A stretch of DNA of 64,000 bases from Escherichia phage Ecwhy_1. The notes below the pieces were generated by a model. It did no database searches. It was not told the DNA's origin and saw only the letters and a list, made by a program, of their open reading frames with translations. The translations under genes were made by a program, and so were the position numbers. How positions within the stretch are numbered: the first letter of the stretch is position 1; each line of letters opens with the position of its first letter. This document shows, piece by piece, positions 1-64,000 of this stretch. The DNA is taken from the sequence record MH791411.1; one strand, 5' to 3'.

Positions 1-224
1 TACTTTTTCCAGTACTCTGGATTTGGTGGCACTTCACCACGAACGATACTGACATGTGCTCCCCATTGTGGGTCTTTAATATCAATATGTAAGTCAGTTC
101 TGATGAAGTACTGGTAGTATCGAACCAACTGTAATGGAAGTTGCAGTACTAACCAGAAGTCCTTCTTCTTTTTCATAGTGCCACGATCTGGATCATACAC
201 CAGAGTTCCTTCCATTTCAATCAT
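1..224 (-). CDS. hypothetical protein, truncated by window edge
   Basis: Open minus-strand frame from ATG at 224..222 (MIEMEGTLVYDPDRG...) with no stop before position 1; absent from track because incomplete. Confidence 0.35.
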   Translation of the reverse strand, partial: MIEMEGTLVYDPDRGTMKKKKDFWLVLQLPLQLVRYYQYFIRTDLHIDIKDPQWGAHVSIVRGEVPPNPEYWKK

Positions 225-231
225 ATTTTAC

Positions 232-435
232 CTATAAATTTACATATATATTTTTATTTTCAATACGAACATAAGTTTCTAAAACATCTTTCGGAATTTT
301 ATTACTTGTTTTGTACCATGTAGTATTATCTACTAAAACAAAAGTTTCACCTTCAGTTTCACCAAATGTACTTAGTGCATAAATGAAGTAGTTTGGTGAT
401 GCACTACAATAAACATCAGCATTAATTTCAATCAT
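232..435 (-). CDS. hypothetical protein
   Basis: Track ORF, 67 aa, packed against neighbours on minus strand; no motif recognised. Confidence 0.4.
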   Translation of the reverse strand: MIEINADVYCSASPNYFIYALSTFGETEGETFVLVDNTTWYKTSNKIPKDVLETYVRIENKNIYVNL

Positions 436-581
436 ATTTTACACCACAATAAAGCTTAATACAACGAGTGTAATAAACACACCCACAATGGCGGTCATTT
501 CAGGGTTAGCATCGTATGTATAACGGATGCACTTTAGAAAATCTTTACCAAACTTTTTTAGTCCATTCATATATTTTCCTT

Positions 582-938
582 TCATTTCTTGTGTAAAGGG
601 TCGGCACTTTCATAATAGATTGTATCATTGTTTCGCTCAATAGTAAAACTCTTTTGACACAACTCTTCAGCTAAACCCTTAGCATAGTTTAATACATCTC
701 GGTTGAGATATACTTCTTCTTTTGGGAAGCGTGGGTACTGAATAATACGAGCACACATTCCACTTTCAAGACCACCCGTGTAGATGTATTCACACGGAAT
801 CAATTGTACACAAAATCCAAGCTTGAATGCAAACTTTCGTGTGTACTCTCTTGCTGTTTGGATATCACCAGCAATATGAATATTCCAGTACTGTGTTTCA
901 ACTGTACCTTTGTCGATGTATTTCATACTCATCTCCAA
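582..938 (-). CDS. hypothetical protein
   Basis: Track ORF, 118 aa; no motif recognised. Confidence 0.5.
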   Translation of the reverse strand: MEMSMKYIDKGTVETQYWNIHIAGDIQTAREYTRKFAFKLGFCVQLIPCEYIYTGGLESGMCARIIQYPRFPKEEVYLNRDVLNYAKGLAEELCQKSFTIERNNDTIYYESADPLHKK

Positions 939-955
939 TTATAGCATAAAAAATC

Positions 956-1351
956 CTACTTGCCCAAATCTTCTATAATTCTTTTTATGATATCATTGTT
1001 TTCCAGACATAAAGTACTGAAATTTCTACCTGTTTTTTCATTGAGTTCATTAATCTCAAGCATAAGATAACCATAAGTGATATCTTGGACCCTACTTCGT
1101 TTTACCCTTGAGTACAGTCTGATGGGTACAGATACACGAGTATTCAAAAAGAATTCTGATAAATCATAACGATATACCAGGTATTCATTCTTGTAACGTT
1201 TACGACTGTACGATTCTAAACACTGTGGGAAACGTCTATCAAACATACTACTTCTTAGTTGAAGTGTGATTGGATCTAACTTATGCGAGAAATACTTTTT
1301 GATTATTTTATTAAATCTTGTTACATGTCGTTTACGCCATCTCATAATCAA
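956..1351 (-). CDS. hypothetical basic protein
   Basis: Track ORF, 131 aa, Arg/Lys-rich; 4-nt overlap with downstream gene. Confidence 0.5.
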   Translation of the reverse strand: MIMRWRKRHVTRFNKIIKKYFSHKLDPITLQLRSSMFDRRFPQCLESYSRKRYKNEYLVYRYDLSEFFLNTRVSVPIRLYSRVKRSRVQDITYGYLMLEINELNEKTGRNFSTLCLENNDIIKRIIEDLGK

Positions 1352-1791
1352 ACCTTAAAAAATATAATAGGAAAGTATTTTGTTTCCGAATCTGAAATAC
1401 TGTTACAGTAATCTTTCAATTCATCATGGATAACATTCAAATGAATAGTAGGATAGTTCATAGGTTTCTGTACTGGGCCAGTGGCATATACGCAATCTGT
1501 TCTATCCCAACTTACATATTGGGTTGGGTAATTATCTTTAGTACGTTCTTCAATAATAATATTATATTCTGGTGTATTGAATATATACATATCACATTGT
1601 GAAATGTACTGAACATTAAAATCACCGTCAGTGAGATGGATCATGTTCCCATCGCAATATAAGCATGATGGTTCAGTGTATCCTAAAATTGAAGATAAAG
1701 TTCTGAAGTTTGCTCCTGGACCCAAATATACCAAATTCGTGTGTAAACAAATATCAATGAAACGTTTGAAGACTTCAGTTTCGTTATGCAT
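1348..1791 (-). CDS. hypothetical protein
   Basis: Track ORF, 147 aa; no motif recognised. Confidence 0.5.
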   Translation of the reverse strand: MHNETEVFKRFIDICLHTNLVYLGPGANFRTLSSILGYTEPSCLYCDGNMIHLTDGDFNVQYISQCDMYIFNTPEYNIIIEERTKDNYPTQYVSWDRTDCVYATGPVQKPMNYPTIHLNVIHDELKDYCNSISDSETKYFPIIFFKV

Positions 1792-1834
1792 ATAGATACC
1801 TTAAAAAGACCCCACATAGTGAGGTCAAACACTT

Positions 1835-2059
1835 TTAAACGTTATCATCATCCAAAGCTTCACGGTAAACATAATAAACATGCGTACCTAGAAGAACAAT
1901 GAGTACAATGAATACTAACCAGAATGGTACAAAATGCAGTACAAGTGCAAATGCCATTACGGTAATAACCATCACTACTGAACTAAAAATAAGACTAGTC
2001 GCTTTTTTAAATCCAGATAGTACATCATTCAAAACGCGTTTCATAAATGAATCAACCAT
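1835..2059 (-). CDS. small membrane protein
   Basis: 74 aa with long hydrophobic stretch (VVMVITVMAFALVLHFVPFWLVFIVLIVLLG). Confidence 0.45.
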   Translation of the reverse strand: MVDSFMKRVLNDVLSGFKKATSLIFSSVVMVITVMAFALVLHFVPFWLVFIVLIVLLGTHVYYVYREALDDDNV

Positions 2060-2636
2060 TTTTATTCCTCATATAATCCATATAGCAAGTTCTGCATAGA
2101 CTCTTGTATGATTCATCACCACCAATAAAGACTTTATCAGTACTTTCAACTATACGGGCATTCATAGTGGCTTCTTTGCCACACTTCTGATTCTCACACA
2201 CGTTCTTAAGTTCATGTATGTCATCAGCTATTTCGAACAGTCTTTGTGAACCTTCAAAAAGATTGGATTCAAAATCTGTTCGTATTCCATAACAGGAAAC
2301 ATCAACACCATAATTATCTGCTATATCAGCTAAATGGTCAATTTGTTCTCTGTTTAAAAATTGACATTCATCAACATAGATACTGTTAATGTCAACGTCA
2401 TTTTTGAGTGTTTCTTTAACTTTAAGAAGAACACTAATGTCATTTTTTGGAATTACTTCAGCCACAGCTTCGATGCCAATTCTTGAAGTAATCTTTCCTG
2501 TTCCATAACGATCATCAAGTGCACTGGTTAAGTAAATTACCTTCATTCCATTTTTCTTATGGTTATATGCTTTTTGTAAAAGATGAGTACTTTTACCACT
2601 AGACATACTACCATAGTAATATACTAATTTACCCAT
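2052..2636 (-). CDS. tk: thymidine kinase
   Basis: P-loop YYYGSMSSGKSTHLL near N-terminus, DECQFL motif, C-terminal zinc ribbon CENQKCG...CRTCY; length 194 aa typical of Tk. Confidence 0.9.
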   Translation of the reverse strand: MGKLVYYYGSMSSGKSTHLLQKAYNHKKNGMKVIYLTSALDDRYGTGKITSRIGIEAVAEVIPKNDISVLLKVKETLKNDVDINSIYVDECQFLNREQIDHLADIADNYGVDVSCYGIRTDFESNLFEGSQRLFEIADDIHELKNVCENQKCGKEATMNARIVESTDKVFIGGDESYKSLCRTCYMDYMRNKNG

Positions 2637-2967
2637 TTTTAATCCTTAAGTACGTGTGCTTACATTTTAATCTATTACCATAGGATGAAATTGGGATATT
2701 GAACATTTCTATTTTACCCTCTTTTAAAAGACGTAAAATATCTGGATCGTTTTTGGTTTGTACACAATGAAGACCATTGACTTGAATTTCTAAACCATTC
2801 TTCAGAAATTCATAAATCTTCTGTCTACGCTTCCCACCGAAACTTTCATTTCGGATAACATCTCTTAGGTCTTTATATTCTTGTTTTAATTTCCTGTCAA
2901 AAAGTGTTCCATCTTTCTTTCTGATTTCTTCAATACACTTATATTGAGTTTGTCCTCTAAGAGCCAT
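2629..2967 (-). CDS. hypothetical protein
   Basis: Track ORF, 112 aa, basic; no confident motif. Confidence 0.45.
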   Translation of the reverse strand: MALRGQTQYKCIEEIRKKDGTLFDRKLKQEYKDLRDVIRNESFGGKRRQKIYEFLKNGLEIQVNGLHCVQTKNDPDILRLLKEGKIEMFNIPISSYGNRLKCKHTYLRIKNG

Positions 2968-3436
2968 ATTTGACCTCGTTGGGATATTTCTTCATTAACT
3001 CATGTAAACGTTGAATTTCCTGATTTTTCTTATGTTCTTCATCATACTTCTTAGAAAGATTCTTTCTTGTATTTGTTTCTAATAATCTAAAATTAGTACA
3101 GAATCTATCATTTTTAGCAACGTTCTTACGTAACGCATCAAAAACAGTACTGAAATAGTTATCCAATGGAAAAGAAGTATCAGTGTAATTATAAAAATCC
3201 ATTACATTTGTCATGTTCACATGTTCAATTACCGCACCATTGTGCGTTACAATAAACATTATATCACCATAATTACAATTTGCATCAGTACGGTACAGAT
3301 ATAAATGATCACGTAAATAATCTTTTAATTTATGTTCAATACCACTTTGTTCAGTACTTTGAAATACCAAAACTTCACCATAGATTGTATTACCTTCATA
3401 ATCATTTGGTTCGCGGATAATTGTAAGGTTATACAT
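2957..3436 (-). CDS. hypothetical protein
   Basis: Track ORF, 159 aa. Confidence 0.5.
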   Translation of the reverse strand: MYNLTIIREPNDYEGNTIYGEVLVFQSTEQSGIEHKLKDYLRDHLYLYRTDANCNYGDIMFIVTHNGAVIEHVNMTNVMDFYNYTDTSFPLDNYFSTVFDALRKNVAKNDRFCTNFRLLETNTRKNLSKKYDEEHKKNQEIQRLHELMKKYPNEVKYGS

Positions 3437-3444
3437 ATAACTCC

Positions 3445-3735
3445 TTATACCGGAGATACGGTACTCAGCATTAGTAGAGCAGTGTTTTCATCAATTTCAT
3501 GTTGATTGTCGCACACTAGTGTTTCCAATAGGTCTGGATTGTAATAATAATGTTCATAATCTGTATCATTTGGAATATGGTGATAGGTGAATACAATGTC
3601 AAATACATCATCATCATTTTCACTTTTGAAACGCTTTAATTCTTCTACACTTTCAACAAAACCATACTCTTCAAAAGCAGTAGTACCATCAGTAAGTTTC
3701 ATCCATGCACTTGCGACAATTTTCATAAATTTCAA
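3445..3735 (-). CDS. hypothetical acidic protein
   Basis: Track ORF, 96 aa. Confidence 0.45.
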   Translation of the reverse strand: MKFMKIVASAWMKLTDGTTAFEEYGFVESVEELKRFKSENDDDVFDIVFTYHHIPNDTDYEHYYYNPDLLETLVCDNQHEIDENTALLMLSTVSPV

Positions 3736-3739
3736 ATCC

Positions 3740-4327
3740 TTATTCTTTTGTAATGTTTAGTTTAGAAACGAAATGGTTTTTTGCTTCTTCAAATGTCATT
3801 GAAGTATATACTGGGTTCCAATTATCGTCAAGATCTGTAAGTACTTTAACTTCCATTACATCTTCAGGTGTGTAGAATTGCCATGTGTTATGATCTGGTT
3901 CATAATTAGGGTCTAGTGTGAAAACTGTTCCATTCTGACCATAAACTTGTCCATCCTCTAATAGCTCACGAAATAAGTCTTCCCCAGTTGTTGGGTCTTC
4001 GTATGCATTATAAAAAGGAAAAACAACATTCTCAACATCAGTTCGGGTAGTACCATCGTCTTCATCATATTCAACCAAACGGTCCTGATGAAATACTAGG
4101 TCAATAGCACCAATGCGAGGTTTATTATGTGGAGTTTTGATTTCTTGCTGGGAATTGTAATCCATACGTTCAGTACTGATGAATACACCACTTGGTGTGA
4201 TTTCAATACCAGATACATTTTCTGGTGAATAATAAGAGTCACACATATCATCAATATGCATGTGCTCATGATACACTTCCATTTCAGGGTTCTGCATCAA
4301 CAGTGCTGCTAGGTCTTTTGCTTTCAA
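3740..4327 (-). CDS. hypothetical protein, paralog of 5067..5684
   Basis: N-terminus MKAKDLAALLMQNPEMEVYH...TPSGVFIST matches MKSHDLAKLLLSQPNLDIYH...TPSGIFTT of 5067..5684. Confidence 0.5.
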   Translation of the reverse strand: MKAKDLAALLMQNPEMEVYHEHMHIDDMCDSYYSPENVSGIEITPSGVFISTERMDYNSQQEIKTPHNKPRIGAIDLVFHQDRLVEYDEDDGTTRTDVENVVFPFYNAYEDPTTGEDLFRELLEDGQVYGQNGTVFTLDPNYEPDHNTWQFYTPEDVMEVKVLTDLDDNWNPVYTSMTFEEAKNHFVSKLNITKE

Positions 4328-4716
4328 TCTTCAATCTCCATAGAGTCATCACTTTCGTAATCATCACTAGTGTACTTAGTTTTTACCTCAATACCATTCT
4401 CATGAAGGTATGTGATAAAGCCATTACCATGAACGAATTGATTATAATATGTATTTTCTTCTACATGTGAGTCATAATCATCTTCGTAATATGTGGGCAT
4501 TGTAACATCATGACCAGCACTTTGCAAGTACTGGAACAATTCTTTCAGAACTACTTCGATATCACCTTCTTCTGTGCCATAACAATATGCAGGTTCACCG
4601 TGAGTGAATTTGAATCCTTTACAGGAAACTGTATAAATGTCACTCATGTTCATACCACAATCATCACATTCATGTATAGAACAATGCTGGTGGAATTTAA
4701 TCTTTTTGATTTGCAT
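4324..4716 (-). CDS. hypothetical Cys-containing acidic protein
   Basis: Track ORF, 130 aa; HQHCSIHECDDCG cysteine/histidine cluster. Confidence 0.45.
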   Translation of the reverse strand: MQIKKIKFHQHCSIHECDDCGMNMSDIYTVSCKGFKFTHGEPAYCYGTEEGDIEVVLKELFQYLQSAGHDVTMPTYYEDDYDSHVEENTYYNQFVHGNGFITYLHENGIEVKTKYTSDDYESDDSMEIED

Positions 4717-5050
4717 TTAGAAAATCCTGTAAAGATGTAGTAGACATTGGACTATCAGCACCATCATACCACAGTGATGTATATGGCTGAACTGAACTAA
4801 TATCAATACAGAATCCTTCACGCTCACATTTTCGAGCGAATTCTTCAGTAGTTAGTTTGTTACCAAAAGAAATCTCAAATTCATAACTAGACATATCAAT
4901 ATCAGTACTGTAAATCAATGTACCATCATATGTAATATGGAGTTTAGAATCTGCGTCAAAAAGACGATCTGAAATAGCTTCATAATCATCTTCAGGAACT
5001 GCTTCAATAAGACGGGCCATTAGTCCAGATGTTACGCGGTAATCACTCAT
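4697..5050 (-). CDS. hypothetical protein
   Basis: Track ORF, 117 aa. Confidence 0.45.
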   Translation of the reverse strand: MSDYRVTSGLMARLIEAVPEDDYEAISDRLFDADSKLHITYDGTLIYSTDIDMSSYEFEISFGNKLTTEEFARKCEREGFCIDISSVQPYTSLWYDGADSPMSTTSLQDFLNANQKD

Positions 5051-5066
5051 TTTTTAATCCTTTTTT

Positions 5067-5684
5067 TTATTTTTCAAGTTTATCAATAATAGAAGGTGAT
5101 ACTTTTACATTGAATTCAGAATCAGGAAAATCTTTAGAAAATGAATCAATTTGTTCTTGTGAAAGTTCTTCTTTTTGTGGAAATAACATTTTAACTAAAT
5201 TTTTACCACATTCAATTGCTTCATCATACGACATAGTTTCCCATGTTCCATGCCAAGTACTAGGTTCATATTCTGTCAGTACAGAAATGAAATCAATATC
5301 ATCGGGTGTATACCAAACAGCATTTTGATTCCCTGATGGTGCTGATTGATTTTTACCTAATAAAACAATTGGCTTTTCATAAGGAATGTTAAATATCAAC
5401 CCAGATTCTAAGTTAAGAACAGTTTGAATAGATGAACCCTCCAATTTTGGAGTAATAGTACCATCCTTAAAGAAAATTTGTACATGACCCAAGAGTGGGG
5501 TTTCATATGGTGTAAGTACATTTTCAGAAACTGATGTGGGTTTTGCCGTTGTGAAAATACCAGATGGGGTGACCATTAATTTATTATCAAAATTCTGATA
5601 ATGCAATTCACTATCCACATCATAATGATAAATGTCTAGATTTGGTTGAGATAGTAGTAATTTTGCTAAATCATGAGATTTCAT
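5067..5684 (-). CDS. hypothetical protein, paralog of 3740..4327
   Basis: Start moved to internal ATG at 5684 (MKSHDLAKLL) by paralog alignment and GGAG-type RBS upstream; track start 5714 lies inside a terminator hairpin. Confidence 0.5.
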   Translation of the reverse strand: MKSHDLAKLLLSQPNLDIYHYDVDSELHYQNFDNKLMVTPSGIFTTAKPTSVSENVLTPYETPLLGHVQIFFKDGTITPKLEGSSIQTVLNLESGLIFNIPYEKPIVLLGKNQSAPSGNQNAVWYTPDDIDFISVLTEYEPSTWHGTWETMSYDEAIECGKNLVKMLFPQKEELSQEQIDSFSKDFPDSEFNVKVSPSIIDKLEK

Positions 5685-5693
5685 TTTATTTCT

Positions 5694-5725
5694 CCAAAAG
5701 AAAAGGAGAGTCACAATGACTCTCC
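5694..5725 (-). terminator. putative intrinsic terminator
   Basis: 9-bp stem GGAGAGTCA/TGACTCTCC with CAA loop, followed on the minus strand by a T-rich run; sits after gene 5733..6173. Confidence 0.4.
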
Positions 5726-5732
5726 ATATATT

Positions 5733-6173
5733 TTATTGTAAAACTTTGAGTTTGTAAAGCATTCCTTCACAAAAACTCATAATGTCTTCTAGCGTGTTAG
5801 TACTACCATAGTCTTCAGCCTCTTCTAGCATAGCATGAATGGCTTTACATTGACTAACATATTCTTCAAGAATTGGTACACAATCCTCGATAGGGGTAAA
5901 ACGATAACTGTTACCAGTACCTACCTGCAATGCCCCGCGAGTGTTCATAATACCCTCTACAAATGCATCAACGTACTCAGGTAACTCTTTGTATAGTTCA
6001 TCCAATTGTAGGTGCTTCGTGTAGAAATGGCTCTGTAAATGCCAGTTGTGAGCAGCAGCACTTAAAAATAAACTATTCTCAATAAATGTAAGTAGTACTT
6101 CATCATAAGAACTATCTTCTTCAGTATCTCCGATAAAGTCCATTACATGTCGTAAATCATTAATATTTTCCAT
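5733..6173 (-). CDS. hypothetical acidic protein
   Basis: Track ORF, 146 aa. Confidence 0.5.
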   Translation of the reverse strand: MENINDLRHVMDFIGDTEEDSSYDEVLLTFIENSLFLSAAAHNWHLQSHFYTKHLQLDELYKELPEYVDAFVEGIMNTRGALQVGTGNSYRFTPIEDCVPILEEYVSQCKAIHAMLEEAEDYGSTNTLEDIMSFCEGMLYKLKVLQ

Positions 6174-6203
6174 AAATCTCTCCTTAGAGTTATTCTATGG
6201 TAT

Positions 6204-6632
6204 TTAGTTAATAATAAAGGTAACTTCAGGATTCATTTCTGAAACTGCATTTCTCTTACTTCTATTCCATAGTACTCTATTGTTATATAATGAAGAATCA
6301 CAAATTATAAGTAAGCAATTCCTTAATCTACTTACAGTACTTTGATTACTTAAATCAGTTTCTGTAACAAAAAATACATTATCAGGAACTTCTACAGGAA
6401 TTGATTTATCAAAGAAGAAAACTACAATAGGTCTGTTTGTATGAACTAAATTAATAAAGTCTAAAATACTGTTATAAAATTCAGTTCCTTTGTTTAAACT
6501 TAATGGATCTTTGATTCTCTTCAAATAGGTCTGAACCAAATTATGATCGCTTTTGATTTGATACTCAAAATATTCTTTGAATAACATTTGTGTTAATTCA
6601 GATGTATTGGATATTTTCGTTGTGTTACTCAT
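6204..6632 (-). CDS. hypothetical protein
   Basis: Track ORF, 142 aa. Confidence 0.5.
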   Translation of the reverse strand: MSNTTKISNTSELTQMLFKEYFEYQIKSDHNLVQTYLKRIKDPLSLNKGTEFYNSILDFINLVHTNRPIVVFFFDKSIPVEVPDNVFFVTETDLSNQSTVSRLRNCLLIICDSSLYNNRVLWNRSKRNAVSEMNPEVTFIIN

Positions 6633-6718
6633 TCACTTCGTTCTCTCGTAACTCAAGAAGTCACTACGTTTACTTCGTAAACTAGTTCCTTCTGAAAATG
6701 ATAATGTACTTTAAAAGC

Positions 6719-7260
6719 TTGACGGGATTTGTTGAGGACTATTTCATCCCCCCGCAGGGGAATGAAGGTAATAAAAAAGAGACAATTAAGTCTCTCTTGA
6801 CGATGATGGCATCGGATATTATCGAATTGCGAATTTCTCAAATTTTGGACGGATCTTTCCTGTACCAAAATTTAGAGAGCGAAAGCGGGTTGCTCGGTTT
6901 CTCTCTATCGCAGTCATATGCAACGGTCGCTGGTCTTTTCATCAACAGCACTCAGTACTAAACTCTATTCGATCAAAGTAGTACCTGTTCTCAAATTTTG
7001 GACGCAACTTTCTTGTAAAATCGCGTCCACAATCCTTGAACTCCCTTAGCAAATTCGTAAGGTGCGAACCTTATACATCTATCTAGGAACTCTCTGTGTG
7101 CTTATTGGAGTTCTTTATACAGCCGTGTCGCCGTGATTCGTGGTCTTATCTCGTGTTTGTTTGATTGCCAGTACTCTAACAGGTTTCTTTTGCTGTTCGC
7201 TACAACGGTAAAGCTCATCTATCCTTTACATTTTCAAGAGAAGTAGGTTCTCATTATCCA
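6719..7260 (+). ncRNA. candidate structured non-coding element, copy A (paralogous to 57533..58016)
   Basis: Largest intergenic gap; long near-identical blocks shared with copy B; GNRA-capped hairpins in plus-strand sense (GC-GAAA-GC, TAAGGT-GCGA-ACCTTA); no conserved ORF; strand assignment tentative. Confidence 0.4.
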
Positions 7261-7322
7261 TTTTTCAATGTCCGTTGTCATTTTACAATATACATTATAT
7301 CACTAGGATGTATTATGTCCCG

Positions 7323-7736
7323 TTACATGTATACCTTTTTCAAATCCTTGGAACAACGGTCAAAAATTGTGTTGATGAATTCGACATCCTCTTTGATATT
7401 GGAGTCTATAGCATCATTCTCGTTTCTTGTTGTGTTCCTGTATTTGTGTTCAGGGTGATTGTATACCACCTTGACTACATTATTTAGGTCTACAAAAAAT
7501 GACGATTTTTGCGTATAGGAAGCCTGAAGCTTGATGAGTTTACCATCGTTTTGTAGATTAGTCTTGTGAATTAGTTCTTCAATACCATCTAAATGGCTAT
7601 AGCTATCCTGTTCTTTGACGAATGTAACAGTTACCAGTACTGACTTCTCATCTCCAAAGTCAGAGATATTTTTAACAGCACTGATGATTTCTAAGTTTGA
7701 AAAATCTAATTCTTTTAGCATTACAAATATTTCCAC
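7323..7736 (-). CDS. hypothetical protein
   Basis: Track ORF, 137 aa. Confidence 0.5.
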   Translation of the reverse strand: MEIFVMLKELDFSNLEIISAVKNISDFGDEKSVLVTVTFVKEQDSYSHLDGIEELIHKTNLQNDGKLIKLQASYTQKSSFFVDLNNVVKVVYNHPEHKYRNTTRNENDAIDSNIKEDVEFINTIFDRCSKDLKKVYM

Positions 7737-8077
7737 AAAGTTCGATAAGTGATAATTTCTTCTCTGGTAACAGAAACTTCATAGCACTTAACACCATCAG
7801 TTTCATTTCTGAATGGTTCTGCTGGTCTATCTTCTGTTAAACCTCGTTCATACGTACAATGATAATATTTGTTCGTGTTCATGTCAAGAAAAACTAGATC
7901 AAATTCTTCTGTCCATCGTCTATGCCCTTTACTTTCATTACTAATGATTTTGTACTTAACATCGGGATTGAATGATTCAGTACTGTCATCCCATGTACCA
8001 TAGTCAGTATATTCATCATCTTCATCTAACTCTGCCAGATGCCACATTAACTGCGGTAAAAAGATTTTAGATTTCAT
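7721..8077 (-). CDS. hypothetical protein
   Basis: Track ORF, 118 aa; same upstream hairpin/TTTTGGAGAAA arrangement as gene 5067..5684. Confidence 0.5.
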   Translation of the reverse strand: MKSKIFLPQLMWHLAELDEDDEYTDYGTWDDSTESFNPDVKYKIISNESKGHRRWTEEFDLVFLDMNTNKYYHCTYERGLTEDRPAEPFRNETDGVKCYEVSVTREEIITYRTLWKYL

Positions 8078-8088
8078 TTATTTTCTCC

Positions 8089-8121
8089 AAAAAAATAGGG
8101 ACTCGATTTCTCAAGTCCCTA
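8089..8121 (-). terminator. putative intrinsic terminator
   Basis: 8-bp stem TAGGGACT/AGTCCCTA followed on minus strand by T7 run; immediately downstream of HNH gene. Confidence 0.4.
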
Positions 8122-8131
8122 TCATAACATA

Positions 8132-8743
8132 TTAATTGTGATTATTCAATTTCTTTTGTTCTTTTTTTAGAGCTTTCATATGTCGTCCAAAATCACGAAC
8201 ATGCCATATATGGTCGGTTTCCCATAGTTCTGTACGTAAACGGCGTTCTTCCAATTCTTCTGGCGTAGGAATTTTAGATTTCTTCTTATCTTTATTGAAA
8301 AAATCATTCATATGTTCTTCCAGTAGATTTCTACCCTTAACTTTTTCCAGGAATTCATCTACTGATTCAGTTTTATTAGAACGAAGACTGTTACAACGTG
8401 AACACATGGTGTTGTAATTTGACTCTAAATCAGGTCCACCCTTAGATGCTAGTTGGTTATGATCTACTGTCATCAGTACTTCATATAGACCACAAACTGC
8501 ATAGACATTTAAGTGAGGTTTACCATATACCGGATCAGTGCTATGTGAACGCTCAATGCGAACTTCAGTGGCTTCAATACCACACGCAACGCATTTACGA
8601 TTCTTAACGAATGTAAGTACTTTTTGTGGGAAGTATCGGAAAGTAACACCGTTATATGTATAGCGTTTCATCTGTGTACTTCTTTGATTTAACTCATCAA
8701 GAAGTGATAGTTTGGCAACATAGTAGACCTGATATTTTGACAT
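8132..8743 (-). CDS. HNH endonuclease, possible homing endonuclease
   Basis: CVACG zinc-knuckle followed by TVDHNQLASKGGPDLESNYNTMCSRCNSLRSNK, matching the HNH pattern DH..GG....N...C..CN..K. Confidence 0.6.
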   Translation of the reverse strand: MSKYQVYYVAKLSLLDELNQRSTQMKRYTYNGVTFRYFPQKVLTFVKNRKCVACGIEATEVRIERSHSTDPVYGKPHLNVYAVCGLYEVLMTVDHNQLASKGGPDLESNYNTMCSRCNSLRSNKTESVDEFLEKVKGRNLLEEHMNDFFNKDKKKSKIPTPEELEERRLRTELWETDHIWHVRDFGRHMKALKKEQKKLNNHN

Positions 8744-8745
8744 TT

Positions 8746-9060
8746 TTAATCCTCGGATTTAATTTTAACCTTAACATCTTGATTTTGTAAATCACGAATA
8801 GTTTTAATTAATGCATCATGTTTTAGTGCACAGTCATTGTACATTGCATCCCATTTTACGAGTACTGCAAGAATTTCAGCACCATCATATCCTCTGAACC
8901 CGTTTTTATCGACCATGATTTTACTTGGTAGTGGTGTATTTTCGTCACAACGTTCAAGTAAGATTTCTTGTTCTACAATTGGCTTAGGTTGATACTTAAT
9001 TTCTTCAGCACAACCACTAATTAATAGAAAAGAAATTGCAAATACTAAAGCGTATTTCAT
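8746..9060 (-). CDS. lipoprotein, possible o-spanin
   Basis: Signal peptide with lipobox LISGC; 4-nt overlap with the upstream membrane/coiled-coil gene as in two-component spanins. Confidence 0.4.
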   Translation of the reverse strand: MKYALVFAISFLLISGCAEEIKYQPKPIVEQEILLERCDENTPLPSKIMVDKNGFRGYDGAEILAVLVKWDAMYNDCALKHDALIKTIRDLQNQDVKVKIKSED

Positions 9061-9431
9061 TTGAATTTATTCCTCGCTGCAAGGGAATTCTGTTTAAGTT
9101 CATTCAGAAGTTTAACGCCATCTTCATCTAGACATACGTTTTTGTAAACTTCTCTTTCTACTATAATAGGCACTTGTGTCTCAATAACTTTAGCATTATC
9201 TTGCATTATCTTTTTGGTTTCTATATAGTTTTTTGCATTTTCTTGCTGCATCTTAGCGAGTGCAGAATCAACTTTCTTTTCTATTTTTTGGTCAATACTT
9301 TCTTTATAACCAGTATAATAAGTATTTGCTGACCATCCACCGTAAACACAACCTGCCATTACTCCTACTACCAAAATTGGTTTCCAATATGGTATTAAAA
9401 CTTTTGAAACAATAATTTCTAGTACACTCAT
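9057..9431 (-). CDS. membrane-anchored coiled-coil protein, possible i-spanin
   Basis: N-terminal TM helix ILVVGVMAGCVYGGW then charged helical region; precedes lipoprotein gene. Confidence 0.4.
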   Translation of the reverse strand: MSVLEIIVSKVLIPYWKPILVVGVMAGCVYGGWSANTYYTGYKESIDQKIEKKVDSALAKMQQENAKNYIETKKIMQDNAKVIETQVPIIVEREVYKNVCLDEDGVKLLNELKQNSLAARNKFK

Positions 9432-9484
9432 AATAACATCTCCTATAGTTGGTAATATTATTTAGAGTGTACTATATTATATGT

Positions 9485-9940
9485 TTACAACATTTTTTGA
9501 ATATGATCTACGAGTTTATACAGTTTAGTGTTTTCATTCTCGTATTCCAAATCAACTTCAACTTTGAATTCTTCTTCAAGTTCCATGATCATTTCAATCC
9601 AGTCAAGCCAATCGAATTTAAATTTTTCCACGACTTCACATTTAGTAAGATGGAAGTTCATTGATACATCTTTTTCGGATGCATTTTTGTCGCGACTTGT
9701 AATGAATTTGACAATTGCTTTTTCAACGTCAGTTAATTCACGAGTGCGATATTCTGGTTCAAGATACCATTCGCCATTATTGATAGCTTCCAACGAAAGT
9801 CTAAGTTCATGCATTAGTTTATAACGATCAGTACTTTTATGGATGCGGTTAACTTCGCGATTCAGTACACGTAGTGCGTCTTTGATTTGTTCGTTTAGCA
9901 TAACAATCCTCTTATTTTTTACTGTACCATTGCATTTCAC
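9485..9940 (-). CDS. hypothetical protein with ACP-like C-terminal segment
   Basis: C-terminus DWLDWIEMIMELEEEFKVEVD resembles acyl-carrier helix II (DSLD.VELVMALEEEF) but the phosphopantetheine Ser is Trp. Confidence 0.45.
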   Translation of the reverse strand: MKCNGTVKNKRIVMLNEQIKDALRVLNREVNRIHKSTDRYKLMHELRLSLEAINNGEWYLEPEYRTRELTDVEKAIVKFITSRDKNASEKDVSMNFHLTKCEVVEKFKFDWLDWIEMIMELEEEFKVEVDLEYENENTKLYKLVDHIQKML

Positions 9941-11150
9941 GGATATCTAATAGTACCTTCGTAGCCAACTTTATGTTTGGTCGCTTCGGTAGATGGGTCT
10001 TATGATACGCCACATTTCGGATGTAGTCAACCTTTTCGTTGAAATAATCCATAACTTCTTGATACAACCACTTCCCGTTACGAATGTCCATCAACATAGC
10101 AGCATCCGGTCGGTGAACTTGGATGATACCAGTTTCAAGTGCTTCCTGTGCTGTATTCAGCAGCCTGACTGTATGCATTGCGTGTTTACAATCATAACCG
10201 TGGTGTGATTCAAGAATAGCACGTTTGGCATTACGATTCTGCTTCCATTTGTGATAACTCTTACGGTTCTCACTATTTTCTTTGTATTCTTTTTCATTGA
10301 ATTTTACAATGAGTTCAGGACGAACTTTCAATTCTTCTGTAGTACGTTCTTTGTTGAAGTAACGTAGTGAACCATCAGCATTCACTGTACTTTCATTCGG
10401 GTTGATAATTACCCCAAAGATGTTTTCACCGTAATGGATTAGTTCATATCCAGAATTGTAATTCAATAAATTGAAATCACGATCTAATACTTTATCAGTA
10501 CTATAATTATGTACTAAACGTACAAAATGATATTGTTTCAATGCTTGTGTTGAAACTAATTGTAATGAAGTATCACGCATGTATTTTTCAAAATCAATTT
10601 TTGTAGCATTGAATGGGTGAAGATTGGATTTATTCAAACGGTCAACCAAATACTGCGGAAATGTATCATACATCCATGAAAGTACTTCGTCAACTGGATG
10701 TTCTTCTAAAATTTCATTTAGTTTACGTTCAGCAATTCGTTCCTTATCGAGCCAGCCGTGGTGATTAGACATACGCTTAACCTGATTGTATGCATATCCA
10801 CTGTATGAGTGTGCAATCTTTGAACTCAATAATTGCTGATTGAATGAGCGTAGATAGTCATAGATTTCAGTACTTTCTACGATGTGTTCCGGTTTAACCC
10901 ATAGTGATTCAAGAATGTTTGGGTTAGCTTCAGTATACAGACTTAAGTACTGATTGATTTCATAAAATTTAGTATCTTCTTCAGAAGTATCTGAAACTTC
11001 CTTAACATTAAAAAAAGGAGTTAGGATATATTCTTTGTTTGCAAGGAAGATACCACGATAATCTGTATCACTTTCTGGTGTGCTTGTGCCATACGCCTGT
11101 GAACCAGCTAAGTGTTTCACAATAGTTTGTTCTAGAAAATTGTTTTTCAT
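9912..11150 (-). CDS. nucleotidyltransferase-fold protein (Pol-beta superfamily)
   Basis: N-terminal GSQAYGTSTPESDTDYRGIF fits GS-x(9-13)-D-x-D minimal nucleotidyltransferase signature; 412 aa; specific family not determinable by eye. Confidence 0.5.
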   Translation of the reverse strand: MKNNFLEQTIVKHLAGSQAYGTSTPESDTDYRGIFLANKEYILTPFFNVKEVSDTSEEDTKFYEINQYLSLYTEANPNILESLWVKPEHIVESTEIYDYLRSFNQQLLSSKIAHSYSGYAYNQVKRMSNHHGWLDKERIAERKLNEILEEHPVDEVLSWMYDTFPQYLVDRLNKSNLHPFNATKIDFEKYMRDTSLQLVSTQALKQYHFVRLVHNYSTDKVLDRDFNLLNYNSGYELIHYGENIFGVIINPNESTVNADGSLRYFNKERTTEELKVRPELIVKFNEKEYKENSENRKSYHKWKQNRNAKRAILESHHGYDCKHAMHTVRLLNTAQEALETGIIQVHRPDAAMLMDIRNGKWLYQEVMDYFNEKVDYIRNVAYHKTHLPKRPNIKLATKVLLDIREMQWYSKK

Positions 11151-11548
11151 AAGTAAATCGTTAACTCCTTTAGAAAACCATTATAGTATCGTTTAAAATC
11201 ATGATCCAGTACTTGATAGTCATTGTAACTAAATCCAAGATTGATGATGGTATCTTCTTGGAAGAATTTCTCTTCATTCATTACTTCGATGGGTTCGTAT
11301 TCTTTCCCACCTTTACATACTTTAGTAAAGAACATACCATCATTGTTAATTTCAACGTACATGAAATTATTTTCTGGATCTCGTGGACACACAATGTTTA
11401 GTGAACTTGTCCCATTGTTATTATATTCGTATGAAATAATATCAAAAGAATCGATGCCATAACATTTGGACTTTTCTTTGTCACCAAAGACTTTTCTATC
11501 TGTACTCATATTGCGTATAGTACTGTAGATATCATCGATTGTAGTCAT
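11147..11548 (-). CDS. hypothetical protein
   Basis: Track ORF, 133 aa. Confidence 0.45.
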   Translation of the reverse strand: MTTIDDIYSTIRNMSTDRKVFGDKEKSKCYGIDSFDIISYEYNNNGTSSLNIVCPRDPENNFMYVEINNDGMFFTKVCKGGKEYEPIEVMNEEKFFQEDTIINLGFSYNDYQVLDHDFKRYYNGFLKELTIYL

Positions 11549-11550
11549 AA

Positions 11551-12060
11551 TTAACCACCGTACTTTGACTTATATGTTTCTAAAGATAAAGAAATGCGAT
11601 TTTGCTTTTTAATTCTTTCATCAATATCCTTTGAATTCTTAACACTTCTGTATACATCAGCTAATAAATTATAATCTTCTTTATTTGAGCTATGTAATGC
11701 CCAACCTATATCTGTTTTGATTCGAACATATGCTTTATTTGATGTGAAATAAAAATTGAATCCGTTAGACCCATCAAAAATATCATAAGTATTTACCCAA
11801 TCTCCATAAGGAAAACTCATTGGTACTGACTCATAATCAATGGTGATATCCGATAAATTTTTAGAACAGTACTTTACAAAGTGGTAAACAATCGGATCAC
11901 ATTTTGATAATTCGTATTTGTATTCAATGATAGTTTTTCTATTAGTATCATTGATGGCATATTCTTTTATCAATGGACTTTTTTTGATGATAAGAGTCCA
12001 TAGAAACGATTCTAATCCAGTTTCATCAACTTTTTCTTTCTTTTTGAAAAATGAAATCAT
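11551..12060 (-). CDS. hypothetical protein, tandem paralog family member 3
   Basis: Shares ...TNRKTIIEYKYELSK... block with 12057..12578 and 12585..13151. Confidence 0.5.
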   Translation of the reverse strand: MISFFKKKEKVDETGLESFLWTLIIKKSPLIKEYAINDTNRKTIIEYKYELSKCDPIVYHFVKYCSKNLSDITIDYESVPMSFPYGDWVNTYDIFDGSNGFNFYFTSNKAYVRIKTDIGWALHSSNKEDYNLLADVYRSVKNSKDIDERIKKQNRISLSLETYKSKYGG

Positions 12061-12578
12061 TTATATAAACCCTTAATTTTCTGTCTATTATGTATATCAT
12101 TTTGCTGAATTTTCAAATTAGTAAGATTGTGTCTTACACCTTCAACGCCACGCATTATTTGTAACATAATTAGTGATTCGTCATATGTTAGAACATTGCT
12201 ATTATTATCGATATATACTTTCACTCCACTTTCAAGATAATCATTTTCTTTGGAGTTAAAGTTTCTAATAGCAAACTTAACGCCATTTGTTGCATCACTG
12301 AATACATATCGTTCCGCACCGTAGAATGTTTTTCCACGAAATAAACCGCCTTCTTCAAACTTCCAACGACTGGATTCATAATCATTAACGTAATCAATGA
12401 TTAATGGTAGCAAAGGGTGTTTGCTCAATTTATATTTTGCTTCTAACAGAACACGACGATCTTGATCTGTATTGATGATATCTTTAAGTGTGAAACTTTT
12501 TGATATAATTTTAAAGATAATTTCATGCCAAATTAAAGTACTGTTTTGTTTTCCAACTGGGCCAAAAAACATATTCAT
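12057..12578 (-). CDS. hypothetical protein, tandem paralog family member 2
   Basis: TDQDRRVLLEAKYKLSK ... SSRWKFEEGGLFRGKTFYG aligned to neighbours. Confidence 0.5.
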   Translation of the reverse strand: MNMFFGPVGKQNSTLIWHEIIFKIISKSFTLKDIINTDQDRRVLLEAKYKLSKHPLLPLIIDYVNDYESSRWKFEEGGLFRGKTFYGAERYVFSDATNGVKFAIRNFNSKENDYLESGVKVYIDNNSNVLTYDESLIMLQIMRGVEGVRHNLTNLKIQQNDIHNRQKIKGLYK

Positions 12579-12584
12579 TCCTCA

Positions 12585-13151
12585 TTAGTATAAATCAGTA
12601 ATGTCTTTGTATGCATTAATCTGTTTTTGTTGTAATGAAAGTTCATTGAGTTTAGTTACCATTTTATCTACACCAACACGTATATAGAAAATAATAAATG
12701 AATCTAACTTGCCTAGAGTAATTCTTGAACTGTAAGTTGAAAGTTTTCTTGCATAAACATAAATTTCTTCTTCACTTGGTAAACGTTTCTCAATCAGCAA
12801 GTTTTCCACACCATTCGGCTCATAATCAATCTCGAACTCTACGCCTATCACAGTATCTTGAATGATATCAGTATATGAACCACCGAAAAAAAACTCTCTT
12901 GGTTTGGTTCTCCAACGAGGACTAAATGGGTCAGATGCGTATTCTTTTACAAATTTGTAAAAGGACATTTTACTGAGCATATACTTCATCTCAATTAGTG
13001 CTTTGCGGTCATCATCAGTTTTAAACTCTGCTTTGAGCGATGGACTTTTACACAGTAACTTAACTAAATTGTTGTACATCTTTAATGTACGTTGGTCTTT
13101 CATTTCTTGGATTTTGTGACGCTTTGGTGGTGGTAGTAAAGATTTGACCAT
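12585..13151 (-). CDS. hypothetical protein, tandem paralog family member 1
   Basis: TDDDRKALIEMKYMLSK ... SPRWRTKPREFFFGGSYTD aligned to neighbours. Confidence 0.5.
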   Translation of the reverse strand: MVKSLLPPPKRHKIQEMKDQRTLKMYNNLVKLLCKSPSLKAEFKTDDDRKALIEMKYMLSKMSFYKFVKEYASDPFSPRWRTKPREFFFGGSYTDIIQDTVIGVEFEIDYEPNGVENLLIEKRLPSEEEIYVYARKLSTYSSRITLGKLDSFIIFYIRVGVDKMVTKLNELSLQQKQINAYKDITDLY

Positions 13152-13183
13152 AATTTCCTCCTGTATTTTCTAGCATTATACAC

Positions 13184-13214
13184 ATAAAAGAAAAGCCCGT
13201 CAATAGACGAGCTT
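13184..13214 (-). terminator. putative intrinsic terminator
   Basis: Imperfect 9-bp stem AAGCCCGTC/GACGAGCTT followed on minus strand by T-rich run, just after the tail-fibre gene stop. Confidence 0.35.
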
Positions 13215-13221
13215 AAAATTT

Positions 13222-15951
13222 TTAATGCCAACGTGTACCAGAGCTTGAAGGAACACCAGTACTTGCGGGGATAGCAGAACCACGCTTGGTCGTACTAGGT
13301 CTGTATGTCAAGAATCGGGTTACCTTTTCAGTATCAATTGACGTAATACTCGTACTTCCAGTAACAATATCACCAACATATACGTTTGTCAATGTCTCAT
13401 CAAGAAGAGTTGTACTGATAACGTATGCCGCTTTTCTTGTGTTACGGTTCATTTGAATGTAAAGATAAAAAGTACTGTTAGCTGGGTTAGTTTTAATAGT
13501 ACTTAATTCTATGGTTTGAATCGCCAATCTATCAAACATACCACCAAGGAATACCGGAACTTCACGGGTGAAGTACACAGTGAAACCTTCAGCAACATCT
13601 TGTGAAACTACTACGATTTTATCTTGTACAGTTCCTGAACCATCAATCAACCCATCCATCTGTGCTGATGTTGTCCCAAAGAGACTAAACACTGCTTTAG
13701 TTTGATAATCTGAATCTTGAAGATGATAGTATCCAAATCCAACACCTGGTATAACTCCGTGCTGGAATGCATTGCCATTATCTATGTAGCTGGATGACAT
13801 AAATCGGTTAGATGTAATCAAACCATTCACTGTTTTAGCAATCATCAATTTGAATTGAGCATTACCAGGTTGTGAAAACTGATGAACTGCATCAACACCA
13901 ATATAACCAAAACCAGAATACTTAGCAACAGTTAGACCAGTACAGCGTTTCATATAGGCTTCGGTTACAATACCTGTTACAGAATTAAGTGTTTCGTATC
14001 TAGAACTCACCATAGACGCAGAACTAATATTGGTTCCTGAAACCGTGACATCAACTTCAGAATATATTGCATAACCTTGGTTATTTCCTAAGTTATATGC
14101 AGAAACCACCGCAATAGATTTTGAGAAAGAACTATCTGGTACATAATATAAAGCAATTTTACCAGAAAATGCTCCTACTATTCCAATATTAGCAAGTATT
14201 TCTTGTTTTAATGTTTCCAGAACATTATCACCAATTGTATAAGAACCATCAAATTCTAAAGTATCTGGGTTAAACAAACCACCACTTGTTTTGTATACAC
14301 CTTCAATGAATGATGTCCCATAACATTTAACTGAACCGTCAGTATCAATTAGTGAAATCATACCTGTATATTTGAAATCATCACCAAGACGAGTTCGGTT
14401 AGCTTGTGGTGCAAAACCATTAAGTGTTGTATTGTTTTGTACTGAATTGAACTGGAAGGTTGGATCAGTACCAATTTCAGAAAATACTGTATTGTTATAA
14501 CCATATGACTCATCTTCATATGTTCCAGAACATGCTAACAGTACTTTACGTTTATCAATAAAACGTGTTCCTAAAAGGTTTTCACCTACTGCACTACCAT
14601 ATGTTGGGGCAACGTTTACAAATTTAGAATTGTTCGCTTTGCGAGTACTGGCAACCCAACTATCATATGGTGTTCCTGTTACGTTATAAACCTGAATACC
14701 ATAGGTTTCAGAAGAACTCCAACGAGCACGTGTGCTGAATACTAAACCGTCATAGGTTTGGCATATAGAACCAACGTTACCTAATTGTGGAACACCTAAC
14801 TGTGTACCCATGAAGTTATTCATCTCAATGGCAAATGGGTTTGTTAGTGTGAATCCATCAACATCATTATATTCCGCTGCTATTGGTGCTCTACTACTTC
14901 CATCAATTGATAATGATTTAGAGTTGATAGTATAAACAAAACTAAAACCACTAGCATAAACAGTACTAATATATAGATTTGATACTAAACGGTTAGTTGG
15001 GAATAATGTAATTCTAATCTTTGATAAATCTGGACTTACGTTTGCTTGTATATTATAATCTGTATAATCTGAATATTCAACTCGTGTAACTGGTGAAGTG
15101 CATTCAAATAATGAATCACTACTAGTTCCAACTGAATATAATCTTTCATAAATTTTCAAATTATTAGCACTTGTGTAGTTAACACTTCTTAAGGTTTGAC
15201 CAGAAAAACCAGTAACCTTAGCAAAAGTACTCATAGTACCATCTTTAATACTACTTGTATTAACAGTATATAATGTTAAAGCCAAACCATAGTTTGCTAT
15301 AGTAGTGTCTTTGCACCACACAAATACTTTATCATTAACGATATGTGCATACAATGGTTTATCTGTACCAAATGATGTAGCAGCGATAGAAGCGTGAATA
15401 TGTGCAACTTCGTTAAATGTACCATTTGTTAAAGTGAAAATATAATTACTTGCACTAGATAGGCTAACTAGTAATTCATAACCATTCGTTCCGATGAACT
15501 GTTTAACATTTTCAGTACTTGGAAGAATTCTAGGATGATATTTTGATGTAGTACTGATAACACTACTTTGTGTTAGTGCATCAATATTACGCAAATCACG
15601 AATGAATGCATAGTAATATCCTTCAGTACTACCATTTGTACCAGCACGTAATACCACACCAGTACCATCATCTTCGACTATTGTTGGTTGCATACGGTAT
15701 ACATCTGAAAGCGACGTTGCCCCTTCGTATGAACCATTAACGTTTAATGGTAGATAATCCATTTCCCCTATACGGGAGATTGGTAACATATCAAGTATTT
15801 TTTGAACTTCTGATCTTTTATAAATTGGATAGTCAACAATACCTGTATTTGCGTCTGGTGCTGTACCATTAAAAGTACGCATAGCGTACTTTCCACCAAT
15901 TGCCAAATTTCCAAGTATAGCAGCACTACCAATGATGCGTTTGGATGACAT
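13222..15951 (-). CDS. tail fibre / receptor-binding protein
   Basis: 909 aa, Ser/Thr/Gly/Asn/Tyr-rich fibre-like composition; shares N-terminal LPIS..G..YLP block and C-terminal ~130-aa block ending YRPSTTKRGSAIPASTGVPSSSGT with two adjacent genes. Confidence 0.55.
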   Translation of the reverse strand: MSSKRIIGSAAILGNLAIGGKYAMRTFNGTAPDANTGIVDYPIYKRSEVQKILDMLPISRIGEMDYLPLNVNGSYEGATSLSDVYRMQPTIVEDDGTGVVLRAGTNGSTEGYYYAFIRDLRNIDALTQSSVISTTSKYHPRILPSTENVKQFIGTNGYELLVSLSSASNYIFTLTNGTFNEVAHIHASIAATSFGTDKPLYAHIVNDKVFVWCKDTTIANYGLALTLYTVNTSSIKDGTMSTFAKVTGFSGQTLRSVNYTSANNLKIYERLYSVGTSSDSLFECTSPVTRVEYSDYTDYNIQANVSPDLSKIRITLFPTNRLVSNLYISTVYASGFSFVYTINSKSLSIDGSSRAPIAAEYNDVDGFTLTNPFAIEMNNFMGTQLGVPQLGNVGSICQTYDGLVFSTRARWSSSETYGIQVYNVTGTPYDSWVASTRKANNSKFVNVAPTYGSAVGENLLGTRFIDKRKVLLACSGTYEDESYGYNNTVFSEIGTDPTFQFNSVQNNTTLNGFAPQANRTRLGDDFKYTGMISLIDTDGSVKCYGTSFIEGVYKTSGGLFNPDTLEFDGSYTIGDNVLETLKQEILANIGIVGAFSGKIALYYVPDSSFSKSIAVVSAYNLGNNQGYAIYSEVDVTVSGTNISSASMVSSRYETLNSVTGIVTEAYMKRCTGLTVAKYSGFGYIGVDAVHQFSQPGNAQFKLMIAKTVNGLITSNRFMSSSYIDNGNAFQHGVIPGVGFGYYHLQDSDYQTKAVFSLFGTTSAQMDGLIDGSGTVQDKIVVVSQDVAEGFTVYFTREVPVFLGGMFDRLAIQTIELSTIKTNPANSTFYLYIQMNRNTRKAAYVISTTLLDETLTNVYVGDIVTGSTSITSIDTEKVTRFLTYRPSTTKRGSAIPASTGVPSSSGTRWH

Positions 15952-15967
15952 ATTCTTTTTCCTTTAA

Positions 15968-16555
15968 TTACCAGCCTAATGTACCAGTTTGTGTTGGATT
16001 TCCAGTACTGACTGGGAAAGATGAACCTTTTTGTGTTGTACTTGGTCTGTATGTATTGAATCGTGATACGCGTTCAATGTTGATAGCAGTAATACCAGAA
16101 GTTCCAACGGTAATAGTCCCGATGAACATTATAATCTGTGATTCTTGTAATTGTGAAGTTGAGATTCTATAAATTGGCTCTCCCAGTACTAAAGTAGCGT
16201 ATACATATTGTGTTTGTGTGCCTGATGCCACTGTTGGTGCTGTCACTGCAACAACAGGGTAATTATAAAGATAGCCACCGATGAATGCAGGTATCTCTCG
16301 GTTAAAACGTAATGAATAACCGCTTGATGTAATTGACAAACTAGATACATCATAAAGTTCACCATATTGTGATAATGGTAAACCGTTAACAATAGAATCA
16401 ACTTCATCTTTTGTTAAGAGGGGGAATGTACATTCCCCATTTGCGTCTGTTCGATACGATACGTCATTAATATCACTAATAGATAGTCCAGTGTTTTTAT
16501 TCTGGACTACGATTTGTGACATAGCTTCGATATCGGATCTTATAATATATGCCAT
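15968..16555 (-). CDS. short tail-fibre-like protein
   Basis: 195 aa; carries only the shared N-terminal (LPLSQYGELYDV) and C-terminal (RFNTYRPSTTQKGSSFPVSTGNPTQTGT) blocks of the flanking fibre genes. Confidence 0.5.
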   Translation of the reverse strand: MAYIIRSDIEAMSQIVVQNKNTGLSISDINDVSYRTDANGECTFPLLTKDEVDSIVNGLPLSQYGELYDVSSLSITSSGYSLRFNREIPAFIGGYLYNYPVVAVTAPTVASGTQTQYVYATLVLGEPIYRISTSQLQESQIIMFIGTITVGTSGITAINIERVSRFNTYRPSTTQKGSSFPVSTGNPTQTGTLGW

Positions 16556-16567
16556 AAGATTAATCCT

Positions 16568-19264
16568 TTACCAATTGATTGTTCCTGTTTGTGACGGTAG
16601 ACCATAACTAACTGGGAATGAAGAACCAGCAGCTTCAAGAGACGCACCGAAAATATCCAATCTTGAACGTTTTTGTATGTTAACATTTGATATTTGTAGT
16701 GAGTTTGTTTGTATAGTACCTATCCAGAAAATATTATATGCTGTAGAACCAGTTTCTGAAATAACATCAGTTGTTATTACATATTTTGCATTACCTTGTT
16801 CCATTTTAACATATACATGAAATAATGTGTTTGCTGGATTAGCCTTAACTGTAGTTAAGTTTATACTAGTAATCGGTAATGTAAATGCTTTACCAGAAAG
16901 AATTACTGGAGTTTCTTCTGTGAAGTACACAATAAAACCTTGAGCAACGTCTTGTGAAACTACGTTAATCGGTGCACCTTGAGCAGTCCAGTTATTATAA
17001 TCAGCAATTGTAGTACCACATTTTTGGAAAGTCATTTTGTTTACATAGTCTATTGCTTGGAAATAACCAAAACCAATACCAGGTAAAGCTGCTGGTTGAA
17101 TACCTTGCTCATAACTTGCATGTGAACCACTGATAATAAAACTATCAAATTGTGCAGTTGCTTTTGTTACATATGCTCTGAATTGGTGTGTGTTTGTATT
17201 ACCAATAGTTGGGTGAGATAATGGGTCAGAACCACCTATGAAGTAGAAAGAACCACCATCATATATTGTTAAACCAACAGAAGACGAAGCAAAACTACCA
17301 TTACCATTTGGTGTAAAGTTACTTCCGTAAACGTTTTCTAGTACTAAACGCTTGAAGGTAATTGTAGTGATATTACCTGAACGTGTATTCACATTCACTT
17401 CAGCAATTCTAATATAGTTCTGATATGTATTTGTAACTGTACTTAGCATTACGAATGCAGGTATATCAGTTTGTTGTGGAACAAACAATGTCATATCTTT
17501 ATAAGCAGCGGAAGATAAGTTCCAGTCGCTTAGTACTTTGGCGTATTCAGCATTTCTGAAATTATCAAGTACAGATTGAGTAACACTAATGATACCAGTT
17601 CCGTTCATATTTTTATCATATGATAGTGATTGGGAATATCTCTGACCTACCATGAATATCCCACCATTTGTAGTAACATTATTACCACTAATGGAACTAA
17701 TAAAAACTCTGTTGTTCGTGTTATCTGTCACATTAGCACGTTCTGTTGTTGGCTCATAACCTTGTATGGTTCCACGTGATAAAGAATTAAACGTAAAGTT
17801 AGGAGTACTTTTATGAACTGCATAAGATGGACGGAATGCACCAGAACCAGTTGAACGAGAATACTGTTTAGTACTGTTCCCTGGAAGCAATTCTACGCCG
17901 TTAATAAAAGAACCAACTGCTGAACCAAATGAAGGACGAACTATGCCATTTCTGAAATCAGTTGAAATGTTCGCACGTACATTAATCATGCTATATATTG
18001 ATTGTGCAGTAAATTTAGCTTTCTGCATAAGCAATGGTTCTGCTAAGTTTGGACATGCAGTACAGAATACTTCACCTGTATTCAGATAATAATATGAACT
18101 GTAAATGTTTCTTGCACCGCTATGGTCATATAAAGGATCTTTGTTGAGAACGTTACCAGTAGCAACCAATGCCGAACCTGTGTTTGTAACAACAAATGGT
18201 GCAGCAAATGTACCAATATCGTTCCCATTATCCAAGTTACATTGTTTAGTACTCATGTTAAAATTGAAACTATAACTATGCTGTGGTCGGGTATTGTAGT
18301 TTGCCATAGTGAACCATGCGTCACCATTCATTCTGAATCGGAAGTTCTGCGTTCCTGGCTCCTGAGCAACATATAAATCGATAGATGTCATATAAATCCC
18401 CATACCAGCCAAATTTTGTGGTACATAGACATATGGCTTATCAGCAATATTAGTTGAGTTAACATGGTCAGTAATGATTATATTATTCTGAGCAGTATAT
18501 GTAGTATTGTAAAAAGTTTTTGTTGTCCATCCCGTGATTCGGGTAGCAGTATAAGTACCGTTTGCAATATTCAATACAACACGAACAACAACAATCTGTA
18601 GTTTGTTATTTTCATTAAGGACGTTGAATACATAAACTGAACCGTCTTCTGCCATCATAGCATACTCAATCCCACCTTCAGGTGAAATATCAGCTTGGTT
18701 CACAAAAAGACCACTATGTTGTGTATCATCCAATGTACCATTCGTTACTGATATAAACAACCCATTAGTATTGGTAGATGTGTCATTGTAACGACCTAAT
18801 AGTATTTTTGAATCAGTATTGTATAAACCAATAGCAACACGGTTTGCCCCAAAATAGCCAGGCTTATACTGACGGCTTGTATTAACAGTACGGCTCATAT
18901 CGGTAACGGATAATGCGTTCGCTAGGTAAGAATAAAATAAACCTTCAACACTACCGTTTGTACCACTACGTAATAGTACTAATGTGCCATCGTTTTCTAA
19001 AAGTATTTTGTTTCTACGTTGGGATTGGTTTTCTGATGCACCATTAAAATCACCAGATACCCCAGCAGGTAGATAGTTATGTGTACCATAATGCGAGATT
19101 GGAAGTAAACTAATTACATCAAGTAATTCTTCTTTGGAATATGTATCAATTTCCATATTACCATTAGCATCAAATACTTGATCATTGATGCCCTGTACTG
19201 TTCTTTTCCCTTTAACTGTCACATTATGAGTGACGTCTAAGCCACCATATATTTTCTTTGACAT
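16568..19264 (-). CDS. tail fibre / receptor-binding protein
   Basis: 898 aa; fibre-like composition; N-terminal LPISHYGTHNYLP and C-terminal VYFTEETPVILSG...SSFPVSYGLPSQTGT blocks shared with 13222..15951. Confidence 0.55.
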   Translation of the reverse strand: MSKKIYGGLDVTHNVTVKGKRTVQGINDQVFDANGNMEIDTYSKEELLDVISLLPISHYGTHNYLPAGVSGDFNGASENQSQRRNKILLENDGTLVLLRSGTNGSVEGLFYSYLANALSVTDMSRTVNTSRQYKPGYFGANRVAIGLYNTDSKILLGRYNDTSTNTNGLFISVTNGTLDDTQHSGLFVNQADISPEGGIEYAMMAEDGSVYVFNVLNENNKLQIVVVRVVLNIANGTYTATRITGWTTKTFYNTTYTAQNNIIITDHVNSTNIADKPYVYVPQNLAGMGIYMTSIDLYVAQEPGTQNFRFRMNGDAWFTMANYNTRPQHSYSFNFNMSTKQCNLDNGNDIGTFAAPFVVTNTGSALVATGNVLNKDPLYDHSGARNIYSSYYYLNTGEVFCTACPNLAEPLLMQKAKFTAQSIYSMINVRANISTDFRNGIVRPSFGSAVGSFINGVELLPGNSTKQYSRSTGSGAFRPSYAVHKSTPNFTFNSLSRGTIQGYEPTTERANVTDNTNNRVFISSISGNNVTTNGGIFMVGQRYSQSLSYDKNMNGTGIISVTQSVLDNFRNAEYAKVLSDWNLSSAAYKDMTLFVPQQTDIPAFVMLSTVTNTYQNYIRIAEVNVNTRSGNITTITFKRLVLENVYGSNFTPNGNGSFASSSVGLTIYDGGSFYFIGGSDPLSHPTIGNTNTHQFRAYVTKATAQFDSFIISGSHASYEQGIQPAALPGIGFGYFQAIDYVNKMTFQKCGTTIADYNNWTAQGAPINVVSQDVAQGFIVYFTEETPVILSGKAFTLPITSINLTTVKANPANTLFHVYVKMEQGNAKYVITTDVISETGSTAYNIFWIGTIQTNSLQISNVNIQKRSRLDIFGASLEAAGSSFPVSYGLPSQTGTINW

Positions 19265-19311
19265 ACATATCCTTGTAATTTAGATATTAGTTACTGTATT
19301 TATGAATGTAA

Positions 19312-19334
19312 TAAAAAAGCACCCATTGGGTGCT
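19312..19334 (-). terminator. putative intrinsic terminator
   Basis: 7-bp GC-rich stem AGCACCC/GGGTGCT, ATT loop, T6 run on minus strand; directly downstream of nrdG stop. Confidence 0.5.
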
Positions 19335-19339
19335 TGTGT

Positions 19340-19810
19340 TTAAAAGTCTTTATTTTTATATAAAATTCGTTGGTTATTTGAACCACGAAATGGTAATGTT
19401 AAATTCTTTTCTTCTGAAACAAATTTACCATCAACTAATACATCTAAGTACTGAAGAATGTCTTTAGCATGATTATTCATAATCTCTTCTAAAGTATATC
19501 CACTCCAGCACCAAATAGTTTTATTGGGATAAGTCTCTTTTACAATCTTACATAGTTCTAAAATTGTTTCTATGTTCTTTTTCATTAGAGGATCTCCACC
19601 AAGGAGGGATAATCCACTAACGTAAGGCTTACTGAGTTCAGCTAAAATTATATCAATTGTATCAGTACTGAACTCTTGTCCACTTCTATAATCCCATGCT
19701 TCTTCATTGAAGCATCCGTCACACCCATGACTGCACCCACTAACAAAAAGGGAGCATCTTACTCCCTCCCCATTAATAAGGTCGTCTTTAATTATCGTCT
19801 GGTAATTCAT
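19340..19810 (-). CDS. nrdG: anaerobic ribonucleotide reductase activating protein (radical SAM)
   Basis: Cys cluster SGCSHGCDGCFNEEAW, 156 aa, immediately downstream of nrdD. Confidence 0.85.
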   Translation of the reverse strand: MNYQTIIKDDLINGEGVRCSLFVSGCSHGCDGCFNEEAWDYRSGQEFSTDTIDIILAELSKPYVSGLSLLGGDPLMKKNIETILELCKIVKETYPNKTIWCWSGYTLEEIMNNHAKDILQYLDVLVDGKFVSEEKNLTLPFRGSNNQRILYKNKDF

Positions 19811-20114
19811 CTAATATTGCACTCACTATCTCAACGAGAACATCACCATGACATGATTTCGGTTTACAGAAACAGCCAAGACGTTTCCCTGCTAACTCAA
19901 GTAAATCATCAATCTGAACTTCACCGTTAGAAATACGCTCAATAATGTATTCTCTGAACTTTTCGATTGATTCTTCCCTTGTAGCAACAATGAACTCGGC
20001 TTTGGTCTGTTTATCACTGATATGGGTAAATGGGTTGCCCCATTTAGACCCACGACCGATATACACATCATACGGTTCTTTATATTTGTTAACCACAATT
20101 GGCTTTAAATCCAT
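19788..20114 (-). CDS. conserved phage protein with GNPF motif (DUF4326-like)
   Basis: YIGRGSKWGNPF plus C-terminal GCFCKPKSCHGDVL cysteine/histidine cluster; family assignment from memory of the motif, unverified. Confidence 0.5.
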   Translation of the reverse strand: MDLKPIVVNKYKEPYDVYIGRGSKWGNPFTHISDKQTKAEFIVATREESIEKFREYIIERISNGEVQIDDLLELAGKRLGCFCKPKSCHGDVLVEIVSAILDELPDDN

Positions 20115-20122
20115 AATGTACC

Positions 20123-21955
20123 TTATTTGTGTTGTATACGCTCACAACATTCTTGTTGTTTGCCTTTGTTGAATCCACGAGACGATGGGTTCCCCAAATA
20201 TCCAGAAACACGACGAATCACTGAGATTGTCTTCTCATTGCGATTATCACATACTGGACAATGAAAACCGTGTTTATCTACACTGAACTCACCTTTATAC
20301 CCACACTCGTAACACTGGTCAATTGGCTGGTTGATGCCAAAATATGGAATCTTTGTGTAAGCGTAATTGACTAAAGTCTCAAGTGCTTGAATATTGTTAC
20401 TTAGGTTGGGTGATTCCACATAACTGATGTTTCCTCCATTACTGAGGTAAGCAAAGCCCTCTTCGTAGCTCCACTTATCAAATGCAGAACTTTCTACCCA
20501 TACTGGTTGATGGAAGGAATTTGTGATGTAATCACGTTTTAGTACTGAAGGGTATTTAGATTCGATGCAACGTGCAAATTTGTAGCAAAGTGACTCTGCT
20601 GGGGTTCCATATAGACTAAAAGCTATATTACTCTCTTTTTTGAACTCATCGCATTTTACTTTCATATAATTCAGTACTGACATACAGAACTCCTTACTGA
20701 TAGAACCAGTCAGAATTTCTGAACATTCAACTAAACCAACGTAACCAATACTAATACTAGCATATCCGTTATAAAATAGCTTGTCAATCGTTTCTTCTGC
20801 CCCTAAACGTGAAAGTGCACCTTCCATGAACAAAATCGGATTCTGCTTCGCTTTTGTGCCTTTTAAACGCTCTACGCGGTTCATCTGAGCACGATATGCA
20901 ATATTCATATGCTCGTCTATTTTATCAAAAAACTCTCCATCTGAGGCACTTTCAAGAGCAATTAGAGGTAAATTGATAGAAACCACGCCTAAGTTGAAAC
21001 GACCGTTATATTGCTCATTTCCATTGGAATCTTCCCATTTTCCTAAAAATGAACGACAACCCATAGGAGTTACTGCTGTACTGCTACTTCCTGTAACTTT
21101 GTGATTTAACGGCACAGAAACGAAGTCTGGGTAGATTCTCTTCGATGCACAACGCATTGCCAACTGTTTCATGTCATAGTTGCAATCATCGCTATTCATG
21201 TTGATTCCGTCCTGTAAAAAGAAAATTACTTTAGGAAACACAGGAGTGATCTTATCTTTACCTAAACCATTCTCATGTACTTTTAAGTACTGTTCAGTGA
21301 TTAATTTACCAAATTTTGAAGTATTCAGTCCTAAACTAAGAGAAATGAATGCTGCTTGACCATTTGTACTAATCATTGAATTTGTCTGGTAAAGTAAGGT
21401 TTGACACCCATCATAGACTTCTTTTCGTAATTCTTCCTCAATGTATTCAGTACTGAGATTATATGCCTTTTGCTTCGCTAATAGCTTATCCCACGACTTT
21501 TGGACGTAAGGTTCAAGACCAACGTCGATATGAGCCAACGATTGACCACCGTACTGGGAACTAGCAACAGCTTGTACAATTTGTGTCAGTACTGTACATG
21601 CTACACTAAAACTCTTTGGTTCTTCAATTTTGGCACAACCAATGGTAAATCCATTTTTTAGCATATCTGGGTAGTTAACTAAGCAACAGTTAGTTAATGG
21701 GCTGATATAGTAGTCTAAATCATGAATATGACCATAACCATCATTATGCCACTGCATTAGCTCCTTTGGAATAACATCTTGTGAATAATGCTTAGATAGG
21801 ATACCAGCAAGTAAATCCCTGTGTGTATTGACGCATTTCGCATCTTTGTTTGCATTTTCATTTGTAAGATCAGTATTGCTCTGATTTAGGAAATTTGTTA
21901 CGTCAGTATATAATTTATCTAATTGCATTTTACTTTCCTTGTATTTTGAAATCAT
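20123..21955 (-). CDS. nrdD: anaerobic ribonucleoside-triphosphate reductase
   Basis: 610 aa; C-terminal zinc ribbon CYECG...CPVCDNR followed by glycyl-radical motif RVSGYLG. Confidence 0.9.
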   Translation of the reverse strand: MISKYKESKMQLDKLYTDVTNFLNQSNTDLTNENANKDAKCVNTHRDLLAGILSKHYSQDVIPKELMQWHNDGYGHIHDLDYYISPLTNCCLVNYPDMLKNGFTIGCAKIEEPKSFSVACTVLTQIVQAVASSQYGGQSLAHIDVGLEPYVQKSWDKLLAKQKAYNLSTEYIEEELRKEVYDGCQTLLYQTNSMISTNGQAAFISLSLGLNTSKFGKLITEQYLKVHENGLGKDKITPVFPKVIFFLQDGINMNSDDCNYDMKQLAMRCASKRIYPDFVSVPLNHKVTGSSSTAVTPMGCRSFLGKWEDSNGNEQYNGRFNLGVVSINLPLIALESASDGEFFDKIDEHMNIAYRAQMNRVERLKGTKAKQNPILFMEGALSRLGAEETIDKLFYNGYASISIGYVGLVECSEILTGSISKEFCMSVLNYMKVKCDEFKKESNIAFSLYGTPAESLCYKFARCIESKYPSVLKRDYITNSFHQPVWVESSAFDKWSYEEGFAYLSNGGNISYVESPNLSNNIQALETLVNYAYTKIPYFGINQPIDQCYECGYKGEFSVDKHGFHCPVCDNRNEKTISVIRRVSGYLGNPSSRGFNKGKQQECCERIQHK

Positions 21956-22064
21956 CTGGGGGTGAAGTTATTTAACATCACCAGACACCATTATAGCGTC
22001 AGAACAGGGTATTTCTCTTGACCTATATCAAGGAAAGGTCACATTGCTTTATATTTGTACAAAT

Positions 22065-22087
22065 AGAAAAAGCACCACTAGGGTGCT
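22065..22087 (-). terminator. putative intrinsic terminator
   Basis: Stem AGCACC/GGTGCT with 5-nt loop and T5 run on minus strand; same AGCACC stem as the terminator at 19312. Confidence 0.45.
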
Positions 22088-22190
22088 TTAAAGTACTGCT
22101 AATATAAAAACTGCCCAAATTAGCAGTACTACATTGGTTGGAGCGGCAAAAAACATATATGCAGCAATTGCACTGCATCCGATTACAAGT

Positions 22191-22376
22191 TTAGCTAGTC
22201 TCATCTGGACTCCATGTAATAGTCACAGTAAATGTGCCTTCTTGGAAACCAAACTCATCTTGTGGGATTTGTCCAGCTAATGGGTTAAATCTTGAATCGA
22301 ATGCTTCATGTACGTCTCGCTGAATATCATAGAGACTTTCACCATCGTATTCTTTTTTAAAGATTTCATTCTGCAT
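22191..22376 (-). CDS. hypothetical protein
   Basis: Track ORF, 61 aa. Confidence 0.4.
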   Translation of the reverse strand: MQNEIFKKEYDGESLYDIQRDVHEAFDSRFNPLAGQIPQDEFGFQEGTFTVTITWSPDETS

Positions 22377-22776
22377 TTATACGTAACGACCCTCGTATTC
22401 TGTCTGGATATCCATCAAATAGATCAATGAATTGGTTTAACGCATAAGTACTGATGAATGGATTATTCTTTGCAAGTTCTATGCGTTTTTCAAAATCCAT
22501 TAATATAATCTCTGGTCTACTGAAATTTCCTTTACGTCTATATGTTAGTAAACGCTCGGTATGACCACTGAACTGAAATTCAAAATATGTTGATGCTGCA
22601 TAATCACTTCCATCAGGAACCGGAATTGAAAAATCAACATTGAACTTATTACCAAATGCGAAAAAATATCCACCATCTTCGTGTGGTATAGTTTTATCAT
22701 TTAGATGGAAATCTATTTCATCACCTAATATATCAAATATCTTGATACTTAGAGACATAAAATCATCGGCTAACAT
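22366..22776 (-). CDS. hypothetical protein
   Basis: Track ORF, 136 aa. Confidence 0.5.
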   Translation of the reverse strand: MLADDFMSLSIKIFDILGDEIDFHLNDKTIPHEDGGYFFAFGNKFNVDFSIPVPDGSDYAASTYFEFQFSGHTERLLTYRRKGNFSRPEIILMDFEKRIELAKNNPFISTYALNQFIDLFDGYPDRIRGSLRINAE

Positions 22777-22787
22777 TTCTTTTTACC

Positions 22788-23006
22788 TTATTTTATAACT
22801 CTACAATAGAAATGAATAATATACGGAAATATAGGATTATCTACGTATGTTGCAAAATTAGCTATGGTAATTTTTTTATAGTACGAGTTATGTATGGATA
22901 TAATGGTTTGTGGGTCGATTGCTTCTCTATTTGATAGTTCAACAAAACGACCACACTTCATATAAGCCTTACCATAATAATCGTAAGTTATCTCATATTG
23001 TTCCAT
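22788..23006 (-). CDS. hypothetical protein
   Basis: Track ORF, 72 aa. Confidence 0.4.
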   Translation of the reverse strand: MEQYEITYDYYGKAYMKCGRFVELSNREAIDPQTIISIHNSYYKKITIANFATYVDNPIFPYIIHFYCRVIK

Positions 23007-23408
23007 TTATTCTGGATCTTTGTTTTTATCCACTGTATTGTTTTTGTTTAGATCAATACCGAGTGCCACTGCTGCTGCCAGGTTTTCAATACCATCACCA
23101 TTCAAACGAAAACCTTGCTTGAGTAGGTTTTGTGTGTAGTATTTGTTGTAGAAAAATGCCCATACAAACATGGCGATGAAACCTAATGTACCAAAACTAA
23201 TAACGTTCAGGATTACAAAGATGACAAACGCACCGATGAATGTTAGAAAATCAGAACGGAATAGTGCAGGGATTGGACCAAAAAAGAATGTAGTCCATGA
23301 AAAACCATAGAAACCGTCTTTCTTGATTCCAGTACTTTCATTTTTTAAAGAAATAGTTTTAGCCATTGTTGACTCCTTACATGTTATGATTTGGTATACA
23401 GTACACAA
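23007..23408 (-). CDS. membrane protein
   Basis: Two hydrophobic segments (FLTFIGAFVIFVILNVISFGTLGFIAMFVWAFF); true start probably an internal ATG (MAKTISLK). Confidence 0.45.
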   Translation of the reverse strand: MCTVYQIITCKESTMAKTISLKNESTGIKKDGFYGFSWTTFFFGPIPALFRSDFLTFIGAFVIFVILNVISFGTLGFIAMFVWAFFYNKYYTQNLLKQGFRLNGDGIENLAAAVALGIDLNKNNTVDKNKDPE

Positions 23409-23646
23409 ATACTAAATTGGAAAAGTGTTCAGTACTGGAATATTTTGCTAAATCTGTTATATGGAAGTAGACATCTTTGAAATTATCATTCTCAAATGTC
23501 GTTATTTGTAAACAGTGTGTGGGTCTGAAAATATAATAATAAAATATATCATCTTCAGCCACAACTGTATGGTTTTTGTAGCGTTCAATTTTTTTCATGT
23601 GTGAATAATTTCTTTTACCCCATATTCCATAATTGCCAACGTACAA
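23377..23646 (-). CDS. hypothetical protein
   Basis: Track ORF, 89 aa; start uncertain because it overlaps the upstream gene. Confidence 0.4.
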   Translation of the reverse strand: MYVGNYGIWGKRNYSHMKKIERYKNHTVVAEDDIFYYYIFRPTHCLQITTFENDNFKDVYFHITDLAKYSSTEHFSNLVFVYCIPNHNM

Positions 23647-23963
23647 ATCTCACAAGGCTTGGCAGGGACTGGAATACCATCTTTACTTACCCGTGCAATC
23701 AACAAAGTATGAACTTCAGCACGAGAAGCCAGCAAACATGAGATTTCAGCATGAAGAAATTCACCTTGTGGACGACCAGCACGGATTGCAAAACCTTTCT
23801 GTACTGGGTGAGTATGTGTGTAAGAATTAGTACGTGTTGCCAATACACGACCTTTCTTATCAAGTGCACGAGCAATCACACGATAACGTTTGTAGCTCCC
23901 CACTTGCTCGATTGGTGGCATCCGTCGCAATTCTTCAATTAGTTTCTCAAGTTTACGATTCAT
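23595..23963 (-). CDS. cytidine/deoxycytidylate-deaminase-fold zinc deaminase
   Basis: FLHAEISCLL and AKPCEICTLAI match the H-A-E ... P-C-x-x-C zinc signature; only 122 aa, distinct from the dCMP deaminase at 34292. Confidence 0.55.
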   Translation of the reverse strand: MNRKLEKLIEELRRMPPIEQVGSYKRYRVIARALDKKGRVLATRTNSYTHTHPVQKGFAIRAGRPQGEFLHAEISCLLASRAEVHTLLIARVSKDGIPVPAKPCEICTLAIMEYGVKEIIHT

Positions 23964-24586
23964 AAGTCTAAGTCTATACCCTTTTCAAATGATTTCTCTA
24001 GAACCCAAAGTTTACATTCTTCACTCTCCAAATGCATCTTTGCCTCTTTCTGTTGTTCTATTGTACAAGACTTTATAAATTCACGCAAGGCTTCTATTGT
24101 ACTTTTTATATTTTTTATGTCTTCCAGAATTGTTTCTTTGGCTTCAGCATCAATTACAGATGAACTCCACCCGTGACGTTCTTCCCAAATTGTTTTTGTT
24201 GAATTGTAAATTGATGATGTAGAAATGACTGCATGGACCTTATTAAACGTATCGTCTGCTTCTTGTTGGGTGTAATCACCATAAGTGTTTAGCACATTTT
24301 TGTATAGTTCATCAATTGCCTCATCATAAGTATCACCACCGCAATCTAACTCATAATCATGTGCTTGTACCCATTCATCATCTTGCTCAACGTACATAGG
24401 TGAGATGAATTCTACCCAAAATTGTGTCTTTGTATTCAGAGCTTTAAATGATTCAATGCGGTTTGTGATTGGACACACATCATGTGGTTCGATATCAATC
24501 CTTGGGGGAACCATATCTCCGTTGATGAATTTAGGATGGCCCATAATCCACCAGTACTTTTCAGATGTAGTCATTGTAATCTCCAA
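23960..24586 (-). CDS. hypothetical acidic protein
   Basis: Track ORF, 208 aa. Confidence 0.5.
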   Translation of the reverse strand: MEITMTTSEKYWWIMGHPKFINGDMVPPRIDIEPHDVCPITNRIESFKALNTKTQFWVEFISPMYVEQDDEWVQAHDYELDCGGDTYDEAIDELYKNVLNTYGDYTQQEADDTFNKVHAVISTSSIYNSTKTIWEERHGWSSSVIDAEAKETILEDIKNIKSTIEALREFIKSCTIEQQKEAKMHLESEECKLWVLEKSFEKGIDLDL

Positions 24587-24619
24587 ATAAAAAGTACTGC
24601 CACTATAACAGTACTGATA

Positions 24620-24979
24620 TTAAATGTAACGTTTCTTTTTATAATCATACCCTACTTCTTTGTAAAAGTCAAACAAAGAAGCATGGGTAAACGTAGGTAA
24701 CAGATCATATGGGTGCTGATAGTTCGCAATACCAACAACTGCCAGCATTGATTCAGCCGTTCTGGAATTTTCACTATCCCATTCATCTAAACGCCACAGT
24801 GAACAAAGAACTTCACGTTCGTGTTGCTTACCAAGAAAGAATTCAGCTTCACGGTCACGAAATGCACCTACGCTGATAGTACTTTTGTACCAGTCTTTCT
24901 CACCATAAGCTGGCATACGGATAATGTGTTTTTCTTGAGCTTCACCAAAGCGATGAAGAAATGCCACATAATCACTCAT
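24620..24979 (-). CDS. hypothetical protein
   Basis: Track ORF, 119 aa. Confidence 0.5.
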   Translation of the reverse strand: MSDYVAFLHRFGEAQEKHIIRMPAYGEKDWYKSTISVGAFRDREAEFFLGKQHEREVLCSLWRLDEWDSENSRTAESMLAVVGIANYQHPYDLLPTFTHASLFDFYKEVGYDYKKKRYI

Positions 24980-25146
24980 AACTTATAACCCATTACTGGT
25001 TTTGAATAATCAGGTTCATAAAACTTTTCAGTACTGAACCCTCTGAAATTACCACGACCTGGCTTCGGACAAGCCATCCCTTCTACACCGTGCTTACCCT
25101 GAACCTTTCCGCAGTTTTTGCATTTGTATCCAATAACTTCTTTCAT
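24976..25146 (-). CDS. small zinc-ribbon-like protein
   Basis: 56-codon ORF not in track (below length cut-off): MKEVIGYKCKNCGKVQGKHGVEGMACPKPG; stop overlaps next start as ATGA. Confidence 0.35.
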   Translation of the reverse strand: MKEVIGYKCKNCGKVQGKHGVEGMACPKPGRGNFRGFSTEKFYEPDYSKPVMGYKL

Positions 25147-25391
25147 TGTGCATCCTTTGGAATAGTGTTAAGGCGTGTACGGTTTACAATCTTCCTGCAC
25201 ATGAGATTAAGATCTTGCCCATGACGCATCTCATGGCAAGCATACAATGTACCATCATAGTTAAGTTTAGTCAAATTCTGGCGAATGAACTCTGCATCAG
25301 CCTCCTGAACTTTAGGTGCACAGCCACAGAGAGTAATGGACACAAATATTGTTAATGTAATGAATATATTTTTCATGATATTTTTTCTCAT
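25143..25391 (-). CDS. putative lipoprotein
   Basis: Signal peptide ending ITLCGC (lipobox-like), 82 aa. Confidence 0.45.
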   Translation of the reverse strand: MRKNIMKNIFITLTIFVSITLCGCAPKVQEADAEFIRQNLTKLNYDGTLYACHEMRHGQDLNLMCRKIVNRTRLNTIPKDAQ

Positions 25392-26359
25392 TTTGGGCTA
25401 TAACCACTTTTAATTTTAGAAATTACTTTCTTCTCGAAGAACTTACGTGCTTCTTCAATAGTTTTGAATTCTTCACCATCTGTAGTACTGGTTTTACCAA
25501 TAGCACCATACTCAATAATTACTTCACACACTGGAGCATTCAATTCAATATTATAGAATTTGTTCGAAGAACCGTGAACATATTCCAAATGTACATTATC
25601 AGGAATGTTCTGCACATAATCATAGTTCTTGAAGATAATATCAATCATATTTTCTTCACCGCGATCAGGAAATAGTTCAGTATTATTCAGTACTAAACGC
25701 TGTGCAGCACGGAACATATCAAAATATTGTTCACCTTTTTTCAGTTCTTTTGTATCAGAACAGAAATGACCATAGTATTCTACATAATCATTCCAAGGAT
25801 AAATTCCTTCATCAGCAGTTTCAAAAGCGTAAGTTTCATCTTGTGGAACTTTAAAACCACGAGTTTTTGGATGAGAAATTAAGCACAGTGAAATATTATG
25901 ACCGATATCTGAATCATCAGTAATACTACCACCAACCATATGAACAACATTTTTAATACGTTCAAAATCTACATCTTCAATTTCATGATACATTAAATGT
26001 TCTTCAATATTACTTACTAGTAATGAATTACCATTTCCTGCATCGAATTCAAAAATGAAAAGTTCTACACAATCTTCTTCTTTCATTTCAATAGTATCAC
26101 TGAGTTTAATATACTCATTTTTTACTTGTTCAATATTTTCATGAGAACCAAAACTATAACGAGAACTGATATAACTACTACCATCCAACCATCCCATATC
26201 CCAAGGTTCTTCTGACATGTATTCGGTGCTATAGAAATCAGTCAAATCATCTCTCTGAGTACAAACCGTAAGAGAACGAACATTATTAAGACCTTGAACT
26301 TCAAGATTCAGTACTGTAGTGTTGCCGATTTTTTGTTCAGAAATAATTTTAGTTTTCAT
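25388..26359 (-). CDS. WGR-domain protein
   Basis: C-terminal ~60 aa KFYNIELNAPVCEVIIEYGAIGKT...KIKSGY fits the WGR fold pattern (W-G-R replaced by Y-G-A); N-terminal 260 aa unassigned. Confidence 0.45.
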   Translation of the reverse strand: MKTKIISEQKIGNTTVLNLEVQGLNNVRSLTVCTQRDDLTDFYSTEYMSEEPWDMGWLDGSSYISSRYSFGSHENIEQVKNEYIKLSDTIEMKEEDCVELFIFEFDAGNGNSLLVSNIEEHLMYHEIEDVDFERIKNVVHMVGGSITDDSDIGHNISLCLISHPKTRGFKVPQDETYAFETADEGIYPWNDYVEYYGHFCSDTKELKKGEQYFDMFRAAQRLVLNNTELFPDRGEENMIDIIFKNYDYVQNIPDNVHLEYVHGSSNKFYNIELNAPVCEVIIEYGAIGKTSTTDGEEFKTIEEARKFFEKKVISKIKSGYSPK

Positions 26360-26490
26360 TTAAAATACCTATTGAAATGATTTACGCCATTTGACTAGTT
26401 TAACATTCATGTAAGTAAGGAACTCACGTTCCATCTCTTCTGGACTCATATTATCGCATTGCAAAGCGAACATGTCAAGTGCACATCATC

Positions 26491-27138
26491 CTACTTTTTT
26501 GATTTATGTAATGCAATTTGTACTCGCGTAATGAACTCACGCTCTACTTCATCTGAATTAACACCATCATATTGTGTTTTGAATAGTTCCATAGCTTTGA
26601 TAGCCATCTGAACTGAAAGATCAGCAATACTTTCAGTACTGGTACTTTCAAATACATTTTTGAGGCTTAGTTCACCATCATCAATACATTCTTTTGGTTT
26701 GTTGATTTCTGGTACTTGGATGTATCGCAATGCTTTGTATTCTGCTTTGGTCAGATTCCCAGTCCATCTTGGTTCATTGAACAAGTCATGCATTGTAATG
26801 CCAGCTTCACCCATTAGGTGTACTAACTCTTCATTTCGGCGAATATGCTTTTCTTCATCTTTGAAATTTTTGTAAGTGTAAGCACAACGCATGATAGCCA
26901 AACGTACTTCACCACTTTTAGTAATTGTATACGTATGAATTGCATTATCGTAGTCACTTTCCCATTGTTGACCCGCATATTCGTACCAAAGGTCATTTGT
27001 CTCCCAACGGAGCATTTTACCTTCTAGTAGCTCGTCAATCATTTTAGCCATGTTACCATGATATTCACAACTGGTAATATTAAATCCACCATTGTACTTT
27101 GCAAGGTACAGAATCTTTTCTTGTGATACATTTTTCAT
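26491..27138 (-). CDS. hypothetical protein
   Basis: Track ORF, 215 aa; its 3' end is duplicated as a degenerate fragment at 26360..26490. Confidence 0.5.
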   Translation of the reverse strand: MKNVSQEKILYLAKYNGGFNITSCEYHGNMAKMIDELLEGKMLRWETNDLWYEYAGQQWESDYDNAIHTYTITKSGEVRLAIMRCAYTYKNFKDEEKHIRRNEELVHLMGEAGITMHDLFNEPRWTGNLTKAEYKALRYIQVPEINKPKECIDDGELSLKNVFESTSTESIADLSVQMAIKAMELFKTQYDGVNSDEVEREFITRVQIALHKSKK

Positions 27139-27476
27139 TACATGTAATCCTTGATGTATTTTAGCAGTTTAGATTTCTCTTCGGTACTTAATGATTTCTT
27201 GTTCATCAAGTGTTTCATTTCTTGACGTTCAATTTCTTCACATCTTTTAGATTCAGCTTCAATTCGTGTATGGTATTCTTCGTCAGTTTCTTCTCTGGTC
27301 CAAATTACATTGTATCCATCGAAACCACCGTAACCACCGTCTGGTGAAAGACTAATGTATCCCTTGTACTCTGAACGGTACTTATTAAGAGTGTCAATAA
27401 AGGTATCAATGCCACACTGTTCAATTTCAATATAACCAATCACGACAGCAACTTCAATTTTGTTCATAAAGTTCAC
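27138..27476 (-). CDS. hypothetical protein
   Basis: Track ORF, 112 aa. Confidence 0.5.
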   Translation of the reverse strand: MNFMNKIEVAVVIGYIEIEQCGIDTFIDTLNKYRSEYKGYISLSPDGGYGGFDGYNVIWTREETDEEYHTRIEAESKRCEEIERQEMKHLMNKKSLSTEEKSKLLKYIKDYM

Positions 27477-27494
27477 CTATAAAAATAGGGAGCA

Positions 27495-28052
27495 TTAGCT
27501 CCCTTTGTATTGATGTTTACGTTTAGTACTGTATTTCCAGCCAGTACTGTGTCTTGTTCTGATATCATCCCAATACGATGGTAGTGAACGCATCTTACGT
27601 CTTCCACGTATATCCGGTTCCCCCTCATCCTTCAGTACTGCACAAGCCATACGACGCTCTTGTTGGGTCTTAGGACGTTTGTATCTGGAGTGGTTATGTT
27701 TGTACATATACGAACGCTTGTGTCGCCATTCAGTGTCACGAGCATTTCGTTTATGATCCCAGTACTCATTATAGAGTATCATGTATTCACCCATAAGTAA
27801 ATCAGGAGATACAAGTAATCCTTTTTCAGTACAAAGATAATAACCTACGAACTTTTCTGGATACATTTCGTAATAGAAACGGTTCTTCCAAAATGTTTCA
27901 CGATTCTTTTTGTTGAATTCAGCTAAATCGAATTTCATCTTACTGTGGAAACGGTCTATACCGTCATGTTCCGCAATGTACTCTAACAGATTATCAATAA
28001 TCTCAACTTTACCTGAATCATGGTACAACGTAAATGTTTGGTCAAAAAACAT
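27495..28052 (-). CDS. hypothetical protein with basic C-terminus
   Basis: Track ORF, 185 aa. Confidence 0.5.
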   Translation of the reverse strand: MFFDQTFTLYHDSGKVEIIDNLLEYIAEHDGIDRFHSKMKFDLAEFNKKNRETFWKNRFYYEMYPEKFVGYYLCTEKGLLVSPDLLMGEYMILYNEYWDHKRNARDTEWRHKRSYMYKHNHSRYKRPKTQQERRMACAVLKDEGEPDIRGRRKMRSLPSYWDDIRTRHSTGWKYSTKRKHQYKGS

Positions 28053-28146
28053 ATATTTCTCCTTTAAGTTAAACTAACCTAATGGAATGTCATTCTTCCT
28101 TTACTACATGTTCTCATGGTTTAATCCTTTTGTCAATATCTAGAAA

Positions 28147-28174
28147 GAAAAAATCCCTGCCAAAAGACAGGGAT
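28147..28174 (-). terminator. putative intrinsic terminator
   Basis: Stem TCCCTG/CAGGGA with 8-nt loop and T6 run on minus strand. Confidence 0.5.
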
Positions 28175-28268
28175 GAAAAACTGAAATAACACATGGAGTT
28201 CTTTTTAAATTAATAAAAAGTATTATTATTCTTATGAAAGTATTTATCATGAACTCCAGTTTATTGCT

Positions 28269-28466
28269 TCAAATGCCCCAATAACCTTTTTGTGCTACTA
28301 TCTCACGGTATTGAGCACGAGTTAGAACACCTTGTTTACGTAGAGCTTGAAGACCTGATAGGGTTTCTGCTTTACGTAGTTCGTAATTGCGTTGTTCTTT
28401 AGATTGAATAACTTTAACTTTCTTAACTTTTGCTACTGGTTCTTTTTTCTTAGGTTGCTTTGCCAT
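28269..28466 (-). CDS. small basic protein
   Basis: 65 aa, Lys-rich N-terminus; AAGGAG RBS and TATAAT-like box upstream on minus strand. Confidence 0.45.
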   Translation of the reverse strand: MAKQPKKKEPVAKVKKVKVIQSKEQRNYELRKAETLSGLQALRKQGVLTRAQYREIVAQKGYWGI

Positions 28467-28532
28467 GAGTATTTCTCCTTTGTTGTTAACAATATTATTA
28501 TATCATGTATGGGACGAATGTCCCATACATTA

Positions 28533-29972
28533 TTACATATTTTCTTCAGCAAATTCTGCCAGTGGTGAACGAACGACACCTTCTAGTTCGATTACACGAC
28601 AACCGTCCCAGTTCTTGAACTTCTCGGTAACATAAGTTAGACCGCTGTTAACTGGACTAATGAATTTAGAGTCAATCTGGCTCAAGTTGCCCATAATAAC
28701 CACTTTACAGTTCATTCCTGCACGAGTCAGGATTGTTTTAGCCTGAGCAGGAGTAATGTTCTGGAATTCATCCACTACTAGGATAGTGTTTGTGAAAGAA
28801 CGCCCACGAACGAAGTTTAGTGCTTTGAACTGGATAACATTACGTTTCATGATTTCTTCGATACTGCCTTGTGGGTTAGCATCATCTTTGTGTAGGAATT
28901 CCAACGCATCAATGGCAGCTCCACAGAATGGAATCACCTTCTCTGCCTCAGAACCTGGCAAGAAACCAATGTCTTCGAATTGGGAATCTTGTGTTTTGGA
29001 GAAGATGATACGGTCGTATTTTTTCTTCTCTAGTACTAGCTCCAGTGCAGTAGCAATGGTGATCAATGTTTTACCAGTACCTGCGGAACCCAACAGTACT
29101 GTTAGATGAACATCAGGATCTAGGATACTGTTGATTGCTAGTGCTTGTTGAATATTCTTAGCCTTAATATCCCACACTTTAGCACGTAGAGCAACAGATT
29201 GTCCAATATCTTGGAATACAAGAATATCTTCTGGTGTTAAAGTACCATCATCTTCTTCAATTGCAGATTGGCCTTCGTACACAAATAGAACATCAGCATT
29301 ATCATATAGGTAATCACCGATGCAAATATTTTGTGGCATGATATGTTCAATCAAGCTTTTTGGAATGTAGTGATACAAACGGCGACCAACTTGTTCAGAT
29401 TGGATAGACACATCAGTTAGATTGCTATACACATCCCAAAAATCTAGGTCGAGGTGATGTTGACCAATGTGAATCAAATCACTATCACCAATCACGATAT
29501 CATGACGATAATCTTGAACTTCCACCCCGTAGCTTAGAGCCTTGATACGCATATTGATATCACGGGTAACCAGTACTGAATCAGTTGCTAATGCTACTAA
29601 AATGATTTTATCATCTGGTACTGTGCTTTTTAGAAGAGTTTGAACTTTCTCTTCGTTACCAGAAGTACGAATTAGTGCTTCAGCTTCTTCGCTTGTAATA
29701 ACAAACAATTTGCTTTCAGGACTCATATTAGTATGAACATCAGCAATATTAACACCAGTACTACTAATTTCTTCATGTGATGCATCAGAAAGGATAGCTT
29801 CAATGTTACGGATTGCAACACGAGCATCACGGGAAACATCCACATTACGACTTTTGATTGAATCCAATTCTTCAAGTACTGTGAACGGTAGAATGATAGC
29901 TGCTCCATCAAAAGCAATGGTAGCATTTGGATCAGATAGTAGTACGTTTGTGTCAATTGTATATTTTTTCAT
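28533..29972 (-). CDS. phoH: PhoH-like ATPase with N-terminal PIN domain
   Basis: N-terminal PIN-like MKKYTIDTNVLL...EELD; Walker A LLGSAGTGKTLITIA; 479 aa. Confidence 0.85.
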   Translation of the reverse strand: MKKYTIDTNVLLSDPNATIAFDGAAIILPFTVLEELDSIKSRNVDVSRDARVAIRNIEAILSDASHEEISSTGVNIADVHTNMSPESKLFVITSEEAEALIRTSGNEEKVQTLLKSTVPDDKIILVALATDSVLVTRDINMRIKALSYGVEVQDYRHDIVIGDSDLIHIGQHHLDLDFWDVYSNLTDVSIQSEQVGRRLYHYIPKSLIEHIMPQNICIGDYLYDNADVLFVYEGQSAIEEDDGTLTPEDILVFQDIGQSVALRAKVWDIKAKNIQQALAINSILDPDVHLTVLLGSAGTGKTLITIATALELVLEKKKYDRIIFSKTQDSQFEDIGFLPGSEAEKVIPFCGAAIDALEFLHKDDANPQGSIEEIMKRNVIQFKALNFVRGRSFTNTILVVDEFQNITPAQAKTILTRAGMNCKVVIMGNLSQIDSKFISPVNSGLTYVTEKFKNWDGCRVIELEGVVRSPLAEFAEENM

Positions 29973-30033
29973 AAAACATCCTTGAGTTATGAGTACATCC
30001 TTGTACTCGACTAATGGTTAGTGACTCGGAATA

Positions 30034-30336
30034 TTACATGCTCGGTTCGTATTCAACATAACATCTTGAACCACGAGCCTTTTCCTCCCAGCATTCCTGG
30101 TAAACTAGTTGACCAATTGATACTGGATCTCTTGATAACCCATTACGAACTTCACCAGTACTGGTTTTATAAGTAAATGAGCATTTATTTTCATTACATT
30201 GACCTAATCCTGTTACAGTCGCTGTATTGTAATGAATATTATAACGTTTAGTGTTCTCATGATATGAACTGAACCACAGAACACCTATACCTAATAGCGT
30301 TGTGCAAATAAGACTCTTGATATGTGTTGAAATCAT
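30034..30336 (-). CDS. secreted or membrane-anchored small protein
   Basis: N-terminal hydrophobic segment LICTTLLGIGVLWF, four Cys, 100 aa. Confidence 0.45.
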   Translation of the reverse strand: MISTHIKSLICTTLLGIGVLWFSSYHENTKRYNIHYNTATVTGLGQCNENKCSFTYKTSTGEVRNGLSRDPVSIGQLVYQECWEEKARGSRCYVEYEPSM

Positions 30337-30653
30337 AGTGCATTAAATCCATTAGTTAAGTAAGTTTCAATATTAACTTTCCCTACTGGATTACTACTAT
30401 GTACATAGTATTTAAATGGTTCTTTAATATTATGCTCAAACATATAATCAATTAGAAATTTGGCAAAAGTGTATCCAGTTTTCTCATCTGTACTCAAGTC
30501 ACCCAAGTCATGGTCAAATGAGACAAATGCTGGAATTCCATTTTTGATTACGTATTCACATGCACTTTCGTAGTCACGACACAATACCATCTCTTGGTCA
30601 GGATAATATTTTTGATAATCACGAATATCATCCAAGAACATTGAGTACGACAT
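30333..30653 (-). CDS. hypothetical protein
   Basis: Track ORF, 106 aa; 4-nt overlaps on both sides place it in the Sir2-Nudix operon. Confidence 0.5.
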   Translation of the reverse strand: MSYSMFLDDIRDYQKYYPDQEMVLCRDYESACEYVIKNGIPAFVSFDHDLGDLSTDEKTGYTFAKFLIDYMFEHNIKEPFKYYVHSSNPVGKVNIETYLTNGFNAL

Positions 30654-30662
30654 TTTAAACTC

Positions 30663-31214
30663 CTATAGATAGCTGATTAGTAAGTTTTCTTTTTGTACAA
30701 GATACTCTAATTCTTGTTTCGCAGTTCCGATGAAGTTCTGTGTCATAAGATTATTATATCCTGCTTCTCGATTTTGTCCCTTCGAATAACGAGAGATGTG
30801 ACATAAATTTACACCAGCCACCTCTGCACTAGCATGTTTGCCATATGCATAATTATCACGAAGTTTTTTAAGTTCAGCATAAGTCATTTCATAACTATAG
30901 CTATGTGAGTGACCCTCTGGAAACAATTCAAGTGATTTTAATGGAGACAGGCGACTTTTGTCAATGATATAGTTCATTTCTTCTTGTACTTCACGTTGTA
31001 ACGCATCTTCTAATGACTTATCAGTACTTTCAACTGTTCCACCACATGCACCCAACAATCCATCCCAACGCACTTGTAGGAGTACTAAGTTAACCACTGG
31101 AATATCATTTAGTTCATAACCAGAGTATGGGGTACATTCTTTTGCATAAAAGAAACAGAATACAAAATTTGCACGTTTCCCCAGTTGTCCCAGTGGTACT
31201 TCAGCTTTACTCAT
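30663..31214 (-). CDS. Nudix hydrolase
   Basis: GGTVESTDKSLEDALQREVQEEMNYI approximates the Nudix box (MutT GGKIEMGETPEQAVVRELQEEVGI) with one inserted residue. Confidence 0.6.
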   Translation of the reverse strand: MSKAEVPLGQLGKRANFVFCFFYAKECTPYSGYELNDIPVVNLVLLQVRWDGLLGACGGTVESTDKSLEDALQREVQEEMNYIIDKSRLSPLKSLELFPEGHSHSYSYEMTYAELKKLRDNYAYGKHASAEVAGVNLCHISRYSKGQNREAGYNNLMTQNFIGTAKQELEYLVQKENLLISYL

Positions 31215-31963
31215 CGCATTCGTTCCTTAATTATAGTTTCAACCTGTGGAATTGCTTTCGTCGCAGGTTTGATGACCTTCTCATTAAAAAGAAAATCATT
31301 ATCATTTTTTCGGATGTTAACATTTACACTATAGCATGGAAGTGCACCAGCTAGTCTGGACCATACCAGTACTGTATCACTACTTCCAATAACTACAACT
31401 GTATCATTTTCTGTGAGACTTTTCAACACTTCATTTCGTTCTTCATAAATGGGGAGACGTACCCCATCAACGTAGCGATGATACTCACCAATCATCACTA
31501 CATTTGGTTTTGCAAAAACATCAGCTTTAGGGATATATGGTTCATAACCACAATTAATGACATTGTAATCATCAGTATTAATAGAAAAGTTCTCAATTAC
31601 TTCACATAAATTGCCGTGTAGTTTGAGTTCGGTTCCACCAATTCTAGTATATAGATCATCCATATTAGAAGTCATGTGTAAAAAACAATCACCATACAAA
31701 TCTTCTAATGATTTAATAAAGTAATGCATTTCATTAGGATGACATTCACCTAATTTTACACGCAATGTATTATAAAATGAATGAACTATATGATACTTAG
31801 AACTAAGTCGTGCAATGTTACAAACATCATTAATTTTGAAATTGTCCCACAACCCATCATCAAAGCGGAATGGTTCCATCCCGCTCTCAACTGAAAGACC
31901 TGCCCCTGAAATTATAAGTAATCTTTTGTTCCCAGCATTTTGTATAAATTTATCTGATATCAC
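31211..31963 (-). CDS. Sir2-family NAD-dependent deacylase / ADP-ribosyltransferase-like protein
   Basis: ISGAGLSVESGMEPFR (GAGIS.ESGIP.FR motif), TSNMDDL, LHGNL catalytic-His motif, PNVVMIGE, VVVIGSSDTV; Zn-binding Cys tetrad degenerate (two Cys only). Confidence 0.65.
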   Translation of the reverse strand: MISDKFIQNAGNKRLLIISGAGLSVESGMEPFRFDDGLWDNFKINDVCNIARLSSKYHIVHSFYNTLRVKLGECHPNEMHYFIKSLEDLYGDCFLHMTSNMDDLYTRIGGTELKLHGNLCEVIENFSINTDDYNVINCGYEPYIPKADVFAKPNVVMIGEYHRYVDGVRLPIYEERNEVLKSLTENDTVVVIGSSDTVLVWSRLAGALPCYSVNVNIRKNDNDFLFNEKVIKPATKAIPQVETIIKERMR

Positions 31964-31972
31964 ATTTACTCC

Positions 31973-32164
31973 TTATATAAAAAGTATCAAGTTTAATACT
32001 AAAAATACAATGATAGCAATATGATAGACATACATCCACTTATTGTGTCCATGTTTATTACCATTCCTGAATTCTCGGTATAAACATTTAGTATGATTGT
32101 ATAACACCACACAAATAAACACAACTATGAAACAAAAAATCCACTCGTAAACTATGTATGCCAT
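31973..32164 (-). CDS. small membrane protein
   Basis: 63 aa, two hydrophobic helices. Confidence 0.4.
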   Translation of the reverse strand: MAYIVYEWIFCFIVVFICVVLYNHTKCLYREFRNGNKHGHNKWMYVYHIAIIVFLVLNLILFI

Positions 32165-32195
32165 CAGATATACTCTCTCTTTATAATTATTATTC

Positions 32196-32789
32196 TCAGT
32201 ATTTCAAAATATCAAACTCTGGACTAACACTTGTTACATTATCACTGACAATTTTGAAAATAGACTCAACACGTTCATGTAACTGAACATTGGTTTCTTC
32301 TTGAACTTCAATATACGCTGACATGGATGCAATTGCATGATAAGTCCCACTTCCGACAGCAGTAATTTGTGTTTTAGGTTGCAGTACTGAAAAGTCTTCT
32401 TGAACTTCATAAATCGTATGATTATGAAGAATAATGAACTGACCACCACCAACGTCTTGTGATGCATCACGAGCACCCCATTCATCTTTAAACATTTGAC
32501 GAATGATAGGAATAACTTTCAGTACTAGATACTGTGAAAAGGTTTCCCCTGCAACTTGTTCTGGTAGAGTTAGGTTGTAATTCAACAACTGTCCCATGCG
32601 GAACGAGGTAGTATACCCCAACGCCATTACTTCTTTAGTGCGAGAAAGACCATCCTCATTGAGTTTAATGAACTCTTTCTCAAATACTTTAGGCTCAGTT
32701 TGAACTGCTTTAGTGAAACCATTGCTTCCTAATTTATCACCAGCGATGAAGGAAGATGTGCCATTTGTGTGAGCGATAATACAAGTCAT
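32196..32789 (-). CDS. HslV / proteasome beta-subunit-like Ntn hydrolase
   Basis: Start set to ATG at 32789 preceded by AAGGAG RBS with 7-nt spacer; product begins MTCIIAHTNGTSSFIAGDKLGSNG (HslV [25 protein letters not shown]) and has ITAVGSGTYHAIASMSAY (HslV IAIGSGGPYAQAAARAL). Confidence 0.55.
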   Translation of the reverse strand: MTCIIAHTNGTSSFIAGDKLGSNGFTKAVQTEPKVFEKEFIKLNEDGLSRTKEVMALGYTTSFRMGQLLNYNLTLPEQVAGETFSQYLVLKVIPIIRQMFKDEWGARDASQDVGGGQFIILHNHTIYEVQEDFSVLQPKTQITAVGSGTYHAIASMSAYIEVQEETNVQLHERVESIFKIVSDNVTSVSPEFDILKY

Positions 32790-33046
32790 GAAATAACTCC
32801 TTGTGCAAAAAGGGCCGTATACAACCAGTATATCAACAACCCTAGTGTAAGTAAACATGCTCCATAAGAAATTGATAGAACATAGTAAATTCCTGCTTCT
32901 AACTTGGATGAAAATTTGTGTGTACTGGAATCCATAAAACCACGTTTGTAGTCTTTATAGATGAAACATGTTAAAACTAATGTAATGCAATATACAATAG
33001 TTGTTGCATAAAAAACAAGAGATGTTAAGTTTTGTAAATTTGTCAT
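32786..33046 (-). CDS. small membrane protein
   Basis: 86 aa, two hydrophobic helices. Confidence 0.45.
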   Translation of the reverse strand: MTNLQNLTSLVFYATTIVYCITLVLTCFIYKDYKRGFMDSSTHKFSSKLEAGIYYVLSISYGACLLTLGLLIYWLYTALFAQGVIS

Positions 33047-33138
33047 AGTTTATACACTCCTAGTGTATGTGAACTTATAACAAAGGATGTACCACTTTAT
33101 CATCCTCTTATTATAATATTATTATTTTGTATCTAATA

Positions 33139-33747
33139 CTAATGAATGATACTACCTAATTCGAGCAACTGATCTGGTGTAAGTCTTACAACTTCATTAC
33201 CACGAACCTTACTAACCTCCACTAACAATTCTGGAGGAATACCATTCGCTGCATATAACGCAAATAGAACACCAACCTTAGTTGATAGCTGTTCAGCAAA
33301 AATAGTCATTTGGCGAACTGATATGTATGTGTCATCACTATTTCGTGCTTTACTTTCGATTGACACATTATGTAGACCTAGAATTGAGTCCTTCATCATG
33401 TATCTGTTTTCTATATTAGCACTAAAGAATGCGATAGTGCAAGAAGAATTACAATATCTTTCAACAATAATTGTTAAATTGTTATCATTGACAAAATTTC
33501 CTAGTGCCACTCCCGCATCAAAATCACCACCTGGTGACGTAATGATGATCGTGTCAAATGGGTGTGTTTCTCTAAAAACCATCAAACGGTTTACAGTATT
33601 TTCAGTTAAAGTTGAAATGAACTGAACTGTCTGTTTAGATTCATCATATCTAATGATACTTTTTCTTTCAACACCTGCACTTGCAGGAAAGTTAATTAAG
33701 AAAATAATAATAATAGATTGGATGATTTCTTTACATAATCGTACCAC
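33139..33747 (-). CDS. secreted ClpP/S49-family serine peptidase-like protein
   Basis: GTG start with AAGAGGG RBS; N-terminal signal-like segment; TSPGGDFDAGVALGNFV resembles the ClpP/SppA xSPGG motif. Confidence 0.5.
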   Translation of the reverse strand: MVRLCKEIIQSIIIIFLINFPASAGVERKSIIRYDESKQTVQFISTLTENTVNRLMVFRETHPFDTIIITSPGGDFDAGVALGNFVNDNNLTIIVERYCNSSCTIAFFSANIENRYMMKDSILGLHNVSIESKARNSDDTYISVRQMTIFAEQLSTKVGVLFALYAANGIPPELLVEVSKVRGNEVVRLTPDQLLELGSIIH

Positions 33748-33787
33748 TGGTTAACCCTCTTAGTTGATTGTTGATTACATAAATAAT

Positions 33788-33814
33788 ATTATAGGAAGAT
33801 TTAACTTAAGTCAA
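33788..33814 (-). promoter_or_regulatory. possible sigma70-type promoter
   Basis: On minus strand TTGACT, 15-nt spacer, TATAAT, about 40 nt upstream of the GTG start at 33747; spacer is short. Confidence 0.25.
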
Positions 33815-34000
33815 ATTGTTTTTTATATCACTTCACAAATTCCCTCGCAGAATCACCCCGCCTTTTTACCTTCTTTGGAATGATTATATCACACTAATGT
33901 ATAATGTCTATGCTTTTGTCAACAAATAACGTGGTAGTACTGAACTCGTTGTTGGTTCTAAGAGTTTTCCTGAAATTCAAACAAGTTGTGTACTAACAAA

Positions 34001-34030
34001 AGAAAAAGGAGCCTTATGGCTCCTTTTTTT
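34001..34030. terminator. putative bidirectional intrinsic terminator
   Basis: Stem GGAGCC/GGCTCC with TTAT loop flanked by an A-run on one side and T7 on the other. Confidence 0.5.
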
Positions 34031-34295
34031 ATTCTACCGTATTAAGTTTCTGACAAATCATGTCAGCTTCAACACGGTCTTTATAATAAATGGTAAAACC
34101 AAATTTACCAGTTACTTTATACTCTTTACAAGTTAAACAATTTACAATGTAGTACTTGTTGTTTTGTGCTGAAAATCGTACTTCATGATTACGCATCACT
34201 GGTGGAGTAGTATTATCATTTAATACCATCATCACTAAAAGTACAAGAATCACAACTGCAAATGGAATACCTAAAATCAAGAAAGTCAAAGTCAC
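34029..34295 (-). CDS. small membrane protein
   Basis: 88 aa; N-terminal TM helix LILGIPFAVVILVLLVMMVL. Confidence 0.45.
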   Translation of the reverse strand: MTLTFLILGIPFAVVILVLLVMMVLNDNTTPPVMRNHEVRFSAQNNKYYIVNCLTCKEYKVTGKFGFTIYYKDRVEADMICQKLNTVE

Positions 34296-34768
34296 AACCC
34301 CTTATCATAAATGCAATTTACAATAATCCCAGCATCTTCCAGTACTTTAATAGCTTCTGGTGGAGTGCGAGGATAACTTTTGTGATAAATCACACGAGCA
34401 ATACCACTTCCCGCGATCAACTTAGAACAAGTATAGCATGGTTGTAGCGTTGTGTAAAGTGTTGCTCCCTGACGTTCAGTAGGTGAACTGTATAACAATG
34501 CATTCATTTCAGCATGGATTTCATGGATATTACTCCATTCATGGTGTTCATGCTTTGCGTCATCGCTAACCCAGTCTTGGAAACGTCCACCATTAACTAA
34601 GTGCTCATTAGCGTCACAGCAGTTAGGTTGTTTAGATGGAGTGCCATTATAACCAGTACTCAATACTCGGTTATTTTTAACAATAACACAACCAACTTTC
34701 TGTGAAATGCATTTACTCTCTTCAGCCACGACTTCGGCTATCTTCAACCACGTCAAGTGTTTCATCAT
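34292..34768 (-). CDS. cd: dCMP deaminase
   Basis: HAEMNALLYS and TLQPCYTCSKLIAGSGI zinc-binding motifs; 158 aa. Confidence 0.8.
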   Translation of the reverse strand: MMKHLTWLKIAEVVAEESKCISQKVGCVIVKNNRVLSTGYNGTPSKQPNCCDANEHLVNGGRFQDWVSDDAKHEHHEWSNIHEIHAEMNALLYSSPTERQGATLYTTLQPCYTCSKLIAGSGIARVIYHKSYPRTPPEAIKVLEDAGIIVNCIYDKGL

Positions 34769-35249
34769 ATACTCCTAGGGATTGTAATTTGGCTTTACAG
34801 TTCGAATGTATTTTAAGAATACGAAGGTAGTTTAGCACATCTGATTCTTCAATGTCAAATGGTTTCGCTGCATAAACGTCCCATGCTCCCATTAATTCTG
34901 TACAGAACTTGATATCACCCGAACCCAGCAACTTGTCACGGAATTGTTTAAACTCGATTTCTTCATCGGATAATGAAAAACCCAAATCCATAAAGCACAT
35001 ACCACCAGCACTGAAGCATGACCCAGATGATGTACCAATTAAAATATCATCCATCCCATATAAGCCGTAAAAAATATTGGAGTACCAAGTACTAAGTTTA
35101 CTTCGGTGATGATATTTAAGAACATTCTTCTTGATATTTACATCTAATGAATTAGCTGTTGATATCACTTTTTTGGTTAAAATAATAGTTTTGTTCAAAT
35201 TACTCAACCATACTTTAGTATCAGTTGGGCTAAGAGCAGTGTATTTCAT
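34722..35249 (-). CDS. hypothetical protein
   Basis: Track ORF, 175 aa. Confidence 0.5.
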   Translation of the reverse strand: MKYTALSPTDTKVWLSNLNKTIILTKKVISTANSLDVNIKKNVLKYHHRSKLSTWYSNIFYGLYGMDDILIGTSSGSCFSAGGMCFMDLGFSLSDEEIEFKQFRDKLLGSGDIKFCTELMGAWDVYAAKPFDIEESDVLNYLRILKIHSNCKAKLQSLGVYDETLDVVEDSRSRG

Positions 35250-35250
35250 G

Positions 35251-35775
35251 TTAATCCTCTAAATTCCATTCATCAACCATAGTTGAGCATAATTCCATGT
35301 GTCGGAAATATTTCTCATTAAGTGAATATGGACTCTTATAAAATTGTCGTACATCAGTGAATATATCATAGTTTCTATATATAAATGACATATTTTTATT
35401 CATGAATTCTATAATCTTCCATAACTTTTCTGTATCGTTTTGTATAGTTTCTGCACTCAATCCCGTCAATTTCATTAGACGCTTGATTTTGAAGCCTGAC
35501 TCTATTGACGTATTATTATGCTTAGTTAAGTAACTATAGCCGATAGAACTCTGTATTAGTTCGATACTATCAGTACTAGTTATTGTTCCTAGAAATGATT
35601 TTAAATTTCTATTCAACCAATACCATTTTTTGTTCTTGTTATAGCAAGAATACCACTTTTTAACTATAGCTATTGCCTCTGAATTTAAACTTTCGGCAAA
35701 TTCATCAATTAAAAACATGTGATTGAAAAATAAATCACTTTGATCTTCAGATAATTTATATTGCTGCATATCCAC
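35251..35775 (-). CDS. hypothetical protein
   Basis: Track ORF, 174 aa. Confidence 0.5.
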   Translation of the reverse strand: MDMQQYKLSEDQSDLFFNHMFLIDEFAESLNSEAIAIVKKWYSCYNKNKKWYWLNRNLKSFLGTITSTDSIELIQSSIGYSYLTKHNNTSIESGFKIKRLMKLTGLSAETIQNDTEKLWKIIEFMNKNMSFIYRNYDIFTDVRQFYKSPYSLNEKYFRHMELCSTMVDEWNLED

Positions 35776-35888
35776 CTACCCTATTAACAATTACACCTTG
35801 GGTATTTACCTCGTATGGATCAATTTTTGATCAATAATTTTTGATATGCAGCAAATAAAATGGGAATCATGAAAGATTCCCTAAGTAA

Positions 35889-36389
35889 TTATTTCTGGAA
35901 TGGAGTGTACTGGTACTGCTCACAATCAGATACAGTTAGTACACCTTCATCATAACCGTACTGGAGAATAAGATCAAATGCTTTATCAACCATAGCTACA
36001 ACGTCTTTGTAACGAACGATGGTATGTGCCTGTTTCTCAACTGCTTTCATAATACCCATCAACATCCAGCGACCTTCATCAGTGTGAAGTTTAGCAAAAC
36101 GAGGACGTTTAGTTGCTGCCATAATGTCAGTCCATTCTGCTTTAAACACTGATGGACGTTTAGGAATATCATACAGAGTTGTTGGGAATGTTACGTTGTT
36201 TTTCTTCATAGCTTCAGCTTGTGCAGCACGATAACCTTGACGGAATAGTGGGTGCTGTGATTTTAGCTGTTCATTGTTAAAAACTACTTTGTTTTTAAAC
36301 GCGGCAGAACCTTCTTTGTATTGTGCATTAGACATATTATTCTTTCCCCTCGTCAGTACTGATGAATTTTTTATCTGAGAATGTGCCAT
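35889..36389 (-). CDS. hypothetical protein
   Basis: Track ORF, 166 aa; start may be internal ATG (MSNAQYKEG) near 36335. Confidence 0.5.
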   Translation of the reverse strand: MAHSQIKNSSVLTRGKNNMSNAQYKEGSAAFKNKVVFNNEQLKSQHPLFRQGYRAAQAEAMKKNNVTFPTTLYDIPKRPSVFKAEWTDIMAATKRPRFAKLHTDEGRWMLMGIMKAVEKQAHTIVRYKDVVAMVDKAFDLILQYGYDEGVLTVSDCEQYQYTPFQK

Positions 36390-36666
36390 GTTCTTGACGC
36401 ATAGCTTCTGCGTGTTGAACTGCGTTAATTGGATTAATGTTCTTTTTAATAAGAACTTCTTGCATTAGTTCGAGAACAATAGAAAAACCATTGAGTACTC
36501 GTTCTGCCTCGTCAACACCTTTCAATTCAATAGCCACTGCACTAATCTGATCTAATGCGGTATTAATAAACTCTGAATCATCTAACACATCATTGACTTC
36601 AGTATTATTACGTACAAGAACTTTCATATAATCTCCAGAAATAAGATGCCCCAAATGAGGCATCAA
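36337..36666 (-). CDS. hypothetical protein
   Basis: Track ORF, 109 aa. Confidence 0.45.
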   Translation of the reverse strand: MMPHLGHLISGDYMKVLVRNNTEVNDVLDDSEFINTALDQISAVAIELKGVDEAERVLNGFSIVLELMQEVLIKKNINPINAVQHAEAMRQEHGTFSDKKFISTDEGKE

Positions 36667-36678
36667 ATGAAATTCAAA

Positions 36679-37374
36679 TTAGACCCACTCTTCCACGCCA
36701 CCGCGACGTTTGACGAGATACTTACCTTCTTCGTTGCGTGGACCAAGGATGATACCATCAATGAAACCATGTTCACCGTATTCGAGTGCTTCTTCAGCGT
36801 TCAACCACAGGTCACGATCCGCATCTTTCAGTAGTTGTTCGTGTGATACACCAACTGCTTCAGCAATTTCTTTAGTCAGTAGTGTGTTCAATGCATCAGA
36901 GTGTTTCAAGGAAATCTTCTGATCAGTAATCAGACCCTGAGTACCGGAACTTACTTGGTGACACATGAAGTAAGAACGCTTCCCGCCTAGACGGAAACCT
37001 TTAGTACCAACTACTGATTGTGTATAGCAACCCATTGATGCTGCATAACCCATTACTACTGTACGGATAGGAGATACACAAGACTTAGCAATGTCAGCGA
37101 TACCTAAACCTGCGTGTACTGAACCACCAGGAGAACTAATGTAGAAGGTAATTGGTTCAGAACCCTGAGAATCCAACCACACCAATTGTTGCTTGATGAT
37201 ATGTGCCATTTGGTCATTGAAGTCAGTATCAAGGAAAATGATACGGTCTTGCATCATACGAGATGCTAGATCATAAGTACGTTCTGCACCATTAACTTTT
37301 TCAACTACATAAGGAATAGAAATGTCGCGAACTTCACCACCAGCATAACCACCAAAATTGAATTGTTCAACCAT
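36679..37374 (-). CDS. clpP: ATP-dependent Clp protease proteolytic subunit
   Basis: YISSPGGSVHAGLGI, catalytic-Ser context GYAASMG, His in MCHQVS, Asp in DADRDLWLNAEEALEYG; 231 aa. Confidence 0.85.
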   Translation of the reverse strand: MVEQFNFGGYAGGEVRDISIPYVVEKVNGAERTYDLASRMMQDRIIFLDTDFNDQMAHIIKQQLVWLDSQGSEPITFYISSPGGSVHAGLGIADIAKSCVSPIRTVVMGYAASMGCYTQSVVGTKGFRLGGKRSYFMCHQVSSGTQGLITDQKISLKHSDALNTLLTKEIAEAVGVSHEQLLKDADRDLWLNAEEALEYGEHGFIDGIILGPRNEEGKYLVKRRGGVEEWV

Positions 37375-37433
37375 TGTTATTTTCCTCTATTGTTTCATTG
37401 ATGTGAGTATTATATCACAGTGTTCGTATTTGT

Positions 37434-37817
37434 CTACAAGTTTCTTAAAAAATCGAGTAAACCGCAAATTGTATGTTTATTAAACATATCGTGGTCAATC
37501 TTTAACAACTTAACCATAGCATTATCATACACCGTAGAGTCGGTAATGTCAAACAAAGAATTTGTGTAATAACGTTCATTTTCTACATAAATGTATAATT
37601 CATTTGATTTGTCAAGATCTTCATAGAAGTTAGCATCAAAGTACTCTGCATTTCCATCAATCCAAACCTCAACTGAATCATCATCTAAGCAGTAGTTTCT
37701 TGCTTCTTTTGAATATATTTCCAGCTTTCTGGCTGCACTGGAGTAATGTTTATAACCATTAATTACGTACTTTATTTCATCATTGTACTCAATTACATAC
37801 ACAACGATATTTTCCAT
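37434..37817 (-). CDS. hypothetical acidic protein
   Basis: Track ORF, 127 aa. Confidence 0.5.
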   Translation of the reverse strand: MENIVVYVIEYNDEIKYVINGYKHYSSAARKLEIYSKEARNYCLDDDSVEVWIDGNAEYFDANFYEDLDKSNELYIYVENERYYTNSLFDITDSTVYDNAMVKLLKIDHDMFNKHTICGLLDFLRNL

Positions 37818-38212
37818 CAGTACACCCCTATTGACGCAAGAGCATGAAGAAATTCATATCGTATACCAACTGGGATGTCATCAAAATCAATCTCAATCAT
37901 TCTTAGTGAATTTGAAAATTGTTCGTATTTAAAGAACGTATTAATTGATAAAGTACTGAATGGTAACACATCACCACGACTATCATCATGTACAAGAACA
38001 TACACCTTTCCCACAAATGAATCCAAATCGTCTGCTTGTCTTACATCACTGGTGAAGTTATACCTATCTTTCATCACAGTGCCAGTACCATCAGGATTGT
38101 AGTATTGGGTTTTATCACAAGAGTATAGTATACGCATACCCCATCGTCGATACAAATGACAGCTACCCAATATAACAAGCATTTTGTCTTTTATATGCAA
38201 TGTATATATCAT
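37817..38212 (-). CDS. hypothetical protein
   Basis: Track ORF, 131 aa. Confidence 0.5.
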   Translation of the reverse strand: MIYTLHIKDKMLVILGSCHLYRRWGMRILYSCDKTQYYNPDGTGTVMKDRYNFTSDVRQADDLDSFVGKVYVLVHDDSRGDVLPFSTLSINTFFKYEQFSNSLRMIEIDFDDIPVGIRYEFLHALASIGVY

Positions 38213-38221
38213 AGTAATTCC

Positions 38222-39013
38222 TTAGATTTCAAATACAAATTTAGGATCGTAATCGAAGTTCTCACATGCACCACTGTAAGATTCATAACCTCTTGGATTA
38301 CAAATGATACGAGTTTTCCCAATGTTGTAGTCAAAGCTACTATGAACGTGACCATGAATCCAAACATCAGCACCCAAATCTTCGATGTACTGGTCCATAT
38401 CAGAACAATAACATCCATTCAGTGAGTCATTCTTGTATCTCGGAGATACACTCTGATAACTTGGTGCATGATGTGTTACCACCACAACCTTGAAATCATT
38501 ATCATTCATTAGACGAACTGTGTTAACTGAATTTTTGATAAATTGTTTATCCTGATGATGCATGAACTCAACATCATCAGGTTTGAGCTTACGTTTCCAC
38601 GGTTCTGATGTTGTTCCATGACGAATGTGTTTATAATCATTCATCTTTTGTTGAGCATCAAACTTAACCAGTGCGTTGCCTTTATCAAAGTCAGTCCACA
38701 GTGTACTACCAACCAGCAGTACACCATCCAGCCATACAAATTTGTTTTGCAAAAAGATGAAATTTGGAATCTCATCTTGCATATCGGACAGTACTTTATT
38801 AGTCTTGTGAATGTTTGAACCGTAGTACTCATGATTACCAGGAACCAGTACTACATTCTTGAACTGCTTGCACAGGGATTCGATGCCAGTACGATAACGA
38901 CTACGTTTAACTTCATCAAAATCCCCAGCAATAATCAGTACTGTATCACTGTAATCACCACTATGGAGGTAATCAGTGCCACCGTGTACGTCTGACGTTA
39001 CAACAAATTTCAT
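38222..39013 (-). CDS. calcineurin-like metallophosphoesterase
   Basis: Motifs SDVHGG, IAGDFDE, VPGNHEYY, VTHHAP. Confidence 0.7.
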   Translation of the reverse strand: MKFVVTSDVHGGTDYLHSGDYSDTVLIIAGDFDEVKRSRYRTGIESLCKQFKNVVLVPGNHEYYGSNIHKTNKVLSDMQDEIPNFIFLQNKFVWLDGVLLVGSTLWTDFDKGNALVKFDAQQKMNDYKHIRHGTTSEPWKRKLKPDDVEFMHHQDKQFIKNSVNTVRLMNDNDFKVVVVTHHAPSYQSVSPRYKNDSLNGCYCSDMDQYIEDLGADVWIHGHVHSSFDYNIGKTRIICNPRGYESYSGACENFDYDPKFVFEI

Positions 39014-39032
39014 AATTACCTCCTATAAATGA

Positions 39033-40451
39033 TTAACCGAGTGATTCAAGAATACTATTAGAGAACACCTCAACAGCACTATCACGAATTTCTAAGATAC
39101 GAGTATAGTCGTCACAGGTGTTTTTGTCAAATCTAAATTCAATAAACACTGGTAAAAATAGTGATGGCTCGCCAGTTCGCTTATCGAACACAATATCATT
39201 GCACTCTACTGTCACTACTTGACCAATGAGTTCTTGCATTCTTTCCCAAATGGTTTTAAACGTCCATTCTGCGTCTTTCTCTTTAATTCCAGTGCCTACA
39301 TTAACTTTCAATGTACCACAAGCACTTTCCAGTTGTAAAGAACCAAGGCTACCTTTACGCTTACCTTCACCTTCATTGAAACCAACAATACGCAAGTCCA
39401 ATTGCATTTTAAGTTTCATTTTCAACTGCTTAGGAGAAGTGTGAGATTTCCAGATACCATCTTCACATTTCAGTACTGAACCCTCTTCACCTTCGTTCAT
39501 TAGTTCACTATTGTACTCAAATGCTTCTTTGATGTTTAGAACTTTACGGAATCCAACCATACGAACAAAATCACTACCGAGTTCGTTAATTGCATCTACT
39601 AAGATCTCGCGGCGTTCTTTGCGTTTTACATTCCATACACCTTCACAAAATGCATCATATGGAACAACATCCCAGAGAACGAATACAGTACGCATTGCTT
39701 CATTCTGACTGATGCTATCTTTACCAGCTTTCTGAATGATACCGTTACCAGTAGTGCGTGGGAGAATGGTTTCTCCATCATTGTCCAGTACTACACCTTC
39801 ACCCATAAAGACTACACCACTACTAAAACGTTCATCTTTACTTTGGATAATGTGAGCAAGACCTGCCATCTCACCATCACGACAACCTAGGAAGTCGTAT
39901 AGTTTACCATTACGGGATGTAGAAGTTAATGAACCATTAATGACAACGTGGTTCAAGTACTGACCATCCATTTTAACTTCTGATATAGCATAACCATAAT
40001 CTTTGAAGTTAATGTTCTTTGCAGTCTTTTTGTCAATCAAAGAACAACGCATGTATGGTTCGTCTTTGATGAAACCTTTCCCGAACACATCATTACAGTT
40101 CTTTTCTTGGATACCACAATCAAGGTTCTTCGTGAGCATTTTACGAAGAACTTCTTGGTCATCTTCTGATACAGAACCCAGTACTGAAGCAATGAAGTCA
40201 CGTCCAGCATTTCCGGTCACACCACGTTTGTAAATGCATTCTAGCTTATCAATTGCTTCGTCTAATGTCATATGTTGGTATAGATCATCAGCTTGTGGTA
40301 GCTTTTTATATCCACTTACAATTGAAGGGTCTAGTGTATATTTCAGTACTTTTTGTAATGTTTGATTATCTTTGTTTTGTTCAAGGATAGCTTTTTTACC
40401 CAGAGTACTGCTAGTATTTTTAATGCTTTCAAGAATTGCTAAAATGCTCAT
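39033..40451 (-). CDS. ATP-dependent DNA ligase (T4 gp30-like)
   Basis: N-terminus MSILAILESIKNTSSTLGKKAILEQNKDNQTLQKV parallels T4 ligase MILKILNEIASIGSTKQKQAILEKNKDNELLKRV; adenylation motif EVKMDGQ; 472 aa. Confidence 0.85.
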   Translation of the reverse strand: MSILAILESIKNTSSTLGKKAILEQNKDNQTLQKVLKYTLDPSIVSGYKKLPQADDLYQHMTLDEAIDKLECIYKRGVTGNAGRDFIASVLGSVSEDDQEVLRKMLTKNLDCGIQEKNCNDVFGKGFIKDEPYMRCSLIDKKTAKNINFKDYGYAISEVKMDGQYLNHVVINGSLTSTSRNGKLYDFLGCRDGEMAGLAHIIQSKDERFSSGVVFMGEGVVLDNDGETILPRTTGNGIIQKAGKDSISQNEAMRTVFVLWDVVPYDAFCEGVWNVKRKERREILVDAINELGSDFVRMVGFRKVLNIKEAFEYNSELMNEGEEGSVLKCEDGIWKSHTSPKQLKMKLKMQLDLRIVGFNEGEGKRKGSLGSLQLESACGTLKVNVGTGIKEKDAEWTFKTIWERMQELIGQVVTVECNDIVFDKRTGEPSLFLPVFIEFRFDKNTCDDYTRILEIRDSAVEVFSNSILESLG

Positions 40452-40462
40452 TGTATATTCCC

Positions 40463-41665
40463 TTATAGATAATACTTTCCAATGTAAAGTTTATTACTTA
40501 GTGATAGCTGGACGTGACAAGGTTTTTCTTGGTAGTAACGAGTTGATGCTGTTTTATTTTCAGTTGGTGGGAAGAAAGGAGAACGGTATCCATTCCATGT
40601 ACCAAATGATACATGTTCGTTTAAATCCACATCCATTGTCATAATACCATTAGCATCAATTTCAACTGGATACGCACTGTATCGTTCAAATACATCAGTG
40701 TATTGAAGAATATAATCACCATTGCGACCATAATAACTTCTGGTTGTATTGTTCTTTACACCAAAGAAAACACGATATGCCTGTTCATCAACTTTACACA
40801 TGAACGGTACGTTCTCATTGAATCGTCCATTACTCATTATATCATCAGGATTGATTTCTTCGTACTTTACTTTCAAATCTTGTGCTTTAAACGACTTATC
40901 ACTTATCAGTACTGGAATATTGCTTTCACATAATGGGTTACTGCGATTTCGTTGGATATTTTGCCAAAATGCATTAGCTTTAACAATTTCATCTTGAACT
41001 GTAGTTTTTACATTCAGTGCAGCACTTGGTTCTAACGCATAAGTTTCAAGACGAGCATTAAGAGCATATGTCCCACGAGTAGTATTATATACTAAGTGAT
41101 ACTTGGAACTCTTATCAGAAAATGAAAACTCTTTAGTTTTCTTGATACAAATAGCATTTACTTTACCACAATAATAGTAATCTTCCTTATTGTGTCTAAA
41201 ACCATCACCCACTTTCAATTTAGAAACAACTTCTTTTTGATGTTCTTTCTTATTCTCCTTCTCAACCAATTTAGCAAAGGTTTTAGTTTTACCGTTAATT
41301 AGTTCTAAACTATTATTAAAGAACATAGGTTCAACAAATACACCCTTAACAATATCATTGTTGATGATAAGGTCGTTCATGTTTTTAGCACTCACCAAGA
41401 ACTCGAAACCTTCAGGGTGACGTATGGTGAAGTATGTTTCGCGAGCATGAACAGTGAGCTTATGTACCACAGAAAACCCAATTGTAGGCACATTATCAAT
41501 CCATAGTGAAGGTAGATTGTTTTTCTTAGCCCAGTACTCGGCCTTTTCTTTTTTAGTCTCAAACGCTTTTGTGTGTGATTTTGTGGCATCTATAATGTAA
41601 CCAGTAACTTGGTTATGATTTACATATGAACGAGCCACAAATAACTTCTCTGGAAAATCCATCAA
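40463..41665 (-). CDS. hypothetical protein
   Basis: Track ORF, 400 aa; no motif recognised. Confidence 0.55.
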   Translation of the reverse strand: MMDFPEKLFVARSYVNHNQVTGYIIDATKSHTKAFETKKEKAEYWAKKNNLPSLWIDNVPTIGFSVVHKLTVHARETYFTIRHPEGFEFLVSAKNMNDLIINNDIVKGVFVEPMFFNNSLELINGKTKTFAKLVEKENKKEHQKEVVSKLKVGDGFRHNKEDYYYCGKVNAICIKKTKEFSFSDKSSKYHLVYNTTRGTYALNARLETYALEPSAALNVKTTVQDEIVKANAFWQNIQRNRSNPLCESNIPVLISDKSFKAQDLKVKYEEINPDDIMSNGRFNENVPFMCKVDEQAYRVFFGVKNNTTRSYYGRNGDYILQYTDVFERYSAYPVEIDANGIMTMDVDLNEHVSFGTWNGYRSPFFPPTENKTASTRYYQEKPCHVQLSLSNKLYIGKYYL

Positions 41666-42081
41666 ACAGTCCTCATTGTGCTAATTGCTTTTAATGTGTT
41701 AAACAATGCACCATATTTTACTTGCATTAGTTGATCCCCAGCAGGAAGATTCATACGCATAACAGACATGTCTTCAACCATTTCAGATGTACATAGTACT
41801 GCTACACATGTAGTTGCATCATTTAATCCGGCTTCATTGAATTTAGCGAATGGCACTTTTCCCTGCTTACAAAGGTCATCATAATAAGAATTTAACTTAT
41901 CATGACCACCAGCATTTAGTACTACAATAGTTTCGTGGTCATAATACCATTCATCAATAATAGTACTGAAAGCAGTACCTTCATATTCTTTAATTAGTTT
42001 TATGCCAGCATGAAATGCTTGAATGCCAGCTTGGACACCTTGACAGTACATGTTTGTTAAGCAATATAATTTCATTTCCAT
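41662..42081 (-). CDS. hypothetical protein, weak PTH2-like resemblance
   Basis: QGVQAGIQAFHAG loosely resembles the GK.AAQ..HA motif of peptidyl-tRNA hydrolase 2; weak. Confidence 0.4.
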   Translation of the reverse strand: MEMKLYCLTNMYCQGVQAGIQAFHAGIKLIKEYEGTAFSTIIDEWYYDHETIVVLNAGGHDKLNSYYDDLCKQGKVPFAKFNEAGLNDATTCVAVLCTSEMVEDMSVMRMNLPAGDQLMQVKYGALFNTLKAISTMRTV

Positions 42082-42299
42082 ACCTCTTGTTTTTCTACAA
42101 ACCCTTTACCATCACAATGTGGACAAGCATAATAACTGCGATAGTCTTCAGATGGAACTTGTTGTGTACCATTACATGTAGGGCACACTTTACGTGCTCC
42201 AGAAATAATACGTTCATGGTGTTCAGCTTGTTTTGCTGAATCAAAAATACGACCATCTTCAGTTTGGTATTTTTCTACCATAACTTGAATTACTTTCAT
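42072..42299 (-). CDS. small zinc-finger protein
   Basis: CPTCNGTQ and CPHCDGKG, DnaJ-type CxxCxGxG repeats; 75 aa. Confidence 0.5.
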   Translation of the reverse strand: MKVIQVMVEKYQTEDGRIFDSAKQAEHHERIISGARKVCPTCNGTQQVPSEDYRSYYACPHCDGKGFVEKQEVWK

Positions 42300-42309
42300 T
42301 TCTATTTCC

Positions 42310-42615
42310 TTATAAAAATGTTAAATCTTCAGTACTTAATTGTAATAATTTACCATCATATTCAATTTCAACATATACATTTTGGTCATAAACAGCAACT
42401 ACACGACTAATAACTCCACTCTTCACCACATTCTTTTTGTAGTTGAATTCAACTGAGCAACCAATAAGTTTCTTTGATAGAATCTCACGTATTTGATTAG
42501 CATGGTCTTTTAGGATAGAATTAATAGATTTTTTCACAACATATCTATCATTTAAGTATTTTTTAACTACATCATGCATATTATTACCTTTTGAAGCGGT
42601 TAAATGAGTACTCAT
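42310..42615 (-). CDS. hypothetical protein
   Basis: Track ORF; probable start at internal ATG (MHDVVKKY) near 42579. Confidence 0.45.
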   Translation of the reverse strand: MSTHLTASKGNNMHDVVKKYLNDRYVVKKSINSILKDHANQIREILSKKLIGCSVEFNYKKNVVKSGVISRVVAVYDQNVYVEIEYDGKLLQLSTEDLTFL

Positions 42616-43342
42616 CTTTTTCTTTACGTAAGTATCTCATCCCACCACTTTGGGGAGTTGCAAGAGTCAAATCACCAGTTAAGAACTGACTATCAATCCA
42701 GATACGATTACCATAAATGAGTGGGTCGGATACTGCGGTATGACCACTAAAGACGCAATGGATACCATCAAGTCTAGGGACGTAATATGTGTTATTTTTC
42801 TTGCAGTAGTCGAATGTATCACGGTCCCACAAGCACTTCTCAATTATATCAGCACTAAGTGATTTTGTCCCACTAACGAAACGTTCCCATGTGGTATATT
42901 CCAAAGGAACACCAGCATGAACCAGTCCAATCTTCAATCCTCGGTGATTGATTTGGATAATCATAGGGAGATCCTTTAAGTACTGACGGAAGAACTGTAT
43001 ACCTGTCTCACCAACTTCATCAATGAACTTATCTCCACCATTTTGTACCCAACAGTGATGCCAGTCACGGTGAGTTTCAGAATCAACGCACATGATCTCG
43101 TGGTTACCAGCAATCATAAAACGGTTTTCACCGAAAAGGAATTCAAACAGTAGTTTGGAATTCTGGTCACCACGGTCAATAACATCACCTACACAAAAAA
43201 CATAGTCATTATTGGTGATACCAAATTCTTTCTTGGTAGCATCCCACAGTTTTCCATTGCCGTGTAAATCACCAACGATATATAAATCTTTATCATCCGG
43301 TACTGTAACTTCCAAAAAATGTTTCATTATTGTTCCAACCAT
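42584..43342 (-). CDS. Ser/Thr protein phosphatase (lambda-PPase-like metallophosphatase)
   Basis: GDLHGN, GDVIDRGDQN, AGNHE motifs; 252 aa. Confidence 0.8.
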   Translation of the reverse strand: MVGTIMKHFLEVTVPDDKDLYIVGDLHGNGKLWDATKKEFGITNNDYVFCVGDVIDRGDQNSKLLFEFLFGENRFMIAGNHEIMCVDSETHRDWHHCWVQNGGDKFIDEVGETGIQFFRQYLKDLPMIIQINHRGLKIGLVHAGVPLEYTTWERFVSGTKSLSADIIEKCLWDRDTFDYCKKNNTYYVPRLDGIHCVFSGHTAVSDPLIYGNRIWIDSQFLTGDLTLATPQSGGMRYLRKEKDEYSFNRFKR

Positions 43343-43656
43343 ATAATGTTAGTGTGTTTTGTAACTTGTGTACCTGCAAAAGAACCATCTTTAAGATACG
43401 TATTAACTTTGAAACGCCATTCACCACCGCTAATATACATATCAGCGATAATGTACTTCCCATAACCCCTTGAGTTTATCAAACGTACTTCTTGTCCAAT
43501 ATACTTCGGCTTCAAATCATTAATAAAATCATCAGCCAAAGACATAAGATATCGCAAATGTGAATAGTCGGTGTTGAACATTATTTCTTTCTCTTGAAGT
43601 GGGATATGATATCTTTTGTTATTGAGATAAAAAGATACACCATAGTTACAGGCCAA
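43327..43656 (-). CDS. hypothetical protein
   Basis: Track ORF; start probably internal ATG (MFNTDYSH) near 43581. Confidence 0.45.
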   Translation of the reverse strand: MACNYGVSFYLNNKRYHIPLQEKEIMFNTDYSHLRYLMSLADDFINDLKPKYIGQEVRLINSRGYGKYIIADMYISGGEWRFKVNTYLKDGSFAGTQVTKHTNIIWLEQ

Positions 43657-43796
43657 ATTATAGCCATTAGTGCTGCTGATTGTAGACTCATTGCAGTTAT
43701 GATTTCATCTTTGAAACATTTCCAATTCAGTACTAGAAAGTTACATATAAATGAGCAAAACGCAACAAATCCATATATTGCAAAAAAGGTAGTCAT
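43581..43796 (-). CDS. small membrane protein
   Basis: 71 aa, two hydrophobic helices. Confidence 0.4.
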   Translation of the reverse strand: MTTFFAIYGFVAFCSFICNFLVLNWKCFKDEIITAMSLQSAALMAIIWPVTMVYLFISITKDIISHFKRKK

Positions 43797-43798
43797 TA

Positions 43799-44131
43799 TT
43801 ATTCCTCATCAACTTGAATAAGATATTCTAAACTTATTTCATCACCAAAGGCAGCGGCATCAATTGCATCGTGATTGATGTATTCTACTTGTGCAATTAA
43901 ACGTATACCGTATTTTAGAATTTCAATAATTCTCATTCTTGTATTGGAATTTATGTACTGGTAGTATGATTCATACTCTGGATCATCGTCCATTTCCGCA
44001 TATCGGTTGATGTACTCGTCAGTAAATTTTACTATCTTACCGACGAGTTCTGTTTCTGCACTTTTATAGAAATCATCTTTCATTTGATGCAACGCAATCA
44101 AGTACTGATTATATTGTGCAAGATGTTTCAT
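43799..44131 (-). CDS. hypothetical acidic protein
   Basis: Track ORF, 110 aa. Confidence 0.5.
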   Translation of the reverse strand: MKHLAQYNQYLIALHQMKDDFYKSAETELVGKIVKFTDEYINRYAEMDDDPEYESYYQYINSNTRMRIIEILKYGIRLIAQVEYINHDAIDAAAFGDEISLEYLIQVDEE

Positions 44132-44133
44132 TG

Positions 44134-44730
44134 TTAATCACAGCTACCGGAACTTGAACTAGAGCTTGAATCACAGCTAGAGCTATCATATGAACCAGTA
44201 TCAGCAGAAGAGATATATGGCGTTACGATTGCTGCGGTGGTGGCTGCTGTAATAATATGGGAAGTATGGTCGTGTGTACCTTGTTGTGGTTCATCTTGGA
44301 CTTTGTTTTTATTCTTCCCTTTAGTATAGCGAGCTTTCTTTGTAGTTTTGGTGTTCTTTGGTGCTTTAGTACTTTTCGGTGCTGCTTTAGGCTTTACTTC
44401 ATTAACTACAGGAACAACAGTAACATTAACTTTAGGGTCAGATTCATCAAGTGCATTGTGAACATTCACTTGCATTTGAACTTCAACTTTAAGTTCTTCT
44501 TGTTCTTCAGGAATAACTTTTTCAGGTTCTGGTGTAACCTGATCACGTTTATCATTAATCATGAAGTTGATATTACGTTCACCTAGCACTAATAAAGTAA
44601 CGATGGTGAGTACTGGGGTTAGTACTAGACTAAGTAGTACATAGCCGATAACACTACGATTGTAATTGTATGCAAGCATACCTGCAATAACTACACCAAG
44701 TACACTAATAACTGCTGCGATTGTTAACAT
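44134..44730 (-). CDS. membrane-anchored protein with Lys/Pro-rich linker and Ser/Cys-rich tail
   Basis: N-terminal TM helix, KAAPKSTKAPKNTKTTKK region, C-terminal SSSCDSSSSSSSGSCD. Confidence 0.5.
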   Translation of the reverse strand: MLTIAAVISVLGVVIAGMLAYNYNRSVIGYVLLSLVLTPVLTIVTLLVLGERNINFMINDKRDQVTPEPEKVIPEEQEELKVEVQMQVNVHNALDESDPKVNVTVVPVVNEVKPKAAPKSTKAPKNTKTTKKARYTKGKNKNKVQDEPQQGTHDHTSHIITAATTAAIVTPYISSADTGSYDSSSCDSSSSSSSGSCD

Positions 44731-45034
44731 ATTCTACTCCTTTGTATATAAATTTACCAATATCTTCGATGTATAAACAGATTCCACCTCGATCATTTAA
44801 CACAAGCCAATCACCAAAACCACAACTGATGTTGCATATATTAAATTCTTCAATACCATCCGGTGAATACGCAATGAATGGACATATTTCATCTGATATA
44901 CCATTTACATAGTTATTACATATTAAATCAAATATATGTGAACTATAAGAATTATCAGTACTGAAAATGTGCATTAATGAACTAGATAGAATTACTATTG
45001 TTTTTTCCCACATTTTTAAAAAATCGTTATTCAC
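44705..45034 (-). CDS. hypothetical protein
   Basis: Track ORF, 109 aa. Confidence 0.45.
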   Translation of the reverse strand: MNNDFLKMWEKTIVILSSSLMHIFSTDNSYSSHIFDLICNNYVNGISDEICPFIAYSPDGIEEFNICNISCGFGDWLVLNDRGGICLYIEDIGKFIYKGVEYVNNRSSY

Positions 45035-45091
45035 AACAACTACTCCATGTCAGTGTTGTAATGAAATTATATCACCGAATCAAGATATGTC

Positions 45092-45397
45092 TCATGAGAT
45101 TCGCATTTCATCCAGATATAAACTACATGCTTCGAAATTGTTGTCAGCACTTAAACCTAAATCAACCATCAGACCACAATGCGTTCCACAGAATTTCTTT
45201 ATGTATAGTTTCTTATTGTTTGTACCTAAGTCGTATACATATTCATTTTCGAAAATAGTTTTTAAATCATTACAAATACTTTTTACTATCTTCATTACAT
45301 CATTATGATACTCATATGGTATTCCATCTAGTTCATCAATGATAATAGCAAAACCATTGTCATAGTACTTTAGTTTATTGAATGTTTGTATATCCAT
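45092..45397 (-). CDS. hypothetical protein
   Basis: Track ORF, 101 aa. Confidence 0.45.
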   Translation of the reverse strand: MDIQTFNKLKYYDNGFAIIIDELDGIPYEYHNDVMKIVKSICNDLKTIFENEYVYDLGTNNKKLYIKKFCGTHCGLMVDLGLSADNNFEACSLYLDEMRIS

Positions 45398-45694
45398 TTA
45401 ATATATAATCTCACTTACTTCTATGGTGTAGACACCATCATCAGTCATTAATCTAACTGCAACTTTAATATTACTAGACATTCGTGTAACTATCAATCCA
45501 ATAATTATACCATTCTTTAAAGTACCATTATGGTATCTAACTTTTACTTCAGTTTTATTATCAATTAAGTATCTTCTAATTATGTGTATTTCCGTTCTAA
45601 ACAGTTCTAAATAAACTTCACTATACTCCTTATCAGAACCATCAGCACAGCTATACAATAAATGTACCTGTTCTAACAAAAGTTTTAAATTCAT
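45398..45694 (-). CDS. hypothetical protein
   Basis: Track ORF, 98 aa. Confidence 0.45.
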   Translation of the reverse strand: MNLKLLLEQVHLLYSCADGSDKEYSEVYLELFRTEIHIIRRYLIDNKTEVKVRYHNGTLKNGIIIGLIVTRMSSNIKVAVRLMTDDGVYTIEVSEIIY

Positions 45695-46050
45695 AAGAAC
45701 CTCACAGATTTAATATTACTTGTTACATGTTTAAACACAGTGTTATCGAACTTGTAAACAATTGTATTAAGTGATTTATGAAAATTAACCTCGCACACTA
45801 ATGCCTTGGAACCATTGATTGTACAGACCGTGGATGGTAAGTTGTTTGCTAATATCTCTTTTTCATCTAAACATAGTGAACTAATACAATCATAATAGAG
45901 AGGTTCAAGAACTTTTTCAGTACTAAGAAAATCGAAAGCAAGATCATCTATTTGTTTTATGTAATTGAATAAATTTTGATAGTACTCATTCATGGTCGAT
46001 CCTCTTGAATTTAGCATTATTCGAATAAGTATATGAATGTCCAAAATCAT
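45691..46050 (-). CDS. hypothetical protein
   Basis: Track ORF; start probably internal ATG (MNEYYQNLF) near 45993. Confidence 0.45.
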   Translation of the reverse strand: MILDIHILIRIMLNSRGSTMNEYYQNLFNYIKQIDDLAFDFLSTEKVLEPLYYDCISSLCLDEKEILANNLPSTVCTINGSKALVCEVNFHKSLNTIVYKFDNTVFKHVTSNIKSVRFL

Positions 46051-46240
46051 TTACACCATGCACATTCAATACACCGTCAATGAAATAGATTCGGTCGATT
46101 GTTAGTTCACGTTTATAATCCGAATCATCATACCAGCACAGAACACGAATACCTTTATACTTTGTAGTTAGCTCTTTTTCTAATGTAACTAAGTACTCGA
46201 TATAACTTTTGAATAGCTCTAAGTCCTGCTCAAACATCAT
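45986..46240 (-). CDS. hypothetical protein
   Basis: Track ORF, 84 aa. Confidence 0.45.
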   Translation of the reverse strand: MMFEQDLELFKSYIEYLVTLEKELTTKYKGIRVLCWYDDSDYKRELTIDRIYFIDGVLNVHGVNDFGHSYTYSNNAKFKRIDHE

Positions 46241-46497
46241 TGTTCCTCGTATAATTCCATGTCATCAACTCCAACTTGGCGAATTGCAGTACTTCTTTTA
46301 AATGTACCTTTTTCATATAAACATACAGTTAAACGTATTTCACACTTCAATGCACTGTAATAAATCATATCAATAACACCATATGTTTCATACATTTCTA
46401 AGTATACATTTCGTCCTAAGTACTTTTCTTCTAAATCAGTAATTAGACTATTGATAAGATTACCTATCTGTGATATATCTGTGTGAAATTTATCCAT
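46237..46497 (-). CDS. hypothetical protein
   Basis: Track ORF, 86 aa. Confidence 0.45.
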   Translation of the reverse strand: MDKFHTDISQIGNLINSLITDLEEKYLGRNVYLEMYETYGVIDMIYYSALKCEIRLTVCLYEKGTFKRSTAIRQVGVDDMELYEEQ

Positions 46498-46742
46498 TAC
46501 AATAATCCTCTCACATAAAACATTGATGAAAATAGATAATCTTCAGTACTAGAATTTAGTAGTTTATCAAAACTATATTTTTTATGCTTATTTTTATACA
46601 AAGACATTCTATAGAATCTTTCTATATTTTCTAAGTATTCATTTCGTAATAACATCTGTGTTGTTACATTCACTATAATGTACCTTAAAAGAAAAAGGGA
46701 CCAATATATGATCCCTTTTGTATTAGAAATTACCTTCAGCAA
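46497..46742 (-). CDS. hypothetical protein
   Basis: Track ORF, 81 aa. Confidence 0.4.
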   Translation of the reverse strand: MLKVISNTKGIIYWSLFLLRYIIVNVTTQMLLRNEYLENIERFYRMSLYKNKHKKYSFDKLLNSSTEDYLFSSMFYVRGLL

Positions 46743-47655
46743 CTTGCATTACTTTCAACCCAAGTAGCTTACGCCACATGAATACAACTTGTGATCTATC
46801 ATCATAAACCTTTTTAACATCGTAATGATCAACCACATTTTTCATGTACAGGTCGAATTTTACAACATCATCAGGACGTTTGTCATCGATGCCTCGCATA
46901 AACAACGCATCATAAGGAACACCCCAATTCTTAAGCCACTGTTCGGTATCAGCACGACACCCTTCAGTACGCCCACTCATGACGATAATCTTGCGTTTAT
47001 GAAAAACTGCTTCAGCGATAACAGATAAAATAACTTCTTCGTCTGGTGTATCCTGGAGTACAGTACTTTCATCGAACGGGTTACGTCCCCATTTATGAGC
47101 AAGAGTACCGTCGATATCAACGATAATAGCAGCTTCTCGTGAATTACCATAGTAACCAATGTGTAATGCCTTACTATAATAGTACGTATCTGCCATAGTG
47201 TCAATGATATTATCTTGTACTGAACGCTCACGCTGGAGGTTATATTTCTTACAAAGTTTTACGAACTCTTTAATCTTAAAGAATTCATGAACATCTGCAC
47301 CACGGTCTTCATTAGGTACAAAATCATCATAGAAGTTCTTTTCTTTGTAATCATAACCATTATCTATAGCCCATACTTTCCATAGATTACGGAAATGTTG
47401 TTTAAGGTTCGTATCGGATATGATGATGTTCCAACCATTCTCTGCTGCTGAATTTGCTGCACTGAACTGTAAATTAGTTACGTACTGCTCATTAGCATCG
47501 TTGAATTTGTAAGCATCATGTGACCCAGCCATAGATTCACGAATATCATCACGGTTGATGTTGATAGTCTTGGATTTGGCTTTTTTAATCTCTTGCACTG
47601 CCCATGTAGTTTTACCACACCCAGGCAATCCAACTGTTAGTGTGATAGTTGGCAT
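46723..47655 (-). CDS. pnk: polynucleotide 5'-kinase / 3'-phosphatase (T4 PseT-like)
   Basis: N-terminal P-loop TVGLPGCGKTTWA; HAD-type phosphatase motif AAIIVDIDGTLAH in C-terminal half; 310 aa. Confidence 0.85.
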   Translation of the reverse strand: MPTITLTVGLPGCGKTTWAVQEIKKAKSKTININRDDIRESMAGSHDAYKFNDANEQYVTNLQFSAANSAAENGWNIIISDTNLKQHFRNLWKVWAIDNGYDYKEKNFYDDFVPNEDRGADVHEFFKIKEFVKLCKKYNLQRERSVQDNIIDTMADTYYYSKALHIGYYGNSREAAIIVDIDGTLAHKWGRNPFDESTVLQDTPDEEVILSVIAEAVFHKRKIIVMSGRTEGCRADTEQWLKNWGVPYDALFMRGIDDKRPDDVVKFDLYMKNVVDHYDVKKVYDDRSQVVFMWRKLLGLKVMQVAEGNF

Positions 47656-47658
47656 CCA

Positions 47659-47988
47659 TTAATCCTCTAAAAATTTAACATGCTCTATATTATGATAGGT
47701 GAGCCATTCCTGTGGTGTTCCCTTGCGTATTAAAACACCAATATACGCAATACCATTAATTAGACCATTACTATCAGTATTCACATCAACTTTCACAATC
47801 TCGGAATCGTACCAGTGTTTGAATGTGTAATCCCAACATCTGACTTTCTTTCCAATAAGATTGCTCTTGTATTTGTCAATCATTTCATCGACGATAGTTT
47901 GTACTGAATTTTTAATTTCAGCTTCTACTGACTTTATATATAGTAAATTACTTTGTGCATTGTTTATCATTGTATTTCCCAATCCCAA
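47659..47988 (-). CDS. hypothetical protein
   Basis: Track ORF, 109 aa. Confidence 0.45.
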   Translation of the reverse strand: MGLGNTMINNAQSNLLYIKSVEAEIKNSVQTIVDEMIDKYKSNLIGKKVRCWDYTFKHWYDSEIVKVDVNTDSNGLINGIAYIGVLIRKGTPQEWLTYHNIEHVKFLED

Positions 47989-48184
47989 ATCGCTTGGAGA
48001 TTTTCACAAGTACAGATTCATCACAACGAATACTAGCAGTATCATTGGATGAACTGTACTTTAATGGGGTCCACTGTAATTGAGATTCTTCTAGGAACTT
48101 GATACATCTGAAATAATCTTTCAAGGAAAGAAATTTAACTACTGACATATCCTGAACAATACTATGCTGAACTTCAACTTTCAT
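47948..48184 (-). CDS. hypothetical protein
   Basis: Track ORF, 78 aa. Confidence 0.4.
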   Translation of the reverse strand: MKVEVQHSIVQDMSVVKFLSLKDYFRCIKFLEESQLQWTPLKYSSSNDTASIRCDESVLVKISKRFGIGKYNDKQCTK

Positions 48185-48193
48185 ATGAACTCC

Positions 48194-48451
48194 TTATAGT
48201 GGGTCGAATTTATTTTCACGTTTTGATGTATAGCGAGTTACATCATGTATTCTCGGCTTAACACCTTTTGGTTTCCTTTTCTTCTTGTATTCAGTACTAC
48301 TACACCCGAAAGTATTCTCGATTCGTTTCTTACTAATCTTCACACCTTTCTTAGAGCGTTTGTGCTGTAATTCATCGATTTCTTCTTGTATTTTCCTGAA
48401 TTCTGTCGGAGAAAGGGAACCGTCATTTTTATACTTAGGTTTAGCCATCAC
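48194..48451 (-). CDS. small basic protein
   Basis: 85 aa, Lys/Arg-rich. Confidence 0.45.
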   Translation of the reverse strand: MMAKPKYKNDGSLSPTEFRKIQEEIDELQHKRSKKGVKISKKRIENTFGCSSTEYKKKRKPKGVKPRIHDVTRYTSKRENKFDPL

Positions 48452-48477
48452 TTCTCCTTGTGCTAGGCTAGATAGTA

Positions 48478-49620
48478 CTAAAAATCCTTTAGTACAATTT
48501 TCATGTACTTAATAAGAGTCTCTTTGTAATCGACTTTCTTATTGTTGTACATTGCAAAGGCCAAGCCCTGACGATTCAGTTCATTAGTTAAACACTCCTG
48601 AACCTTCTTAGCGAATTCCTTTCGCTCCAAGTGCTTGTGTTCCTTGACGAAGCTTTCAACTTCATCTTGTAAAGCATTATAGCACGAAAAGACTAGTTGT
48701 TCCATTCTTAATATCTTTTGGGTAGCATATTCGTCAGTACTGAACAACTGTTTTAAATCATCACTCGAACCATTTAATACAGCTTCATATAAATGGGAAT
48801 CGAATATAATACTGTCTTTCGTTAAATGCAAAGAACAATACCAGTCGGTTTTGATTTTGCACATTGTACCATTATTTAGGATGCACACAAAACCTTCAAT
48901 GTCAAGCATTTTCTTAACTTCTTCAACACTTTCTTTGAATGTAGCACGAACAGGGAAAGTGTAATGAATATCTTTACCTGTCATGTTAGTACTGTACTGT
49001 GCAAGGCATGGAAACTTGTTACGTAATGCAGAACCACATAATAGTTCACCACTCTTGCGATGGCGAACGTTTAGTACAAATATTTGTTCAACCTGGTATG
49101 GTAATACAATACGGTACTCTGGACTTGTATACTCCAGATTAACAGTATAGCCCAAACGGTCTGCTTCGTCAATGTATTGATACAAATTTTGGTTCTCATT
49201 GAGAAGACGAGTACTGTTAATCGCATGGTCTGAATACAATGCAGTATGTGATTTACAACGAATTACACCATCATTATCACGGTAAGTACTGATTACTGAA
49301 CCATCCAACTTAGGCATCACTACTGCAATGTCATCGAATGTGGTATCAGCAGGGAACATTGTAGCAGGATTTTCGTAAGCATTGAAGAACTTTTTCATAG
49401 TACGAGCAGCACAACGAATCATATCACCGTCTTCATCAATTTCCCACATAGAACCACGGGTTTCTAATGCATTGGGTTGCATGAAATCGGTATATGATGC
49501 TAGACGATAACTGAATACACGATATGTTCCACCAGCAGGACTTTTATGATCCACATAAAAGAAAGCCTCACGAGTATTACATAAGTGCATTAAATCTTCA
49601 TATATTTGTAAAAGGGTCAT
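48478..49620 (-). CDS. rnlA: RNA ligase 1 (T4 gp63-like)
   Basis: FFYVDHKSPAGGTYRVFSYRLASYTDFMQPNALETRGSMWE parallels T4 Rnl1 [41 protein letters not shown]; motif I lysine in PKLDGSVISTY; 380 aa. Confidence 0.85.
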   Translation of the reverse strand: MTLLQIYEDLMHLCNTREAFFYVDHKSPAGGTYRVFSYRLASYTDFMQPNALETRGSMWEIDEDGDMIRCAARTMKKFFNAYENPATMFPADTTFDDIAVVMPKLDGSVISTYRDNDGVIRCKSHTALYSDHAINSTRLLNENQNLYQYIDEADRLGYTVNLEYTSPEYRIVLPYQVEQIFVLNVRHRKSGELLCGSALRNKFPCLAQYSTNMTGKDIHYTFPVRATFKESVEEVKKMLDIEGFVCILNNGTMCKIKTDWYCSLHLTKDSIIFDSHLYEAVLNGSSDDLKQLFSTDEYATQKILRMEQLVFSCYNALQDEVESFVKEHKHLERKEFAKKVQECLTNELNRQGLAFAMYNNKKVDYKETLIKYMKIVLKDF

Positions 49621-49925
49621 TTTATTACCTCTATATCTACATCTGTGCCATAGTAGGAAACGTAACCATTATCTGAATTACATTGAATTGATAACTCTGA
49701 TTCATAGTATGTTACTTTGATCACTGTTAGAACTTTTTCATCAATTTTTCCCGTTAAATAATCCATTTCACGAACACGAACTTTGGTTCCTTTTGGGAGT
49801 TCTTGTGCAATTTTATTAACAAGTTCAAAAGCAGCTTCTTCAAGTGTGTGCAACAATTGCAATCTATCTTGGATATTCATATTATTTCCACCAAGTTGTA
49901 TCACGACCACCAGACAAAGATTCAT
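49617..49925 (-). CDS. hypothetical protein
   Basis: Track ORF; start probably internal ATG (MNIQDRL) near 49880. Confidence 0.45.
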   Translation of the reverse strand: MNLCLVVVIQLGGNNMNIQDRLQLLHTLEEAAFELVNKIAQELPKGTKVRVREMDYLTGKIDEKVLTVIKVTYYESELSIQCNSDNGYVSYYGTDVDIEVIK

Positions 49926-50571
49926 TGTACTGATGCCTGAAATTAGTATTTGGATTATTTGTCATTGTACTAATAAAATCAAATTTAACATTCTCTTGAA
50001 TGTAATTAATAACATTATCTTTAAATTTAATAGTACTGAAATCTAAATCCAAATGTTCATACAATACCGGATGACAAAACTCATGTGTACGCAACGATGG
50101 CATGGTATCCTTAATGTATTGCACAGTGTTAATCATTGCATTGTATTCAGGCATAGCACGCATCATCATTAGCTGAAAGTGTTCTTCCTCTGACATTGAC
50201 TCATCCAAATCAATAACGACTTCATCATTTTTAGAGTCATATACTTTAATGGAACTCTTGGTTGGATCAAGCATAGCCCACTCTGGATACAGGCATGTTT
50301 TCCAAAAAGGATTATTGCACTGAAACATACTAATTAGATTTTGATTTTTATCAAAAATAGCAAACCCAAGATCCGAACTTGGCTGTACTTCACATACACA
50401 AATATCATAAGGGGAGTCTTCAGTACTGAATGAACCAACTACATTTGATATATGTGAATATGGAGTTTCTCTTGATTTTAATTCAAAGGCTCTCTCCATA
50501 CGATTAACCTGTGGTTGTAATGTAATTACACCCCTCAGTACATATAAAATTCTATCTAAATCTTTAATCAA
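49882..50571 (-). CDS. hypothetical protein with HExxH motif
   Basis: 229 aa; RTHEFCHPVLYEH contains an HExxH zinc-peptidase-type motif; weak. Confidence 0.45.
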   Translation of the reverse strand: MIKDLDRILYVLRGVITLQPQVNRMERAFELKSRETPYSHISNVVGSFSTEDSPYDICVCEVQPSSDLGFAIFDKNQNLISMFQCNNPFWKTCLYPEWAMLDPTKSSIKVYDSKNDEVVIDLDESMSEEEHFQLMMMRAMPEYNAMINTVQYIKDTMPSLRTHEFCHPVLYEHLDLDFSTIKFKDNVINYIQENVKFDFISTMTNNPNTNFRHQYNESLSGGRDTTWWK

Positions 50572-50575
50572 AATT

Positions 50576-50875
50576 CTATCCTCTTAGTTTAATAGTACTG
50601 GCTGGATAATCTACCATAGTACTATCTGGTAATCCTATACAGTAATAAGGAAAATATCCCATCATATTAATACCAATTAACATTCCTGTTTTATATGAAG
50701 TATTAATTTCATAGTGGTCGTCTATATCAACCGCCAGTCCATATAAGGATATGTTACAATCCTTGATGTATCGTTCAAAGATTTTATACATTGATGGGTA
50801 TACAGTTCCATTGGATTCTCTCACTACATCAGCCAACAACTTTATAGTACTGTTAATTAAATCTATACTAATCAT
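50576..50875 (-). CDS. hypothetical protein
   Basis: Track ORF, 99 aa. Confidence 0.45.
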   Translation of the reverse strand: MISIDLINSTIKLLADVVRESNGTVYPSMYKIFERYIKDCNISLYGLAVDIDDHYEINTSYKTGMLIGINMMGYFPYYCIGLPDSTMVDYPASTIKLRG

Positions 50876-50919
50876 CTTTGTACCTGCGAAAAAAGACCAG
50901 CAAACGCTGGCCTAAAAAT

Positions 50920-51201
50920 TTAAATTATTTCATATAGACAATATACACCATCAACGCCATCACAAGGAAAATCAACATAGAAATTCACACTAACAGTATC
51001 ATAATCAATCTCAGTGATGCGTCCGGTTTTACCTACACTCTTCACGAATAGGTCAGAGCCAAGATATACAAACTCAAACTCATCTGCATACTCTTTTATA
51101 ATATCAGCAAAATCACAACCATATCTGGGATCAGTATTAATAATCTCAAGATATAATGTAATGTATTGTTCGTATGACCATGTGTGTAGGTAAAAATCCA
51201 T
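50920..51201 (-). CDS. hypothetical protein
   Basis: Track ORF, 93 aa. Confidence 0.45.
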   Translation of the reverse strand: MDFYLHTWSYEQYITLYLEIINTDPRYGCDFADIIKEYADEFEFVYLGSDLFVKSVGKTGRITEIDYDTVSVNFYVDFPCDGVDGVYCLYEII

Positions 51202-51210
51202 AACAGTTCC

Positions 51211-51948
51211 TTAGAAATATACCATACCCATCAATTCTGAATCTTCAGGGCGAGTATAGCCTTGTTTCTTAACTTTAAAGTAGAAGGATTCATTGTCTTC
51301 TAAATTATAACGTTTCTTCAAGCAACGGGTATATGTCTGGCAATTAGGATGAACCCATTCATATATATGAACACCATCTTCATTATAACCATTTATACTA
51401 CAACGGTTGCCTTCATGTTTCTTGTAGTTCTTGCTTTTCTCGGTAAATTCTTTTACAGCAGTAGTACTTGGTGATTTATATTCAAAAGGAACTTCAGTCA
51501 TACGGAAATAATAATATTGATCGTCTTCATCATATCCCAAGAGCACTGTGTTAGTTTCACGTACATTGTAATGATTCTTACTTTTCAATTCATTTTCATA
51601 TATATCTTGAAGTACTTCTGCAAATACTGTAGTACTGTCAGCATTTGGGTTGGATACACCTGATACTCTTCGTTCAATAATAAAATCAGTATATTTGCGG
51701 TCTTCTGCAATGTCTTCATTCATATAAAGACTAACGAACTTATCCTTGTACGTCTTTACACTGTATTGTTTACTTTGAACTTCGCTATATACATCTGCTA
51801 ACATATTCTCCTGACCGCACTGCACACCACTTACAGAATAAGCACATGCATGTTCAGCCATCACTGATGTTAACATTTGAAAATTTGCCATGTTTAATTC
51901 ATTCGCCATCTCTGTAGCGAAACGGATACGGTCAAGCACTTTACACAC
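51211..51948 (-). CDS. hypothetical protein
   Basis: Track ORF, 245 aa. Confidence 0.5.
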   Translation of the reverse strand: MCKVLDRIRFATEMANELNMANFQMLTSVMAEHACAYSVSGVQCGQENMLADVYSEVQSKQYSVKTYKDKFVSLYMNEDIAEDRKYTDFIIERRVSGVSNPNADSTTVFAEVLQDIYENELKSKNHYNVRETNTVLLGYDEDDQYYYFRMTEVPFEYKSPSTTAVKEFTEKSKNYKKHEGNRCSINGYNEDGVHIYEWVHPNCQTYTRCLKKRYNLEDNESFYFKVKKQGYTRPEDSELMGMVYF

Positions 51949-51997
51949 TCCTTGTGTTAGTTATTGTTCCTCATCCAATATTATATCACTACTTGAG

Positions 51998-52300
51998 CTA
52001 TTGTCCCGCTTTGTAACAATAAAGATTCTCAAATTTAAAGTTCTCTATATCACATTCCTCACGAACTCGGTTCTTGTTCCAGAACAGAATACGAATCCTT
52101 TCATAATCACGATAAACACTAATAATACTTTTGTGTTTAGATTTGTAGTACTGCTGTATAACCTGAAGAGTTATATCCCTCAACTTGGACTTAATTGGGT
52201 AAGACAAATCATTACTAGTTGTTATGGCATAAACCATCTTCATTGTTTCAGCAACAAGTACTTCATTCGATTTATTTGCCATTAAAATCCTTACAAACAC
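51998..52300 (-). CDS. hypothetical protein
   Basis: Track ORF, 100 aa. Confidence 0.45.
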   Translation of the reverse strand: MFVRILMANKSNEVLVAETMKMVYAITTSNDLSYPIKSKLRDITLQVIQQYYKSKHKSIISVYRDYERIRILFWNKNRVREECDIENFKFENLYCYKAGQ

Positions 52301-52441
52301 TATGTAAAGTAAATCCTAAACCAACACCTACGAATGGGAATAGTAAATTAATGTACCAGACATTCATTGTCGAAAGGAAACAAATCCCACTTACTGTCAG
52401 TACTGCTAGTGAGAAAAGACTCCAGATAAAAAATAATGCTC

Positions 52442-52732
52442 TCATAAAAATGTTACCTCGTTAGATGGGTAGTTACGATATATTTGTGAATTATGTTCCA
52501 CACCATGAATTGTTATATGCCCGTTGTAGAAAAAAGTAATATCTACAACTTTGAGTTCTTTACGTTTTTTAGTACTGAAATATCTACCCACTAACGCAGC
52601 ATATATATAATCCCTGTACTCTTGAGTAATGAATTTATACATATTATGATTTGCACTACACTTTTCATCATAAGTATTAGTATATTCTTTCATCAGTATA
52701 GCATATGTTTTTTGTATCAATATAATATTCAT
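52442..52732 (-). CDS. hypothetical protein
   Basis: Track ORF, 96 aa. Confidence 0.45.
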   Translation of the reverse strand: MNIILIQKTYAILMKEYTNTYDEKCSANHNMYKFITQEYRDYIYAALVGRYFSTKKRKELKVVDITFFYNGHITIHGVEHNSQIYRNYPSNEVTFL

Positions 52733-52992
52733 CTATAGTTTAATATTGAAATGGGTAGACTATATATATGTACGTAAAGTTTATCAACTCTTTCCATATT
52801 CACTTTTAAAGTACTTCCAAGACGACTGATGCTATCTATGCGATAAAGCACGTCATTCAGCATCATTACGGTATCGGTGTAATCTTCACTAAGAGATTCA
52901 ATGTAGATATCTTCAAGTTTCACATCCGTGCGTGGGATATCTAAATCCCTCAATAAACGCAGTGTTTGCACGATCAGTTCAGCTTTAGTCAT
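52729..52992 (-). CDS. hypothetical protein
   Basis: Track ORF trimmed to internal ATG (MTKAELIVQ) at 52992 so it no longer overlaps the zinc-ribbon gene by 130 nt. Confidence 0.4.
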   Translation of the reverse strand: MTKAELIVQTLRLLRDLDIPRTDVKLEDIYIESLSEDYTDTVMMLNDVLYRIDSISRLGSTLKVNMERVDKLYVHIYSLPISILNYR

Positions 52993-53185
52993 GGATACGC
53001 TCACAATTAAGGCAATAAATGCACTCAATGTCAGGTCGCCATGATTTATCAAAATCTTTGTGCTGTTCTTCAGTGTATTCCGAATCATCATTGATGGGAA
53101 AGAAATCACCAGCACCAGTGGCCCAGTCTGAATCTAAACGGAAACGAGCTAATTGAGTACTGTTGCAATATGGACATTTATTCAA
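52985..53185 (-). CDS. small zinc-ribbon protein
   Basis: CPYCNS ... CIYCLNC, two CxxC pairs; 66 aa. Confidence 0.45.
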   Translation of the reverse strand: MNKCPYCNSTQLARFRLDSDWATGAGDFFPINDDSEYTEEQHKDFDKSWRPDIECIYCLNCERIHD

Positions 53186-53462
53186 AATTTATTCCTTCTA
53201 ACTGATATACGTTTAATGAAAATGACCCACTATTATTATCGCATCTGAAACACAGTGTTAAAGAACCATTAAAACTAACAACATCAGTACATATACATTT
53301 TTCACCATTGGATATGATAGATTTTCCTATATATAAATCTCTTACTATAGTACGGTAATGTTGCCATAAAAAATAATACACACTTTCATAGTACTCATCT
53401 TTTACATATGACAAGTATAAGAATTTATAAAATACTTGTATTTCCTTTAAGTTGTTTTTCAT
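53178..53462 (-). CDS. hypothetical protein, tandem five-member paralog family
   Basis: N-terminus MKNNLKEIQVFYKFLYL matches M..NLNDIQFTYKFLY of the four upstream genes. Confidence 0.5.
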   Translation of the reverse strand: MKNNLKEIQVFYKFLYLSYVKDEYYESVYYFLWQHYRTIVRDLYIGKSIISNGEKCICTDVVSFNGSLTLCFRCDNNSGSFSLNVYQLEGINFE

Positions 53463-53736
53463 TCTCCAACTCCAGTAAATTTACACCAATCCAATCAACA
53501 TCACTATCAGTACTTAATTCCAATCGTAGCTTACCGCTATGACTAACAATATCGCGGAATTTGTATATTTTATTATCACGAACTATACACAAATCATGGT
53601 AATATTCATGTAATTCATCCAAAAACTTTATCCATACCGAACGATAGATTTCACCGTAGAGATATTCTCCAGCATCAACCGTAGCGTATTGGATATACAA
53701 AAATTTGTATGTGAATTGTATATCATTAAGATTCAT
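53425..53736 (-). CDS. hypothetical protein, tandem five-member paralog family
   Basis: MNLNDIQFTYKFLYIQY. Confidence 0.5.
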   Translation of the reverse strand: MNLNDIQFTYKFLYIQYATVDAGEYLYGEIYRSVWIKFLDELHEYYHDLCIVRDNKIYKFRDIVSHSGKLRLELSTDSDVDWIGVNLLELENEKQLKGNTSIL

Positions 53737-53746
53737 ATGTCAATCC

Positions 53747-54058
53747 TTATAGGTCCGTTAACTTCAAAACTTTGATCTCCATAAATTCCCTATCAGTTTT
53801 TTCAAGAAATTCTACATGGATAATACCTTGATAAGATTTGACACCTGAATATTCGAATATATCATCTCCATCAGTGTAAGTACTGTAATTCTTTTTTATA
53901 TATTCAGCAATAGAATCTAAGTAATCATAGTAATTATGAATAAATGGTGATTCTTTTGATTCTACATGTTCACCAATCTTCCCACTAAAAAGATACATGT
54001 CATACAAACCGTATATATTTTTATATGTGAATTGAACATCATTCAAATTTAATTTCAA
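53747..54058 (-). CDS. hypothetical protein, tandem five-member paralog family
   Basis: MKLNLNDVQFTYKNIYGLY. Confidence 0.5.
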   Translation of the reverse strand: MKLNLNDVQFTYKNIYGLYDMYLFSGKIGEHVESKESPFIHNYYDYLDSIAEYIKKNYSTYTDGDDIFEYSGVKSYQGIIHVEFLEKTDREFMEIKVLKLTDL

Positions 54059-54315
54059 GGGAATATCTCCAGAGGAACACTCGTAAATCCAAAATCTGTG
54101 AAGAACTGTACCTCAACTTTACCATCGAGCTTAATGATTATATCTGAAAATTCTGCATGATCGTTATTAATAATTACAGTACTGAATTTTTCTTTAATCC
54201 TCTCACGCACAGTATTAATCATTTCATTACATGTATCTTCTAAAAATATACTATTATTTTTATTTGCTAGGTCACGAATGCACTTGAATGTTAATTGGAA
54301 ATCTTTATAATTCAT
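54055..54315 (-). CDS. hypothetical protein, tandem five-member paralog family
   Basis: MNYKDFQLTFKCI; weakest member. Confidence 0.45.
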   Translation of the reverse strand: MNYKDFQLTFKCIRDLANKNNSIFLEDTCNEMINTVRERIKEKFSTVIINNDHAEFSDIIIKLDGKVEVQFFTDFGFTSVPLEIFP

Positions 54316-54581
54316 ATATTCACCAAATCCACAGAGAATAGGTCGTTATCAAATTTATATGAAAGTACTAATCTACCACCGAAACTATCTACTCTAAGTA
54401 TCTTTCGTTTTTTTCCATTAATGACAATTTCAGTATTAACAAAATACTCACGTAATTCTTCTAGATAATTTGACCATATTTTATGGGTAAACGCATTTTT
54501 ATTAATTGTGTTAGTACTTCGGTGATTGTGGTGTAATTTAAATAATTCCATATAAGTGAATTGTATATGTTTGTAATTCAT
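54312..54581 (-). CDS. hypothetical protein, tandem five-member paralog family
   Basis: MNYKHIQFTYMELFKL. Confidence 0.5.
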   Translation of the reverse strand: MNYKHIQFTYMELFKLHHNHRSTNTINKNAFTHKIWSNYLEELREYFVNTEIVINGKKRKILRVDSFGGRLVLSYKFDNDLFSVDLVNI

Positions 54582-54627
54582 ATTTCCCCTTACAAAAATA
54601 GCCCGAACTTATGTCGGGCTATATGTA

Positions 54628-55242
54628 TTATTCATCGTCATCATCGTCGTCGAGATCTAGGTAAATGTCACTATCACCATCATCGAAGTACTCAACCACT
54701 ACACCAGGAATGTTCAGTGCTGTGAACATCGCATCATATTTTTCATCAGATGGGATAAGAACAAACTCATCAATGCTTTGAATTTCAGGCATACGATCTT
54801 CAGGAATACCCATTTGCAATAAGGATTGGATGATTTTTTCTTTGTATTCTTGGAACTTCTCTTCTGATTCAAAATCCATAATAAGTTGTGCTACATAACC
54901 ATCTTCGTTACCAAATGCGATTGACATTTGTGCATCAGTACCGACATATGACCATGTACGCTTGCCAGTATTTTTCTCAATGAAGTTCTGAATTTCAAGA
55001 ACGATTTCATGACGAGAACTATTGGCAATGTTGTTAAGGTTAGCAACACCAGCAATAATTTCTGAACTGTCATTGGATTCTTCGAATGTGCCATAGTCAC
55101 CTAATACATATTGAACACCATCACAATGTAATGCATATGCATAATCCAAATCAGCAAGTGAATCACACTTACCACGGATTGGGCGTAGGGAAAGCCCTAG
55201 GCGAAGATAACGAAAATATGTATTAGTATTTGTATTTGTCAA
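54628..55242 (-). CDS. hypothetical protein with poly-Asp C-terminus
   Basis: Track ORF begins at a TTG; start moved to in-frame TTG at 55242, 7 nt after AAGGAG; C-terminus DLDDDDDDE. Confidence 0.45.
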   Translation of the reverse strand: MTNTNTNTYFRYLRLGLSLRPIRGKCDSLADLDYAYALHCDGVQYVLGDYGTFEESNDSSEIIAGVANLNNIANSSRHEIVLEIQNFIEKNTGKRTWSYVGTDAQMSIAFGNEDGYVAQLIMDFESEEKFQEYKEKIIQSLLQMGIPEDRMPEIQSIDEFVLIPSDEKYDAMFTALNIPGVVVEYFDDGDSDIYLDLDDDDDDE

Positions 55243-55531
55243 CGTAATGCTCCTTAACAATATAAAAGTAGTTGCTGTTGTTGTCAAAAAAGATGACTAA
55301 TCCTTTGTAGACATTTACACCAATCTTGATTTGGCATATTTTATTCGATTTACAAGCCTCAGTCAATAACATTTTGTGCTCTTTACTGAAAGTGTGGAAG
55401 AGTGGTTTTACATGCCACATCTCCACACCATCTAGTACTGGAAAATGTTCACTGAATTTGATCATTGATTCTTGCAAAAAATAACCTGTTAGATTTGAAT
55501 CATCAGACATGTAAGTTCGCCAGGAAGTCAA
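55223..55531 (-). CDS. hypothetical protein
   Basis: Track ORF, 102 aa. Confidence 0.45.
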   Translation of the reverse strand: MTSWRTYMSDDSNLTGYFLQESMIKFSEHFPVLDGVEMWHVKPLFHTFSKEHKMLLTEACKSNKICQIKIGVNVYKGLVIFFDNNSNYFYIVKEHYVDKYKY

Positions 55532-55796
55532 TTACTTCGTCATGTGTTAACTTATCACTACGCTCTAGAACATTGATGATGAATGGTGTTTGACTATATA
55601 ATTCAGCCAGAAACGCAACTTCATCAGATGTATAAGAATATCCCATAGGAACAACTTGTGCAGTCCAGTTTCCTAAAGTTTTGTTTGCAATGATTGCAAC
55701 CACCGTATTACCTTTGAATTCAACATGGATTGAACGGAAACCCGAATCCTCATTCTGATCCCAAAGTACTGGGTTAGTTTTAAACAGTACTGACAT
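55503..55796 (-). CDS. hypothetical protein
   Basis: Track ORF, 97 aa. Confidence 0.45.
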   Translation of the reverse strand: MSVLFKTNPVLWDQNEDSGFRSIHVEFKGNTVVAIIANKTLGNWTAQVVPMGYSYTSDEVAFLAELYSQTPFIINVLERSDKLTHDEVIDFLANLHV

Positions 55797-55798
55797 AG

Positions 55799-56332
55799 TT
55801 ATTTCCTCATGTATTTTATTACATCTTCAAATAGTTTAGTTTTCAGTGCATCATCATTACCAGGTAGAAAAGTACTGAAGCTATTAAAATCTTCATTCTT
55901 GGCAAACTCACGCATCTGTGTGGAACTGTAGCGACTTATATTTCGGTCAATTCCAGCTTGAACTGCCTTGATTGAACAAAAATTATATAACTTCCCATTG
56001 TACGTGTCAAGTGTTTTTTGGAATGGTTCAAGTCTATCTGAACCACATATGAAAAGAACATCTAAGTACTTTCCATCCAGTTCTCTCATTATATCAAACA
56101 GATTATCTTCTGTATAGATATTTTCTTGTACAGATGGGTAAAATCCTTCTGTATAGTACATTTTCAGTTCAGGAGGTAATGGGTTTTTGATGGCATCAGT
56201 ACTGGTACTAAGGAATATTTTCAAATCAGCATTGTACTGTTCTTGTAGTGCTTGAGCTTTTTCAAACACTAAACCATGACCTCGATGTACAGGGTTAATT
56301 CTTCCGAATGTCACTACGCATGTTTCTTTCAT
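55799..56332 (-). CDS. nicotinamide/nicotinate mononucleotide adenylyltransferase-like nucleotidyltransferase
   Basis: FGRINPVHRGH (cytidylyltransferase-type H-x-G-H motif) and ISRYSSTQMRE (S-x-T-x-x-R region); 177 aa. Confidence 0.6.
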   Translation of the reverse strand: MKETCVVTFGRINPVHRGHGLVFEKAQALQEQYNADLKIFLSTSTDAIKNPLPPELKMYYTEGFYPSVQENIYTEDNLFDIMRELDGKYLDVLFICGSDRLEPFQKTLDTYNGKLYNFCSIKAVQAGIDRNISRYSSTQMREFAKNEDFNSFSTFLPGNDDALKTKLFEDVIKYMRK

Positions 56333-56853
56333 ATGTTCTTCATCACCTGACCAATAGATTTAAGATGGTTGATTTTAGCTGGAGTCAAATACTTATCCAG
56401 TACTATTAAACAACTAGGGAATGGAGCACTGTCAGTCTTTTTATCTGGTTCTTCAGGGATACCGAACTTTAAGCGACCTTTTATAAAACAAATACAATCA
56501 CAAACTTTCGCAGCATAATCCTGAAAGGCTATAGTATCAGTTCTTGATGGTACGAGAATCAGTACTGTAGCACCTTTGTTATATGCATCAACTGCCTTAG
56601 ATAACCACGTTTTCAAATCACTGTACGGTGGGTTGAGCCACACGATATTGTTTCCCCAGTCCTGTTCAAGTGAATTGTCTTCTGGTGTAAAGAAATTATC
56701 ACACAATGCTGTTTCTTTAACACATGCTGCATCTAGTGTAAATCCCCAGAGTTCATCCAAATCTTCAAAGAAATCCTTTGGAGTAGTCCAGTTATCTTTC
56801 CCAGTACTGAAATGTACTGATTGTTTTTTCTTCGAAGCATCCTTCTTCGACAT
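56329..56853 (-). CDS. dam: phage Dam-family DNA N6-adenine methyltransferase
   Basis: WTTPKDFFEDLDELWGFTLDAAC ... DWGNNIVWLNPPYS ... LVPSRTDT ... IKGRLKFG, catalytic NPPY motif. Confidence 0.8.
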   Translation of the reverse strand: MSKKDASKKKQSVHFSTGKDNWTTPKDFFEDLDELWGFTLDAACVKETALCDNFFTPEDNSLEQDWGNNIVWLNPPYSDLKTWLSKAVDAYNKGATVLILVPSRTDTIAFQDYAAKVCDCICFIKGRLKFGIPEEPDKKTDSAPFPSCLIVLDKYLTPAKINHLKSIGQVMKNI

Positions 56854-56869
56854 ACATAATTTCCTTTGA

Positions 56870-57415
56870 TTATAGACAGTTAAGTACTATGTCATCAAAA
56901 GTACTACTGTCAATGTTGTATTCATATAAAAATTTAAAATGTGATCCATAACGCATCATCAGATTAAACTCTTCTTCAGTATTAAATTTGTAATCATGAA
57001 GAGTTTCAAGGGTACATGTTAAACCTAAAAACTCAATAATTTCTGATGTTACATCATTTCCTGAATTGAAGTATTTAACCCAAACACATTTTCCTTGTGG
57101 GTTGAATTTTCTATATTCTCCTTCTAGTTCTCCATTGACGATATGTGCTTTCGCACTGATTAGATTATTACTATAACGCTCTTCGTAGTAGTTCCCATAA
57201 CGAGCTTTAAGAATTGTAGGCTTCTTGGTTGGGAATAACTTAATGGAAGTTAATTCAAAACCGCACTGCAACTCTTTGATGTACGAAATACATCCCTTTT
57301 CTTTAATCACAACAAAACCAGTAAAATTCTCTTGGTCTTGGTTCTGATTGTCTGAATCAACAAATTCTAGTGTTTTATAAGTGACGCTTTTAGATTTTTT
57401 AATAAATGACATCAT
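56870..57415 (-). CDS. hypothetical protein
   Basis: Track ORF, 181 aa; GELEGEYRKFNPQGKCVWVKYFNSGN is faintly MORN-repeat-like. Confidence 0.5.
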   Translation of the reverse strand: MMSFIKKSKSVTYKTLEFVDSDNQNQDQENFTGFVVIKEKGCISYIKELQCGFELTSIKLFPTKKPTILKARYGNYYEERYSNNLISAKAHIVNGELEGEYRKFNPQGKCVWVKYFNSGNDVTSEIIEFLGLTCTLETLHDYKFNTEEEFNLMMRYGSHFKFLYEYNIDSSTFDDIVLNCL

Positions 57416-57532
57416 TATTCCTATGGAAACATCAATGACTGTACATGGCGTTGACTACATCAACACCAGTCGAATTATACACGCTTCGCATGTCTAATTC
57501 GACGAAAGTACTATGATTTGTTTTAATTAATA

Positions 57533-58016
57533 TTGACGGGGTTTGCTTGAGCATATTTCATCCCCCCCGCAGGGGAAAGAACAAAAAAAGTTTGACGCTG
57601 GTGGCCTTCACATAGTTCATATCACGAATTCTCTTACGAGGCGAAAGCGGGTTGCTCTGTTTCTCTCTATCGCGGTTCTTGTAGCAACGGTCGTCGGTCT
57701 TAAACATCCCGACACATAATACAAATACCATATGACCAGTACTTGTATTTGATTTCACGAATTTTGGACGCAACTATATTGTATAAATTACGACCGCAAA
57801 TTTCTCATGAAATCTCCCTTAGATAATTGGTAAGGTGCGATCCTTATATGTCTATCGAGGAACTCTCTTTATCCTATTGGAGTTCTTTATACAGCCGCAT
57901 TGCCGTGAGTGGTTCAAACTATGCCATCATCTAACGGGTTTCATTTGCTGTTCGTACTGAAAGGACTACTCATCTACCCTCTACTTTTCGAGTGGATTAG
58001 GCTTTAATCATTTCCA
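57533..58016 (+). ncRNA. candidate structured non-coding element, copy B (paralogous to 6719..7260)
   Basis: Second-largest intergenic gap; shares the same conserved blocks as copy A; strand assignment tentative. Confidence 0.4.
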
Positions 58017-58034
58017 TATGGAACCTTTCAGGAT

Positions 58035-58067
58035 TAAAAAAAGGCGACAACATATTCTGCTGTCACC
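58035..58067 (-). terminator. putative intrinsic terminator
   Basis: On minus strand stem GGTGACA/TGTCGCC (one G-U) followed by T7; ends the upstream gene just before element copy B. Confidence 0.45.
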
Positions 58068-58097
58068 TTACATTATATCATAAACTTATGGTATGTC

Positions 58098-58946
58098 TCA
58101 GTTGTATTCTGTTTTTTCAGTGAAATTAGTTAAGATATCTGCACTTAAGCTTCTCATAACCTCAATCTTACTTGGCATGAACCTGTGCTTGTTTTTTACA
58201 TACAACTCATCATCTTCAATGAAAGATGTGAACATGAATACCATATCTTCACGTGGAATTGAGAGAATATTACAGTTTTCATTTTCAGCAACAGGGGAAT
58301 CATTGTAGTACTTAGAGAATGCAGTACTTTGACGACCGATTATGATAGAATTTCGGATTAGAAAATTACTACAGTACTGAAAATCTTTGTAGTACTTGTC
58401 AAGGATATATGGCATTATCGCTTCTTTCACTTCTTCATATCCATTGGTACTATCAATTTCAGTACAATAATCTTCTCGGTCTTTTTTCCCTCGATGATTA
58501 TCAAACTCGTACTCAAAGAATAAATTTTTATTTAATGAATCATTTGAACCAACTGATCCACTATAGTATGATTTTCTATCATTCATTCGATCATCCGGGC
58601 ATGATGCATACATAGAAATGTCATGTGTTGACGTACCGATATAAATTTTCTTAGTAATGTGATTGTACGCGATGTAATCATAATCTTGTACTCCAGTTAG
58701 CATTAACTGGAACATCAATTCATCAGGAACATCAATTAACGGGTACTCAAACTTCGAATATCTACTACGACAGAAATTCTTTTCAAATGCTCGATATGCG
58801 ATGAAATCTTTTAGGTTTGTAATAGATTCATGCTCATGTGTACTACTGGTGCGTACATTGACATTAGTAGACGAGCAATACCCTTCAGATTCTTCTGCGT
58901 AGTCATAATAACCCTTACTGTAGTCAACGATTAGATAAAGTTTCAT
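58098..58946 (-). CDS. hypothetical protein
   Basis: Track ORF, 282 aa. Confidence 0.5.
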   Translation of the reverse strand: MKLYLIVDYSKGYYDYAEESEGYCSSTNVNVRTSSTHEHESITNLKDFIAYRAFEKNFCRSRYSKFEYPLIDVPDELMFQLMLTGVQDYDYIAYNHITKKIYIGTSTHDISMYASCPDDRMNDRKSYYSGSVGSNDSLNKNLFFEYEFDNHRGKKDREDYCTEIDSTNGYEEVKEAIMPYILDKYYKDFQYCSNFLIRNSIIIGRQSTAFSKYYNDSPVAENENCNILSIPREDMVFMFTSFIEDDELYVKNKHRFMPSKIEVMRSLSADILTNFTEKTEYN

Positions 58947-58997
58947 ATATCTCCAGACAAAAAAAAGACGAGATATTATATCCCGTCCTTTGGTTTA

Positions 58998-59303
58998 TTA
59001 GTGGCTTGCCCAGCAGTAAACAGGACGTAGATTTTCCATTGGGTTTACTTCAGGCTTCAGTACTGTAACACGAACTTCATACGGAGTACCATCTGCATGA
59101 TGGAACGTTTCGTAATGAATACTCTCAATGAAGGTTTCATATTCTTCTTGAGAACGTGAACGAACTGATGGGGAATATTTCTTTTTGGTATCTGATTTTA
59201 GTGTAACACTTACTAGTTCTGATTCTTCACCATTTTCAAGTTTATTGAAATCGAACTCTGGTACACCTTCAAACATATCAAATTTCATTCCGTTGTCTTC
59301 CAT
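58998..59303 (-). CDS. hypothetical protein
   Basis: Track ORF, 101 aa. Confidence 0.5.
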   Translation of the reverse strand: MEDNGMKFDMFEGVPEFDFNKLENGEESELVSVTLKSDTKKKYSPSVRSRSQEEYETFIESIHYETFHHADGTPYEVRVTVLKPEVNPMENLRPVYCWASH

Positions 59304-59354
59304 TTTAAATTCCTTTTTATATAATGTTAGTTAGATAGTTTTTAATAAATCAGA

Positions 59355-59741
59355 TTAGATTACGTCATACGGTAGAGTACCGTGACGGAATTTATCAAGT
59401 TGTGCTAGAACTTCTTTACGTTCGATAATCTCTGGCACATCTTCTTGCAGTTGGTCACATACTTCAACGATGAAATCCCAATCGCTCTCACAACTCACAC
59501 GTACTGCTTCAATTGTTTTCCAATCAGCACTAATTTCACCTTCAGGATTTACATACGAAGGCCATACCTTTCCATAGTCTTGTACTGATTTGTCGTTAAG
59601 AACACGAATAGCATTGAAAATCTGTCCAGTACTGAAGTGTTTAGTATTCTTCATGTCTTCTAAGCAACATAGCTTAGGTTCACCCTGGACTTCAATCAGA
59701 AGTACACCACCAATAGCTTTTAGAACAGAACTTGTATTCAT
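59355..59741 (-). CDS. hypothetical protein
   Basis: Track ORF, 128 aa. Confidence 0.5.
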   Translation of the reverse strand: MNTSSVLKAIGGVLLIEVQGEPKLCCLEDMKNTKHFSTGQIFNAIRVLNDKSVQDYGKVWPSYVNPEGEISADWKTIEAVRVSCESDWDFIVEVCDQLQEDVPEIIERKEVLAQLDKFRHGTLPYDVI

Positions 59742-59812
59742 CTATATCTCCATTTATCAAAAAAAGATGTGAACATTATATCACAAGGAATTGTCATGTC
59801 CACAATATTTTA

Positions 59813-60106
59813 TCAAATAGTCAAACTTTCGTGCCAGTTATTGAAATCGTTAATAGCCAGCATAAACATATTCTCATCATTAAATTCTAGAATATGTTCA
59901 TTGTATAAGTAGCTAATGTACTTATTACTACAGTGTTTGCTATTCATAATTAGCATTTCAACTGCACGTTCATACGAACATGGGCTGAGATACAATTTTG
60001 TTCCATCAGGATGCTCAATCTCCACTGCACCAGGTGGAATAAAACGTTCACCAGTATAAGGGATATACGGCTCTGTTTTGAAAATAAGTTTGAATTTAGT
60101 ATCCAT
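59813..60106 (-). CDS. hypothetical protein
   Basis: Track ORF, 97 aa. Confidence 0.5.
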   Translation of the reverse strand: MDTKFKLIFKTEPYIPYTGERFIPPGAVEIEHPDGTKLYLSPCSYERAVEMLIMNSKHCSNKYISYLYNEHILEFNDENMFMLAINDFNNWHESLTI

Positions 60107-60122
60107 ACCAAATCCTCCATAA

Positions 60123-60971
60123 TTACATTGTTTCTTTTATGTTGCGTAACATAGTATTAACTATGTTCATCTTCCCACCTAACTTGAAGTAATATTCCAA
60201 TTTATTAATAATATTACTTTTTAATATCTCAAATATTTGATATTCATTTGTTTCGAAACCAAGTTCGAATTGGAAAGTATATAAATTGTTGAATAGATGT
60301 ACCAACGATGCATCAGGTGATTCCATTGTAAATGTGTAGTTGGTACGATAACCAGTACTAATCACCACTTCCGATGATTCACCTTTCATGAATATGTCAA
60401 TATTATACATCATTGGGCGACCAGTTGCAATATCTTTCATTCGGAAGAATGCAGTACTACGATACACAACACCATCTTCGGTAACCTTTTCTTGTATAGT
60501 GATATTTGAAACTTCACTCTCTTTGAATTTGGATTCGAATGAATGAATACGATTTGATTTTTCATCATCCGTATACATAGTGCATGTATATTTTCCAAAA
60601 TCATCTCTAGATGTATATGATTTATCGCTGGCGGTTTTATAAAACGAAACCCCATTGATGTGTTCTTCTTTGTACATCATTGTGTCATTGGATTTGTAGT
60701 ATGAACAATTAGGTGTTGAAAGAGATTCAAAATTGTTCACATCATGACAGTAAGAAATAGAAGAATCGCTATACAGTACTACATCACGAATTGCAACTTC
60801 TTTTGAAGTACCTTTTTTGACAGAAATTTGAAAGTCATTGCATGGGAAGATTCTATATCCATCGTATGTATCTGATGTACTGATACCAAATGGTGTTGGG
60901 GAATTCAGAAATTCGTTGATATGTTCAAGTACTGAATACTTTTTGAAATTACGAAAATCTGTTGTATCCAT
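60123..60971 (-). CDS. hypothetical protein
   Basis: Track ORF, 282 aa. Confidence 0.5.
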   Translation of the reverse strand: MDTTDFRNFKKYSVLEHINEFLNSPTPFGISTSDTYDGYRIFPCNDFQISVKKGTSKEVAIRDVVLYSDSSISYCHDVNNFESLSTPNCSYYKSNDTMMYKEEHINGVSFYKTASDKSYTSRDDFGKYTCTMYTDDEKSNRIHSFESKFKESEVSNITIQEKVTEDGVVYRSTAFFRMKDIATGRPMMYNIDIFMKGESSEVVISTGYRTNYTFTMESPDASLVHLFNNLYTFQFELGFETNEYQIFEILKSNIINKLEYYFKLGGKMNIVNTMLRNIKETM

Positions 60972-61004
60972 AGTAATACAATCTCCTAAATTTCGGACAA
61001 AAAA

Positions 61005-61136
61005 TTAGTCGAGAATAAATCTCGACTTGTGTTTTACTTTACCATTCTTCATTGCTTTTTTACGGTCCACATGTGTTTGAGGTTTATTAAACTCATTCAT
61101 ATGCTTTTGTACAAAGTTGTTTACATTTTTAGCCAT
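61005..61136 (-). CDS. small basic protein
   Basis: 43-aa ORF not in track (MAKNVNNFVQKHMNEF...); 3' end forms hairpin GTCGAG/CTCGAC followed by T-run on minus strand. Confidence 0.3.
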   Translation of the reverse strand: MAKNVNNFVQKHMNEFNKPQTHVDRKKAMKNGKVKHKSRFILD

Positions 61137-61138
61137 AC

Positions 61139-61612
61139 TTACTCCAAATCGGGATCTTTAACTGTTAGGCTTTCAATATCACTTGCGTAAAGAACTACAT
61201 TAGTTTGTGTCTCTGATACTTTAAAATCATGATAACTATCTTTCACTTTAAAATTATCCAAAATAAACCCTTTACTACAACACATCATGATTTTATCATC
61301 TTTGATGGTGTATGTATTCTTTTTCTTACGTACTTCAGATTGTGGGGTAATATTATCATTGTTACGAATAACACAATCAATGTACTCGTCATTTGTACTC
61401 ATAGGCATACCCATGATAAACGAATTACTAGTACTGATTGTTAGTATGAAAACATTAGTATTTGGATTGTGAAAGAAGTCGTGCATAGTTTTACTGCATA
61501 AAAACAAGCACTGAATTATGTCCTTTACATTGAACATTATATCATGAACTTTGAATGCGTCCAACTCTAAAATGTCATCTATCTTTCCATTCTCAACAGT
61601 TTTAATCTCCAT
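61139..61612 (-). CDS. hypothetical protein
   Basis: Track ORF, 157 aa. Confidence 0.5.
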   Translation of the reverse strand: MEIKTVENGKIDDILELDAFKVHDIMFNVKDIIQCLFLCSKTMHDFFHNPNTNVFILTISTSNSFIMGMPMSTNDEYIDCVIRNNDNITPQSEVRKKKNTYTIKDDKIMMCCSKGFILDNFKVKDSYHDFKVSETQTNVVLYASDIESLTVKDPDLE

Positions 61613-61654
61613 GATCTATCCTTGATCTTCAAAGGCACTCCATGTGCACATATA

Positions 61655-62155
61655 TTAGGTCACAGCTTTGTATTTCTCCATTGCTTCGGTGATATTCAAT
61701 ACTGCTTGCGGTACGTCACTTTTGTTGTATGCAATGGTTAGTTTTTCCATGTTATTGAGAAGACTTAGAAACAATGGAAGTACTTCTGCATTGTCACTGA
61801 AGTTACAATCATTGACAGTACTCAATTGAAATAACTCACCAGCATCAACATTGAGTGTGTTGTATTCTTTAACAATGTTTTCTTCAGTATTGAAGATGTA
61901 GAATACAGTCCCCATGTGGTGTAAGTATACACCAGTATCATTCTGAATATGACATGGGGTGATTACAATTGCTGTGTTATCAATATTATTTACTATTGTC
62001 AAACGCAGACTATGTAACCCAAAGATTACAGTACAATCCTTTGTACTGTGTTGGATCTGGTCACTAGTAAAGGAAGACCCACTATGATTTTTAGATCCAT
62101 TTAGTATTTCTTTGATAATTTTAAATGAATACTTCATCGAATTAGTTAAAAGCAT
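61655..62155 (-). CDS. hypothetical protein
   Basis: Track ORF, 166 aa. Confidence 0.5.
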   Translation of the reverse strand: MLLTNSMKYSFKIIKEILNGSKNHSGSSFTSDQIQHSTKDCTVIFGLHSLRLTIVNNIDNTAIVITPCHIQNDTGVYLHHMGTVFYIFNTEENIVKEYNTLNVDAGELFQLSTVNDCNFSDNAEVLPLFLSLLNNMEKLTIAYNKSDVPQAVLNITEAMEKYKAVT

Positions 62156-62555
62156 GAACTTTACCTTTAAGTAAATTAATTAATGATCGCATAGATTCAG
62201 TACTGACAGTACCAAAATCAACACCTAAGCACTCGTATTGAAAGAACTCAATAGAATCAATTGAGTCCAAAGGAATCTCAACAACCTGATTCCCTATACC
62301 AGACATAGTAACATTGCTTTTATTAATCGTCAAGAAGTTTTTTGAATAAGTATTAAATTTTAGTGAAATCGCATCGGGGTGCTTTGTAACAATGCAGTAC
62401 TGGGAGCCATACACATATAGTACTTTACTTTCACTAAGATCCGTTTTAAAAAAATGAATCCCATTGAAGTATTTCTCATTGGCTCCCATCGCCGCGATTA
62501 GTTCATCTGTTGTTGTTAACCTTGTTTCGTTCTTCGTTAAACTGTTGAAAAGCAT
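62142..62555 (-). CDS. hypothetical protein
   Basis: Track ORF, 137 aa. Confidence 0.5.
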   Translation of the reverse strand: MLFNSLTKNETRLTTTDELIAAMGANEKYFNGIHFFKTDLSESKVLYVYGSQYCIVTKHPDAISLKFNTYSKNFLTINKSNVTMSGIGNQVVEIPLDSIDSIEFFQYECLGVDFGTVSTESMRSLINLLKGKVHAFN

Positions 62556-62976
62556 AGAATACTACCTTAACCATTTGTAGTGTTTCAGACATTACTTCTG
62601 ATGAAAATTCAACATCATTGAATTTCAGCATAGTGTTCTGTGTAAAGAAAGTTGCTTCTAAGTCTTCCAGATTGAAGGGTTCATCAAACAAATTAGTACT
62701 GAACATGTCAGTCTTCTTCTTGTATGTGAACAAGAATTTGGAATTATAACGAAGAACTATTTCATCTTTATTAACCAAAATACGTGCAATGTTTTGACGT
62801 GTCAATGTGGTAATGTTTAAATTGAACACGTTCTTGCGTGTTTCAGTGATATCAACAAAATACCCATCTCCCTGATGGATATTACATCGTACATCCAACC
62901 CTTTCTGTACTGTATTGAACAGTGCATCTTGAATAAAATAATTTGCTGTATCGATGTTTCCTAAAATGTCTAACAT
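62503..62976 (-). CDS. hypothetical protein
   Basis: Track ORF, 157 aa. Confidence 0.5.
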   Translation of the reverse strand: MLDILGNIDTANYFIQDALFNTVQKGLDVRCNIHQGDGYFVDITETRKNVFNLNITTLTRQNIARILVNKDEIVLRYNSKFLFTYKKKTDMFSTNLFDEPFNLEDLEATFFTQNTMLKFNDVEFSSEVMSETLQMVKVVFYAFQQFNEERNKVNNNR

Positions 62977-63488
62977 AACTTCTCCTTGATTGCTGTCATA
63001 TTTAGAAGAAATTCTTCAAGCAATTCCTCTGTAACATACTCAACATACCAGAATATCACAATATCTTTTGAAAGTCGAGTATTCTTAAAAATATCTACTA
63101 ACTCTTTGTAGTACTCAAGATCATATACATCTTTTATAATTAGTGAGTACTGAAATAGTGATTCTTCAGTTAACTTAAATTCTGGATATAGTAAGTCATT
63201 AAATTCTAATGATTCTGATTGTACTTTTATTTTAGTGAAGTCATTTGTTAATCCACCATTACATCCATATAATGCAGCGTAATTCACGAACTTGGCTTTT
63301 GGATTAAAATCAAGAACAGTTTCACCATTATATGACAATCGGTGGAACGCCGTGAACTTTGTAATTTGCCACGGTTGCTTAATATCTAAGTCATTTATGT
63401 CTTTATTATTGTACATAAGAACAGTGAATATTTCAGCAATCTTCAATAATAATTTAGTACGTGCTAGTACTGTCATAGGTTCAATCAT
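62970..63488 (-). CDS. hypothetical protein
   Basis: Track ORF, 172 aa. Confidence 0.5.
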   Translation of the reverse strand: MIEPMTVLARTKLLLKIAEIFTVLMYNNKDINDLDIKQPWQITKFTAFHRLSYNGETVLDFNPKAKFVNYAALYGCNGGLTNDFTKIKVQSESLEFNDLLYPEFKLTEESLFQYSLIIKDVYDLEYYKELVDIFKNTRLSKDIVIFWYVEYVTEELLEEFLLNMTAIKEKLC

Positions 63489-63901
63489 TATACACCTTCA
63501 TATTCATCAAGGAAATCTTCGATGATCATTTCTGCGTCATCCATGTGCATAGCATCAACTTCGACAATGCGAACCTTAGACGTATCCCAAATCATATAGC
63601 TAGAAACTGTATCTGGTTCGTAATCGTTTTTGTACTGAACTGCATCATAGCCGTTAATTTCGCAGTACTCAATCACTCCACGCCATTCGTCATCACTGCC
63701 CATATCCGTCCACAGAAGCACGTTATCAACATCAACTTCTAAGGTATGTAAGTATACTGTATCAGCGTCAACAACGTTCAGTGGGCTTCTAAGCTTGCGT
63801 AATGCAGCTTCTAAAGCACTGTGTTTACCTCCCATATGAAGACCACCATACGGGATATAAAAGTTATCAATTTTTACAGTACTCGCATGATACAGTTTCA
63901 T
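63488..63901 (-). CDS. hypothetical acidic protein
   Basis: Track ORF, 137 aa. Confidence 0.5.
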   Translation of the reverse strand: MKLYHASTVKIDNFYIPYGGLHMGGKHSALEAALRKLRSPLNVVDADTVYLHTLEVDVDNVLLWTDMGSDDEWRGVIEYCEINGYDAVQYKNDYEPDTVSSYMIWDTSKVRIVEVDAMHMDDAEMIIEDFLDEYEGV

Positions 63902-64000
63902 AATTCATTCCTATTTCAGTACTTTGACCAGGGCTTTAACCGCTGTTTCAAGTTGTGCAAAGTCGTTGATTGTAAGATAATGAATACCCAATGTACTCAT

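Follow-up and report, generated by a model that had tools for sequence, protein, structure and literature searches.

The window, meaning here the whole 64,000-nucleotide stretch of Escherichia phage Ecwhy_1 DNA that was analysed (MH791411.1), is 100% identical to Escherichia jumbo phage fEgEco12 (PP777464.1, 374.7 kb; genus Asteriusvirus, PBECO4/121Q-like). The gene originally called at positions 25388–26359 from the letters alone is a real one, confirmed as a complete minus-strand ORF with an ATG start, and it corresponds to fEgEco12 g228 (XBS49310.1), which was deposited under the name “WGR domain-containing protein”. Since the same label is also found in the sister genomes PBECO4, phAPEC6, UB, BF17, slurp01, and Sharanji, the WGR call for this gene is not new at the level of annotation; the papers on fEgEco12 and on phAPEC6 do not mention g228 or its ortholog. 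Overall, g228 encodes a protein of a known and annotated kind, whose architecture is a new variant, and the observations that are new concern the alternative cassettes found at its slot, a promoter of its own, relatives that consist of the WGR module only, and a divergence trough over the N-terminal domain. The locus comprises the following features:

25388–26359, minus strand: g228, the WGR-protein ORF, ATG start, 323 aa plus stop codon, complete
25850–26359, minus strand: residues 1–170, orphan acidic alpha/beta domain, a three-strand beta-meander followed by a ferredoxin-like beta-alpha-beta-beta-alpha-beta core
25604–25849, minus strand: residues 171–252, acidic helical region with five helices, linking the alpha/beta domain to the WGR
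25391–25603, minus strand: residues 253–323, WGR domain (Pfam match to residues 256–322)
25143–25391, minus strand: g229, small lipoprotein-like gene, its ATG overlapping the g228 stop codon (ATGA, 25388–25391)
26369–26473, minus strand: g227, annotated 34-aa ORF, 68–74% identical to the C-terminal 34 aa of a 283–297-aa upstream gene in related phages
26450–26478, minus strand: near-consensus sigma-70-type promoter (TTGACA, 17-nt spacer, TG, GATAAT; 11/12 matches, extended -10)
25326–26489, no strand assigned: extent of the cassette relative to phage WPEC3, 1164 bp, holding the promoter/g227, the WGR gene, and the 5' end of g229

The C-terminal segment, which the original prediction had read as a WGR domain, was recovered as such by profile searches and by fold comparison. 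Pfam WGR (PF05406) scored 41.6 bits on residues 256–322 (gathering cutoff 22; E = 1.3e-10; model positions 3–74 of 79), and a precomputed PF05406 hit was present in 27 of 27 homologs. Among PDB sequences, a profile built exclusively from the C-terminal segments of the family retrieved solved WGR domains, namely 2ra8_A (E = 1.3e-8), PARP3 (3.7e-5), and PARP2 (2.4e-3). The protein was modelled with AlphaFold2 using 28 homologs as input (mean pLDDT 90.9, pTM 0.90), and in the fold comparison the domain displayed the antiparallel sheet and packed C-terminal helix of the WGR fold and could be superimposed on solved WGR domains.

At the position of the central W-G-R motif, the window protein carries Y284-G285-A286. 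Across an alignment of 28 sequences, Gly285 is invariant, Tyr replaces Trp in all sequences except one (27/28, with Trp in the remaining one), and Ala or Gly takes the place of Arg in 28 of 28. The motif of the closest solved WGR, 2ra8, likewise departs from the canonical one and reads YGK, and a literal W-G-R motif is therefore not universal in the WGR family. Along with Gly285, the invariant positions in this part of the alignment are K267, Y269, F298, A304, F307, K310, K315, S318, G319, and Y320, and the family also conserves a basic C-terminal helix (KKxxSKxKSGY) in a module of roughly neutral charge (-3 to +3 across the family). In PARP1, residue R591 links domains by bridging to Zn1 and HD. 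Activation requires this bridge and DNA affinity does not, whereas the equivalent Arg in PARP2 and PARP3 does add to DNA affinity (PMC4081085). Given the departure at this position, a PARP-style, Arg-mediated coupling cannot be assumed for the phage WGR. An aromatic residue without the bridging Arg would fit a WGR in a protein with no catalytic domain to be switched on, and by analogy with the PARPs, DNA binding by the phage module is plausible.

The phage protein differs from the closest known WGR proteins. Unlike PARP1, PARP2, and PARP3 (PF05406; PDB 4dqy, 2eoc, 6f1k), it includes no PARP regulatory or catalytic domain, its WGR is C-terminal behind an unrelated orphan module, and its near-neutral WGR reads Y-G-A/G, without the Arg that bridges Zn1 and HD in PARP1. 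In the bacterial structural-genomics protein Q64V53 from Bacteroides fragilis (PDB 2ra8), the WGR is N-terminal instead, and the ~290 residues that follow it show no similarity to the phage N-domain. MolR/YehI-type WGR-DUF4132 proteins and Deinococcus DR2173 are likewise non-PARP prokaryotic WGR proteins and have been tied to DNA-damage regulons (PMC8533742), but these proteins are large and cellular and carry their WGR at the N-terminus, and the phage family lacks DUF4132. The accessory protein of type XIII retrons combines a WGR-like module with HEAT/ARM repeats in an msDNA-based system (PMC7736814); it differs from the phage protein in being part of host defence, in its length of ~970 aa, and in having its WGR at the N-terminus along with a repeat domain, and the PADLOC WGR_XIII model matches the WGR segment only of the phage protein, and weakly. 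Finally, a WGR-like module also stands alone in the 64-aa CJ488_0932 of the Campylobacter mobile element CJIE3 (PMC8285248), which parallels, by its layout, the 74–79-aa solo WGRs described below, whereas the window protein has an extra 250-residue N-terminal module.

For this N-terminal module, the original prediction had offered no assignment, and the same picture emerged from every resource searched. In scans of the whole protein, the N-terminal 250 residues gave no significant match in Pfam, PHROGs, NCBIfam, or PADLOC, and none was obtained against the PDB. When 15 N-domain sequences were scanned singly against Pfam, they returned isolated noise only, and Foldseek of the N-domain against BFVD gave nothing significant (best E = 0.05, TM 0.29). 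Noise matches to ThsB (E = 0.028), SidE_mART (E = 0.055, in one member), and Spond_N were dismissed, and carbon-nitrogen hydrolase was rejected as a relative of the N-domain, being a lone PDB sequence-profile match with E = 1.4. When 1.84 billion representative proteins were searched exhaustively with an HMM of the N-domain, eight matched, seven of which had the same N-domain and WGR layout; the eighth, a 3455-aa fibronectin-repeat protein (P0030), was a spurious repeat match. Iterating the profile with the distant members added led again to proteins with both N-domain and WGR, and to nothing else. Modelled on its own, the N-terminal region reached a pLDDT of 88.5 and a pTM of 0.89 (AlphaFold2). 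It is acidic in every family member (net charge of the N-terminal 252 residues -23 to -35, pI ~4.1–4.6), and in the window protein, with a net charge of -28 overall, residues 1–170 contribute -17 and residues 171–252 contribute -10. Seven N-domain residues are invariant across the extended family (G60, G71, N117, G144, D148, D149, and P164), and this set suggests a ligand-binding or metal-binding patch. We consider the N-terminal module a candidate new domain family.

The combination of N-domain and WGR is identical in all 27 close homologs and in 5 distant ones, and every context of the family that could be examined was that of a phage. Among deposited phage records, 17 encode the protein, comprising 16 E. 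coli Asteriusvirus records and Erwinia phage Hallingskeid (39% identity). Close homologs are located on Rak2-like or Asteriusvirus-like jumbo-phage contigs, in which the WGR gene follows genes for Sir2, a Nudt16-like NUDIX, cREC_REC, and PIN-PhoH, and precedes those for dCMP deaminase and NrdD; this common order is general genome collinearity of the lineage and does not represent a dedicated module. In the distant clade, the WGR gene is found among ORFan genes that match PHROG families, and no adjacent partner common to this clade and the close homologs was found. The genes adjoining g228 itself contain no Pfam domains, neither the WGR module nor the N-domain has paralogs in the window or the fetched loci, and the window contains no tRNAs.

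The g228 slot is occupied in Asteriusvirus-like genomes by one of two alternative cassettes, with about half of these genomes carrying a 59-aa ORF instead of the WGR gene. In WPEC3, a 239-bp unrelated segment replaces window positions 25326–26489 between flanks that are 99.8–100% identical, and 121Q displays the same short allele. The 59-aa protein has a signal peptide and a lipobox-like sequence (MKILLVLIAVLMVLSC...), and the corresponding lipoprotein-like ORF is located at L006 1881–2060 in WPEC3 and at L016 4257–4436 in 121Q (gene 485). The signal-peptide-coding 5' end of g229 is swapped along with the cassette, and the ATGA overlap suggests that translation of g228 and g229 may be coupled. 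An extra 126-aa gene, gp335c, stands between the WGR gene and the g229-like gene in phAPEC6 (L011 2469–2849) and is missing from fEgEco12, which points once more to a mosaic hotspot at this slot.

The short ORF g227 matches the C-terminal end of the upstream gene of related phages. It is therefore probably no gene in its own right but a remnant of recombination, the 3' end of a g226-like gene from a donor phage, and it probably serves now as promoter and leader for the WGR gene. The g227 ATG falls within the -35 hexamer of the WGR promoter. In Hallingskeid and on contigs L009 and L010, the counterpart of g226 (26491–27138, minus strand, 215 aa) plus g227 (34 aa) is a single gene of 283–297 aa.

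The WGR promoter is located ~90 nt upstream of the g228 start codon, just inside the cassette boundary; it is the best sigma-70-like site of its region, and its hexamers are identical in phAPEC6. Over the whole window, sigma-70 sites with at least 11/12 matches occur 16 times on the coding strand and once on the opposite one, where shuffled sequences lead one to expect ~3.6 over both strands. This bias towards the coding strand argues for real host-RNA-polymerase promoters and for early expression of g228, and going by the promoter-consensus match alone, g228 is probably an early gene. Near-consensus sites on the minus strand are found, for example, at 56010, 55287, 53743, 47204, 39130, 37552, 30964, 26478, 13203, and 7887. 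The distribution of these sites suggests that many transcription units in this region may be read by the host RNA polymerase. The phAPEC6 ortholog gp336c, which is 98.5% identical to g228, is absent from the paper that gives the 62 phAPEC6 virion proteins found by mass spectrometry, and the g228 product is probably located outside the virion.

A profile search with the WGR part only revealed stand-alone WGR proteins of 74–110 aa, 45–72% identical to the WGR module of the window. On contig L012, a 79-aa WGR occupies the exact slot of the 319-aa protein found in L009 and Hallingskeid: it is 85% identical to residues 241–319 of the L009 protein, starts at an internal Met, and is flanked by orthologous genes (83%, 82%, and 49%). 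The same arrangement was seen on L013, where the solo WGR is nearest to a different clade. At this slot, the solo WGRs of L012 and L013 measure 74–79 aa, and no remnant of the N-domain was detected by tblastn at either location. Comparing solo and fused WGR forms, dN/dS ratios of 0.19 and ~0.14 were obtained, which indicates that the solo WGR genes are under purifying selection. By best hit and in a neighbour-joining tree, the four solo WGRs of phage-like type are placed within different fused clades, and the N-domain has therefore been lost more than once; two of these cases were verified at the DNA level, while the other two (P0035 and P0037) are on short contigs, on which truncated gene calls are possible. 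A more distant solo WGR of 110 aa (P0038, GCA_048222815.1; L014 746–1078) is ~44% identical to the window WGR. Its gene adjoins a Glyco_transf_61 gene on a short contig, and the neighbour-joining tree places the protein outside the phage clades.

Between L009 and Hallingskeid, the N-domain forms a sharp divergence trough that follows the domain boundary. Nucleotide identity is 49–82% over the N-domain part, as opposed to 88–99% in the flanks and the WGR part. The N-domain has a dS of 1.22 and a dN/dS of 0.30, and dS is 0.21 in the WGR. Judging from these patterns, exchange with a diverged allele would be the best account of the trough. The same pair of loci displays a second trough inside the g226-like gene (43–59% identity; L009 ~7320–7525) and an indel adjoining the Cpn10 gene (L009 ~6585), and the remaining locus is 85–100% identical. 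We interpret the WGR as the conserved, autonomous core, most likely a binding module, and the N-domain as a variable add-on.

The reading that we favour, with a probability of roughly 40%, is that the g228 product would be a modular binding protein, with its WGR on a nucleic-acid feature and its N-module directed to a variable partner or ligand. Here, an optional gene of Asteriusvirus-type jumbo phages would be expressed early and would yield a product that stays outside the virion. Its WGR would dock onto a DNA end, a nick, or a structured nucleic acid, by analogy with PARP1–3, in which the aromatic residue of the motif touches sugars at the DNA 5' end, and this docking would take place without the allosteric Arg bridge by which PARPs switch on their catalytic domain. 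The acidic alpha/beta domain and the helical region would then be a lineage-restricted, fast-diverging, and dispensable accessory, which would join the WGR target to a variable protein partner or ligand via the invariant N117 / G144-x3-D148-D149 / P164 patch, and the protein as a whole might have a role in phage–host conflict or in DNA transactions. Support for nucleic-acid docking comes only from the fold, the aromatic residue kept in the motif, and the basic helix at the C-terminus. Against binding, the WGR is near neutral and the protein has a net charge of -28, which is atypical for a DNA-binding protein, and the motif Arg linked to DNA affinity in PARP2 and PARP3 is missing in every member. 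WGR domains are well understood solely as the DNA-break-sensing part of PARP enzymes, and the phage family represents a tractable minimal system, in which natural variants with the N-domain, without the N-domain, and without the cassette occur in near-identical backgrounds. Comparing these variants could reveal the target of a stand-alone WGR, and whether its use by jumbo phages lies in DNA transactions or in countering host defences.

The invariant polar residues of the N-domain could equally mark a catalytic site, in which case the N-domain would be a new metal-dependent enzyme acting on nucleic acids or nucleotides, and the WGR would deliver it to DNA ends or lesions. N117 and then G144-x3-D148-D149 are placed at the C-terminal ends of beta-strands in the model, with D151, K167, and K170 nearby, the model is compact and confident (pTM 0.90), and the region is rich in nucleotide-metabolism genes, including those for dCMP deaminase, NrdD, and DNA ligase. 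On this evidence, a targeted enzyme is credible, if unlikely.

A counter-defence decoy or inhibitor is likewise credible, if unlikely, and several lines of evidence point in that direction. Such a protein would use its WGR to compete with or bind a host WGR-dependent, DNA-end- or msDNA-sensing system, for which MolR/YehI-type SOS-regulon proteins, DR2173-like proteins, and the type XIII retron accessory protein are candidates, and its N-domain would track host variation. The gene belongs to an accessory cassette that about half of the genus carries and has its own host-type promoter, and the trough and recurrent loss of the N-domain are as expected of an arms-race module. Host WGR proteins are known in DNA-damage regulons (PMC8533742) and in type XIII retrons (PMC7736814), PADLOC WGR_XIII gives a weak match (E = 0.044), and a cREC_REC gene is nearby in the window, as is an Acb1-family gene in relatives. 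However, the PADLOC match reflects the shared domain only, the literature searched gave no link between the WGR domain and anti-defence, and the high N-domain dS points to recombination with a diverged allele, with a dN/dS of 0.30 that does not indicate positive selection. It is more doubtful still that the phage WGR would sense DNA 5' ends, nicks, or msDNA-like nucleic acids, or block them, as a means against end-sensing or WGR-dependent defence, with an N-domain of new fold diversifying in an arms race; if true, this would provide the first function for a non-PARP WGR and a new class of phage counter-defence.

The presence of Sir2 and Nudix genes in the window had also been taken as a hint of ADP-ribose-related biology, and this part of the original prediction found no support. 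The idea that the protein acts in ADP-ribose or NAD biology with these two genes, for instance by reading ADP-ribosylated targets, draws on the association of WGR domains with PARP catalytic domains in eukaryotes and some bacteria (PMC8120803), and the two genes are both genuine (Sir2, E = 1.4e-19; Nudt16-like NUDIX, E = 1.4e-18) and located ~4.3 kb upstream of g228, in an order that is kept in relatives at 43–52% identity. However, neither Pfam nor fold comparison identified a PARP/ART, macro, or PARG module in the g228 protein; it does not belong to the PARP/ARTD proteins, which have an ART catalytic and a helical regulatory domain beside the WGR, and it lacks the Arg through which the WGR of PARPs is coupled to their catalytic region. 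Moreover, the WGR of PARPs binds DNA, not ADP-ribose (PMC4081085). The genes also occur independently: Sir2 homologs were detected in 968 phage records and the WGR protein in 17, while the Sir2–NUDIX pair is found in 34 Asteriusvirus-like records, i.e., about twice as many related genomes as the WGR gene, and around half of these 34 have no WGR gene (including 121Q, WPEC5, Turkey3, CMSTMSU, and the SD-series). In the distant clade, there is no Sir2 or NUDIX within 8 kb of the WGR gene. Co-occurrence and conserved adjacency thus do not identify a functional module with Sir2 and the Nudt16-like NUDIX, and since the protein has no ART, macro, or PARG module and the Sir2 and NUDIX genes occur independently of it, the ADP-ribose suggestion is not supported and must be considered very improbable.

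Least probable is a DNA mimic, in which the acidic N-terminal region, as strongly charged in every member as noted above, would imitate DNA and titrate host DNA-binding proteins such as restriction enzymes: with a net charge per residue of -0.087 over its full length (10th among the 85 window ORFs, ~1.1 SD below the window mean) and -0.107 in the N-domain alone, the protein has a charge density that is unremarkable for this phage, which disfavours this reading, and the protein shows no structural match to known mimics and does not qualify as one of the Ocr/ArdA type. Classical mimics such as Ocr have a far more extreme charge density than the window protein.

Several neighbouring genes displayed features beyond their deposited annotation. 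The gene g220 (30333–30653, minus strand), deposited as hypothetical and found directly downstream of Sir2 and the Nudt16-like NUDIX, encodes a clear cREC_REC domain (“cyclic-phosphate processing receiver”, PF20274, E = 1.9e-23). In the relative L009, an Acb1-family gene (PF23474; positions 1–350) is located just upstream of Sir2; the window gene upstream of Sir2 (32196–32789) has no Acb1 match. Sir2, NUDIX, and cREC_REC, together with Acb1 in the relative, look like a small nucleotide-signal island, possibly involved in counter-defence. The Sir2–NUDIX segment of fEgEco12 (30663–31963) is ~78% identical at the nucleotide level to PBECO4, phAPEC6, and 121Q, and 99% identical to WPEC5, Turkey3, and vB_Ec-M-J. 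The WGR protein follows a different pattern, with 98.5% identity to PBECO4 and phAPEC6, and these unlike patterns for the Sir2–NUDIX segment and the 24000–28000 region indicate that neighbouring segments have different histories. In the “PhoH-like protein” g222 (28533–29972, minus strand), a PIN_4 nuclease domain at the N-terminus (E = 4.3e-20) is fused to a PhoH ATPase (E = 8.5e-45), and this fusion is kept in all related contigs. In the distant clade, an adenylosuccinate-synthase homolog adjoins the WGR gene (L008 10112–11341 and L003 11121–12350, both minus strand) and matches phrog_1211 “2-aminooxy adenylosuccinate synthetase” (PurZ-like, E = 2e-54), a neighbour which may be a marker of phages with modified adenine in their DNA.

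What the first reader, a model, noticed from the sequence alone, without database searches (positions are those of the whole stretch)
30663..31963. Phage-encoded Sir2-like protein translationally coupled to a Nudix hydrolase, with an NMN-adenylyltransferase-like gene elsewhere
31211..31963 carries the sirtuin hallmark motifs but lacks the usual four-Cys zinc module, and its stop overlaps the start of a Nudix hydrolase (30663..31214) as ATGA. Sirtuins consume NAD+ and release ADP-ribose or O-acyl-ADP-ribose, which Nudix enzymes hydrolyse, so the pairing is functionally coherent. A cytidylyltransferase-fold protein with an HxGH motif (55799..56332) could regenerate NAD+ from NMN. In bacteria Sir2 domains are frequent NAD+-depleting defence effectors and some phages carry NAD+ salvage enzymes as counter-defence; a phage with its own Sir2-Nudix pair could be modifying host proteins or buffering NAD+/ADP-ribose. 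No Nampt-like gene was recognised here.
Basis: partly seen in the sequence, partly recalled or inferred. Interest (0 to 1): 0.6.

Follow-up and report, generated by a model that had tools for sequence, protein, structure and literature searches.

The report
Jumbo-phage sirtuin–Nudix–cREC gene block
The Sir2 and Nudix genes are real and are the first two genes of a conserved five-gene block in RaK2/PBECO4-like jumbo phages that was already described and predicted (never tested) to do NAD+-dependent RNA-end repair; the proposed NAD+-regenerating partner gene is not supported.

Summary
A 250-aa Sir2 (31211..31963, minus strand) overlaps a 183-aa Nudix (30663..31214) as ATGA. The window is 99.98% identical to Escherichia jumbo phage fEgEco12, where both genes are already annotated.

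Sir2 has an intact catalytic core, lacks the Cys4 zinc module, and most resembles CobB/SIRT5 deacylases. It is neither a CobB equivalog nor a defence-type Sir2. The Nudix belongs to the NUDT16/X29 subfamily.

The pair is part of a longer block: Sir2 > Nudix > cREC > 100-aa membrane protein > PIN-PhoH. This order is kept in every RaK2-like jumbo-phage locus examined, and Nudix and cREC are fused in 9 of 15. Iyer et al. 2022 described this neighbourhood and predicted Tpt1-like RNA repair.

My checks support an RNA context. Elsewhere cREC sits with Rnl1, PNKP and Macro genes, and Sir2 sits with RNA-end enzymes in T5-like and V5-like phages. This phage has PNKP and an unannotated Rnl1.

Evidence against: all three proteins are acidic, and one lineage keeps Nudix-cREC-PIN-PhoH without an adjacent Sir2.

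The 177-aa "NMNAT-like" gene is a HIGH-fold transferase of unknown substrate. Nampt is absent genome-wide; sister phages carry Nampt, NMNAT-Nudix and Acb1 just upstream. Function remains untested.

The parts
31211..31963 (-). Sir2-like sirtuin, 250 aa, GTG start; catalytic core intact, zinc-less
   Evidence: Pfam SIR2 1.4e-19. PDB best hit E. coli CobB, 1.6e-21. AF2 pLDDT 88.6; Foldseek top hits CobB, Sir2Af and SIRT5, TM 0.76. Invariant G20 G22 S27 G28 N100 D102 H116 G117 G159 E160. Below NCBIfam CobB cut-offs. No PADLOC hit.
30663..31214 (-). NUDT16/X29-subfamily Nudix hydrolase, 183 aa; start overlaps the Sir2 stop (ATGA)
   Evidence: Pfam Nudt16-like 1.4e-18 and NUDIX 2.4e-7. PDB human NUDT16 9e-12 and Xenopus X29 1.4e-10. 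The R74-E75-x-x-E78-E79 Nudix box is invariant.
30333..30653 (-). cREC (cyclic-phosphate-processing receiver-like) protein, 106 aa; in frame with the Nudix ORF, separated by TAG plus two codons, with its own GGAG ribosome-binding site
   Evidence: Pfam cREC_REC 1.9e-23. Invariant D8 D9 D47 H48 D49. Fused to the Nudix in phage BF gp113, in 9 of 15 jumbo loci and in 20 of 55 homologue clusters. Junction sequence.
30034..30336 (-). Conserved 100-aa protein with an N-terminal hydrophobic helix and a Cys-containing tail; ATGA overlap with cREC
   Evidence: PHROG 14661 'membrane protein' 1.2e-38. Present between cREC and PIN-PhoH in all RaK2-like loci. Hydrophobic window at residues 6-24. Junction sequence.
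28533..29972 (-). PIN + PhoH (PhoH2-like RNA helicase/nuclease homologue), 479 aa
   Evidence: Pfam PIN_4 4.3e-20 and PhoH 8.5e-45. NCBIfam 'RNA 5'-3' helicase PhoH2' 1.7e-45, below its cut-off. Always the last gene of the block.
33883..33910 (-). Best sigma-70-like promoter match upstream of the block (TAGACA-16-TATAAT, TG extension); consensus match only
   Evidence: it lies just downstream of a strong terminator-like hairpin at 34003..34028.
28153..28174 (-). Terminator-like hairpin (9-bp stem plus T-run) after the gene that follows PIN-PhoH; probable end of the transcription unit (consensus match only)
46723..47655 (-). Polynucleotide kinase-phosphatase (T4 Pnk-like); RNA end-healing enzyme encoded about 15 kb upstream of the block
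   Evidence: Pfam HAD_PNKP 5.8e-43 plus P-loop kinase AAA_33 1.1e-12.
48478..49620 (-). T4 RnlA (Rnl1) family RNA ligase, annotated only as 'hypothetical protein' (g182) in fEgEco12
   Evidence: NCBIfam TIGR02308, 291 bits, above the 242 cut-off. PHROG 562, 7.7e-108. Local Rnl1-like HMM 5.3e-30.
55799..56332 (-). HIGH-superfamily nucleotidyltransferase of the cyanophage 'cytitidyltransferase' family, 177 aa; substrate unknown; not shown to belong to the Sir2 block
   Evidence: Pfam CTP_transf_like only 0.012. PHROG 3041, 8.7e-54. Invariant HxGH and SSTxxR. AF2 pLDDT 87. Foldseek PPAT, FADS and NaMNAT all at TM about 0.5. 565 phage records, mostly cyanophages. Mislabelled 'ribonucleotide reductase A' in fEgEco12.

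Best explanation
The Sir2-Nudix pair is the front of a conserved co-directional block (Sir2, NUDT16-like Nudix, cREC, small membrane protein, PIN-PhoH2) of RaK2/PBECO4-like jumbo phages.

Shown here:
- Sir2 is a zinc-less, CobB-derived sirtuin with every NAD+-binding and catalytic residue intact.
- The Nudix has an intact catalytic box and belongs to the NUDT16 subfamily.
- cREC keeps its acidic active-site residues and is fused to the Nudix in many relatives.
- The gene order is conserved down to about 40% protein identity.

Inferred:
- Sir2 spends NAD+ to join ADP-ribose to an oxygen nucleophile and releases nicotinamide.
- The Nudix-cREC pair then dismantles the ADP-ribose-containing product. 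cREC would open or remove a (cyclic) phosphate. The Nudix would cut the pyrophosphate to give AMP plus a ribose phosphate.
- The most likely acceptor is a phosphate on a broken RNA end. [quoted passage not shown] The block would then be an NAD+-dependent RNA end-healing module working beside the phage's own PNKP and Rnl1 ligase, as Iyer et al. 2022 predicted.

The general layer (an NAD+-consuming Sir2 whose ADPr product is disposed of by Nudix-cREC) I put at about 0.65. The specific RNA-end layer is the confidence given below.
For: Gene order Sir2 > Nudt16-like > cREC > membrane protein > PIN-PhoH holds in 9 of 9 jumbo loci found via Sir2 and 15 of 15 found via cREC. Two more divergent lineages found via the Nudix keep the order without the membrane protein.

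Nudix-cREC fusions occur in 9 of 15 loci and 20 of 55 protein clusters, which implies a shared substrate.

Outside the jumbo clade (65 loci, 33 groups), cREC's commonest neighbours are T4 Rnl1-type RNA ligase, PF09414 RNA ligase, a P-loop kinase, HAD_PNKP, Macro and a metallophosphoesterase-like protein (sequence motifs only; no Pfam hit).

Sir2 neighbours RNA-end enzymes in two other lineages: HAD_SAK_2 about 1 kb downstream in about 25 T5-like loci, and an Rnl1-type ligase plus metallophosphoesterase in V5-like loci.

The phage encodes PNKP and a bona fide RnlA ligase.

PIN-PhoH is related to the RNA helicase PhoH2.

Tpt1 chemistry parallels sirtuin chemistry: an oxygen nucleophile attacks NAD+ C1'', then O2'' attacks the adduct (PMC6097658, PMC6333775; the parallel is my inference). 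Its product is exactly what a cyclic phosphodiesterase plus a pyrophosphatase would clear.

Human NUDT16 removes ADP-ribose placed on phosphorylated RNA ends by TRPT1 and PARP10 (PMC6582358) and cleaves NAD/FAD/CoA RNA caps (PMC7337524).

An independent published prediction covers the same neighbourhood (PMC9503650, section 3.7.3).
Against: No biochemical data exist for any phage sirtuin or any cREC.

Sir2, Nudix and cREC are all acidic: pI 4.6-5.6 here, median 5.4 for 64 phage Sir2 proteins, maximum 7.0. That is unlike what I recall for RNA-binding Tpt1 enzymes.

The closest sequence and fold relatives are protein lysine deacylases, and the GE of the substrate-stapling FGE loop is invariant.

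A T4-type PNKP + Rnl1 pathway does not create 2'-phosphate junctions (established knowledge).

This phage lacks the 2H enzyme that the published model uses to make 2'-phosphates. In relatives that 2H protein falls in the anti-CBASS Acb1 family.

PIN nucleases leave 3'-OH and 5'-P ends, not cyclic phosphates (established knowledge).

One divergent lineage keeps Nudix-cREC-PIN-PhoH with no Sir2 within 6 kb.
Confidence: 0.4

Rival explanations
1. Protein deacylase with by-product disposal. Sir2 is a CobB-like NAD+-dependent lysine deacylase acting on host or phage proteins. The Nudix, perhaps with cREC, hydrolyses the O-acyl-ADP-ribose or ADP-ribose it releases.
For: Best sequence hits are E. coli CobB, Sir2Af and SIRT5, and the best fold hits are the same. 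All catalytic residues and the GE of the FGE loop are invariant. Y64 and R68 are invariant near the position of the class III YxxR acidic-acyl signature, and the three most distant homologues lacking the jumbo-clade insert (P0027, P0028, P0030) keep YxxR exactly. Acidic proteins fit protein or small-molecule substrates. GenBank records annotate it this way.
Against: It scores 84-90 bits against CobB equivalog models whose cut-offs are 243-320. The zinc module that shapes the peptide cleft is lost, and the canonical Q of TQNxD is replaced. This reading does not explain the strict linkage to cREC and PIN-PhoH2, nor the RNA ligase, HAD_SAK_2 and phosphoesterase neighbours in other lineages. OAADPr disposal is classically done by Macro domains, and none is in the block.
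Confidence: 0.25
2. RNA 5'-end decapping and decay module. The functional core is the NUDT16-like Nudix plus cREC plus the PIN-PhoH2 5'-3' helicase/nuclease. The Nudix strips 5' caps (NAD, ADPr or triphosphate) so that RNA can be unwound and cleaved, for host shut-off or RNA turnover. Sir2 is an accessory that acts on NAD-derived caps, or is only loosely linked.
For: Nudix-cREC-PIN-PhoH is the tightest unit and persists without an adjacent Sir2 in one lineage. Characterised NUDT16/X29 enzymes are RNA decapping enzymes, including for NAD, FAD and CoA caps (PMC7337524). PIN-PhoH matches the RNA 5'-3' helicase PhoH2 model.
Against: Sir2 is present beside the trio in every other lineage with enough flank. 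No role for cREC follows from this model. The Nudix is acidic and has no evident RNA-binding extension.
Confidence: 0.15
3. Anti-defence NAD+/ADP-ribose metabolite hub. The block processes small NAD+-derived molecules, either degrading immune signals such as cyclic ADPR isomers or toxic ADPr phosphates, or buffering NAD+/ADPR. It would work alongside NAD+ reconstitution and anti-CBASS genes.
For: In sister phages the block is directly preceded by an Acb1-family 2H phosphodiesterase and by Nampt plus an NMNAT-Nudix fusion, the two NARP2 enzymes (bioRxiv 10.1101/2024.02.11.579819). Nampt lies within 8 kb of Sir2 in four other lineages. The acidic proteins suit small-molecule substrates. PMC7824862 proposes cREC and Nudix as degraders of cADPr-type signals.
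Against: This phage has lost or never had Acb1, Nampt and NMNAT-Nudix yet keeps the block intact, so the block works without them. An NAD+-consuming Sir2 is counter-productive for NAD+ buffering. No hit to defence or anti-defence models. cREC's wider context is RNA repair, not Thoeris or CBASS countermeasures.
Confidence: 0.15
4. No functional link: Sir2 and Nudix are merely neighbours in a region of miscellaneous auxiliary genes.
For: The ATGA overlap is not conserved, and small ORFs intervene in some relatives. Most non-jumbo Sir2 lineages lack Nudix and cREC.
Against: Order and orientation are conserved across all RaK2-like loci down to about 40% Nudix identity, while the flanking genes vary.
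Confidence: 0.05

Closest known systems
Jumbo-phage sirtuin neighbourhood type 1 of Iyer, Burroughs, Anantharaman and Aravind 2022 (Viruses 14:1977, PMC9503650, section 3.7.3; prototype Serratia phage BF)
   Same: [quoted passage not shown] The Sir2 is 44% identical to BF gp112, the Nudix+cREC 50% and PIN-PhoH 69%.
   Different: No 2H phosphoesterase anywhere in the genome. Nudix and cREC are separate ORFs, not fused. No flanking Nampt or NMNAT-Nudix. The published function is a prediction only.
E. coli CobB / human SIRT5 (class III sirtuin lysine deacylases)
   Same: Same fold (TM 0.76), about 27% identity, same NAD+-binding and catalytic residues (GAGxS, N, D, H-G, GE).
   Different: No Cys4 zinc site. 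Q of TQNxD replaced by S. The YxxR arginine is displaced by one residue. An extra insert follows the GE motif. Far below the equivalog cut-offs. Embedded in an RNA-end-enzyme context.
Tpt1/KptA NAD+-dependent RNA 2'-phosphotransferase with Appr>p disposal (yeast Tpt1, Cpd1 and Poa1)
   Same: Proposed working analogy: an NAD+-consuming transferase followed by a cyclic phosphodiesterase and further ADPr-phosphate breakdown. Reaction logic from PMC6097658 and PMC6333775.
   Different: No homology: Tpt1 has an ART-type fold, whereas this is a Rossmann-fold sirtuin. Disposal would use cREC and Nudix in place of 2H and Macro. Activity is untested.
Human NUDT16 / Xenopus X29
   Same: Same Nudix subfamily (Pfam PF22327; PDB E 9e-12), with a closely similar Nudix box, GGxVxxxDxSLEDxLxRExxEE. 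NUDT16 cleaves ADPr on proteins and on RNA ends, and cleaves NAD/FAD/CoA caps (PMC6582358, PMC7337524).
   Different: Phage protein, acidic, fused or adjacent to cREC; the last Nudix-box glycine is replaced (EEMNY versus EELGE); substrates unknown.
NARP2 (KVP40 Nampt + Nmnat) phage NAD+ reconstitution pathway
   Same: Sister jumbo phages carry Nampt plus an NMNAT-Nudix fusion 2-7 kb upstream of the Sir2 gene.
   Different: Both genes are absent from this phage. The 177-aa HIGH transferase in the window is a different family, sharing only the HxGH region with BF gp106.

Membership tests
Sirtuin (Sir2) superfamily, Pfam PF02146 | Profile match above the curated threshold over the whole domain | tested here: met
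   71.1 bits against a cut-off of 24, residues 20-198 matching profile positions 1-178 of 180.
Sirtuin (Sir2) superfamily, Pfam PF02146 | NAD+-binding GAGxS loop, N and D of TQNxD, and the catalytic His of the HG motif | tested here: met
   G20, G22, S27, G28, N100, D102, H116 and G117 are invariant in 21 homologues. The Q of TQNxD is S, A or T in the phage clade.
Sirtuin (Sir2) superfamily, Pfam PF02146 | Cys4 zinc-binding module in the small domain | tested here: not met
   Only two Cys in the region. A conserved Cys-poor GY..P hairpin replaces it, whereas the distant homologue P0029 keeps CxxC...CxxC.
Sirtuin (Sir2) superfamily, Pfam PF02146 | Sirtuin fold | tested here: met
   AF2 pLDDT 88.6 and pTM 0.88; Foldseek hits to CobB, Sir2Af and SIRT5 at E 6e-15 and TM 0.76.
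CobB-type NAD-dependent protein deacylase (NCBIfam equivalogs NF040867, NF001755 and others) | Score above the curated equivalog cut-off | tested here: not met
   84-90 bits against cut-offs of 243-320.
CobB-type NAD-dependent protein deacylase (NCBIfam equivalogs NF040867, NF001755 and others) | Class III YxxR acidic-acyl recognition motif | tested here: inconclusive
   Y64 is invariant, but the aligned Arg position is Leu67 and the invariant Arg is R68, giving YxxxR; the distant homologues P0027, P0028 and P0030 keep YxxR. CobB residue numbering is from memory.
CobB-type NAD-dependent protein deacylase (NCBIfam equivalogs NF040867, NF001755 and others) | Lysine deacylase activity | not testable with these tools
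   Needs an enzyme assay.
Defence-associated Sir2 NADases (ThsA, DSR1/2, SIR2-HerA, SPARSA) | Similarity to defence Sir2 models, or fusion or pairing with a sensor domain | tested here: not met
   No PADLOC hit at E<=0.01. No defence Sir2 among the top 50 fold hits. It is a single-domain 250-aa protein.
NUDT16/X29 Nudix subfamily (Pfam PF22327) | Profile match above threshold, and sequence homology to solved NUDT16/X29 structures | tested here: met
   67.8 bits against a cut-off of 27; PDB 5wji 9.1e-12 and 1u20 1.4e-10.
NUDT16/X29 Nudix subfamily (Pfam PF22327) | Nudix box catalytic residues REx2EE | tested here: met
   R74, E75, E78 and E79 are invariant in 7 homologues; see also the alignment.
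cREC (Pfam PF20274) | Profile match, and conserved receiver-like acidic residues | tested here: met
   83.4 bits against a cut-off of 27; D8, D9, D47, H48 and D49 invariant. Catalytic activity of the family has never been shown (PMC9503650).
Iyer et al. 2022 type-1 jumbo-phage sirtuin RNA-repair neighbourhood | [quoted passage not shown] | tested here: met
   same order as phage BF.
Iyer et al. 2022 type-1 jumbo-phage sirtuin RNA-repair neighbourhood | Linked 2H phosphoesterase | tested here: not met
   No homologue of the BF or EJP2 2H/Acb1-like protein anywhere in fEgEco12, by tblastn and by HMM.
NMN/NaMN adenylyltransferase (NadD, NadM, NadR, NatV), for the 177-aa protein | HIGH-superfamily motifs HxGH and SxxxxR | tested here: met
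   H16, G18, H19, S136, S137 and R141 are invariant. This is a superfamily-level feature only.
NMN/NaMN adenylyltransferase (NadD, NadM, NadR, NatV), for the 177-aa protein | Match to curated NMNAT models | tested here: not met
   TIGR00482 scores 18 bits against a cut-off of 112 and covers only residues 8-28. By contrast BF gp106 scores 294 bits on the NMNAT/Nudix model.
NMN/NaMN adenylyltransferase (NadD, NadM, NadR, NatV), for the 177-aa protein | Fold closer to NMNAT than to other HIGH transferases | tested here: inconclusive
   PPAT/CoaD ranks first, with FAD synthetase and NaMNAT mixed in, all at TM about 0.5.
NARP2 NAD+ reconstitution pathway | Nampt together with Nmnat in the same genome | tested here: not met
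   No Nampt and no NatV-like protein in the window or the whole fEgEco12 genome.
Tpt1/KptA RNA 2'-phosphotransferase | Homology to the Tpt1 fold | tested here: not met
   Sir2 is a Rossmann-fold sirtuin. The resemblance is a proposed functional analogy only.
Tpt1/KptA RNA 2'-phosphotransferase | [quoted passage not shown] | not testable with these tools
   Needs an enzyme assay.

The most novel reading that the evidence does not exclude
The phage sirtuin would be the first sirtuin shown to act on nucleic acid. It would be a Tpt1/KptA analogue that uses NAD+ to remove or ADP-ribosylate phosphates on broken RNA ends. The NUDT16-like Nudix and the never-characterised cREC enzyme would clear the ADP-ribose (cyclic) phosphate product or erase the ADPr cap. 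Together with PIN-PhoH2, PNKP and Rnl1 this would form a phage RNA damage-response pathway against host RNA-cutting defences.
Probability: 0.3. Interest if true: 0.75.

Novelty: new member of a known kind. Interest (0 to 1): 0.35.

Why it matters
Sirtuin genes are common in large virulent phages: 973 phage records match this one, including T5-like, V5-like, KVP40-like and RaK2-like jumbo phages. No phage sirtuin and no cREC protein has been characterised biochemically in the literature I could search. If the RNA-end reading is right, it would extend sirtuin chemistry from acyl-lysine to nucleic-acid phosphates and define a new arm of phage RNA repair against anticodon nucleases and other RNA-cutting defences. 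If the deacylase or metabolite readings are right, the block is a phage tool for rewiring host acylation or NAD+/ADPr pools. The block is a compact, conserved set of small soluble enzymes that is easy to express and test. As a genome-scan finding it is not new: the genes are annotated in GenBank and the neighbourhood is already published as a prediction.

Tried and rejected
1. Defence-type Sir2 (NADase effector or superinfection exclusion): rejected. No PADLOC hit and no defence Sir2 among the fold neighbours.

2. The 177-aa protein as NMNAT: not supported.

3. Nampt, NatV-like or Acb1/2H hidden elsewhere in the genome: searched all of fEgEco12 by tblastn and HMM; nothing found.

4. Programmed read-through making a Nudix-cREC fusion. 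The ORFs are in frame, separated by TAG plus two codons. However, cREC has its own GGAG ribosome-binding site, the in-frame arrangement is limited to the PBECO4 subgroup (offsets), and no tRNA gene lies in the window. I treat it as coincidence or a recent split.

5. A cryptic Sir2 in the Sir2-less lineage (L169, 248-aa upstream gene): rejected. hhalign probability 0.2% and no Pfam hit.

6. The 102-aa protein downstream of Sir2 in V5-like phages as a divergent cREC: not detectable. I could not reproduce the cREC part of the published V5-type neighbourhood with my jumbo-derived HMM.

7. g202 (399 aa, next to the DNA ligase) as an RNA ligase: no Pfam hit. The real Rnl1 is g182.

8. The WGR-domain protein (25388..26359) as a PARP-like ADP-ribosyltransferase: only the C-terminal WGR domain is recognisable.

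9. NARP3 (PnuC + NadR): unrelated to this locus.

10. ValKK3-type (KVP40-like) Sir2 neighbourhood: nothing informative.


Full report
**What is there**

- The Sir2 ORF (31211..31963, 250 aa) starts at GTG, 5 nt after an AAGGAG ribosome-binding site.
- Its TGA stop overlaps the ATG of the Nudix ORF (30663..31214, 183 aa) as ATGA.
- Profile searches support both folds. Pfam gives SIR2 1.4e-19 and Nudt16-like 1.4e-18 plus NUDIX 2.4e-7. PHROGs gives 1e-73 and 6.6e-79.

The window is 99.98% identical to Escherichia phage fEgEco12 (PP777464.1), a 375-kb jumbo phage of the PBECO4/121Q group. There the genes are already annotated 'Sir2-like protein' (g218) and 'NUDIX hydrolase' (g219).

**The Sir2 protein**

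Its nearest solved relatives by sequence are E. coli CobB (1.6e-21), archaeal Sir2Af1/Af2 and SIRT5. A confident AlphaFold model (pLDDT 88.6) finds the same proteins by fold at TM 0.76, with no defence-type Sir2 in the top 50.

In an alignment of 21 homologues at 33-90% identity:
- The GAG loop, S27/G28, N100, D102, the catalytic H116-G117 and G159-E160 are invariant.
- The Q of the canonical TQNxD motif is replaced by S, A or T.
- The Cys4 zinc module is absent. A distant member (P0029) still has CxxC...CxxC. The jumbo clade and the three other distant homologues (P0027, P0028, P0030) have a Cys-poor hairpin with a conserved GY..P motif instead.

The protein scores 84-90 bits on CobB-type NCBIfam models whose cut-offs are 243-320. 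It matches no PADLOC defence model. It is therefore a divergent, probably active, CobB-derived sirtuin. It is neither a CobB equivalog nor a defence NADase.

**The Nudix protein**

It belongs specifically to the NUDT16/X29 subfamily: human NUDT16 9e-12 and Xenopus X29 1.4e-10. Its REx2EE catalytic box is intact and invariant.

Characterised NUDT16 enzymes cleave the diphosphate in NAD, FAD and CoA RNA caps (PMC7337524). They also cleave ADP-ribose attached to proteins and to phosphorylated RNA ends, including ends modified by the Tpt1-family enzyme TRPT1 (PMC6582358).

The phage family is compact: 55 clusters at 38-98% identity.

**The pair is part of a larger block**

- Immediately downstream is a cREC_REC protein (30333..30653; Pfam 1.9e-23).
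- Next comes a conserved 100-aa protein with an N-terminal hydrophobic helix (30034..30336), joined to cREC by another ATGA overlap.
- Last is a PIN+PhoH protein (28533..29972) related to the RNA helicase PhoH2.
- Consensus scans suggest a single transcription unit running from a promoter-like site at about 33.9 kb to a terminator-like hairpin at 28.15 kb. These are pattern matches only.

**Conservation of the block**

I collected loci three ways from viral contigs: via Sir2 (59 loci), via cREC (80 loci) and via the Nudix (14 loci). I annotated them with locally built HMMs seeded from Pfam-verified proteins.
- Every RaK2-like jumbo-phage locus has Sir2 > Nudt16-like > cREC > membrane protein > PIN-PhoH on one strand: 9 of 9 and 15 of 15.
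- Nudix and cREC are fused into one protein of about 300 aa in 9 of those 15 loci and in 20 of 55 protein clusters.
- Two more divergent lineages, with 40-47% Nudix identity, keep the same order without the membrane protein.
- The most divergent lineage (38%) has Nudix-cREC-PIN-PhoH but no Sir2 within 6 kb. The 248-aa gene in the Sir2 position is unrelated to Sir2.
- The tightest unit is therefore Nudix-cREC-PIN-PhoH. Sir2 is a near-universal partner, not an obligate one.
- The ATGA coupling seen here is not conserved.

**This was already described**

[quoted passage not shown] They propose that this distinct sirtuin clade acts like KptA/Tpt1, removing RNA 2'-phosphates with NAD+, while the linked enzymes process cyclic phosphates or the ADPr>P by-product. 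Their 2021 jumbo-phage paper defined cREC (PMC7824862). Both papers are computational. I found no experimental work on any phage sirtuin or on cREC.

**Independent tests of the RNA context**

- *cREC outside the jumbo clade.* I examined 65 loci in 33 dereplicated groups. None has Sir2 nearby. The commonest neighbours are a T4 Rnl1-type RNA ligase directly upstream, a metallophosphoesterase-like protein (assigned from sequence motifs; no Pfam hit), a P-loop kinase, a PF09414 RNA ligase with an OB domain, a Macro domain and the HAD_PNKP phosphatase.
- *Sir2 in other lineages.* In about 25 T5-like loci it is followed within about 1 kb by a HAD_SAK_2 'Swiss-army-knife' phosphatase. In V5-like lineages it has an Rnl1-type RNA ligase and a metallophosphoesterase just upstream.
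- *This phage.* It encodes a T4-type PNKP (46723..47655). About 0.8 kb away is a true RnlA-family RNA ligase (48478..49620; 291 bits against a 242 cut-off) that GenBank lists only as hypothetical.

Together these results make an RNA-end function the best-supported reading. The chemistry is also plausible. In Tpt1 a phosphate oxygen attacks NAD+ C1'' and then the ADP-ribose O2'' attacks the adduct (PMC6097658, PMC6333775). This parallels the sirtuin mechanism, in which an acyl oxygen attacks first and then the His-activated 2'-OH. That parallel is my inference.

**Evidence that cuts the other way**

- Sir2, Nudix and cREC are all acidic: pI 4.6-5.6 here, a median of 5.4 over 64 phage Sir2 proteins, and none above 7.0. 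That fits small-molecule or protein substrates better than RNA.
- The closest relatives of the Sir2 are lysine deacylases, and the GE of the peptide-stapling loop is invariant.
- A T4-type PNKP/Rnl1 pathway does not generate 2'-phosphates.
- This phage has no 2H enzyme at all.
- In the relatives that do have one, the '2H' protein next to Sir2 matches the Pfam Acb1 family of anti-CBASS cyclic-nucleotide phosphodiesterases (3.6e-15 and 1.8e-17). That points towards counter-defence rather than RNA repair for that particular gene.

**NAD+ salvage**

- In BF, EJP2, RaK2, CBB, GAP32 and related contigs, Nampt lies 2-6 kb upstream of the Sir2 gene. An NMNAT-Nudix fusion lies further upstream, within about 7 kb, wherever the fetched flank reaches that far. 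The fusion scores 294 bits on the bifunctional NMNAT/Nudix model.
- Those two enzymes make up NARP2, which is experimentally shown to defeat NAD+-depleting defences (bioRxiv 10.1101/2024.02.11.579819).
- Nampt also lies within 8 kb of Sir2 in four unrelated lineages.
- The PBECO4/fEgEco12 subgroup has neither gene anywhere in its genome.

The 177-aa protein at 55799..56332 does have the HIGH fold and motifs. Several results argue against calling it NMNAT:
- It matches NMNAT models only over about 20 residues at E about 1e-3.
- It shares only the HxGH region with BF gp106.
- Its fold is equally and weakly similar to PPAT, FMNAT and NaMNAT.
- It belongs to the cyanophage 'cytitidyltransferase' family (565 phage records) and also occurs in a RaK2-like genome that carries Nampt.
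- It is 24 kb from the Sir2 block and overlaps a Dam-like methyltransferase gene.

Its substrate is unknown, and nothing ties it to the block.

**Verdict**

Best explanation: an NAD+-consuming sirtuin whose ADP-ribose-containing product is dismantled by the Nudix-cREC pair (about 0.65). The acceptor is most likely a phosphate on a damaged RNA end, as already predicted in the literature (about 0.4).

Rivals:

| Rival | Confidence |
|---|---|
| CobB-like protein deacylase with by-product disposal | 0.25 |
| RNA 5'-decapping and decay module centred on Nudix-cREC-PIN-PhoH2 | 0.15 |
| Anti-defence NAD+/ADPr metabolite hub | 0.15 |
| Mere adjacency | 0.05 |

These readings overlap and were not normalised to sum to 1.

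The locus is a new member of a published but experimentally untested kind. It is a reduced version of that kind, lacking the 2H/Acb1 and NARP2 genes that flank it in sister phages.

What this analysis adds to the published description:
- the Acb1-family identity of the neighbouring 2H protein;
- the systematic adjacency of the NARP2 genes;
- the Sir2-less lineage;
- the uniformly acidic character of the three enzymes;
- the unannotated Rnl1 ligase.

Noticed in passing
window 48478..49620 (-): A bona fide T4 RnlA (Rnl1) family RNA ligase (TIGR02308, 291 bits against a 242 cut-off; PHROG 562) is annotated only as 'hypothetical protein' g182 in fEgEco12. It lies 0.8 kb from the PNKP gene (46723..47655), forming a T4-style RNA repair pair.
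   Followed up: yes
window 55799..56332 (-): In fEgEco12 this HIGH-fold nucleotidyltransferase (g163) is labelled 'ribonucleotide reductase A', which looks like a misannotation. Its start overlaps the stop of a Dam-like N6-adenine methyltransferase gene (56329..56853) by 4 nt.
   Followed up: partly
L014 4228..4674 (Serratia phage BF gp110); L002 4059..4490 (EJP2_129): The small '2H / RNA ligase' protein directly upstream of Sir2 in sister jumbo phages matches Pfam Acb1 (anti-CBASS phosphodiesterase) at 3.6e-15 and 1.8e-17, much better than the generic 2'-5' RNA ligase family. In those phages NARP2, Acb1 and the Sir2 block form one contiguous stretch that looks like an anti-defence/NAD island.
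   Followed up: partly
window 30654..30662, between the Nudix and cREC ORFs: The Nudix and cREC ORFs are in the same reading frame, separated only by TAG plus two codons (…CTA TAG GAG TTT AAA ATG…). Relatives have a true fusion. This is probably a split or fusion event rather than read-through, because cREC has its own GGAG ribosome-binding site.
   Followed up: partly
L169/L170 4800..8309 (Logan metagenome contigs): A divergent lineage carries Nudt16-like, cREC and PIN-PhoH with no Sir2 nearby. Two genes of unknown function (248 aa and 155 aa, no Pfam hit) occupy the upstream positions and might be a non-homologous replacement for Sir2.
   Followed up: partly
window 25388..26359 (-): A 323-aa protein has a C-terminal WGR domain (Pfam 1.3e-10; weak PDB similarity to the PARP3 WGR domain) and an unrecognisable 255-aa N-terminal region. 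It lies 2 kb downstream of the block, which is suggestive in an NAD+/ADPr context but remains unexplained.
   Followed up: partly
window 19788..20114 (-): A DUF4326 protein (g240) lies beside the anaerobic ribonucleotide reductase genes. The Aravind group predicted this domain to link NAD+-utilising systems with DNA modification (PMC7824862).
   Followed up: no
fEgEco12 record 121624..125273 (outside the window): A second RNA/tRNA-related cluster contains a tRNA nucleotidyltransferase (g284), another Nudix (g285), a Macro-domain protein annotated 'phosphatase' (g289; local Macro HMM 2.5e-29) and a peptidyl-tRNA hydrolase (g291).
   Followed up: partly
window 32196..37374 (-): Several protease-like genes are clustered just upstream of the Sir2 block: an HslV-like gene (32196..32858), a weak ClpP-like gene (33139..33747) and a strong ClpP-like gene (36679..37374). 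Interspersed are two dCMP-deaminase-like genes (34292..34768, and g233 near 23.6 kb).
   Followed up: no
L046, L052, L054, L055 (viral contigs): Nampt, with an NMNAT-Nudix gene in L054 and L055, lies within 8 kb of Sir2 in four phage lineages unrelated to the jumbo clade. This suggests a recurrent genomic association between phage sirtuins and NAD+ salvage genes.
   Followed up: partly

Follow-up and report, generated by a model that had tools for sequence, protein, structure and literature searches.

The three protease-like genes considered here are best read as separately evolving, unrelated peptidases that would act in different places rather than as parts of one machine: the proteolytic subunit of a phage ClpAP protease (g207), a threonine peptidase of the proteasome-beta/HslV fold (g216), and a probably exported ClpP-fold protein (g214), with capsid maturation carried out by a separate S77 enzyme. 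We assign this reading a probability of roughly 0.6. The window, a stretch of 64,000 nucleotides from Escherichia phage Ecwhy_1 (MH791411.1), matches Escherichia phage fEgEco12, a Rak2-like/Asteriusvirus-like jumbo phage, at 100% identity, and the full phage genome comprises 374,733 bp. The original prediction of three protease-fold reading frames lying close together on one strand is borne out, all of them being found on the minus strand. The three are real genes encoding putative peptidases that are probably active. They have known enzyme folds and are already annotated publicly, with protease labels in both the fEgEco12 and 121Q records and the names "ClpYQ-like" or "ClpP-like" proteases in 121Q and other relatives. 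The genes and their immediate small neighbors are as follows.

31973..32164, minus strand: g217, small hydrophobic protein of 63 aa, directly downstream of g216; membership in any system uncertain
32196..32789, minus strand: g216, predicted cytoplasmic proteasome-beta/HslV-fold Ntn threonine peptidase of 197 aa, with Thr1 after Met removal, Asp17, Lys33 and GSG
32786..33046, minus strand: g215, small protein of 86 aa with two hydrophobic segments; its stop overlaps the g216 start (ATGA)
33139..33747, minus strand: g214, ClpP-fold putative Ser-His peptidase of 202 aa, with PASA/G, TSPGG, Cys99-x-Ser101-x-Cys103 and His126
36679..37374, minus strand: g207, ClpP (S14) proteolytic subunit of 231 aa, with the triad Ser113/His139/Asp188

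Three of approximately five protease-fold genes among the 670 annotated CDS of the genome thus fall within ten genes, a clustering greater than random placement would give. Two further annotated candidates were set aside. A second annotated "HslV", g518, could not be confirmed, as hhalign gave a probability of 0.1% against the g216 family and PDB and Pfam searches returned nothing, while the annotated "peptidase" g432 is an Rv2179c-like exoribonuclease. The g518 product begins with MTT, carries a GSGG motif, and matches PHROG 1040 (2.8e-6). An Rfam scan and a repeat search of the region returned nothing relevant.

The program-made reading frame around g216 spans 32196..32858, and the correct start is at 32789 (MTCIIAHTNG...). 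This start, which had been proposed from its ribosome-binding site, is upheld by a Shine-Dalgarno sequence, AAGGAG, lying 8 nt before it, by an ATGA through which the gene shares 4 nt with its upstream neighbor, and by the same annotated start in fEgEco12 and 121Q. The N-terminal Thr expected after Met removal is likewise secure, with M-T-C invariant in 34 homologues. Across this family of 34 sequences, M1, T2, D18, K34, G146, and G148 do not vary and G58 hardly does, and profile alignment pairs the conserved residues with Thr1, Asp17, Lys33, and the GSG motif of HslV. A search of the PDB with the single sequence gave nothing significant, whereas the family profile found HslV as its best sequence-profile match (E 7.6e-8). 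The predicted monomer model shows the alpha-beta-beta-alpha Ntn fold that characterizes proteasome beta subunits, with helices at residues 63-72 and 84-104 and with helix 2 (H2) present. The original placement of g216 among the Ntn hydrolases therefore stands, since the proteasome-beta fold and Thr1, Asp17, and Lys33 are all retained, and g216 belongs to MEROPS family T1. Nevertheless, g216 scores well below the cutoffs of the HslV equivalog models (NF003964, 18.9 bits vs. 137; TIGR03692, 18.1 bits vs. 157.75). Across the family, the loop following H2 measures 17 residues at the median and carries a net charge of -2, and the jumbo-phage clade carries a 14-residue insertion directly after Lys33. 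The family extends to phages of Geobacillus, Vibrio, and Aeromonas hosts, and g216-type genes occur without g214 or ClpP in T5-like and other phages.

In the proposed mechanism, host methionine aminopeptidase would strip Met1 from g216, exposing Thr1 as the nucleophile of an active site that Asp17 and Lys33 would complete. By analogy with HslV and BPH, g216 may then assemble into stacked rings enclosing these active sites. HslU is annotated in none of the eight genome segments, and tblastn searches of the full 374,733-bp genome with E. coli HslU, ClpX, and Lon matched the ClpA gene alone, and weakly. A long acidic loop has been related to unfoldase independence in BPH (Fuchs et al., 2021; PMC8665760). 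Because the phage lacks HslU and g216 shares with BPH a long, acidic loop after H2, g216 is preferably viewed as an unfoldase-independent peptidase, which might act on peptides or unfolded chains. Upstream, each half of the g215 product contains hydropathy windows exceeding 1.6. The g215-g216 arrangement is repeated in 121Q (gp474), and in Salmonella phage Munch a diverged small hydrophobic protein is encoded upstream. The downstream gene g217 has no clear counterpart in 121Q.

The gene at 36679..37374 had been called a canonical ClpP, and its membership in that family is firm (Pfam CLP_protease, 1.3e-41, 143 bits), with S113, H139, and D188 invariant in the alignment. The protein scores 153-156 bits on NCBIfam ClpP models and 51 bits on Clp_rel_HeadMat, and at 153 bits it falls short of the TIGR00493 ClpP equivalog cutoff of 308.6. 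It is 36% identical to E. coli ClpP, 44-53% identical to cellular-type ClpPs of approximately 190-230 aa, and 96% identical to 121Q gp464. Judged by sequence, g207 is a member of a divergent phage ClpP lineage. Outside the window, g327 encodes a 762-aa double-AAA+ protein that matches E. coli ClpA with 43% identity across 732 residues, and the ClpA segment "KSIGLIH," which contains the [LIV]-G-[FLM] docking loop, aligns with "RSIGMSG" in g327 (IGL vs. IGM). ClpA and ClpP are both kept in the RaK2, CBB, Erwinia, and Serratia relatives. The suggestion that cognate unfoldases be sought in the full genome was thus rewarded for ClpP, which has the phage ClpA, and went unrewarded for the HslV-like protein, for which the HslU query found only the weak match to the ClpA gene. 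A third candidate component, g414, resembles E. coli ClpS in pairwise comparison (E 3e-5), with a PDB phmmer E of 0.4, no Pfam match, and an extra N-terminal region of approximately 60 aa; g207 and g327 can be assigned to the ClpP and ClpA families from these alignments, while g414 is only tentatively ClpS-like. The Clp components are scattered, at record positions of approximately 81, 168, and 252 kb. The occurrence of ClpP, ClpA, and ClpS in jumbo phages has been noted previously (Iyer et al., 2021; PMC7824862). Most likely, g207 and g327 would form a cytoplasmic, ATP-dependent ClpAP protease belonging to the phage, for which g414 may serve as an adaptor. Host ClpX or ClpA would be equally conceivable partners for the phage ClpP.

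The third gene, g214, starts with GTG behind an AGAGG site and encodes an N-terminus that runs from basic residues through a 13-residue hydrophobic core to PASA/G, as well as the motif TSPGGDFDAG. The signal-peptide-like character originally ascribed to this N-terminus is supported by its 12-residue Kyte-Doolittle hydropathy of 2.5 and by the AXA rule. An N-terminal hydrophobic leader occurs in 19 of 19 phage-type members, and bacterial relatives carry signal or lipobox leaders. A PDB search with the single sequence returned nothing significant, and only the family profile placed ClpP and NfeD (1510-N, E 0.004) among its best matches. The protein passes the Pfam CLP_protease cutoff narrowly (20.6 bits, cutoff 20.2) and matches PHROG 26024 strongly (3.7e-70), and hhalign aligns it with ClpP at 94.1% probability (E 1.3e-7, 152 columns), pairing Ser101 and His126 with ClpP S113 and H139. 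An AF2 model built from a 10-sequence alignment was unreliable (pLDDT 48) and was not used for a fold search; thus, the fold assignment draws on profile comparisons that are significant without being overwhelming.

Of the description "ClpP/S49-like," the ClpP fold and the SPGG motif hold, and the S49 part does not, as the invariant Ser is partnered by His, the arrangement of ClpP/S14, and neither g214-family alignment contains the invariant Lys of an S49 Ser-Lys dyad. Ser101 and His126 are invariant in the 19 phage-type sequences; in the wider set, Ser101 is still invariant and His126 nearly so. Of the expected Ser/His/Asp residues, the first two are retained, whereas the column aligned with the third, Asp171 of E. 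coli ClpP, is variable, and no invariant acidic residue follows His126. Two invariant Cys residues flank the nucleophile in a Cys-x-Ser-x-Cys arrangement and could form a disulfide. From its predicted leader, g214 is probably exported through Sec and would be a periplasmic peptidase of ClpP fold using Ser101 and His126. The gene evolves quickly, with 50% identity between fEgEco12 and 121Q, compared with 96% for ClpP and 83% for g216, which would suit a protein that meets host envelope components. An exhaustive search recovered 1497 representatives related to g214, uncurated, and those examined were bacterial. Given these approximately 1,500 uncurated relatives and the absence of a Pfam or NCBIfam model covering them, the exported family marks a gap in protease classification.

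The predicted regulatory signals of the region separate these genes into different transcription units.

33883..33910, minus strand: promoter-like TAGACA-N13-TGATATAAT upstream of g214 (consensus match)
34003..34028, minus strand: intrinsic-terminator-like hairpin closing the upstream unit (11-bp stem, then a T run)
36645..36664, minus strand: terminator-like hairpin immediately following the stop codon of ClpP (consensus match)
37409..37436, minus strand: promoter-like TAGACA-N13-TGATATAAT upstream of ClpP g207 (consensus match)

The g214 and ClpP sites are the two perfect matches to TAGACA-N13-TGATATAAT in the window; at one mismatch or fewer, 7 matches are observed vs. 1.3 expected, all on the coding strand. 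Past the terminator-like hairpin at 34028..34003, a separate unit containing g214 and g216 is predicted to start with the promoter-like element at 33910..33883. Together with the synteny comparison, these predicted terminators and promoters led us to reject a single operon of the three genes. The order of g214 and ClpP is kept across Rak2-like phages, while in relatives the slot of the HslV-like gene holds NAD-salvage genes and Acb1 instead, followed by Sir2 and NUDIX. The originally noted protease-rich neighborhood thus exists as proximity on one strand, but not as one co-evolving island.

Several other explanations bear on the individual proteins. The main alternative to an unfoldase-independent g216 is that it docks on host HslU, either yielding a hybrid ATP-dependent protease with phage-set properties or titrating HslU away from host HslV. 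The host encodes HslU, which the phage does not, and HslV gives the best profile matches to g216. However, g216 and HslV share just 16-20% identity in structural alignments, the equivalog scores of 18-19 bits lie far from cutoffs of 137-158, and the g216 family occurs in phages of hosts as unlike as Geobacillus, Vibrio, and Aeromonas. HslV Lys28, which contacts the HslU C-terminus, pairs with a non-basic residue in the g216 alignment, which we also count against docking. In addition, the pore loop of g216 is long and acidic, whereas that of HslV is short (Fuchs et al., 2021; PMC8665760). On balance, docking on HslU is possible but unlikely. It is very unlikely that g216 is no protease at all but an Ntn amidohydrolase, a connectase-like ligase, or a catalytically dead structural subunit, though the proteasome-like superfamily does contain the ligase connectase, and the 14-residue insertion after Lys33 in the jumbo-phage clade lies near the site of connectase's specificity insertion. 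For g214, the N-terminal helix might be kept as a membrane anchor, with the enzyme trimming membrane or signal peptides, such as those of g215 or g217, in the manner of NfeD or SppA. This proposal would account for the NfeD (1510-N) profile match, for an FPASA segment conserved unusually well for a cleaved leader, and for the small membrane-protein genes just downstream. We consider it doubtful in view of the leader's signal-peptide-like n-h-c layout with its PASA/G site, the lipoboxes or cleavable-looking leaders of bacterial relatives, and the Ser-Lys chemistry of NfeD and SppA, against which the g214 family sets an invariant His and no invariant Lys.

Other explanations concern the three genes as a set. 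The original prediction held that they are unlikely to be prohead proteases, and this is strengthened by g348, a Peptidase_S77 gene outside the window (8e-21) positioned between the genes for the portal and the major capsid protein. According to Pfam, g216, g214, and g207 contain no S77 domain, and capsid maturation would be carried out by this T4 gp21-type enzyme and by none of the three. Names in public databases point the other way, as PHROG 94 "head maturation protease" matches g207 (1.1e-43), g214 bears the same label in fEgEco12, and ClpP-fold prohead proteases are common among phages. Yet g207 scores three times higher on cellular ClpP models than on Clp_rel_HeadMat, has a ClpA partner gene, and lies approximately 120 kb from the S77 and head genes; g214 has an export leader; and mass spectrometry of RaK2 virions, as tabulated, includes the gp21-like protease gp092 and no Clp protein. 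A head-maturation role for at least one of the three is thus extremely improbable. We also see little prospect that the three genes form one co-selected "protease island" for counter-defense. Their proximity on one strand, the promoter-like motif common to g214 and ClpP, and the known anti-defense genes that occupy the slot beside g214 in relatives (NAD-salvage and Acb1, then Sir2 and NUDIX) would fit such an island. Against it stand the separate predicted transcription units, the predicted action in different compartments, the unequal divergence from 121Q (96%, 83%, and 50% identity), and the presence of the HslV-like gene without the other two in some phages and its absence from relatives that retain them. 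A more far-reaching reading, which we judge quite improbable, would make g214 the representative of an undescribed extracytoplasmic Ser-His ClpP-fold class with a Cys-x-Ser-x-Cys disulfide clamp, common among bacteria in lipoprotein form and taken up by Rak2-like jumbo phages as a fast-evolving periplasmic effector that cleaves host envelope proteins such as receptors or defense or stress sensors, thereby blocking superinfection or defense. In parallel, it would make the translationally coupled pair of membrane protein and g216 a phage "mini-proteasome" that needs no ATPase, placed in the slot where relatives have Acb1 and NAD-salvage counter-defense genes.

If the separate peptidases favored here are active, a jumbo coliphage would supply its own degradation set: a complete ClpA-ClpP protease, possibly with ClpS, at least one proteasome-like peptidase, and a periplasmic ClpP-fold peptidase. 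The originally suggested host-directed function, whether reprogramming proteostasis or degrading defense proteins, is plausible as a hypothesis, and such a role has already been proposed for jumbo-phage ClpP (Iyer et al., 2021; PMC7824862). Because the genes carry public protease labels and the host-directed idea is published, the present analysis is a refinement rather than a discovery. Literature searches turned up neither functional work on HslV-like proteins of phages or on Asteriusvirus Clp genes nor biochemical, proteomic, or transcriptomic data for g207, g214, or g216. To our knowledge, a substrate has yet to be demonstrated for any ClpAP, proteasome homologue, or exported ClpP-like enzyme that phages encode. 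Their targets, once found, would reveal the ways in which large virulent phages reshape the host proteome or envelope.

Among known systems, T4 gp21 (Peptidase_S77) finds its likeness in g348 and is unrelated in fold and position to g216, g214, and g207. The group-I proteasome homologues carried by phages, PPH, AAH, and CPH (Fuchs, Alva, Lupas and colleagues, 2021; PMC8665760), resemble g216 in being proteasome-like proteins of tailed phages. Like it, they have no propeptide and no function has been assigned to them; their radiation starts from BPH and HslV. Assignment of g216 to PPH was rejected, since PPH is defined by approximately 140 residues and the lack of helix H2 (PMC8665760), whereas g216 has 197 residues and H2 is present in its model. 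HslV (ClpQ; MEROPS T1B) shares with g216 the fold, the Thr exposed by Met removal, Asp17, Lys33, GSG, and a size of approximately 180-200 aa. It differs in the low identity and equivalog scores, in that g216 comes from a phage without a cognate HslU, and in the long acidic post-H2 loop, the invariant Cys2, and the clade-specific 14-residue insertion of g216. BPH (betaproteobacterial proteasome homologue; PDB 5ovs/5ovt/5ovu) has a loop after helix 2 that is long and acidic as in g216. However, its profile match to g216 is weak (E 0.003-0.005), and BPH is a bacterial protein of heptameric double rings, whereas g216 is known from its sequence and a monomer model.

Like E. coli ClpAP(S), the phage would combine a ClpP of the same fold and triad with a full-length ClpA orthologue bearing the ClpP-docking tripeptide loop and with a ClpS-like protein. 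In contrast to that system, the phage components are scattered, the ClpP is 36% identical, and the ClpS-like similarity is weak and accompanied by the N-terminal addition. Finally, g214 shares with NfeD/1510-N (S49-like) and SppA (S49) the ClpP/crotonase fold of clan SK together with the S-x-G-G oxyanion segment, and an extracytoplasmic location, predicted in the case of g214. The latter enzymes use a Ser-Lys dyad, whereas g214 and its relatives place a His at the ClpP position and surround the nucleophile with Cys-x-Ser-x-Cys.

Over the 7-kb stretch around the three protease genes, the window matches Escherichia phage fEgEco12 (PP777464.1, 374,733 bp) with 100% identity; a window position w is found at 117917 - w in that record. 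The stretch shares 98-99.7% identity with several other coliphages and ~79% with phage 121Q, the type species of Asteriusvirus. The three genes and the neighbors discussed here all lie on the minus strand and are named by their fEgEco12 gene numbers:

32196..32789, minus strand: HslV-like gene g216, labeled 'protease' in fEgEco12
33139..33747, minus strand: putative exported ClpP-like gene g214, labeled 'head maturation protease'
36679..37374, minus strand: ClpP gene g207, labeled 'protease'

In 121Q, the ortholog of g216 is labeled 'protease (ClpYQ-like)' and those of g214 and g207 are both labeled 'protease (ClpP-like)'. The observation of three proteases holds up, and their product names can already be found in public records. 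Each of the proteins has a known fold and an existing annotation; the least charted part is the putatively exported Cys-x-Ser-x-Cys family to which g214 belongs. The structural reading in the original prediction is correct, while its 'S49' label and its picture of a single neighborhood need mending.

The longest mechanical ORF for g216 begins upstream, at 32858. The start at 32789 is taken as correct because it lies 8 nt downstream of an AAGGAG site, shares an ATGA overlap with the stop codon of the gene before it, is the one used in the annotations of fEgEco12 and 121Q alike, and gives the Met-Thr-Cys N-terminus found in 34 of 34 aligned homologs, in agreement with the start first proposed from the ribosome-binding site. 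A Pfam search of g216 returned no match, and PHROG 1040 'peptidase HslV family' was matched at 2.6e-22. Residues M1, T2, C3, D18, K34, Q67, G146, G148, and V188 are invariant in the family alignment and, with Met1 removed, supply the Thr1, Asp17, Lys33, and GSG motif of proteasome-type peptidases. The family profile matches HslV structures at E 7.6e-8 with these residues aligned to their HslV counterparts, and a Foldseek search of the PDB with the confident AlphaFold model (pLDDT 92, pTM 0.88) finds HslV (E 2.5e-10) and the betaproteobacterial proteasome homolog BPH (TM 0.75-0.80). Through the profile, the residue alignment, and these structural matches, g216 is placed within the Ntn-hydrolase fold with its catalytic residues retained, as had been claimed. 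Its assignment as an HslV ortholog was rejected, as it scores 18-19 bits on the NCBIfam HslV models, whose cutoffs are 137-158, and structural alignments show 16-20% identity.

The g207 protein is indeed a canonical ClpP, matching Pfam CLP_protease at 1.3e-41, with Ser113, His139, and Asp188 invariant in its family. NCBIfam ClpP models give it 153-156 bits, but the ClpP-related model for head maturation only 51 bits. Its identity is 36% to E. coli ClpP, 44-53% to metagenomic cellular-type ClpPs (~190-230 aa), and 96% between fEgEco12 and 121Q, and it is kept in RaK2, GAP32, and Erwinia relatives. The whole fEgEco12 annotation was read, and tblastn searches of the genome used E. coli ClpP, ClpX, Lon, HslU, HslV, ClpA, and ClpS as queries. 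Two genes outside the window are relevant here:

record 168077..170365: g327, double-AAA+ protein of 762 aa
record 251795..252340: g414, tentatively ClpS-like

Across 732 residues, the g327 protein and E. coli ClpA share 43% identity. The KSIGLIH segment of ClpA, which holds the IGL tripeptide that docks onto ClpP, pairs with RSIGMSG of g327 (IGM docking loop). This ClpA ortholog is kept across the same Rak2-like group as ClpP, and the label 'ClpA-like' already exists in 121Q and RaK2. The E. coli HslU, ClpX, and Lon queries match only the second AAA+ module of g327, and weakly; the phage is therefore considered to be without HslU, no such gene being found in the annotation or by tblastn. The search for unfoldase partners proposed with the original prediction thus provides one that fits ClpP and none for g216. 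The g414 protein matches E. coli ClpS at a pairwise E of 3e-5, and all five of its five PDB matches are ClpS but at E 0.4-0.7, with no match in a Pfam search. The most economical reading is that g207 and g327 would form a phage-owned ClpAP protease, possibly with the ClpS-like adaptor, and the phage ClpAPS set may be complete but scattered over the genome. Iyer et al. (2021; PMC7824862) describe ClpP, ClpS, and ClpA/ClpX in jumbo phages and propose that ClpP targets host proteins; a host-directed function is a reasonable prediction for the proteases, already published in general form.

A word-indexed homology search of g214 returned no more than ten close clusters, each of them from Asteriusvirus-type phages, and 1497 representatives at E <= 0.001 came out of an exhaustive profile search. 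About 15 of these are full-length relatives of 186-225 aa, accompanied by a few shorter fragments, and the three contigs examined among them (representatives P0083, P0087, and P0094) are all Rak2-like with an adjoining divergent Ig-like (Big_2) gene. The remaining relatives are mostly 230-300 aa, and the sole contig examined among them is bacterial. Those sampled carry signal or lipoprotein leaders with S-x-G-G, Y-C-x-S-S-C-A-N-Y, and G-x-H-G motifs, and all of them stay below every curated Pfam or NCBIfam cutoff. Across 19 phage-type sequences, S71, G73, G74, C99, S101, C103, H126, N127, Y165, G169, and P171 are invariant. Since the AlphaFold model of g214 is poor (pLDDT 48), its fold assignment relies on sequence profiles: set against a ClpP alignment, the family profile scores 94% probability (E 1.3e-7, 152 columns), with Ser101 falling at the ClpP Ser and His126 at the ClpP His and with no conserved counterpart of the ClpP Asp. 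No Lys is invariant in the family alignment, so an S49-type Ser-Lys dyad is unsupported and, with the invariant His126 at the ClpP position, the 'S49-like' label is withdrawn. The signal-peptide-like N-terminus stands, as all family members begin with basic residues and continue into a hydrophobic stretch, the leader of the window protein ending in PASA|G. The two invariant cysteines beside the nucleophile would suit an oxidizing compartment. With only 50% identity between fEgEco12 and 121Q, g214 is among the fastest-evolving conserved genes of the stretch.

The prediction that no prohead protease lies among the three genes is upheld, and g216, g214, and g207 were each rejected for this role, because g348 (record 202848..203468; Peptidase_S77 at 8e-21, PHROG 207) sits between the portal and major capsid genes. 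RaK2 gp092, the ortholog of g348, has been detected in virions, and the RaK2 virion-protein table contains no Clp proteins, though the genome table lists both ClpP (ORF489) and ClpA (ORF069). Separately, g432 (PP777464.1 269481..270170, outside the window) is annotated 'peptidase' in GenBank, a label that is probably wrong since the protein matches an Rv2179c-like 3'-5' exoribonuclease domain.

The three genes were originally taken as one protease-rich neighborhood. They probably do not form one unit, as judged from four lines: predicted transcription signals, promoter class, synteny, and independent occurrence. The predicted signals separate ClpP from the other two genes:

37436..37409, minus strand: promoter-like site on one side of ClpP g207
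36664..36645, minus strand: terminator-like hairpin on the other side of g207
34028..34003, minus strand: terminator-like hairpin preceding g214
33910..33883, minus strand: promoter-like site preceding g214, then the small membrane-protein gene g215 and g216

The promoter-like sites before ClpP and g214 are the only two perfect matches to TAGACA-N13-TGATATAAT in the window. With at most one mismatch, (T/G)AGACA-N13-TGATATAAT occurs seven times (12060, 33883, 37409, 41171, 45066, 58072, and 59775, each on the minus strand) against 1.3 expected, with 7 of 7 on the coding strand. The motif may mark a class of phage promoters recognized by host sigma-70, and through it the ClpP and g214 units may share a temporal class. 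Distant Rak2-like contigs conserve the order ClpP, dCMP deaminase, then the Ig-like gene and the exported ClpP-like gene, followed by a slot with NMNAT-NUDIX, NAMPT, and Acb1, then Sir2, without an HslV-like gene. In Salmonella phage Munch, NAD-salvage genes (adenylyltransferase, NAPRTase) accompany the HslV-like gene and no exported ClpP-like gene is present. Unrelated phages also carry the HslV-like gene on its own.

What lies between Sir2 and the exported ClpP-like gene differs among Rak2-like phages (loci L014, L016, L017, and L018), this slot holding just the small membrane-protein and HslV-like genes in fEgEco12, where Sir2 g218 and the Nudt16-like NUDIX g219 occupy 30663..31963. It looks like a counter-defense hot spot, and the presence of the HslV-like gene in a slot whose content varies, with known counter-defense genes there in other phages, is suggestive only through guilt by association. 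At 33748..34028, fEgEco12 has a 280-nt intergenic gap, at the position of which 121Q (gp471/472) and metagenomic relatives carry an Ig-like (Big_2) gene divergent from the exported ClpP-like gene; fEgEco12 seems to have lost this gene.

By tblastn, the HslV-like family is present in 197 phage records, which comprise Asteriusvirus-type jumbo phages, many T5-like Epseptimavirus phages of Salmonella and E. coli, Vibrio phages, Aeromonas phages, and Geobacillus virus E3, and 32 viral models in BFVD share the g216 fold at E <= 0.001. In T5-like phages, the gene lies amid nucleotide-metabolism genes. Two metagenomic phage contigs (~62 and ~88 kb) carry PhoH and then the HslV-like gene, the 88-kb contig with NAD-salvage genes close by. 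PhoH recurs close to the HslV-like gene in otherwise unrelated phages, and the window encodes a PhoH-like protein of 479 aa with an N-terminal PIN-like extension, assigned by eye, at 28533..29972. A second 'HslV'-annotated gene outside the window, g518 (PP777464.1 305560..306057, 165 aa, MTT start, GSGG), has a PHROG 1040 match at 2.8e-6 as the sole support for its label, which hhalign, Pfam, and PDB searches did not confirm. Aeromonas phage 2L372D (locus L022, 4001..5454) has two adjoining 'peptidase HslV family' genes of 183 and 294 aa, a hint of hetero-oligomeric phage proteasome-like complexes.

Two traits of the HslV-like family bear on its regulation: the loop after helix 2 is 17 residues long at the median, with a net charge of -2, and the jumbo-phage clade has a 14-residue insertion immediately after Lys33. 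A long, acidic loop is tied by Fuchs et al. to BPH working without an unfoldase. On these grounds we favor the reading in which g216 would act as an unfoldase-independent, BPH-like peptidase; the main alternative is that it works through host HslU. Among known systems, g216 is distinct from PPH, which is ~140 aa and lacks helix H2. Phage-borne proteasome homologs, namely PPH, AAH, and CPH, are already catalogued by Fuchs et al. (PMC8665760) as 'group I', radiating from BPH and HslV.
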